From Chlorokybus atmophyticus (Eukaryota > Plantae > Mesostigma and Chlorokybus algae), in contig RHPI01001891.1 of assembly GCA_009103225.1 (NCBI GenBank), forward strand, positions 1 through 41,318: 41,318 bases of DNA, written 5' to 3'. The notes under the pieces were generated by a model. That model made no database searches. It was given only the letters and a program-made list of their open reading frames with translations, and was not told where the DNA came from. The position numbers were made by a program, and so were the translations under genes. Position 1 is the first letter of the stretch; every line of letters starts with the position of its first letter. Below are positions 1 to 41,318 of this stretch, piece after piece.

Positions 1-146
1 AACCCTAACCCTAACCCTAACCCTAACCCTAACCCTAACCCTAACCCTAACCCTAACCCTAACCCTAACCCTAACCCTAACCCTAACCCTAACCCTAACC
101 CTAACCCTAACCCTAACCCTAACCCTAACCCTAACCCTAACCCTAA
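1..146 (-). repeat. Terminal telomeric array (CCCTAA)n = (TTAGGG)n on the minus strand, ~24 units
   Basis: Perfect AACCCT repeats from base 1 to 146, then a variant CCCTAATCCT junction into unique sequence; C-rich strand at the 5' end as expected for a left chromosome end. Confidence 0.97.
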
Positions 147-1109
147 TCCTGGTTGGATCACTGTTGATACGATCTATAAGAGAGGCTTGAGTTGCCTCTC
201 TTCCTCATTGTGTCTCTACGGTGTGAGGTGTACCTGTTAGGTCTTGGAAGCTAGCTTTACTCAGTCTGTTAGCTAGTCCCTCTACATACCCGAAACCCTT
301 CACAGGTGCTTACCTACGGCTTTTCAACATGAGCTCTTTGACTTGGCCCCTTACATTTGCTACTGCTAGTCTACTGCTCTGTATGCAGACTTTGTAGCTA
401 CAGTGTGCGTTGCATTTCAGCAGGCGAACACACACTGTTATGTGTGATTTCAATGAGCTCTTGTGTGTTGATTGATAAAAGTTTATGCTGTACACTTAGC
501 TATGCTGATTAAATGCCGCGCCATATACATGCATGCATGTTTATGCACATTTTACACAAAGTTAACGTAATGCCTGTGACTGGCAGCAGACTGTCGCCTG
601 CCTACTTATTTTTTGGCACACTAGTTTGTTGCTGGTGTTCAATTTGATGAGGCGCTTGAGGTGTGGTTGGATTGGTAATTAACCATAGAAGATGACCAGC
701 TACTTGCTGAGCTTCTTTTCTGTTGATATGCATCGTTGCCGCCTCTGGCGTGGTCATACTGCTAGTTTTCTACCTCACTTTTTGGCATCGTGGCGTTAAG
801 CCTACACTTCATGGTTTTGGATGTTCTTTGTTGTGTTAGCTTAGTTTCTATTTGTAGATAATAACTAGCATTTTTGCCGCTTTTTTCGCCGCCCTCGTGA
901 CCTCCATGTACTAGGCATGGTCGAGGGCGGCGCCCTGTCTGGTCTGGTGGGCCATGTCCTTGTGCGCCGATGCACAAGGACAGCGTACAGCCGGCGTCCG
1001 CTGACAGTCGGGCTATGCTTGTTCTTAATTGGGTTTATTGCAATTGGGAGGGCGGGCCCCCACCAGATGTTGCGACATATTGCATATGTTACGATGATGG
1101 CGGGGGTAT

Positions 1110-1130
1110 CCTAACCCTAACCTAACCCTA
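1110..1130 (-). repeat. Short degenerate interstitial telomeric tract
   Basis: CCTAACCCTAACCTAACCCTA, same orientation as the terminal array, with one unit missing a C. Confidence 0.8.
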
Positions 1131-1886
1131 GTGACCCATTAAATTGCCTTCCAATCTGGCTCATTTTTTGAGCTATTTTTCATTTTTACTTTGTGCGATA
1201 TTCTCATTTTCTTGCTTAATGTTTATATTGAGTTTACGCATATTGCTATGACCAACTCTGGAGTTTCTGAGTTTTCATGCCGACATAATTGCCTGCTGTT
1301 GATATCCATGAAACCTCGGTCAACTTCCTGGTTTGGTTAGGTTAAAGATAATGGAACTGAGTTTTATTGGTTAACTTTTAGCCAATACTTTCTCGGTTAC
1401 GTTCTTGGTTACTTTCAGCCATTTTTATCTTTTAACTGGCTGTATTGGGTTACTTTTTAACCAAAACACGTGTCGCTTTTACAGTTAGATATGTCAGTTA
1501 AGGGTTGAGAAAACCATGCTTTAACCCCAAATTGTTAGTTAATATTTAACTAACTGCAAGGTTGATATCTATTCAGGTATCTGTGCCTTAGCTGAATATC
1601 AACAGTTGTTGTCGATATCCAACAGATTTAGGGTTTGCGGCAGTTCGGCCGCTACCCGTACTTATGTGCGTGAGCTGTTACATGCTTGTCCTGCGTCATC
1701 CCACCTTAGGCCCGGCGGACGACGGGGACTCAACTCCCCGAAACCGGTACAAGGCGGTGGGCTTGAAGGTAAGTGTGTAATAGAGCTCATGCTTAGTATG
1801 CTAGCAATTTGCTAGTATTTTTACAAGTTTTCCTTAAAAACATTCCAAAAAAACAAGTGTTTACATTACCCATTACCGTATTCAAT

Positions 1887-1918
1887 CCTAACCCTAACCC
1901 TAACCCTAACCCTAACCC
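1887..1918 (-). repeat. Interstitial telomeric tract (~5 perfect CCCTAA units)
   Basis: CCTAACCCTAACCCTAACCCTAACCCTAACCC, same orientation as the terminal array. Confidence 0.92.
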
Positions 1919-1989
1919 ATGTACGTATTGTGTATCTTATGCAAGCAATTAATTTGTGTGTTCACAATGGGCATCATGGATGGCGAGGA

Positions 1990-2280
1990 AGCTACCACTG
2001 TTACACTGACGGCGGCAATCGGCGCCTTTTGGATTGGCTAACGCTGCTGCAATGGGTGGTGGAGAGTTGGGGTGAGCTTAAAATCCGCATCATCCACAAC
2101 ATATTGAAAAAGGCAAGCATCTCCATCGACAACACCACAGCTGACACGCCGGAGGCAGCTGCTGAGGAGGAGGAGGAAGAGGAGCTACCACTCGTGGAGC
2201 AGGAGCAGCTGAAGGAGCTACAACGGCGTGAGGAAAAGGCTGCAACTATAAGAGCTGAAGATTGCTTTATCAACTGAATG
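1990..2280 (+). pseudogene. Possible C-terminal remnant of a pogo/Tigger-like DDE transposase
   Basis: LLQWVVESWGELKIRIIHNILKKASIS followed by an acidic run resembles the pogo-type C-terminal W-V-x2-[AS]-W-x2-I-x3-I-x-N-x-F-K-K-x2-I-S motif plus acidic tail. Recognised by eye; no catalytic DDE region seen. Confidence 0.35.
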
Positions 2281-3410
2281 GACAATGCGAATGAGAGTCA
2301 GCATGATAATGATGGCTTTGATAGTAAGGATAGTAAAGATGACAGATGACACCATTATTAGTAGATGAGCTTAGCAATGCATATAATTGTCCTGCTCTCA
2401 GTATCAAAGCTGAACAAGTTGTTGAACATGCTGTGTTGCAACGTGCCCCACATTGCGTAACTTGCGGGAGGTTGGACTATACGGTGATAACAAAGTCCCC
2501 CCCTCATTTTTGCAAAGGGGGACTATATTTTGGGGGGGGCGGGGGGGGGGGGTCCAATGTGGTAAATATGGTAAGTGTTTGCACTGGTGGTTCCATGTGG
2601 TGCCAAGTGCACATGGCTGTGCTCGCTTCAAGGAATCTATAATGTGTTAAGTCTGAGAGCAGTCAGCTAGGCAAATGCCTTGCACGCCAGGATCTGTTTC
2701 AACATATTCATGACTCTAACGGCGTACACTTTTATGTTTCACTAGGCTATTGACAATAGCCAAATAGAGACCGCAACCGCAGTCAACGATCAATCTCATC
2801 AGTAGCCGTTAGAAACGGTAGCTTGCGGTGAGCATCACCTGGGCGCTGGATTACGGTAGGGCGAACAGTTCGTGGCTGTACGATAGTAGGCCTACCCGTG
2901 GTGTTGTGCCGGGTCAACGCAGCCTTACCGTACCGGCGGACCATTGACATTCTATCGCAAACATTGATAAGAGTTTCCAGCACGATAGGTCACTACCAAG
3001 TACAAGCATATGCCGACTAGGCCTAGGCTAGCTTGCATTGTTTTGTGAGAATGTGTCGGACAGAGCACTGTGCCGGACAGTTCGTGACAGTACGGTACTC
3101 TGAGCCCTGACCCAACATCTGACACCTCGTACACAGCGACACTAATGGGCCAACTGACTACGGCCTCGACCGTACATCTGACGCGATAATTGCCCAGTAC
3201 GGACAGCATTTGCCTATTCCAGCTTCAGACCGTCGCTTCGCCACTGTCAACGCCCCCGCACTGCCTGCCGGCGGCGGCGGCGGAGGAGGACGAGGACGAG
3301 GACGAGGACGACGGCGAGGCGGGGGCGGGGGCGCACACAAGGCGCTGTCAACTCAGAAGTAATGAGATCAAGCAAATAAGTTTAGGCCTGTGCGCGCGTA
3401 TGTGTGACCC

Positions 3411-6400
3411 ATGGGTGCAGAGCGATCCAAAGTCCGCGATGTTGAGCCAAGCGCTGTTGCTGTTGCCGTACCTAGTGAAGTGGCAGTTGGCACTGTCAAA
3501 GCCAGCGAGGACGGAAAAGGCGAAGAAAGAGGAATGGAGCGCCGACATAAACCGCAGGTCGGGACTGCTCTCTGTCTCTCTCTCTCTCTCGCGCTCGCAC
3601 GTGCGTGCCCTGCTTGAGACGTTTTTCTTTGGCGCAGGGCAAGGGCGAGGAGGCACTCTTCGTGATTCGTCTCAAGGGCAAGGGATCAAGCCGCCAGCAT
3701 TGTCCGTCCGAACAGCAGGACTCGCAGCCAGAGCACGATGGCGATGCTGCCATGCTCAGCGACTGGCTTGCGACAGCATCAGCATGGCCCACAGCAGCAC
3801 ACGCTGAGGTATGCGTCTGTGCAATTCTGTGTGCCGAGTCTCCATAGCTGGTGCACACGCAGCATAGTATAGTTTGGTTGGGGTGAGAGCGCGCGCGCAT
3901 GTGCATGCATGTTGTAGGCATGGTTGTTGGAACCTGTGGCTTACTCCTTCCTCTAGCTGGTGCACACGCAGCATAGTATAGTTTGGTTGGGGTGAGAGCG
4001 CGCGCGCATGTGCATGCATGTTGTAGGTGGTGAACCTGTGGCTTACTCGTTCTCCTTGTGCTGCAATCTGTCAGCACGCGCCGCAGCAAAGAGAGGATTC
4101 CGCTACCGATCGCGGTCCTGGCCACAGCGGCTGCGCCGCGACCGCTAACTCAGACCACGCCAGAATCATGGTAATCATGGTAACGCACAGTGGCTGTTTG
4201 CTGACTACACTAAACTCACAACCACGCTTGCCACTGCGCGTGTCGTCGATTGACCACGTTGCATCAGCACACCTGCATGCATTGGTGTGGGTACTCAACA
4301 CCACGCCAGCAACATGCTCATGCGGGTGTGTGCACCCAGTCGGCTGTGGCGGTGCTCGCCGTCAAGTGCGGTGCAGTGGCGGCTTCACGTGGCGCGAGTC
4401 CCGCGGCGCAGCGTTGGGTGCGCGCGGGGGCCCTCGTCGCCGCAGTGCAGGCGTTTGGTAGGTTGGTGGCGCAGAGGAGGGAGAAGGCGCTGCGGCGCTT
4501 CCGACTCAACCTGCAGTTTCGCAGCCCTCAACTTGAGGCTGAATTTCGCTCACAACTCGCCCCGCACGCCACTAAGGTGCACATACTAGTTGTATCGCGC
4601 ACACGTATGTACGGTCACGTCAAATGGGCCCACCAATACATGCATGCGTACATACACGCATATGCACTCAGGCGCATATGTCTGCGCACACACCCGTACA
4701 CCCGCACGCTTAGGCAAGTATGCGCGCACGTACAGGACTTGGTGCGTGCGTTCGTCCTGGCGATAACACTTGTGGTGTTGGGGGGTGCGTGCCACGCGGG
4801 CGCAGTGGGTCCGGCGGCCATTACTTCACCGGCATGGTGGGCTGCGCTGGCGTCCCTTATGGCATTGCTGCTCGCCGGCTGGTGGGTTTGCGTGCGATAC
4901 TTGAACAAGGGAGCACTCGGGAAGCACACACCCATAACAAGTTGGTTGTTAACTTCGACCATGCCCGTGGCTATAAATGTGGCGATGGGTGTTGGGTTCA
5001 TGTTGAGTTGGGTTGGAAGTGGTCCAAAGAGCCGACCTCTATGGCAGGCCCCTCATCAGAAAATAGTGCTGCTTGTAGCTTTCAGTTTTGTGTATCATTT
5101 AGTGAAGTTGAGTGGCGTGCGCTATGCTGTGGCTGCATCGGCTCTCATCACATTCAACGCTGTTGCATATGCGGCCACCCCACCCGCCACCACCGCAGAG
5201 AAGCAGGAGCTCGCACGCATGAACCTGTACATAACCCTCATTCTGTTCCTGCACCTCATTGCGTCGTTTAGCCACGAACACACCGAGCGCAAAAGGTCAG
5301 CTGCTGCAGGCCTGCAAACAGCAGTGTGACTGCATGCATATCCAGAAACATGCGTGCGAACGCATGCACCTACCCGCACATGCCTGCAGGTTTTTACTGG
5401 CGAAGGAGGTGGATAGCGAGCAGGTGCGTGCGCAGGGACTTCTCACGCAGATGCTTCCGCAGCGCATCATCCGCACCCTCAAAGCCAATCCTGGCAGCCT
5501 GATTGCCGACAAGTACTGCAACGTCACCATCATGTTTGTGGCGCTGCAAGGCTTTGCCGACCTTGTGGCCAGCACGCCCGCCAAGCGCCTCATCAACTTT
5601 CTCAATGGCGTCTTCTCTGAGTTCGACGCCCTCTGCGCCCAGTAAGCAACTGTACAACTGGTCAATCTGTTTACACATGCATACAGACGCATACGCACGG
5701 ACACTTGCGTATGCTCATGCGCGTGCTCAAGCGTGTACATCTGCACACTTGCACGCACGAACGCACGCACCGTAGCATTTATTGATACATGTGAGCACAC
5801 TCTTGCTGGCTGGTTGTAAACACCATCAGCAACGCTATGTCACACGACGTATGTGTTTGCACATTTTTCAGTCACAGTGTGTACAAGATTGAGACGGTCG
5901 GCGACACGTACCTTGCGGGTGCGGGTTTGCTTGACGGCGACAACAGCAGCGATGACAACGGGCGCGAGCACGCGCGCAGGGCGGCGGCGCTAGCGCGGGA
6001 CCTCATACGCGTGCAGATGCTGCTGGAGAGCGTCAAAACAAACATCTTCCATAACATACCTCTCCAACTCAAAGTGGGACTCCACTCAGGCCCCGTCGTC
6101 GCCGGCATCATCGGCGCCAAAAGACTCTTCTATCGCGCCTTTGGTCAGTAAAGTATCATTGATTACACACGCAAGAGCTGACGTGCAAACAGTGCTCACG
6201 CACTTGTTGGACTATCTGCCTCAGGAGACACTGTCAACACAGCCAGCAGAATGTGCAGGTACGTTGCTGTGAAAAATGGTCATGTGCACCTTCTGATGTT
6301 GATGAGTGCATGCATGGACATGCAGTCACGGGTTGCCAGGCAAAGTCCACATGTCAGGGGCGACTAAGGAACTGCTGGAGGTAGGTGACGTTGTTGTCGG

Positions 6401-6675
6401 GAGGCTTGGAGAGAGGCACAGCATTGGGCAAGCACACCGTTGTTGATGCGTGCGTGTGAGCGTGTGCATCTGTGTGACAGGGTAGTGGCTTTGCTGTCTT
6501 CAGCAGGGGCGTGATAGAGGTGAAAGGCAAGGGCCCCATGGAGACATTCTTCCTGGAGCAAGATGTGGATGACTCCCAGCTGTATAACCACGGCAGTCTC
6601 AACCTGTTTCAGACTGAGGTGCGTGCCAGGCACAGGAGCAACGAGCAAAAGAGACATGCGTGTCCAACTACTGAG

Positions 6676-6733
<58 letters not shown>

Positions 6734-9295
6734 GCACACACACACACATTTTGCAGGCGGATCGGCAACCTGGCCGCCAGAAGAGCCGCGCCACAAGCGG
6801 CTCCCGTGACAACGATGTCAACAACAAGGACACCAACAAGGTGTCGGCTACTGTGCGGAGTGTAGCGCAGTTGCTGCTGCGCGGGACCAACGACACCCAA
6901 CATCAACACCCACATCACCACCAGCACGACAATCAGCATCACCCTCCTTCTCCATTGCTCGCTGCCGCTGTGTCCCCGTTCCCGTCGTCGCCTTCTGCTT
7001 CAACGATGCCACCTGCAAAGGTACCCACCTTTATCACAGCATGCTGTCCCCCCGTAACAGTAGTGTTCAAGACTTCTCATCTGCAGCGCGTGGACGGTTT
7101 GGCGAGTGACATCAAAGATAACAAAGGACCCAGCCCGGGTAGCAGAAGGAGGACGAGCATGTCGTTAGACTTTATCAACATGCTGCTGCCCAGGCCAATA
7201 GCAACGACAGGACAAGCGGATCACAACGCCACGGACGATAAATGCGAAACCAAACATGTGAGTGCGAAGCGTTTGCAGATTGACTAGACGTGCACGCACG
7301 CATGCATGTAGGCACGTTTTCCACAGCGGGCGTGCAGTTGCACACGCACGCGTACACAGCCGCGCACACCCTCTCTCCAAGTTGAACTGCTTATGGAACT
7401 CACTTTGCATGACCGACGGGTGTTGGCTGTGAGTCACCTAAGCCGCTTGCAGCTTTGGTGGTGGCGCTCGCTGCCGACGCTGTTGAAGGAAAAGTTGTTG
7501 CATCCGAGCGGCAGCGGCTGGTCCTTCTCCGGTGGCAGCCAGCACAGCGGGCAGCCGACACAGCGGCCGACTAAACTGCCAAAGCTGCTTGAGGTCAACG
7601 CCGCCACCACCACGGGAGCAACACTGAGCACTTCCCCTGCTCCAACAACGCCGTGGGACCCCATCACACTCCGCTTTAAAAGGCACTACTTACGAGTTTG
7701 CAAGCATTGCACCACTTAAAGTGGTGTATGTGCGTATAAGCCACTGCGTATTTGCACATGCATGTGTGTGCGCATCTTGTCAGTACAGTCGCTGTGAGTT
7801 GCGTATTGACGTATTGTTGGGTTGTGCCATGTGCAGCGCCGAGCTGGAGACAGCTTATCAACGCGACAACGACAAGGCCACGCTCCGTCAGGTATACATG
7901 CACTAACACCAAAAACGCATGCATAGAGCTGTTTAACTCAAGACTTTGCGCAGATGCAACTGGTGGTGGGACTCTGCTGCAGCGCCCTTCTCCCCTACAC
8001 TCTCTTTGACATACTGCAGCACCGCCCGGACGCGTGGCTCGCCGTCGCCTTCTCCCTGCGGCTGGCGTACACCTCCGTGGCCCTCGTGGCCCTCGTGTAC
8101 ATGTCAGTGGCTTTACGTTGGCCAAGGCACAGAGTACGTGCTCTCACGCAGCAGCGGCTGATGACGGGGCTGGCGGTGGCGGGCAGCGTGGTGGTGATGG
8201 CGCTGGCGGCCATGCGCAGCGAGGGCTACGACAGCGTCAACGAGGAGGTGGTCATGACCATGACCATCACGCTCCCCGTTGTCATGCTCGCGTGTGGCCT
8301 CACCTTCGTCCACGCCGCTGCCGCCGCCGTCTGCGCTGTCGCACTCTTTGGCAGCCTCGTGGCCGCCCTCTTGAACCGACATCGTGGCCACACCAACAGC
8401 AACATCGTTCCCGTTGACAACGCACACATTGCCGCGGGCATCATCTCCCACGCCATCGAGTTTCTGTTTCTCATGGCTTCAGTGAGTAACGCGTGTATGT
8501 TGCACATGTGTGTGTATGCGCACGCGTTCACTCCGCACGTCTCCCACTCTCGTGCAGGTAAGGCAGCAGGAGTGCAGGATGCGGGGCCACTTTCTGCTGC
8601 AGAAGGAGTTGGTGAAGCAGAACCGCATGTCTTCAAACCTCATTCACGATCTTGTACCGCCTCAGATAGGCATGCTGCTGAAGCGGGGCATGCGCAGCAT
8701 AGTGGACCACTACAGCGAAACCACGTGCTTGTTCAGCGACATGGTGGGCTTCACCCCGCTCTCAATGGCGCTTGGTGCGCACCGCCTCGTGCTGTTCCTC
8801 AACCGCCTCTACACCACATTTGACAGCCTCTGCGATAAGCACCGCGTATATAAGGTCAACATTATTGGGGACGCCTACGTGTGTGTGGCGGGTGTCCCTG
8901 TCCGCGATGACGCCCATACGGCTGCCGCCGTGGAAATGGCGCGATCCATGCTTCACGCCATTGACGCGCTGCGTGACGAGCTCCTCATCGCCGCCAACAC
9001 CCACGCTGTCTCCACCGCCCCCCAAGCCAAGTCTTATGAAATTGCCATGCGCATTGGCCTTCACTCAGGGCCTGTTGTTGCAGGAGTGGTGGGCATTGCT
9101 GCTCTGCGGTATGAAGTCTGGGGGGAGACCGTGCGGATAGCGAACAAAATGGAGAGCTCCGGCAGGCCCGGATGTGTCCACCTCAGCCAAGAGTGCATAA
9201 TTAACATCAAGGAGTCTCACCAGTACAAGCACATGCTTGAGCTGGTAGAAGATGGAACCGCTTTTCTTGCTGATGACCGATGCTTTAGACACTAA
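3411..9295 (+). CDS. Membrane-bound class III nucleotide cyclase, M1(6TM)-C1-M2(6TM)-C2, ~1315 aa, probably guanylyl cyclase
   Basis: Hand-built model with consistent phases: join(3411..3557,3638..3808,4075..4170,4340..4576,4736..5295,5390..5641,5872..6143,6225..6258,6326..6380,6481..6618,6757..7020,7087..7257,7453..7682,7837..7891,7954..8481,8558..9295) = 3948 nt, no internal stop. C1 motifs IMFVALQGF, VYKIETVGDTY, GLHSGPVVAGIIG, FGDTVNTASRM, VKGKGPMETF; C2 motifs CLFSDMVGF, YKVNIIGDAY, GLHSGPVVAGVVG, WGETVRIANKMES. Six hydrophobic segments each in exons 4736-5295 and 7954-8481. The start codon and first three exons are less certain. Confidence 0.85.
3845..4048 (+). repeat. Intronic tandem duplication, period 109 nt, ~2 copies
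   Basis: 74-nt core TAGCTGGTGCACACGCAGCATAG...GTTGTAGG identical at 3845-3918 and 3954-4027; GAACCTGTGGCTTACTC follows both copies. Confidence 0.9.
6678..6748 (+). repeat. (CA)n microsatellite in cyclase intron 6619-6756
   Basis: ~25 perfect AC units followed by CACG-interrupted units; the matching intron of the paralog (~19015-19025) has only a few CA units. Confidence 0.95.
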
Positions 9296-10149
9296 TGGAT
9301 GATGTTGCTTGATATAATAAGCTTTCACTGCCGCACGCATTGACATGCACTGAAATGCATGCCAATAGCTGTTGCCAAAACGTGAGGCGCAGCAAGTGTG
9401 CCTTCCAGAGTATTGACCATTTCACGAGATAGTGCGTGTGACGCTTTTGATACGGACTTGCACTATTGTATAGCTCTTGTTGAACTGTTGTGAAATCAGC
9501 ACCCATGCGTAGTCAATAAATTACAATTACAATTAATGACGCTGAGCGGCAATTATGACAACAAATCTTTGAACAAGTTGCAAAGCAATATGCCTCATAT
9601 TTGTCTTTATTGTAGTGATACAAAGAAAAGTGACAAAAGAACTGAAGAAAATGAATAAGCTTGGGCTTTTAATCTTGTATGTGCTTTCTTAAATCAAAAA
9701 TATACCTTGTATCGTAATGCAATGATATTAACATCATCCTTATTACAATGCCGCATACCTAACAAGCGAGAAAGGCATGTGAGGTAATACAACCTTGTCC
9801 CTGCCATGGACCCTTCGTATTCACATGTGTGTGTTACAAGTATGGTCTTCCATATACTGTATATGATATGGGGCACATATGAGACATGTGGCTCTCCCTA
9901 TAGCAGCGACTTTTACTGCCATTGCCTACGGATAGTGGTCACAATGCGCCTTAACCACTAGTAGTAGTTAGAGGTGCATTGTTGACAACTGATGTATATT
10001 TGTTGTCAATTACTTTTGATTTTCGTTCTGTTGTATTTTTATTCTATGCAGAAACTTAATTTGTGATGAGAAGTAACAGAGTTCATCATACATGGCTGGC
10101 TAAGAGATGGTCAACGAGAAAGAGCTAGGCACTAGCTATGCTGTCAAGC

Positions 10150-13100
10150 GAGTAACTATTGGAAGGGGAGGGGAACGGGTGAAAGCAGCGATGGGAGGGG
10201 AGGCCAGTTAGCTGGATGTGGAGTCGAAAGAAGGGGAGACCATGAGGTGCGGGGGTAAGATAAAGAGCAAGTCACAGAGCATAGGAAGTTGTTGCAAGCC
10301 CATGTGGCTTCGACCTTGGTGAAGAGCCGTAGGCGCTTGTCGTCAAAAGAGACAGTGGATACGCTGCCAATCCCCTTTAACCATGGTGAAGGTAGTGCAA
10401 GAGGAGCTGAAGACATTGATGTAAACTACGACGTGACGTCCAACTAAGCATGGTTCCGCGTCAGCTAGATGTGCCATAGCACTAGAGGTAAAAGGCATGG
10501 CCACAGGCGAGGAATGCCTTTAATCATGCCGCGGGGATAACACTTGTGNNNNNNNNNNNNNNNNNNNNNNNNNNNNNNNNNNNNNNNNNNNNNNNNNNNN
10601 NNNNNNNNNNNNNNNNNNNNNNNNNNNNNNNNNNNNNNNNNNNNNNNNNNNNNNNNNNNNNNNNNNNNNNNNNNNNNNNNNNNNNNNNNNNNNNNNNNNN
10701 NNNNNNNNNNNNNNNNNNNNNNNNNNNNNNNNNNNNNNNNNNNNNNNNNNNNNNNNNNNNNNNNNNNNNNNNNNNNNNNNNNNNNNNNNNNNNNNNNNNN
10801 NNNNNNNNNNNNNNNNNNNNNNNNNNNNNNNNNNNNNNNNNNNNNNNNNNNNNNNNNNNNNNNNNNNNNNNNNNNNNNNNNNNNNNGGGGGGGGGGGGAC
10901 ACGAGTGTGGTAAGGTTAGGGGAAAGGCGCGCGATCAAGCGCCTCCAATCTTGTCAAACCATGCCCATACTTTTTGGCTAAAAGCGCAATTAGCAAAGAA
11001 GTGAGACGACATCTCAATCCAAGCCATGTGGGCACATAAAGCATTCCTCGCTGTCCATGTCATGTTGAAGGAGGAGGTCCCCCGTGCAATGGGCCTGGTG
11101 AGAGAGAAGCCACATGAAGAAACGGGTTGATGAACTTCACCTTTTGCTGGGGCGAGGAGTGTGGACGCTTTGAATGAGTAGGCTAGACGACACCTTTTTT
11201 GCCTGCATTACTCCAGCATGTGAGGGCTATGATGCCATGGGCATGCCAAAACGCTTTTACTGCATACCTTACCTTGGAGCTGTACTTTCATATTGAGCGC
11301 GCCGGCGATGGGGATGTGTGTTGATAATCAACTCTTGCAGAGCTAGATCAAAGTGAAGGAGGACCCTAGGGGAGCTGCCAATCACCCGCCATCATGTGCA
11401 CGTCTACGCTGGTAGTAGTTCCAACCATAAGGGGCTGTTAATGGTCTGGGTTGAAGCTTTAGGTAGGGAAGACCTCCAGCTATGTGAGGGAGAGAGGACC
11501 CATTCTGTAGCATATGAGAGGATGAAGTCCAATTTTGGCCCAATCAGCCGAAAAGTAGTGCATGTGCAGCGGTTGCCGCTCACCTCCTTCACATGGAAGC
11601 AGTGTGACTGCAGTGGCACGGGTTGGGAGTGCCCCATCGGTTAGCAAGCTAATTTTGTTCCACCCAAGACAACATGATGTCCAGCCATCAGCTGAGAAGG
11701 GATGACTGCTGAGAAGAGGATAGTTGCTGTATTAAAAAGGATAACAGGGTGGGGAGCCGCTATGCAATGGTTGCCACGGTGTGAAATAATCTCATGGTGG
11801 TGTTTTTGAGGCCATGGAGTTTGTCACTGTGCAGCAACCCTGCCTCCACCCATCATGGTCTATGATAGCCTCTATGGTCGATTGAAGTCATTTATAGAGC
11901 CCAGCACAGACGGGCTGGCAAAGGACTTTGTCACATATAGCAGGCTTAAGAGGGGTGAGGGGACGGACTTGTAGCTGGGATGTTGCAAGATTAGGGGGGA
12001 CAATTGGACAAGACTGTTGTTTTCAAAATGCGTAAATTGATCTAAATTCGAGAAAACAGCCCCAACCCTGTTGGTCAGTAATTTTAGCTTTGGCGCCTCC
12101 TGTGTTGGAAAAGCTTTCCTATCACAAGACCCCCGTTGTTTCAAGTTCCATCGCATGGGCTTATAATATATATAATTGGTTCAACATCTAGTTAGGAAAC
12201 ATCACCTAACTGGACCGTGATGTTGATTATGCCTAGGTAGGTTTAGCCTGTTCTGGCACCCAATTAACATCTTTTGCATTACGAATTGTTTCCTAACAAA
12301 AGCTTACAGTGTCATTAAGAGTTCACTCGAGAGCCCAATTTATAAGCTAATATTTGGCTCGGCACTCGCAATGACAAACGTTGCACGAAACTCAAGGGAG
12401 TACATAAAGTGGCATCTGTTTGCATCAACCTTTCAACATTCTTACAGCTCATTAAAAGTTGTCTCATAATCTCTCTCGGGGATGAAATATAGAGACTCCT
12501 TGGTCTGCTTCTAAGTTGATTTCTTTTAGAGGCGCTCCAAAGTATTCGTTCCTCTCCATTTTCTCTTTCCATGGGAAAGCTAGCCAAGCAGCGCAGTAGG
12601 TTCACAGTGATTTGAGCAGCTTTGTGTACTTGCGGTGGAAGGAGCCACATGAATCTTCTTTAGAAACTCTTTTAAGGAGACTAGCGACTCATCCACCTGT
12701 TAATAGCACGTTCCGGTTATGGATAGAGTGTTTGTTGATACCCTGTTCATACGCATGTGCCCGCATAGCAGACTTGCTTTCGTTTTGCGAGCTCTTTGTA
12801 CACTGCAACATCCAATGGAGCACAGATGCATCATAATCACGATGACTTTTGTCGGCCTTACCACAAAAGTTCCTCCAACCCTGACTGACATAGCCAGTGC
12901 TTCTTAATTGGACACACCATCCGCAAAGGACATGATTGAGCACATTGCATGAGGCGCTGCATACATGAGAGCTTCTCGGCAAGTGCACACCTCTAGCGTG
13001 TTGTCTTTACCGTCTTCCAGTAGTGGCAACCAATACTTGCAAATGCCATTGCGGCACGTACCCTGGGTTGCAACATTGGTAATCCTCGTGCATGCAAGCG

Positions 13101-13500
13101 TTGCAGCAGCAGGACAATTGACGGGAAATAAATATATATCTCACCAGTTTCTTGAGCGCTTTCAAGTGATTGAGTTTTGGGAACCGTACGGTAACTTCTT
13201 CCTACTTCACTGTGGTTGACTTCGCTGCTCTTCACAAGGTTGATATACCTATGCATCGACTTGTTTTGCTCTTCGCGCCCAGCATAAGAAAAGTGGGCAC
13301 CTCTACTGTATACCTCTGCCGCATGCTGGCATATTGCATATGCGTCAAACAGTTCAATGCCCTGCTTGCTTGCCCGGTCAAGATGTCGCTTCAAGGTGCC
13401 ACCTTGTCCATTGTGTTCTCCTTTACCACCTCCTGTTGAGGGCATGGATAGTGGCACTCCATCTTGATGCAACACAGATCTCCATCATTGTTGTGGTTTG
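10150..13500 (-). mobile_element. Heavily decayed L1-clade-like non-LTR retrotransposon ORF2 remnant
   Basis: Minus strand 11125-10955 reads FFMWLLSHQAHCTGDLLLQHDMDSEECFMC.../EMSSHFFANCAFSQKVWAWF (one frameshift), matching the zf-RVT pattern of L1-clade ORF2. Weaker: VYKELAK near 12800 (RT N-terminus) and LFDAY...HFSY near 13300 (endonuclease). Boundaries approximate; spans a gap. Confidence 0.5.
10549..10886. other. Assembly gap (N run)
   Basis: Continuous Ns. Confidence 1.
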
Positions 13501-13554
13501 TCGCCGGCGAAGCATACTGTGCAAGCCGTGCAAGATGGTTGGCACATTTTAATT

Positions 13555-14700
13555 GAACTACACAATTGTCACTTCAGCTTATCAATAGTAATGCCCCCCT
13601 GCTTGTATCGTTTGAGAAGTTATCGCATACGATAATGAACAAATAAGCTGACCTTTTGAAGATCATCTGATATCAAAAAGTGTACCTGCAACAATTTGGA
13701 ACGGTTTTCTGAGAGTGCAGGCAATGGCGAGATGACCTAATGCAGCGTACCCCTTTTTATTATATCGGGACCTCAGGCGTTACTTTGTCGCCGTCAACGG
13801 CTACTTCTGCATGCCGGTATTCAAGTTGCACTAAGATAAGATAGCCCGAGCGACTTTAAAAAATGCTATTGCATCAACTTATAGCTTCGCTTGAAAGCAT
13901 AGTTTTCGGATAAGTCAGTAACGCTAACGATTGTACCCGTAGGGAACGTCTTGATGCATTGTTTCTCGGCTTGCTACTGACACATCAAAGCGTGATGCTT
14001 GATTTGTTCGCGAGTCTCCGCTGCAGACAGCTTAGGTACTCCTTGAACAACATCTGCTGCCTTACAAAACCCACGCAAATTAAAGTGCGGACCTCGCCGT
14101 TCTTGTCCTTGTCTTCTTGTAGGCGCTTAACGCAAAAGCGGGGCTATAGCATAGTCTGCTGGTCCTCAAGTTCGTTTTTGCAGATGAGAAACCGTTTCCA
14201 GCCGCAGCACATACAATTGCTCGTGATGCAGTACTTTTGATGATATGCGATGTCGACTTCAACTTCTGGGCAGCAGGTTGCATTATGAGGATCTGTAATG
14301 GAGGCGCTGGAAGCGGTTAATTGCAGCATTGCGCTTTTGTGTAAATGGTACACCGGCATTTTCTAGCGCGTAAGCATGCTTTTCCCACTTGAGTGAAGTA
14401 CAACTTTAAGCAAAATTGAGCCCAATTATCACCTGCAGGCCAATCACAAGTAAAGCTCACGGACCTGGCAGTGTGCACAATTGCGCCGGCATTTGGCATG
14501 TTTTCAATGCCGATAAACCGCAAGCGCCACAATCAACAATTTTATTTCGATACGCTGAGAGCATACACAAACATGCCTGATGTCCTGACCGCCAATATAA
14601 TAGGGCTTCAACTTTATAAACGCCAGCTGATCAATCTTAAAAACGACGTGTTCAGCGCGACAATCGCTCACCGCAGTCATTGAAGACCTGCATCACGAAC
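13555..14700 (-). mobile_element. Decayed DDE transposase of the DF[AS]ENY-motif class (Sola2-like; family label tentative)
   Basis: Minus strand reads CITSNCMCCGW, then HHALMCQ*QAEKQCIKTFPTGTIVSVTDLSENYAF (DLSENY at 13916-13899), then ISDDLQKVSLFV (ISDDL at 13673-13659), the motif order typical of this class. Several stops and frameshifts; truncated near 13555. Confidence 0.5.
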
Positions 14701-15741
14701 GCCTATCAGCAAGCTGCAATCGAAGTGCAGCGCAGAAGACTGTCGCTACGTTTACCTCAAGCTCGGTGCTGTCGTATTGATCCAAGGGGCAAAGACCATA
14801 TGCATCTGCGGCAGAAACGCACAGGTAAGCAATGGTGCCATCCCACAAGACAGCCACTTCCACAGCGGTAACTGTGGGCCGCTGCGGCCTCACCCACACC
14901 ACTACCTTCCCAGAAACCCTGTGCACAACATTGTGTTGAGATTGAGAACTTGCTAACATACTCAACAAGTTACCTGCAGCAGATACAAAGCAGGAGTTGC
15001 ACCTGTGCTGCTGTGCTTCTGCGCGCACCGCCCCGTTTACATGTAGGTTGAGTTTACTCGGTCAGAGTTTACTCGGTGATGTAGGCTTGTATGGTGCCTG
15101 CGGCAGCCACTGGGTATGATGATAATCTTTACCATGTGGCAACCTACAACACGGAGAGTTTGTAAGCGATGTAAGCGAGGGAGAAACACTGTCGCAGCAC
15201 ACATACACATGCAGCCACAGATACCTGTGGTACTGCAACACAGCAGATGCGCAGCGCCCACGTTGTTGGTTACTTGCTAGCTGGAGCGTTCGCTGCGTTA
15301 TGCGGTGGAAAGGGGAGGCAGCGCCAACGGCAACCATACCGCACATACTGTCTTCACCACCCAGCTGCATGCAGCCACCGCCGTTGACCCTGCCCCAATT
15401 CACATGTGAAGCAAACGATTGCATGCAAGCGCTTGCATGCATGCTAGTGCCTTGCTTCAAGCGCATGCATGCAAGGGTGTGCTCGCACTACCACCAGCTG
15501 CATGACACGATGACGTTGACCCTTTGGCCTGCTCTAGCTGTGCTTTCAGATCACACTTACAGAATGAGAAAATAACACCAAGTCTGGAGATCAAGCATGC
15601 ATGTACATACCGAGCGGCAAGGCAACCTTCTCAGAAGCGCCTGGAGCATGCACAAGCTTGCAAGCGCACAGCAGGCTAGGCGGTCAGAGGTACCAGTCGA
15701 TTGAGTTTGGTACTGCTCTACATGCACCTCGAGAGAGCGGG

Positions 15742-15996
15742 NNNNNNNNNNNNNNNNNNNNNNNNNNNNNNNNNNNNNNNNNNNNNNNNNNNNNNNNNNN
15801 NNNNNNNNNNNNNNNNNNNNNNNNNNNNNNNNNNNNNNNNNNNNNNNNNNNNNNNNNNNNNNNNNNNNNNNNNNNNNNNNNNNNNNNNNNNNNNNNNNNN
15901 NNNNNNNNNNNNNNNNNNNNNNNNNNNNNNNNNNNNNNNNNNNNNNNNNNNNNNNNNNNNNNNNNNNNNNNNNNNNNNNNNNNNNNNNNNNNNNNN
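15742..15996. other. Assembly gap (N run)
   Basis: Continuous Ns. Confidence 1.
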
Positions 15997-16889
15997 GGCA
16001 GGAAGCAGGACTGGACTCTACATGCAACCGCGCTTCCCGCAGCTGACATGCACGACGACCACGACACCAACAGCGACAACTCTCTCAGACTTTTGTCTAG
16101 CAGCTGGGCTTCTACCTAGGCAGGAGCCTGACGGAGGTAAAGCGAGGTGTTCTGGCGTCATTCAACGTCTGTATACACAGCTAGGCACAACAATCCGATC
16201 AACAGCCACGTTCTTTCTCGTGTGATCACTGCTGGGGCGTTTGTGCATGCGCTGCTCCTCACCTCCTAGCTATAGGCGCTGGCCTGAAAACAAAAGGGCA
16301 GTGTGCAGCCTCAACTGCAAGCGGCCGTCCCACCCGCCGCTACAAGGGCAAAAGGACCTACAGGACAGGCCTTGCGCTCAGCGTGCATGCATGCCAGCAG
16401 CCCTGGCATGCATTCACCGTTGACGTGCCTGGAAGATTGTGAATGAGAAGGACTCGGGACAAAGTTGCAGGCTGCAACGCACACATGCACGCATATAAAA
16501 CAGCCTCGCCATCAGGACTGGCATTTTTTGCCGCCATACGTTGCTCGAGGCTGAACAGCTCAGATTGTTGATGATAAATGCAATCAATCACAAGCTATGC
16601 GTCAGGTAGGCAGTCAGGAAGAATATGTCAAAAATTCGTCTTTGCGAGATGATGTTACTGTAGCCCAACATAGGTTAAACTCGGCGTCATGGGTAGTGCT
16701 ATATTACCCAAGCATGTGTGCTGATTAGGCGACAACGCAACACCAGCTGTACAGTAGTTGAATGATACGAAAGCAAGCAAGACATAATGTCTCATGCAAT
16801 GTCTCAACTACATAATTTTTGGAAGGGCATGTTGATGCGCTTCAAATGATGCGCTTCAAACTATATACAACAGCTACCAGCATGCATCA

Positions 16890-19404
16890 CTACCTAAAAC
16901 ATTGATCATCCGCAAGAAAAGCGGTTGCATCTTCTACAAGCTCAAGCATGTGCTTGTAATGGTGAAGCTCCTGGATGTTGATGATGCACTCTTGGCTGAG
17001 GTGGACGCGTCCGGGCCTGCCTGAGCTCTCCATCTTGTTGGCTATCTGCGCTGTCTCCCCCCACACTTCATATCTCGGAGCAGTGCCCACCACTCCTGCC
17101 ACAACGGGCCCCGAGTGAAGGCCGATGCGCGTGGCAATGTCATGGAGCTTGGTCTGGCGGGCGGCGGGGGTGTGTGTTTTGTTGGCAGCGATGAGGAGGA
17201 GCTCGTCACGCAGCGCGTCGATGGCATGAAGCATGGAGCGCACCATCTCCATGGCGGTGGCGGTGTGGGCGTCGTTGCGGGCGGGCACACCTGCCACGCA
17301 CACGTAGGCGTCCCCGATGATGTTGACCTTGTACACGCGTTTCTTGTCGCAGAGGCTGTCAAATGTGGTGTAGAGGCGGTTGAGAAACACCACGAGGCGG
17401 TGCGCGCCCAGCGCAAGGGAGAGAGGGGTGAAGCCCACCATATCGCCGAACAAGCACGTCGTCTCGCTGTAGTGGTCCGCAATGCTGGGCGAGCCACGCT
17501 TCAGCAACAGGCCTATCTGAGGCAGTACGAGATCGTGGATGAGATTGGACGATATGCGGTTCTGCTTCACCAACTCCTTCTGCAGAAAGTGGCCACGCAT
17601 CCTGCACTCCTGCTGCCTTACCTGCGCGAGAGCGTGAGAGATGTGCCATAGTGGACACGCACGTGCAGTATACACACATACACGCATTACTCACTGAAGC
17701 CATAAGGAACAGAAACTCGATGGCGTAGAAGATCACGCCCGGAGCGACGTGCGCGTTGTCGATGATGGAGTTGTTGACGGTGTTGTTGTTGGTTGTGTGG
17801 CCACGCTTTCGGGTGAGGACGGCCAGGAGGCCAGAGAAGAGCGCGACAGCGCCAACGGCGGCGGCGGTGGCGTAACCGAAGGTGAGTTAACACGCGAGCA
17901 TGATGGCTGGGAGCGTGACGGTCATGGTCATGACCACCTCCTCGTTGACGCTGCCGTTGTGGCCCTTGTTGCGCATGGGCGCCAACGCCATCACCACCGC
18001 GCTACCCGCCACCGCCAGCCCCGTCATCAACCGCTGCTGCATGAGGGCACGCAACCCGTGCATCGGCCAACGTAAAGCCGCCGACATGTACACGAGGGCC
18101 GCGACGGCCACACAAGTGTACGCCAGCTGCAGGGAGAAGGCATGGCGAGCCATGCCTGCGTACGGGTGTTGCTGCAGGATGTCGAAGAGAGAGTGCAGGG
18201 GAGAAGGGTGCTGCAGAAGAGTCCCACCGCCACTTGCATCTGCGCGTGTCGACTGTCGAGTTGTGAGAGTCGTCACACAGTCTCTGTGTGTATGCGCATG
18301 CACACCTAACATAGCCTGGCCTTGTCGCTGTCGCGTTGATATACCGTTTCCAGCTCGGCGCTGCACAACGTGGCACACACACAATCCGACATGTCAACAT
18401 ATGCAATTTACAGCGAGAGACTGTCCCCGACAACAGACACTGGCTACATGTAGCGTGTGAATCGTAGCGTGAGGGGGTGCCATGGCGCTGAAAACAGCAA
18501 AGGGGAAGTGCGCGGGGTTGCTGCCTGTGCTGTCAGTGAAGGACAAGCTGCTGCGACTCGCATGCAACAACAATGTGTCTCTTGACAGCGTCAGCAGAGA
18601 ACGCCACCAAAGCTGCAGCACATGGCGGAGAGTGACTCTCACAACGAACACCGCAGTAGCGGGCAACCTTACTTCTAGTACATAGAGTAGCACACACTGA
18701 CAAACAAACATATGACCATGTTATGTTGCACGTATCACGGGTTGGTACCTTTGCAGGAGGCTTTGTTGAGCCAGAGAGGTGAATGCGGGGGTGGGGACAA
18801 CGTGCGAGGAGGGGGGTGATGCTGTTTGTCATGCTGGTGGTGATGTGGGTCTTTATGTTGGGTGACATTGGTCCCGCACAGCAGCAAGCGCGCCACATTG
18901 CGCACAGTAGCCGCCATCTTGTTGATGTTGACCTTGGGGTTGGTGACGCTGTTGTCACAGAAGCCGCGTGTGGCGCGGCTCCTTTGATGGCCAAGCTGCG
19001 GATTCGCCTGCAATGTGTGTGTGCATGTCACCCAGTAGTTGGACGTGCATGTCTCTGCTGCTCGCTCTTGTGCCTAGCACGCACTTCAATGTAGCAGCTT
19101 GTAGCTCGCGTGTTTACACAGCTGGGAGTCATCAACATGTTGCTCCAGGAAGAATGACACCATGGGGCCCTTACCTTCACCTCCACCACGCCCCTGCTGC
19201 CGGCAGCAGAGACACTACCCTATCACACGCATGCACACGCTCACGCACGCACGCACCAACAACGAGTGCTTGCCCAAGGCCGTGCCTCTCTTCATGCCTC
19301 CCAACAACAACAACAACAACGTCACTTCAAGTAAGTTACCTTTAGCAGTTCCGTGGTCGTCCCCCAGACATGTGGACTTTGCCTGACAGCCCGTGACTGC
19401 GTGT
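16890..19404 (-). pseudogene. Inverted paralog of the cyclase gene's 3' half (end of C1, linker, M2, C2), frameshifted and interrupted by a retrotransposon
   Basis: Collinear with ~6320-9295, including introns. The C2 exon is still open (CLFGDMVGF, YKVNIIGDAY, WGETAQIANKMES). Frameshifts: +2 in the KVHMS exon, -1 in the EVKGKG exon, and another early in the M2 exon. Homology stops at ~19404, where TGTCATGCC of the gypsy element begins. Confidence 0.85.
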
Positions 19405-19406
19405 GT

Positions 19407-19732
19407 TGTCATGCCAGCGGTCTCGGAGGGGCCAACTTCCTCGTTGATGCCTACAGCCAGGCATCGTTCCCGTGCTACCAGCATCGACAATCCTTTTTAT
19501 CAGTCATGCCTACAGCCAGACATCGACCTTGGCTACAGGCATAAGTCCCACTCGACACGAAGTCGTCAGGCAGTCTTCGTAGGTACCTAGTATAATCCGT
19601 ACTAGCTGATCCGTTGCGAGTGCCGACTTACGCTTGATCTAGGTCATTTCGTAAACTAGCTGTTATCTTAGAAATGAATAGATGTTACTTGTCTATAACA
19701 GCTTAGGACTTAGTCTCTGTACGTTGATGACA
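19407..19732 (+). repeat. Putative 5' LTR of element A (TGTCA...TGACA, 326 bp)
   Basis: 5-bp inverted termini; shares the TGTCATGCC start, ATGCCTACAGC motif and GATGACA-(C)TGTAAGTGAG end with 38581-38265 of element B; ATGCCTACAGCCAG occurs twice (19447, 19506). No second LTR in the window to confirm the boundary. Confidence 0.55.
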
Positions 19733-20278
19733 TGTAAGTGAGAACTGAAAGACTTGGAACTAAGAAGTACGGATGTTGGTCTTTGGAGCGCTCGGGACTT
19801 GCTCTCTGAAGGTTGTGGCTTGGTGTGACTGCATCACCTCACCGCCCCGGCCAACACACATCTACACGAAAGAGAATGCAGTGCATGCACACGTGCGTTG
19901 CTTGTCACTTGATGTGATTGTGGTTGTGTGGGTGCACGTTGTGCGGTCCGCATCAGAGTGTGGTATCCACGAGTTGCCGCACTCATACACCTCACTTGAC
20001 AGTGGAATCATCTTGACCTCGTTTAAGGAACTGTATAAGCAGCACTACCTCTAGTAGTGGCTTGTTGACTTACAGTGTCATCCCCTTGTACAAGTGAGTG
20101 TCGTGCATCAGCGTGGCTTGCATTCTTTCAGCGGCATTGGTTGCATCATTGTTGTGTTATCATTACCAACACATAGTGCATCCACAAGCACTAGTGTGTT
20201 GAGTGGTAGCATTGGGGGAGCACCAGTAGAGTACACACACTCTGCCTTGCTTTCTCCTGCGCTTACCGTGCGACTTGC

Positions 20279-22415
20279 ATGAGTGAGTTTACACTCAGGG
20301 AGTCCACTCATCGGTACGAGCTTTCCCCTGTGGCCAAGGAGACCACCAGCGACTTCAACAACTGGTTGGGCTCGAACCTATCCTATGGATGATACGGTGA
20401 AAAAGAGGGCGATGACAACAGCGACAGCCCCCAATCTTCACCACCACTCCGTTCCAGAGTCCGTACTCAATCTCGTCATCAAGTTGAAAGCTTCATTGAT
20501 CAGCTCAACAGCGACGACATGGAGGCATCCGGTTCCACTCATGGTCTCACCTTCTCCGGTCGTCCTGGCACATCACCACTAAAACGAATGGATCATTAAT
20601 TGGATTCTAGGATGAGCTACCATGCGAACAAGACTCCCAACTGGTCAAATGTAATATCTTTTTGCATGGCTGCAACTTGCTTAGACCATGAGGCACATGA
20701 GGTGTATAGGTCAGTTGTTGCACAGCATTAGATTGGAGGGTACGGAGTTCTGGCTGGCACCGAAGCGCTGCCCATGGAAGCATCAACTCCTGGCTTCCCT
20801 GCAACGCCCATTGTTCCAGTTGCCCCACTGCAAGGCCCTACAATTACGGAAGCTTTAGCCGCAGCACAGTTGACAGCTGAAGTAGATATCCTAGCAGTTG
20901 ATCCTGTCTTGGTCGACCGCGAGTTGACAACAGGGCAACAAGCACGCCGGTCTTGGGTGCAACTCTTGACGTTCAGGCTAATGGCAGCACAGCAAACTGC
21001 GCTTGAGGAAGCACAAGCACGACAGCGCGTCACCGTACCTGACACTCCAATCCGGACAAAAACTCAGGGAACCCGAGACAGAGCTGCAGGCAGCACACTG
21101 TCTTCAGGCTCGGTTAGCATGCGAGAACCCGCTCTCACCGTCTGGGTGGACCGCATGTTGTCACCGCCAAAGGACTTGTATCCGGCACTTTGGCGCACAT
21201 TCCCACCACAGACCAGTCAGAAGGTGGAGGAGTTGCGTCACTTTAGGCGCAAGGCAGGGGAGGATCCTCTGCGCACTTTGACCCGTATGGTCCAGCTGCT
21301 GAAAGACACCAACTACAAGATCCACAACGACCAAGCTGCCGCCGTGGTGTTAGTTAGCCAACTTGAGCCTCTTCTGAACAGAACGGTGGACAACGCTCTC
21401 AACAATACCCGACCACAAGGGTATTTGCTGCTTCAAGCCTTTGAAACAGCCCAGGCAAACCATGACCGCCAGGTGTGGATAAGAGCCGTGCTGGATATAA
21501 ACTCTGGTCCCTCACGAGCTCCTGCCTCTGCTCCAAACCCCTGCCGACATGACCGCAAGTCTTATCCCACCAACACACCCCGATCTCCTGCGAAGTCAGC
21601 TCACACTGCACTATCGGCTCCTGTTGTCTGCCATCGGTGTGGTCGACACGGCCACTACTAAAAGGACTGCACGGAGGAGTACGGGAACCTGGTGTGACCA
21701 TTGCCACAAGACCGGACATGTGGAGGCAATCTGCTACACCAAGCACCCTGAGTTTAGACCCTCAGGCAGCTACAATGGCAGCAGCGGTAACAACAATAAC
21801 AACAACAACGGCAACAAGGGCAAGGAGCTAGCCAACAACGGCTATTGGGGGAAGAACAACCTGCCGAAACCAAAACAGAACCATCAGGTTTGACCCAAAG
21901 CAGGCACTGCCGCCCGCAAGGCGCCTGTTGCGAATAACACAGAGGTGGTTGCTGCCCTCACAGCACGGATGGATGAGCTTCACGCGATGCTGAAGGGCAG
22001 GGAGGATGAATATCGCGCATGCTACACGGCACATTGGGCAGCAATGGGAGTGAAGCGTAAGGAAGCCACCCCGCTTACGCGCGTACAGCCACCACAACGA
22101 ACCCAAGAGGACGCCGAGCTATCCTCCACAGTTGGATCAGTCGGTTCTGTTGGCCAAGCGGCAACAACAGCAGCGACAACCACAGTACCGTCATTGGCCG
22201 CCACCACTGGTGCCTCAGAGTCATTGACTGCATCGGCAGAAGCCCTTGCGAATTCCATTGCAGCTGTTGCTACACCAGCCACGACAGCCGCCACCGTTAC
22301 CGTTGGTGAAAGTCTTGCGGCAACTATTGCTGCAACCTCAGCTATTTTTGCTGCCAACTCGACGGTAGCAATGTCATCAGCAGCAACCATAGCCGCTGTT
22401 GACCCCACTGCGTAG
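20279..22415 (+). pseudogene. gag of element A (two CCHC zinc knuckles, Asn-rich and Thr/Ala-rich tracts)
   Basis: ATG 20279 is in frame with ORF 20774; CHRCGRHGHY*KDC and CDHCHKTGHVEAIC; aligns with element B gag (FSGRPGT/FPGRPGT, LDHEAHEV/LDYEAHDV, RTFPPQT in both). Confidence 0.8.
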
Positions 22416-24149
22416 CCAATCAGTACTGCAGCTATCACCCAGCTCAGTATCGCTGCCTTGGAAGCAATCATAGCCGGACCATCAATGTCCACCATGGCTG
22501 CCACAGGGGCGGGACCCTCCACGTCCACGACGGTGCAATCTCGACCGGCGCAGCTGACGTACCAGCAGCACTGTTCCCACTCGGACATGGACTAACACGT
22601 ACTGCCGCTGCCATGCCAATCACGTTGGCGCACGTTGGACGTGACCAGTTCATGTGACGCATTGACGAGGATGCCCTGCTATATCATATACCATGATGGT
22701 ATCGACACTGTCCCTCTCTATTGTTAGGAGCTGGGCCACAACTTCCGCACCCTACGCATCACCGACAACACCCTCACTATGTTCCGGGATTTGTACAATC
22801 GTCATCGGTCGGCACCGGAGCATCCAGCATTGCTCGGACCACTCAACCAAGAGCCGTCCAACCTGGAACACTTCGACAACTTGGACCCGCAGGTGGTTCA
22901 ATTGTTTCCGGCATTTGCTGCGCGTCCGCTGGGCAACAATCCCGTGTTGAACACATGTTTATGGCGTGAGCAATGCAGTTCCGTAATCATCGAGAACAGT
23001 TGGTCTGTCGTTGCGAACGGGACTGCTTTAAAGATGTCCAGCGGGACATCGACGAAGCACCAGCTGGCGTCATCATCAACGACACCCGCGCCGAAGCATA
23101 TGGCAACATTTGGGTGAACAGGCCGCAGCATCCAACCGACGAGGACTGGGAGCGCATCAGGCTCGCTTAAACGGGGGCGTTGAGCAGATATTTTAGGGGG
23201 GCAATCGCTGCCCTCATCATCGACATGACCAACACTTGGCCAGCAAACCAGCGTCAACCGGGGAAGGGGTATCTTCAACAGGAAGCCCACCCGCATCTCG
23301 CTGGTCAACAGACACACCGGGAGCAACAATTGCGCACACGCCTGCTGCTAGAAGCCATCCAGGGGACGTTGCAACAAGGCCCGAAAAGCGCCACACTTAG
23401 AGGGATGCTGCGACTACAGCAAACCACGGGAGAACGGGCTCAAGTACTCACCTGGTTAATTTACAACCACTGGTGCAGGGGGGCACCCTGCAATTCCACA
23501 ATTCGTGTTCCCATCCAGTCTGCAATGGATGAGTGCGTTCATGCGCACTGTACGGCAAGCCTACGCCCAAGTGGTGGACCACTTGCGTCCCTATGGCATT
23601 CGTGACACAGTCACTATGGAGGTCGCCCTCATGCATCCACCAGGCATCAAGGCAGCACGGCAACTCCGGCGCATTGCGCAGGCCTATGATAACCAGCGTC
23701 GATAGCAGGTCTCGCCCGACACGCGAGCCATGACAGTAATCGACATAGGGGTCACTGGAGGTCGGTGGGACACGTACATGCGGAGCCACCTGGGGATACC
23801 CACCATTAGCGACGCATTGAGAAGGCAGCTGGTACGCGCCGTCTACCCCACGCCTATGCCTCAGGTGGAGGAGTTTGAAGACTGGCGTTATCACCCCTTA
23901 GTCACATGGGAGGGCACTCTTGTGCGTGAGGCCGCTCATGCACGCTATCGGATCGACAGGGAGACAGTGGCAGCAATGGAACGCGTTCGTCCACCACCAT
24001 AACCGTCAGCTCTTGGTACTGACCCAACGCCTCGTCGTAATCCACCACCGGCGCCGGCACCACCCGGACAGGGGCTGGGGCAGGGGGGTGAAACTGAACA
24101 AGGGAGTGCACCAGGACAGGGCACAGCCTCTGCTGCAGGAAGAGGAGCC

Positions 24150-24700
24150 ATGGCAGCCTTGAGGACAATTACTCTGAAGCAACACCCCATCGCAAATATT
24201 GTTTCTCGACGTCCCAGCGATCGCACACGGCTTCACGCCAACGCTAATATGGTTGCCAAGCAGGGCAAGCATGTGCAGATCAACGGACACGTGCCCAAGC
24301 GCGTCATGCTGCATGGAGGGGCACAACGATGTATCATCGGCCGACACTTGGCTAAGGCCTTGGTCTCATAGCAGCGTCGCTGGATAGTTGCCCTTTCGAG
24401 ATTGGAACCGCCACGAGAGGACGAGAAAGCCCCGTTGGCATCACCAAGGAGGTCCTCACTATAACCTTGACTGGGCTGGACTCCACTCACACCACTCAGC
24501 TGGCTCAGCGGTGTGTGGTCACCAACGCCATCAGCTATGACCTGCTGATTGGGCAGGACTTCAGCTACCCCGTAGCCATCGGCATGAACAACTGGACCAA
24601 ACAAGCGTGGTTCAGACCCGGTTGGCGCAGCGGAGATGGTTCCACCATCGGGTTCATCCCCTTCGACCTGGTGCTGCCCACACGAGCACGCCGACTCATG
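24150..24700 (+). pseudogene. Retroviral-type aspartic protease of element A (catalytic Asp lost)
   Basis: KRVMLHGGAQRCIIG corresponds to KRVILDTGAQPVIIG in element B; downstream VVTNAISYDLLIGQDF. Confidence 0.75.
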
Positions 24701-24939
24701 GGGGCCACCGCTACAACTGTCACTATGCCACCCATGCCCCACTCCAACACGCAGGACACGGCAACCAAGGAGGTGGCCTTGCAAGACCCTGCAGAGCGCC
24801 GCTGGAAAGCAGAGGTGGTCGCACATGCGTTGCTAAACAAACAGCCGTCCCCCACGCGTTGTTTAGACTACCATGAAGAAGTCCCGGTTGCAGAGCAGTT
24901 TGCCGTGGCCAACAAAATCGTGGACTTTAGCGCGGCGCG

Positions 24940-25721
24940 GCGCCAACAAGGAGTCACTTTGCTGGAGCTGTTTGGCGGGATCAGCAGCAGCTTGGCAGCC
25001 CTTCTCGACACCGGTGTCAAGGTAACACAGTATCACTACTGTGACCCTGATCCGCATGCCCAAACAGCTGTTCGCCATCATCTGCGCTAGTTGCACTTGC
25101 GCTATCCACACCTTCTGCCATTGTCTGCATTGCGTGGAAGTCGTAAGGCGCTGCCTCAAGACATTCGCCTCATTCTACTGATCATCTTATTGCCTTGGGC
25201 AATATGGATCTATTGATTGCAGGATGGGAGTGTCAAGGTCACTCCAGGGCCGGCACAGGACAGGAGCTGCACGATCCACGCTCCACGCTCTTTTTAATAT
25301 TGCTGCGAGTCATCCACTTGCTGCAGCACCACCAGATTCTACACCCCCTAGCGTACATCATCAAGAATGTCCACTCCGAGGATGATCGCCGCCACCAGGT
25401 GCAGCACGGCCACCGGACAAGGATGAACGCCACACGCCATGGGTCACGTGCACACCGTGTCTGCACCAAGTGGACAAACCTCGCTGCTATGGAAGAGCTG
25501 ACCGCCGCTGAGCACCTCCTCCAATTCGCGTCCCCTGAACTTGTTCGTGGATGACATCCTCGATATTAGCAAAACGTCGCAGCCAGTCTCTCGCCGCGAT
25601 CACGAGCACTTCTACCAGTGCAACCAACCAGGAGAACCACGTCGAGCTCTCCCCACGCTGGTCTCATACCCGGGCTCTTATGCCTTCAGGGATGGCGGGG
25701 ACAGCATGGTCTTCGACAACA
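24940..25721 (+). pseudogene. DNMT3-like C5 cytosine methyltransferase domain of element A (C-terminus resumes at 38582)
   Basis: Motif I ELFGGI 24965-24982; motif IV GWECQGHS 25222-25245; motif VI KNV 25363-25371; motif VIII AHRVCTKWTNL ~25450-25482. One stop (25088) and frameshifts. Confidence 0.85.
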
Positions 25722-26007
25722 TGTCGGGTCGAGGGGAGTCGAGGGTCACGCTCTCGGACAGCTGCATGGACAGCCATGCTGTGCTGGACATGCTGCTGCG
25801 CCACCTGCGTAACGCGCAGCAAAAACAGAAAGATGACCTCAACCCTGATGGTGACAAGTGCTTCGTGCAGCTGGTGTGCTGCTGCTGGGTAGTACGGGGA
25901 GGTGGAGTCAGTGTTCTCCCTAGTGTACATGCTGTGCTGTAGCACACAAAGTCAACAAGCCACCCCCCTTGGGCTCTGGGGGAGGTTCTAGCTCCAGAGC
26001 TCAGCTG

Positions 26008-27153
26008 CTAGCGCAAGTGAGGAGGGCCGTTGGTACGGCAATCGTCGCACCAATATTCCTCCATAGGTATCGTGTCCAAAGGTGGCTCCAGGCAGTAGCA
26101 ATGCAGGCCCTTGTTGCAGCCATCGCAGAGCATCATGAGTGCGTGGTCGCCGGCGCTGCCGCAGCGTTCACAGCGTGTGCTGCGCGCGGGATGAGGGTGC
26201 TGGATACTCCCGAAGCCGGCTACGTAAGGAAGGTGACATGGCGCACATTTCACCATGTTGTCCTTCAACCTCTCTCCGCTGTGACCAAGGAGGTCCAGCA
26301 CCCCTGTGGGGTACACTTTGAGTACCTTGTAGACGGTGCGGCCCACGGAGGTGTCAAGCGTGTCTTTAGTGGCTGCCATGCGATAGGCAAAGTCCCCCGC
26401 TTGGAACCGTCGTTGGCGCTCTTTGTAGAAGCCGCTGCGTACGCGCTCGTAGCGCAGCGTGTCGCGATGCTGCGCGATGCGCAGGTTGTTGAAGGCCATG
26501 GGGACGTTGCGCTCGAAAAGCGCGGCGCGCGTGGTGATGTCGTGGTGCATCCAGTCAGGGTCGTCGAGGTTGTTCACGACGCGATCCACCTCTTGCTGAA
26601 CACGGAAGGGGAGCAATGGTGGTCGCCCGAACAGCAGGTAGTACGGGCTGTACTCCCGCAGAGCCGCCTGCTTTAACAATCGATATCCAAGGGCCACCCA
26701 CGGGAGGTGGTCATTCCAAGTGTTCTTCTCGTACTGCAGCACGTATTTGCGGAGTGCCTTCTTGATGGTCTGTACTGTACGCTCGGCGAGGCCGTCGGCT
26801 TGAGGGTGATCACGCGAGGTACGGCGGTGGTCGATGTAACATTTGTCCAAGAGGGTGTCGAATTCCCCTCTGAACTCAGTACCTTGGTCAGTGATGACCT
26901 CGGCGCAGCTGCCAAAATCGGCTGAGAACGTGAGAGAGGAAGGCTTGAGACACCCCCCTACTGCTCTTGTCGGGTAATGGTACCAGCTCCACCCATTTGG
27001 AGAAGTGCTCGATGACCAGGATGTAACGGTTGCCACGCGCTGAGGGTGCCAAGTCCCCCAAGATGTCGAGTCCCCATCGGTAAAAGAGACCGGAGATGGG
27101 GAGTGGGTGCAAGGTGGCGCTACGCGTGTTGAGGCTGGCGCGCACCATGTCAC
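26008..27153 (-). pseudogene. Integrase core and C-terminal PHD finger of element B
   Basis: DDE residues GLDILG / ITDQG / GLAERT (frameshift near 26925). Complete C4HC3 PHD CERCG...LCDGCNKGLHCYC...WCDDC at 26172-26038. Confidence 0.9.
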
Positions 27154-29209
27154 ACTGCTGGCAGTGGCTGACGAACCTTTGCACCTGTTTTGTTAATCCA
27201 TACCACCAATATTGTGCCCTCACTAGGCTGACTGTACGCTTGACACCGAAGTGTCCAAGCTCAGTGTGGAGGGAAGTGATGATGCCCTCGCGCGTGACTG
27301 GTGTCGGCACTTCCTTGTCTTCGTCGTGGAAGCGGCGATACAGCTTGTCATCTGCCCATCGATAGTGACGGGTGCGTTGGGTGACTCGGTTCTTCTCTCG
27401 AGCGCTCATGCCGGAGGGAAGCTGGCCCCTTTGAAGAAAGGAGAGTGATGGCTTGTCCTGCCATATGTCCTGCCTGGTGTCAGTGGGCGCCAACTCTGTG
27501 TCATCGACGTCAATGTCGTCTGCGTGGGCGTCTCCCAAGGGTGTGGTTGCTGCAGGGCCGGTAGACTCAAGGGCAGGAATCTCCTTTGCCACTGCTGAGG
27601 CCGTGGTGTTGGTCTTGCGCCCTGAGCGCAACGCGGCAGCAGCAAACATTGCTGTCATGGTGGGGGCTGTTGCTGCAGGGACGAGCTCATGCCGAGCTCC
27701 AGTTTTATCATTGGTGCTGAGGTGAGGGTTGCGACTGAGGCCATCGGCGTTTTGGTTGGTGAGGCCAGCGCGGTGGTCGATCTCGAAGTCGTATTCCTGC
27801 GACAGCAGGGCCCATCGAGCAAGTTTCCCTGTCAGATGTTGGTTGGTCATCAGCCACTTGAGGGGCTGATGATCGGTGATCAGTTGAAAATGTCGACCAA
27901 AGAGGAAAGGTCGAAAGAAGGAGATGGCCCACACTGCAGCGAGGCACTCCCCTTTGTAGCTGCTGTAGTTGGCCTCGGCGCTATTGTTGCTGCGGCTGGC
28001 GTATGACACCACCCGCTCCTTCTTGTTCTCATCGTGCTGCACCAGCACCGCTCCCATCCCCAGCTTGCTCCAGCTGGTGTGAAGGATGAAAGGCTTGACG
28101 TAGTCCGGACGTTGAAGGATGGGAGCGCTGGTGAGCCTGCTCTTCAGCTCCTCGAAGGCCTGCTGTTGCGGCTCCTTCCACGCGAACTCCACCTCCTTCT
28201 TCAGTAGCTCGTTGAGGGGCCTTGCGATCTTCGCGAAGTCCTTCACGAACCGGCGATAGTAGTTGGCAAGTCCCAAGAAAGCGCGCAGACGTGTGAGGTC
28301 TGTCGGGGCAGGGATAGCTGCCAGCGCCTCTACTTTTGCCTCCTGCACATACACACCATGGGGCACAATCATGTGCCCTAAGTACGGCACCTTGTGGGTG
28401 AAGAATGTACACTTGTCGGGGTGTACGGTCATCCCCACTCCCTTGAGTCGTTCCAGCACCGCTTCGATGTGCTGAAGATGCTCCTCGTTGCTGCGGCTGA
28501 AGATGAGGATATCATTGATGTAGCACCGCGCGCAGTCCAGCCCCTTCAAGGCTTTGTCCATGACGCGTTGAAACTTGGCGGGGGCATTCTTCAGCCCGAA
28601 CGGCATTACCTTCCATTGGTACAACTGTCGGTTGCCCTAGAAGGAGGTCTTGTGCTTGTCCTCGTCCTTGATGGCGATTTGGTTGTATCCCTGACGCATG
28701 TCCAGGATGCTAAAGACTGTGCAGTCTCCCACATCATCAAAAATACCCTCTGCTGTGGGCATGGGGTACCGGTCTTGCTTGGTCTTGTTGTTGAGGGGCC
28801 GATAGTCGCCACACATGCGTCGCTCTGTCCAGTTGCCTGCTGAATCCTTATTCAATGGCATGACGGTTGCTGCTGCGAAGTCCGATGTGGACTCTTCGAT
28901 AAGGCCTGCATCCAGCAGCGCCTTACATCTCTGTTCCACTAAGTCTTCTTCCAACTTGGAGGGCCTATATTGTCGTTGGAACACCGGCTCAGTGTCCACC
29001 AGCTCGATGTCCATCTGGTACACTGAGCATGTACCCAATTCCTTCACATTGAAGCTGAATTGGCTCCTCCGTTTGTTAAGGAGAGCCTCCAGCTTCTCTC
29101 GAGTGTCTTCTGTGGCCAACGGGCCAATGGCATGGTCCCAGGAGGTTGCATTGGCAACCACGGGAATGTCCTCCACTGTCACTGCTGCTTGCTCCTTCAT
29201 GTGGACCAC
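26888..29209 (-). pseudogene. Reverse transcriptase, RNase H and integrase zinc finger of element B
   Basis: RRMCGDYRPLN, DMRQGYNQI, MPFGLKNAPAKFQ, CYINDILIF (YxDD decayed), RAFLGLANYYRRF, TDHQPL, DGLSR, HTELGHFG...CQQC. In-frame TAG at 28638-40 where W is expected. Confidence 0.92.
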
Positions 29210-29329
29210 CTCGAGGGCTGTGTGAGCTGCCTTGCTGTCGGCTACGCGATCAGCCCACCCCCCAGCCTAGTGTTCGAGATCCTCGAAGGACACGTGGTGG
29301 TCCTGCAATGCGAAGCTCAGCTCCAGCAG

Positions 29330-31155
29330 CCATACCATGCTGTTCTGGTCCATGGCGCGACCAAGCAGCTGGCATTGCTGACTATCTGTCAGCGATGAGC
29401 CCGTGATGCTGTTGTGGGGAAGAATCCCATGGCGCGTTCACGTTCGCGTGCGTTGGGTTCTTTCAGCCTGTTGGTGGTCGCATCGAACACCATCCCGTCA
29501 CCACCGTTCCGAAATGCGTAAGAGCCCGGGTAGGACACCAATGTGGGGAGTGCGCGACGGGGCTGACCGGGCTGAGTGCACGGGTAGAAGTGGTTGTGGT
29601 CATGACGCAGGACAGGCTGTGCTGTGCGGCCGGGGTCAAGGATGTCATCGACCAGCAGGTTGCGCGGCCGAGCGCTGCGTGTGCATTCGGCGGTCACGAG
29701 TTCCCCCACGGTGGCCAAGTTTGTCCATTTGGCACGTACACGATGTGCGCGCGAGCCATGTCGTGCTGCGTTCACCTTGAGTGGGTGCCCCAGAATGGAG
29801 CAAACTTGTCGGTAGCTGGAGGCCACGTGCGGACGCTTGTCGTCCTCTGAATGCACATGTTCGATGACGTACCCCAGGGGTCTGGAGATTTGATGGTATT
29901 GAAGGAGGTGGATGATTCTCATCAGATCCCAGAACAGCCCGGAGCGAGGGTTTTCGAGGCCTTGCCCCTTGCTTGCCCTGGAGTGCCCTTGGCATTCCCA
30001 TCCAGCTTTTAACAGGTCGACGTTGCCGTGGGATAGTAGGTGATCTTCAGTGATCAGCCGGATGTCCTGTGGCAATGCTTTGAGGCTGTCTTGCAGCGCC
30101 GAGAGGGGTAGTTGACGTGGATACCTTGCGTGCAGTTGGCGTAAGTGGTGCTTGAGGACCGTTTGCGCGTGTGGGTCTGGGTTGCAGTAATAGTATTTGA
30201 CAACCTTCACGCCCGTGTTGAGGACCGCAGCAAGACCGCTGCCAATGCCTCCAAACAGCTCCAACACTGTGATGCCCTGTTGCCTGCGAAAGGTGTGGAA
30301 CTCCACCACTCCGGTGGCCACCATATGGTGGTCCTGCACCTTGATGTGGCTTCGGTAGTTGGGGAAGCGCGTGGTGATCAGTGGATGGCTGAGCAAGACG
30401 TGCGCATCCACCTGTGCGCGCCAGCGCCGTTCAGCTGGGTCTTGTAATGCTACTTCCACGGTGGCATCCTTCTGCTCCTCGTTGTACGGGGTGGGAGAGG
30501 AGTCGACAGTTCGACACGGGGCCGTAACACCAGCAGCGACTTGCGTCCGAGCGCCGTCGTATGTGGCCATTGCAGCCTCCCGGGTGCGGGCGTGGCTGCG
30601 TGTGGCCACGGCAGCCACTTTGCGTTGGGCGCGCGTGCGCGAGACCAACTCGAGAGGCAGAAAACCCTGCACCTCTCCGTCATCGTCATCCCAATGTGGC
30701 CGAAACCACGCTCGCTCTGTCCAGCAGTCGAGGCCCATGCCCACAGGGAAGTTGAAGTCCTGCCCAAGCAGAAAGTCGAAGGAGCCGGCATTGGTGACCA
30801 CACATTGCTGGACGATCTCGGTCGTGTGGGTTGGGTCCAGCCCTGTCAACCGAATGCAAAAGGCCTCCCTGGTGACTCCCATCACCTTATCTCGGCTACC
30901 TGTGGCAGTGTCCAACACGTACGGGCAAGGCACCAAGTCGGAGCTGTTTATGCCGAGGAACCGCGCAAGGAAGCGCCCAATGATGACAGGCTGTGCTCCG
31001 GTGTCCAAGATTACTCGCTTGGGTGCCAGGCCGTTGATGGTAACATGCTTGCCTTGGTTGGCCACCATGGCAGCATTGGCGTCGATACGCAGCCTCTTCA
31101 TACGAGCTGTCTGCACCTCTGACTCAGTTCTCTCAGCTGGGGGTGCTGAGCGCAT
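29330..31155 (-). pseudogene. Protease plus DNMT3-like C5 cytosine methyltransferase of element B
   Basis: ILDTGAQ (DTG at 31005-30997); motif I LELFGGIG 30264-30241; motif IV GWECQGHS 30003-29980; motif VI EHV 29862-29854; motif VIII AHRVRAKWTNL 29748-29716; ERAMGF; motif X LLGRAMD 29368-29348 after a +1 frameshift. Confidence 0.9.
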
Positions 31156-32850
31156 GGCAGCCAGAGCTCCTCTGCATGCTGGGTCCGGAGAACCCCCGCC
31201 TTGCCCTCTCCCTCTGCCGAATTGACCGGCGCTGGTTGTGGTGGCGGCGCAGGTGGATGCCGCCTCTGCGAAAATGGAATCATGCCCGCGGGTGTACCCA
31301 ATGGCTGTGGAGGAAACCCCGGCGGACCCGGTGTTTGTGGGCCTGCCTCGCGTTCAGCTTGCTCCGCGGCGTACGTCCATCGGACAGCATGAGCCGCTTC
31401 TCTGACCAACGTCCCTTCCCACGTGGCCGTGGGCTCGGTGTCCGTGTCGGTCCAATGATGATATTGAGGCATGGGCTGCAGGTATACGGCGCGTAGTAGC
31501 TGTCGCCGCATGTCGTGAGTGATGGTGGGGACTCGCAAGATCCCTGCCATGTAGGCATCCCACCTTCCTTGTACCACTTCGAGCACGGTCATGGCGCGCG
31601 CGCGTAGGGTGCGCTGGAGGTCAGTCTGCTGTGCGTGTAGCTCATGAGCAATGGCGATGCGCCGCCGTTGCCGTGCGGCTTCCACCCCTGGCAGCCGCAG
31701 CATTGCCTCTTGCACTCCCTCCAGCGTGTCCGGGGCTGTGGTGGCAGCCTCGTCGTATGCTTGTCGCAGCGAACGAACGAATGCCCCCAACCATGATGCT
31801 CGGTTGCCAAAGGCAAACAGGGGGACAGCAGGGTGATTGGCAACGAGCCATGTCACGAGACGGGCTCGAGCGGCGCTGCCCTCTTGCATCCCCATCATCT
31901 GTCTTAATGTGTTGCCCTCAGGCCTGTGCAACATGACTGCTTGCCGGATGAGTGCGGTACGGAGTTGTTGCTCCCCCACCATACCAGCTCCTCCTCATTG
32001 TGTGGTGTCCCCTTGCGGGGTGAGGTACCCTCGCCCTGCATCGCGTTGATCCTCGGGTTGCAACCAAAGGAGGCAGCAGCGGGGCGATTACCCCCCTCAA
32101 TTGTTGCGCCGACGCCCTCGCTTGGTCTGCAACAGTTGCTTATCCTGGCTGTTCGATGGCGACTGCCGTGGAGCACTCTGTGGTCAGCGCCGTGGAGGCG
32201 CTGGCAACATTTGCCGGTGCTACGGTTGGTACGATAACGGCGTGTGCTGCTTCGTACGCCTGTCGGCGCGCGTCCACTTGGGCAGCTTGGTCCACCCGAT
32301 AACGATGGGCCTGTTTGAGGGCAGAGAAACGCTCTTGACGACTGCCTGGAGTGAGCCCCCGGAGAGCGGGATCAGCGCCCAGCGCGATGTCTGACATGGT
32401 GACCACGAGATCTTGTATTTGTGTCGCTGGAGGCCGAGTGGGTCCAGTGGCGAGGGCTCGAAGTCGATCTGTTGAGCGGGCATGGGTTGCCGCGTTTGAT
32501 TGGGTGCGCCCTGCAATCGTGCGTGTAATGCCAGGAACAACTGGATGGCCAGCTCCAATACTACAGATCGCCGGTAGGTGACCCCGAAGAGACGATCCCT
32601 CATCTCTGGTGCAGTGCCGGCGAGAATTTTATCCTCCAGCTGCTGTTGTGTGGGTTCCGGCAGCGTGTGGTACTTTGAAGGTGGTAGGGGCAAGATGCGA
32701 TCATCGCGTGCCACGCGCGTGGTGCATTGCCCCCTGGTCCGTACGCAATGGTGGTGGGCTCCACGTTGCGTAGAACCGACGCCCAGGCGCGTTCTACTTG
32801 TGGCCCGCGTGGCACTCGCTGTGCGACATCCAGCGCTGGTGGCGGTGCCG
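31098..32850 (-). pseudogene. Unassigned coding region between gag and protease in element B (homolog at ~22416-24149 in element A)
   Basis: 294-aa open segment 31982-31098 aligns with A (EQQLRT, LVTWL/VLTWL, RQAY, RWD[AT]YM, RRQL[LV]RAVY, TWEGTLVREAAHA). No known domain recognised. Confidence 0.7.
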
Positions 32851-33315
32851 TTCAAACCTCAGGCAGTGGTGCAGTGGGTATGGCAGCACTACTGGAGGCG
32901 ATGGTGGTGGCACCTGCAGCAGTCGTCGTTACTGAGGTGGCGGCTGTGAGGGTGGCAGCAATTGCGGCCGATGTGGTTGCTTCGATTGAGGCAGGGGTGT
33001 TGGATTCACCACTTACGAACCCAACGACCATGGTTGTTGCGGCGTGGGTGCTCTCCATCACCAGGGACAGCGTGGTGCCAAGAGTGCTGACACCTGCTGT
33101 CGTGGTCGGTGTGGACGCCGACGGTGTCGTCGACGGCGTCGTCCCAGCGGTGGTTGTGGCTGCCGAGGCAGCACCACTTGTGGCGTCCGACGATGCCGCT
33201 GTTGACGACGCGCCAGCTTCCCTGCGCGCACGTCTTGATGGTTGTACGCGTGACGGCGTGGGAGTGTCCCTATCCCGTTTTGGTGCCATCAGTGCCCACC
33301 TAGCAGCATAGCAGG

Positions 33316-33693
33316 TGTTGAAGGTATTCCTACATCCGGTCAGCTTGCCCTTTGCAAAGGAATACACAAGAGGACCTCGATGACTCCGGACTGAGTTCGA
33401 GCAGACTGCAAAGCAAGGCCTTACAAGAACCGTTGGATTTTGATGGATACGAAGCCGAATGACACGTGGAGTAGCTTGTCGGATAGATCTTGAGGTTAGC
33501 TACGTGGTGCAATTTACAGCACAGGATTCTGTTGAGTAGATCGTACGGTTTGGCTTGTAGACCAGCAGTTTGTGTATCTGGTGCAGAATTTGGCGGGTAT
33601 AAGACCCGCGGACTTGTTACCTTAATATAAGCTATAGTGTTGTGATGTAGCATGTCACCCATGTGCATTTGCTTGTCAACGTGTATGTCAATA
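33316..33693 (+). repeat. 5' LTR of the copia element
   Basis: Aligns end to end with 35581-35960; ~18 substitutions (mostly transitions) and one 2-nt indel by hand alignment. Confidence 0.95.
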
Positions 33694-33706
33694 GGATATG
33701 GGCCCA
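33694..33706 (+). promoter_or_regulatory. Primer-binding site for a half-molecule initiator tRNA-Met
   Basis: GGATATGGGCCCA directly after the LTR, one mismatch from GGTTATGGGCCCA, the complement of the tRNAi-Met anticodon arm used by Drosophila copia-type elements. Confidence 0.75.
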
Positions 33707-33959
33707 CGCATGCATATGTAGGTTGAAGTGTGTTGCAATTGTGTGTGTAGCTGTGGTTGTTTTGTGAAGACTCTAAAGACTTCGAAGATTGAAAACTGAA
33801 GCTCTGAAGACTCTGAAGGCCCTTAAAGACTGGTGTGAGAAAGTTGCAAGCGTGGCGAAAGGCAAAGAAGGCAACTTGAAGACTTGAAGGCTGTGGCGAG
33901 AGTTGAAGAGAAAGTTGCAAGTTTTGCGAGAGGCAGAAGGCGACTTGAAGATTTGAAGC

Positions 33960-35535
33960 ATGGATGGCTTAAAGTTCACAATTGAGCCACTTGAAGTTGA
34001 CAACTATAGCACGTGGAGTGTAAAGATGGGAGTTGCTACTGTTTCACGAAGACTTGTGGAAATATGTCGACCCCAAAAAAGAAGTGTCTGCAGGGCAAGG
34101 AAGTATTTGGGCGACACAAGGAAGGAAGGCATTGGCCTTGATAGGCTTGAATGTTGCGGAGCATCATCTGGTGATGGTGAAAGAATGCAGCACCGCGAAG
34201 GAGCTGTGGTTGAAGTTGGAGAGCCACTTTAAGTCGCGCAACATGGCAAGAAGGCTACAGCTAAGACAAGAACTCAACTCGTTGCGAAAGATGAGCGGGG
34301 AGCCAATTAGCAAGTTTGTAGCGCGAGCGAAAGCGTTATGGAAAGACTTGTTGGGCGTTGGCCATGAGCTCAAAGTAGTTGAGGTGGTGTGGGCTGTGCT
34401 CCTGTGATTGCCCACAGAGTATCGAGTGGTTGTCACAATTTTGGAATCAACGACGGAAGAGTTGTCGCTGGATGGGGTGACGCCAAGACTTCTTCAAGAA
34501 GAGCAACGCTTGAAGAAGGATGATGAAGCAGAGAATGGAGCATCGCCTTCAGGTGTGGCGTTTGGGGCTTCGAAGTATGTAAAGAAGGGCGCTCAAGGCA
34601 GCAACAGAGAGTGTTGGAACTGCGGGGAGCGTGGTCACTTCAAGTACAAGTGTCCCAAGTTGAAGAAGTCAAGTGAAGAAGGAGAAGGGAGAGCGGTTGC
34701 ATTTCATGCAACGGAAGAAGGAGCAGAGTATCCTGGGTGGGTGCTGGATTCGGAAGCTTCGAGGCATCTCACAAGCGACAGGAGCAAGCTCGTCAATTAC
34801 ACTCCTCTGTCAAAGCCTGTCACGGTGGACTTCGGCAACAAGACGATGTTGCAAGCGGTTGCAAAGGGGGACGTTAATCTTAGGTGCAAGGTTGGGACTG
34901 AAGTGAGGAAGGTTGTGCTGAGGGATGTACTGCATGTGCCAGGTGCATCCGCGAATCTGTTTTCGGTGCGTGTAACCACGAGGGTTGGTGCGAGTGCTGT
35001 GTTTGACATGCACAAGGCTAGGATAGTGCTTGGGGGTGTTACACAGTTGGTCGGCATCAACAAGGGTGGACTCTACTACGTGGAGGAGGACATTGAGCGC
35101 AAGGCGGTTGCTGCAATGGCAAGGGTGGTTGAGAAAAAACCACAAGGTCAGAGCAACCAGAAGACACAGAAGATTGATGTAAAGGAAAGCTCAGAGCCCG
35201 TGGGAGCTGCAAGAAGCTACAAGCAAGTGTTTGAGAGCAAGGTGTTAAAGGTGGTGAAGAATGGAGTTAAGGTTAGCACTGAAGGCCAAGGTTCTGTCGA
35301 GGGAAGACAGGTGCAGCGAGTAAAAGGCGGAAACGAGCATGCGCAGCAAGTACAAGTGAAGACAGGCAAGCTGGAGATGAAGCTTGCAGCTGAAGGCAAC
35401 AACGACTTCAAGGCGAACAGGTTTCAAGCACTGATGGAAAGCGTGGAGGAGCTGGAGCAAGAGGAGCTCAAGAGTCGGGCTTACATGATCGCCAAGAAGA
35501 GAAGTAAGGAGCGCGTGGGAGTTCACCATGCGTGA
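33960..35535 (+). pseudogene. Copia gag-protease, disrupted
   Basis: TAKELWLKLESHF...LRQELNSLRK (UBN2/Retrotran_gag_2-like), CWNCGERGHFKYKC, WVLDSEASRHLT; frameshift near 34030 and TGA at 34405. Confidence 0.85.
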
Positions 35536-35580
35536 GTGACAAAGGAGCAAGTGATGAAGGCCAAGCTGCCCGCGTGAGAG

Positions 35581-35960
35581 TGTTAAGGGTATTCCTACAT
35601 CCGGTCAGCTTGCCCTCTGCAAAGGAATACACAAGAGGACCTCGATGACTTCGGACTGAGTTCGAGCAGACTGCAAAGCAAGGCCTTACAAGAACCGTTG
35701 GATTTTGATGGATACAAAGCTGAAAGACACGTAGAGTAGCTTGTCGGATAGATTTTGAGGTTAGCTACGTGGTGCAACTTACAGCACAGGATTTTGTTGA
35801 GTAGACCGTATGGTGTGGCTTGTAGACCAGCAATGTGTGTATCTGGTGCAGAATTTGGCGGGTATAAGACCCGCGGACTTGTTGCCTTAATATAAGCTAT
35901 AGTGTTGTGATGTAGCATGTCACCCATGTGCATTTGCTTGTCAACGTGTGTATGTCAACA
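35581..35960 (+). repeat. 3' LTR of the copia element
   Basis: Direct repeat of 33316-33693; ends TCAACA, followed by the TSD GCAGG. Confidence 0.95.
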
Positions 35961-38264
35961 GCAGGCTTGATGGTCCTGCTCTTTGTTCTCCTCCAGCTGT
36001 GCCACGTGCGCCATCAGGGCTGCCACCTGGTCAATAGCCGGTGGATTGGTTGGTGCCTTTATAGCAGCACCTCCAGCACGAGGACGTCCCTTAGGTCCTC
36101 TATGCTATGAAGCGCGGTTTTTCCCTCTGTAGCCAGCTTCTTCCTTGCGGGCCCCAGCGTTGTTGTTGTTGTTGGGTTGTGGCTACCAGCGTTGTTGCCG
36201 TTGTTGCGATCACCAGCGTTGTTGCTGTTGTTGTAGCCGCCAGCGTGGTTGCTGTTGTTGTAGCCCCCGTTGTTGTTGTTGTTGTTGTTGTTGTTGTTGC
36301 CGCGGTAGCCAACAGCATTGCCGTTGTTGTAGCCAATAGAGGGCCGCAGCTCAGGGAACTTGAGCCAGCATACTGTCTCCAAGTGTCCCGTCTTGTGGCA
36401 GTAGTCGCACACAAGGTTGCCGTAATCTTTGGTGCACTCCTTTTGGTAGTGGCCATGTCGACCACACCGGTGGCACAGCACTGGAGCCACAAGGGCAGCA
36501 TGAGCTGACCGTTTATCCTTGTGGTGGATGCCTTGCGGCTCTCAGCTGCAGTCCCGCCGAAGAGGCTCTGCAGTTGTGCCTGCCATAGGCCGCGAGGCAC
36601 TGCGGTTGATGTCCAGCACCGCTTTCTCATACACTGCACGCTTATGGATGGCTTGTGCAGTCTCGAAAGCTTCCTTGAGGGTGTAGCCGAGGGGCCTGCT
36701 GTAGTTCAGCGTCAGGCGCGTTGACTCACTCAGGGTGGGATCCAACTCGGCCACATACACCACTGCTGCCGCCTCCTCACTGACGATCTTGTAGTCAGTG
36801 TCTTTAAGCAACCCTTCCAACCGTNGCAGTCGGAGAGGGTCCTCGTGGGGCTTCCGTCAAAAACGCCTCAACTCCTCCACCTTGCAGTTGGTTTGAGGTG
36901 GGAAGGTGCGCCGGAGTGCGGCGTAGAGGTCCTTTAACGGGGAGTCCGACATGGCCGCGCCCACCGTAAGCGCGGGTGCACGCAATGCCACTGAGCCGAG
37001 GGTAAAAACACTGCCTCCCGCTGGAGCACGCAAGTTCGGTGTTGGTAGCAGGGGCGTACCCATCTCCAATGCTGCAGCTTGCTGCTCCTCTTGTTGCTCC
37101 CTGATGATGGCAGCGGTGCGGTTGAGTATCCTGATCCGGCGCTCGGCCTTCTTGCTTTCGATCTCTGCAGGAGTCAATGAGGCCACTACCACCTCAACTT
37201 CTTCATTCTCTGCCTTCTCCATGGCTGCAGCTAGAGTGAGACCCGTGACTGAGGCTGGCGGGGCCGCTGCTACAGGGACAGTAACCAATGGGCTATGCAG
37301 TGACGTGGCGGCTATTGTGCTGGCCAACTCGCCATAGCCATCAATCTTGTGCAACTTAGCGACGGACTTCCACACATCATGTGCTTCGTAATCAAGGTAT
37401 TGAGCGGACACATGAAACAATACCTCATCTGTCCAGTACTTGCTCTTGAGGGCTTGATGCCGCATCTTGGAGTGGAACTTGATGATGAACTCGGCAAGTG
37501 AGGTGGTGCCAGGGCGTCCGGGGAAGCGTAGGGAGTTGGTTGAGCTGGAAGGCTCCATCTCTTCGTCGTCACTGTCCGACGGTGGTGGAGATGCTCGTTG
37601 GCGAGGAGTGGAGTGAGAGGAGGTGAAGCCGGAGACGGGGCGTGAGCCTCTGCTGCTACGGTAATCGCTCCCTTCACTTGCGCGCTCGTAGGTAAGGTTG
37701 GAGGTTGGGCTCCAGCTGTTGAGGTCCCCTTCTTCTATTGGCGAGAAAGGGGTGGGCCTGCTCATACAGCTGATGCAATGGTAAAAGTGGATGAAGGGTA
37801 GAGTGTTTGTGCTCTACAATGGGATCTCCAGTGCTGCTATCACCCGATACACTAGCGCTTGTGCGCGCTATGCGATGACGGTGACAACACTGCACTGCGA
37901 TGTGTACAACTACAAATTGCGATGCTGATGTACAGCCTGCAACTACACTCACTTGAGCAAAGAGGGTGACACTGTAAGTCAACAAGCCACTACTATAGGT
38001 AGTGCTGTTTACACAGTTCTTCGCGTGAGTGGAAGAGAAATTACACTGTTAAGTGAGGTGAATGAACAAGCAACACGTGGATGCTATGCCCTGACTGATG
38101 CCAACAAGCACACCGCGACCAAGTACACAAAGCTCACAGCAAGGACAAGCACAGTGCACAAAAACATGCGCAGGCTCTTACACGGTGAGGGGATTATTGG
38201 GAACCGGGACGGTGTGTTTCGTAGTTCAAGTCGCTTCACAAGCTCTTAGCTTTCTCACTTACAG

Positions 38265-38581
38265 TGTCATCAGCTGATCCGGTAAACACTGTGCCTACTT
38301 ATACAAGTCAACTCATGACTGTTCAAAACATAAGCTAACGGTCATATCGAAGCTATTTCCACAGGGAATCCCCATTCGATATAGAATCCGACTTATAACT
38401 GAACTCACAACTGAACAGCTACGCGCGGTGCCTATGTAGGCTATGGTCATGAGCTACTCTAGCAACATAACCTAGCTACTGGTCAGAGACGCGCGCGGGT
38501 TGCCATGCTGGTAAGCCGGGTGAGGGTCTCGCTGTAGGCATGCCCGATGACGACTGGCATGCTTGGGCGACAGGCATGACA
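38265..38581 (-). repeat. Putative 5' LTR of element B (TGTCA...TGACA, 317 bp)
   Basis: Abuts the AACA TSD; shares terminal motifs with 19407-19732; no matching copy at the other end of element B. Confidence 0.55.
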
Positions 38582-41235
38582 AACAGCACAAGCCAACTGC
38601 GCTGCGAACGCGCTATGGGGTTTTTTCCCAGACAGCATCACAGACTGCTCAGTAACAGACAATTAGCAGAGGGCAACTCCCGGGTCGCGCCTTAGACCAG
38701 ATGAGTATGGGCTGGTTGCTGGAGATGCGCTTCGCCATTCAAGGCCGACGGGTGTCTCTCAAAAAACTTGAACACTTGTCTGGGGGGCGGGTTAAGCGCT
38801 CCAATACTGTCGCGGCCCACACCGCCTTGGAGATTGCTCACATGGAAGAGCAGGCAGCAGTCACAGTGGAGGATATCCCTGTGAAGGCGACAGCCACGTC
38901 ATGGGATCATGCCATGGGACCCTTAGCTATAGGGCTCGTGAAGGAGCAGTTCGAGGCTCTCCTCAACAACTGAAGAGCTCAGTTCAGCTTCAACGTTAAG
39001 GAGTTAGCAAGTGCTTGGTGTACCAGATGGACATCGACCTCGTCAATGATGAACCGGTGTTCAGAAGGCAGTACATATCGTCAAGTTAGAGGAAGACTTG
39101 GTGGAGCAGCGACGCAAGGCATTGCCGGAGGCGGGACTCATCGAAGAGTCCACGTCAGACTTTGCCGCCGCCACAGTCATGCCCCTCAAGAAGGACTTGG
39201 AGGGCAACTGCACAGAACGGCGTATGTGTGGGGACTATCGCCCACTTAACAACAGACCAAGCAGGACCGGTACCTAATGCCAACGGCGGAGGGCATCTTC
39301 GACGACATTGGCGCGTGCAATGTGTTTAGCATTCTAGACATGCGGCAGGGGTACAATTAGATCGAGATCAAGCCCGAAGATAAGACGGCATTCTGGGGCA
39401 ACCGGCAGCTCTACCACTGGATGGTCATGCCTTTCGGACTGAAAAACGCGCCGGCAAAGTTCTGGCACATGATGGACAAGGCGTTGAAGGGATGCTCCTT
39501 CGCGGGGTGCTACATCAACAACATCCTAATCTTCAATCACACGGCGGAGGAGCGTCTGCTCCACGTTGAGGAGGTGCTAACAAGAGTTCAAGCAGTAGGG
39601 ATGACTGTGCACCCTGACAAGTGCACTTTCTTTACCCACAAGGTCCCCTATCTCGGCCACATGATTGTGCCCAATGGCGTGTACGTTCAACAGACCAAGG
39701 TGGAGGCTTTGGCATCTATCCATGCCCCGACAGACCTGACACGACTGCGTGCCTTCCTTGGCCTCGCCAACTACTACAGGAGGTTCGTCAAAGAGTTTGC
39801 CAAGGTGGCGCGCCCCCTCAACAAACTTCTCAAGAAGGAGACATAGTGGAGTTGGAAGGAGGCCCACCAACAGGCTTTCAAAGAGCTGAAGTCGAGGCTC
39901 ACCTCAGCCCCCATTTTGCAGCGACCGGACTACACCAAACCCTTTGTTGTTCGCACCGATTGGAGCAAGCTCGGCATGGGTGCTGTATTGGTTCAGCTCG
40001 TCGATAACAAGAGGGAAGGGGTGGTGTCCTACGCAAGCCGCAGCAACAACAGCGCGGAGGCCAACTACAGCAGTTACGAAGGCGAATGCCTTGCTGCAGT
40101 AAGGGCCATCTCCTTCTTCAGACGTTTTTTGTTGGGAAGACAGTTCTTACTGATCACCGACCACCAACCACTGCACTGACTCATGACCAACCAGCATCTT
40201 ACGGGCAAGTTGGCCAGATGGGCTCTGCTGCTACAGGAATACGACTTTCAGATCAACCACCGGGCAGACCTGGTCAATTAGAACGCAAATGGACTTAGTC
40301 GCAACCCCCACCTGTCAACCAACGACGTCACTGGTGCCCAACATGAGCTGGATCCAGTGGCACCACCACCGCAGGTGGCCACCATGTTTGCCGTAGCTGC
40401 ATTGCGCTCGGGACGGGACACCATCACAGGAGCGGCTCCGACAATGCCGGAACAGAGGAGATGCCAGCGCTCACCCTCGTCGACACCGACTCATCTGAAC
40501 AGACCACGCCAGATGATGCCCAACCCCGGCTGCATACCTAGGTCAAGACATTTGGTTGGACAAGAACTCTATGGTCTACCTACAACATGAACAACAGGCA
40601 GGGCCAAGCGCGCGAGAGGGTGACCGCGCAGCGCTGCCAAAACTATCAATGGGAGGATGGACTCGTCTTCCGGCGTTTCCACATCCATGAAAAAGAGGTT
40701 CCGGCTTCGCACCGGCGCGAGGGCATCATTTCTACACTTCACCCAGCGTCGGGGCACTTCGGTATCAAGCGCACCGTTAGCTTGGTGAGTGCCCAGTACT
40801 GGTGGCATGGCATGCACACCCAGGTTCGCACCTTTGTTCCAAACTGCACGCACTGCGACCTGGTGCGTGCCAGCCTCAACACCCGCACCAGCACGCTGCA
40901 CCCACTCTATATTACCGGCATGTTCTACCGGTAGGGACTGGACATCCTTAGAGATCTAGCACCCTCAGCTCGAGGCAACAAGTACATCCTCATCATGATC
41001 GAGCACATTTCCAAGTGGGTTGAGCTGGTCCCCCTTCTCAACAAAAGCAGCAGAGGAACCGCTCAGGCTTTCGTCAACCATGTGCTTAGTCACTTCGGCT
41101 CATGCGCTGAAGTCATCACCGACCAGGGAGCGGAGTTCCGCGGCGAGTTCGACTCCTTGCTGGATCGCTCCTACATCGACCACCGGCGCACCTTACGTGA
41201 CCATCCGCAGGCGGAACGTACTGTCCAGACCATTA
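38582..41235 (+). mobile_element. 3' part of element A: end of methyltransferase, RT, RNase H, integrase (decayed)
   Basis: ERAMGFF, GRALDQ, RRMCGDY, MPFGLKNAPAKF, CYINNILIF, RAFLGLANYYRRF, TDHQPL, GHFG...CTHC, ITDQG, AERTVQTI; many stops and frameshifts; homology to element B ends at ~41235. Confidence 0.9.
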
Positions 41236-41318
41236 CACACGGCGCCTGCAGCAGAATCCGTTCTCGGCACAAGCCAGTTGTGCCGTCAGCGGCACCTGCC
41301 TTCGAGTTCTGCGAACAG

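Follow-up and report, generated by a model that had tools for sequence, protein, structure and literature searches.

The 41,318-nucleotide contig analyzed here, from the alga Chlorokybus atmophyticus (RHPI01001891.1 of assembly GCA_009103225.1; in the following, the window), contains a dead copy of a Gypsy retrotransposon family that carries a DNMT3-type cytosine methyltransferase between protease and reverse transcriptase (RT); in active copies, this enzyme probably methylates the element's own new DNA. With a DNMT3 domain inside the Gypsy Pol frame and a charophyte host, the element belongs, judging by its sequence, to an already described kind, the KnitGypsy-Dnmt3 elements of Klebsormidium nitens (de Mendoza et al., 2018; PMC5890265, cited throughout from the accessible part of the article), which bears out the charophyte precedent named in the original prediction. 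By itself, the window copy adds a host. Its relatives matter more, as with them a Klebsormidium oddity becomes an apparently old green-plant lineage whose members come in two domain orders and share unusual ends. New in the sequences described here are a chlorophyte-labelled clade in which the enzyme has moved between RNase H and integrase, matching RT and DNMT trees, a readthrough-type stop in several lineages and a one-repeat form of the element, A-coding-B, where A and B are parts of a split repeat. In a literature search that left most subscription papers outside, we found no publications on Gypsy-DNMT3 elements in Chlorokybus, Marchantia or chlorophytes, and none on the RNase H-integrase position or the readthrough stop; the figures and supplement of PMC5890265 may bear on domain order and motifs.

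The window holds two Gypsy-DNMT3 elements in total, the complete element A and a more decayed one, B/C, within whose methyltransferase gene A is inserted on the opposite strand. The alternative of two additional elements, B and C, was rejected, as these are a single element split by A. Across the DNMT domain, A and the second element are about 64% identical. Their features, by position in the window, are:

19407..25717, plus strand: element B, the 5' part of the second, more decayed Gypsy-DNMT3 element, interrupted by A; start TGTCATG, gag, protease
24938..25717, plus strand: DNMT motifs I to IX of element B
25718..25721, plus strand: left copy of the 4-bp target site duplication AACA
25722..38581, minus strand: element A, a whole Gypsy-DNMT3 copy of the form A-coding-B with ends TGTCATG...CCGACA; no long terminal repeat pair
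25722..25962, minus strand: 3' end segment, repeat part B (sequence comparison)
25963..25970, minus strand: polypurine tract AAGGGGGG (read from sequence)
26038..26172, minus strand: PHD finger at the end of the integrase (PF00628, E 2e-8)
26400..27295, minus strand: integrase with zinc finger and core; frameshift near 26914 (Pfam)
27791..28900, minus strand: RT and RNase H, with one stop at 28637-28639 (Pfam)
29267..29269, minus strand: in-frame TAG between DNMT and RT; element C has a sense codon at the corresponding position
29285..30285, minus strand: DNMT3-like C5 cytosine methyltransferase with its motifs I to X in the usual order (Pfam, profile, fold)
30754..31044, minus strand: aspartic protease, DTG (PF13650, E 4.8e-7)
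33316..35960, plus strand: Copia element nested in the coding region of A and separate from the DNMT element; LTRs 95% identical, with the 5-bp duplication GCAGG
36100..37813, minus strand: broken gag-like region with two CCHC-type motifs (from sequence)
37976..38581, minus strand: 5' end segment, repeat part A, whose last 15 bp are repeated where part B begins (approximate inner border)
38582..38585, plus strand: right copy of the target site duplication AACA
38586..41318, plus strand: element C, the continuation of B with DNMT tail, RT, RNase H and integrase; runs off the window

Element A has the domain order protease-RT-RNase H-integrase, a DDE integrase, a short target duplication, TG...CA ends and a polypurine tract, all as in Ty3/Gypsy elements, and the profile has Ty3 Gag-Pol as its top PDB match. 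The gag-like region yields no Pfam match at E 0.01. Paired full LTRs are absent, the repeat between the two ends being 15 bp alone; a tRNA-type primer site was not recognized in A by eye, and the window contains no tRNA genes. The 15-bp direct repeat, found at 25949-25963, 37976-37990 and about 20057-20071, closes part A and opens part B. It could aid the joining of free cDNA ends, and it was not seen in the group of locus L050. One sequencing contig leaves out exactly the nested Copia insertion. In this short Copia element, gag and protease are matched but RT and integrase are not; by its sequence, it is non-autonomous or internally deleted.

Protease and methyltransferase share a 654-codon minus-strand frame (31353-29389), as originally predicted, with the DTG at 31008-30994. 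In Pfam, this frame matches the protease (E 5e-7) and then PF00145 (E 5e-7, above the curated cut-off), followed downstream by RT, RNase H, integrase zinc finger and PHD finger, a domain order that confirms the claimed placement of a methyltransferase between protease and RT of a Gypsy element. The predicted motifs I (LELFGGIG, 30264-30241), IV (GWECQGHS, 30003-29980) and VIII (AHRVRAKWTNL, 29748-29716) are all present on the minus strand, as is ERERAMG (29445-29425), still inside the frame; motif X (LLGRAMD, 29368-29348) follows beyond the frameshift at 29413. A profile of 87 homologues, built with the window row excluded, scores 399 bits at 30285-29407, compared with at most 0 bits for the best of 10 shuffled windows.

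The motifs I, II, IV, VI, VIII and X in order, together with a predicted HhaI/DNMT fold, mark the domain as a C5 cytosine methyltransferase, and the predicted affinity to DNMT3 is upheld in sequence, profile and fold searches. DNMT3A, 3C and 3B lead the sequence search; in the profile search, DNMT3A (E 2.6e-24) ranks before the best DRM-type chain (4.3e-14); and in Foldseek with a predicted model (pLDDT 91), all 35 matches listed are DNMT3 (TM 0.53-0.71), with the best viral match poorer (E 4e-13, rmsd 9 A). As far as model and sequence indicate, DNMT3 is the domain's nearest kin, ahead of DRM, HhaI and viral enzymes, and the motifs of the domain are unrearranged. The domain resembles the catalytic domain of animal DNMT3A/B/C in sequence and fold, in the motif order I-X and in the AHRxRxxWxN motif VIII, but is only about 20-22% identical to it, lacks PWWP and ADD domains and has WEC instead of SPC in motif IV. 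A protein atlas search returned generic PF00145 clusters alone.

The window copy is dead. Three lesions are private to it, namely N for D in motif II (30183), H for N in motif VI (29859) and the 2-nt frameshift at 29413, where the majority contigs of two sequencing runs (X1 and X2), compared over 29260-30330, read D, N and an open frame. These contigs represent other copies and not an independent occurrence, as the best-covering run may come from the window's own sample. The EHV reported for motif VI is indeed there (IEHV, 29865-29854), but it is a damaged ENV and not a variant, since the sister contigs read N. Between window copy and majority contigs, 30 differences are listed, 14 silent and 16 residue-changing, and six are CpG losses in the window copy. 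The original prediction had attributed one frameshift and one stop to decay. Both are present, and the open sister contigs confirm decay for the frameshift; the stop at 29267-29269, which lacks a readthrough context, is probably a decay product as well, because element C has a sense codon at the aligned place. The list of damage was incomplete, as A is further broken by the stop at 28637-28639 in RT, the integrase frameshift, a frameshift upstream of the protease and the nested Copia element. By contrast, the E of GWECQ is, from the alignment, not a lesion, because motif IV reads EC in 55 of the 87 homologues and PC in 31. The family as a whole is, on its conserved residues, catalytically intact: the catalytic Cys is present in 85/87 homologues, the E of motif VI in 87/87 and its N in 84/87, all eight key residues are kept in 70/87, and the sister copies retain both Cys and ENV, so the feared loss of these residues did not materialize.

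Our search yielded 87 long homologous proteins, and the domain is hence not confined to the copies at hand. Two domain orders prevail: protease-DNMT-RT, as in the window (first type, 42/87), with named members from Marchantia and Closterium, and RNase H-DNMT-integrase (second type, 41/87), with named members from Haematococcus, Hariotina and Cymbomonas; four proteins have other orders, and few labels underlie the assignment of the two orders to host lineages. RT-RNase H trees unite both types and a set of RT-starting PHD proteins in one clade, apart from the remaining Gypsy rows of the sample (support 99 in FastTree with 101 rows; 99 SH-aLRT with 42 of those rows; no bootstraps); the outgroups are top matches of one search and not a curated Gypsy set. 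The second type is a single nested clade (support 100), which is recovered in the DNMT tree (99). Over 55 shared rows, the RT and DNMT trees correlate with a Mantel rho of 0.62 (0 of 199 permutations as high), and the DNMT tree contains 19 of the 24 starred branches of the RT tree, with no conflicts between starred branches. The placement of the window copy inside the clade is not settled by these trees. Their agreement suggests that green plants acquired the domain in one old capture, and not in an event confined to Klebsormidium; a single capture with a later domain move is the simplest reading of the sequences, to which horizontal transfer between algae may be an alternative. Judged by its codon substitutions, the methyltransferase domain is under purifying selection: dN/dS is 0.07-0.13 in all three unsaturated pairs, three other pairs are saturated in dS with pN of 0.08-0.18, and A and B differ with pN of 0.14-0.22 and pS of 0.80-0.98.

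The 22 RT-starting PHD proteins without DNMT were considered as losses of the domain, but this was rejected, as all but P0203 start about 80-205 residues before RT; one cluster of them is the second frame of locus L103. P0203 itself, a Gypsy polyprotein, combines a PHD finger with an adenine methylase (PF05869); in the RT tree, its position next to but outside the DNMT3 clade is weakly supported. In Tetraselmis striata, a related DNMT3-like domain is joined to the Copia-type domains PF13976 and PF07727 (P0086-P0088; a cluster of 31) and sits on a long branch within the Gypsy-DNMT3 clade, possibly as a transfer of the domain to Copia. Since the accessible part of the plant Gypsy classification of Neumann et al. 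(2019; PMC6317226) makes no mention of a PHD finger or methyltransferase, no named plant Gypsy clade can be assigned on its basis.

These data also bear on the idea that a host or bacterial methyltransferase gene was caught by chance in one decayed element, or that the assembly is an artefact. The domain does occur in two loci of bacterial genome bins, one cyanobacterial and one of Minisyncoccia (L103, 2232-3104, and L104, 5001-5897). These are, however, whole retroelements with RT, integrase and PHD finger, and we therefore regard both as contaminants of the reference genomes. True prokaryotic and viral matches span at most about 155 of 303 residues and fall outside the element clade in a DNMT tree that holds element-borne and prokaryotic or viral rows only, so that a donor host DNMT3 lies outside its sampling. 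Given these partial matches, their position and the worse viral fold match, a bacterial or viral origin of the domain was rejected, and the anticipated possibility of a grouping with restriction-modification enzymes is not borne out among the bacterial and viral enzymes sampled. The same domain order recurs in both window elements and in the 42 database proteins; with 87 homologues and intact sister contigs, a chance chimera is refuted and, in our estimate, exceedingly improbable.

The closest described system, KnitGypsy-Dnmt3, is likewise a charophyte Gypsy element with an intronless, unrearranged DNMT3-like domain in Pol, with purifying selection, with DIRS-like split repeats (seen in full in relatives of the Chlorokybus element, the window copy itself being A-coding-B) and without the ordinary LTR pair that A also lacks (PMC5890265). 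The difference is the new host, and the likeness is one of published description: the sole K. nitens row among our search results, P0192, has no DNMT and lies outside the clade, and no DNMT-bearing K. nitens sequence was among them. Chlorokybus is an earlier-branching charophyte than Klebsormidium. The paper's text leaves the position within Pol and a PHD finger unnamed ('protease' and 'PHD' have 0 occurrences) and, in its accessible part, assigns the capture to the K. nitens lineage, whereas the relatives found here span a liverwort, Closterium and chlorophytes. SymbioDIRS-Dnmt3 of Symbiodinium (PMC5890265) shares the DNMT3 in the Pol frame, A-coding-B-A-B repeats and two domain orders, but is a DIRS element with tyrosine recombinase, unlike the DDE integrase and 4-bp target duplication here, and its CG activity has been demonstrated, whereas the Chlorokybus enzyme is known from sequence alone. 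The EpiLTRs of Cymbomonas and Euglena (bioRxiv 10.64898/2026.05.21.726589, accessible part) are also LTR elements with a cytosine methyltransferase, but theirs is sister to DNMT4, lies at the 3' end of pol and is accompanied by an adenine methylase and a chromodomain; their authors set them apart from streptophyte Gypsy-DNMT3 elements. DNMT3 in Copia and DIRS elements is mentioned in the part of PMC12344493 available to us.

As to function, we propose that the element's protease would cut the polyprotein, that the methyltransferase would be packaged in the particle and that it would methylate double-stranded cDNA before integration, most likely at CG, by analogy with DIRS-borne DNMT3. Methylation might then serve protection or host mimicry, which we favour over self-silencing, and the PHD finger may steer insertion into silent chromatin. 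The conserved chemistry residues, the selection and the position in the polyprotein speak for an enzyme that is active within the particle, where new cDNA would be the nearest substrate. Related DIRS-borne DNMT3s methylate CG de novo in yeast, which speaks for the proposal; against it, the K. nitens domain produced no methylation there, a result its authors call inconclusive (PMC5890265). The EC in place of PC in motif IV of the window family and most homologues is a further point against the proposal. A CpG deficit as a trace of self-methylation was not found: CpG o/e is 0.80 in A, 0.70 in the nested Copia element and 0.74-0.87 in the neighbours, and CpG is below that of the DNA beyond the element in only 3 of 13 loci. 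This test is weak, because active DIRS enzymes likewise show no CpG depletion (PMC5890265).

The enzyme could also act on the element's own DNA for self-silencing, so that new copies arrive methylated and quiet and harm to the host is limited. In line with this, the PHD part of the profile best matches the fingers of PHF12, CHD4, KDM5 and PHF21A, which read unmethylated H3K4, and A itself sits within another element of its own kind. Silent KnitGypsy-Dnmt3 copies bear CHG and CHH methylation (PMC5890265), but this can be the host's, and since CG methylation in K. nitens also covers active gene bodies (PMC5890265), CG alone does not silence. Moreover, long-term purifying selection is more easily explained by a benefit to the element, and we consider self-silencing unlikely. 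That the enzyme's target is not the cDNA but the chromatin of the target site, during or after integration, or other DNA in trans, appears quite improbable: in the 41 homologues of the second type, the domain directly precedes the integrase and could travel with it, but in the 42 of the first type it adjoins the protease, and several lineages have a stop that separates the upstream domain from RT and integrase. Very doubtful, finally, is retention as a non-catalytic DNA- or RNA-binding module. The EC of 55 homologues and the inactivity of the K. nitens domain in yeast (PMC5890265) would fit such a role, but among EC members as well as PC members, invariance is highest at the residues needed for chemistry only (Cys, ENV, RxR).

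Our preferred reading remains that the enzyme methylates the element's own cDNA, and the relatives make testable what de Mendoza et al. left open, namely what use a retrotransposon has for its own methyltransferase. Intact-looking multi-copy members are found in Marchantia (a cluster of 18 proteins) and Haematococcus (a cluster of 13). Both hosts are culturable and open to manipulation.

How much enzyme is made may differ between lineages. In 16 first-type loci, which fall in two or three lineages, a conserved stop between DNMT and RT is followed by CAG-TTA, CAA-TCA or CAA-CCC/CCT. These contexts, TAG-CAR-YYA or TAG/TAA-CAA-CCC/CCT, include the readthrough signal of tobacco mosaic virus, CAR-YYA (PMC2754532, accessible part), which is exact in 3 of the 16 loci; the remaining 13 have CAA-CCC/CCT, one base off the consensus, and CAR-YYA follows none of 64 other stops. 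We propose that such a leaky stop downstream of DNMT would yield the methyltransferase together with Gag, in Gag-like amounts and in excess over RT. In L001, L002, L103 and the L004 group, the stop lies about 130 codons past DNMT and follows Gag-protease-DNMT rather than Gag by itself. Neither the window's lineage nor the L050 group has the readthrough stop; the other lineages, Chlorokybus probably among them, use one frame.

DIRS-like repeats were noted in KnitGypsy-Dnmt3 by de Mendoza et al. (2018; PMC5890265). Here, the full arrangement A-coding-polypurine tract-B-A-B is found in the relatives L050, L052 and L075, and partially in L046, L066, L070 and L072; the flanks of L050 and L075 are compatible with 4-bp duplications. 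The ends of these relatives equal those of the window copy (TGTCATG, CGACA), and the internal junction reads CGACA-GC-TGTC or a one-base variant. A loose form of this pattern occurs within 3 kb after the PHD finger in 18 of 37 loci (8/14 of the first type, 10/23 of the second), compared with 6 matches in 120 kb of coding control; a strict form has 21 matches in 721 kb of these loci, whereas prokaryotic and viral loci have 2 in 611 kb, and this form was not found within 3 kb in 19/37 loci. The window has no match, as expected for the A-coding-B form. A contig of run X2, but not X1, joins the 3' end of A to its 5' end (38581 to 25722) with GC in between; this B-to-A joint is thus seen in X2 only, and an A-to-B joint was not seen. 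The end motif CGACA keeps its CpG in the junctions of 21 loci though the elements are CpG-poor, and the C is present in all 18 loose-pattern matches.

These ends suggest a route in which the cDNA would be circularized and the integrase would open the circle at the palindrome CGACA-GC-TGTC, where a staggered cut would give two processed integrase ends. A two-repeat circle would then produce A-coding-B-A-B, and a one-repeat circle the A-coding-B form of the window copy, which could instead arise through recombination between two B repeats. Foamy virus integrase similarly opens a palindromic end-to-end junction (PMC1180852, accessible part), as we infer for these elements, but there the junction lies between true cDNA ends, whereas here it would lie inside the repeat.

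Taken together, these observations allow a broader scenario, which we put forward tentatively and as possible rather than probable. One Gypsy lineage may have captured the methyltransferase before the chlorophyte/streptophyte split, and charophytes, liverworts and chlorophytes would still have it in catalytically intact form. In the chlorophyte branch, the domain would have moved from between protease and RT to between RNase H and integrase, and a leaky stop would have raised the enzyme's dose in some streptophyte-type branches. The whole lineage would integrate from circular cDNA cut at a CpG-containing palindrome, and the methyltransferase would protect or mark that circle.

Beyond the two elements, the window begins with a TTAGGG-type telomere (1-135, about 130 bases of AACCCT units; a short internal run lies near 1884-1920), a motif reported for C. 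atmophyticus (PMC8287931, accessible part). In keeping with this charophyte host, an exon of the neighbouring cyclase gene matches a C. atmophyticus protein at 99% identity over 92% of its length. A class III nucleotide cyclase gene is duplicated in inverted orientation (6318-9304 and 16878-19404, about 80% identical), and element B begins 3 bases past the end of the match of the second copy.
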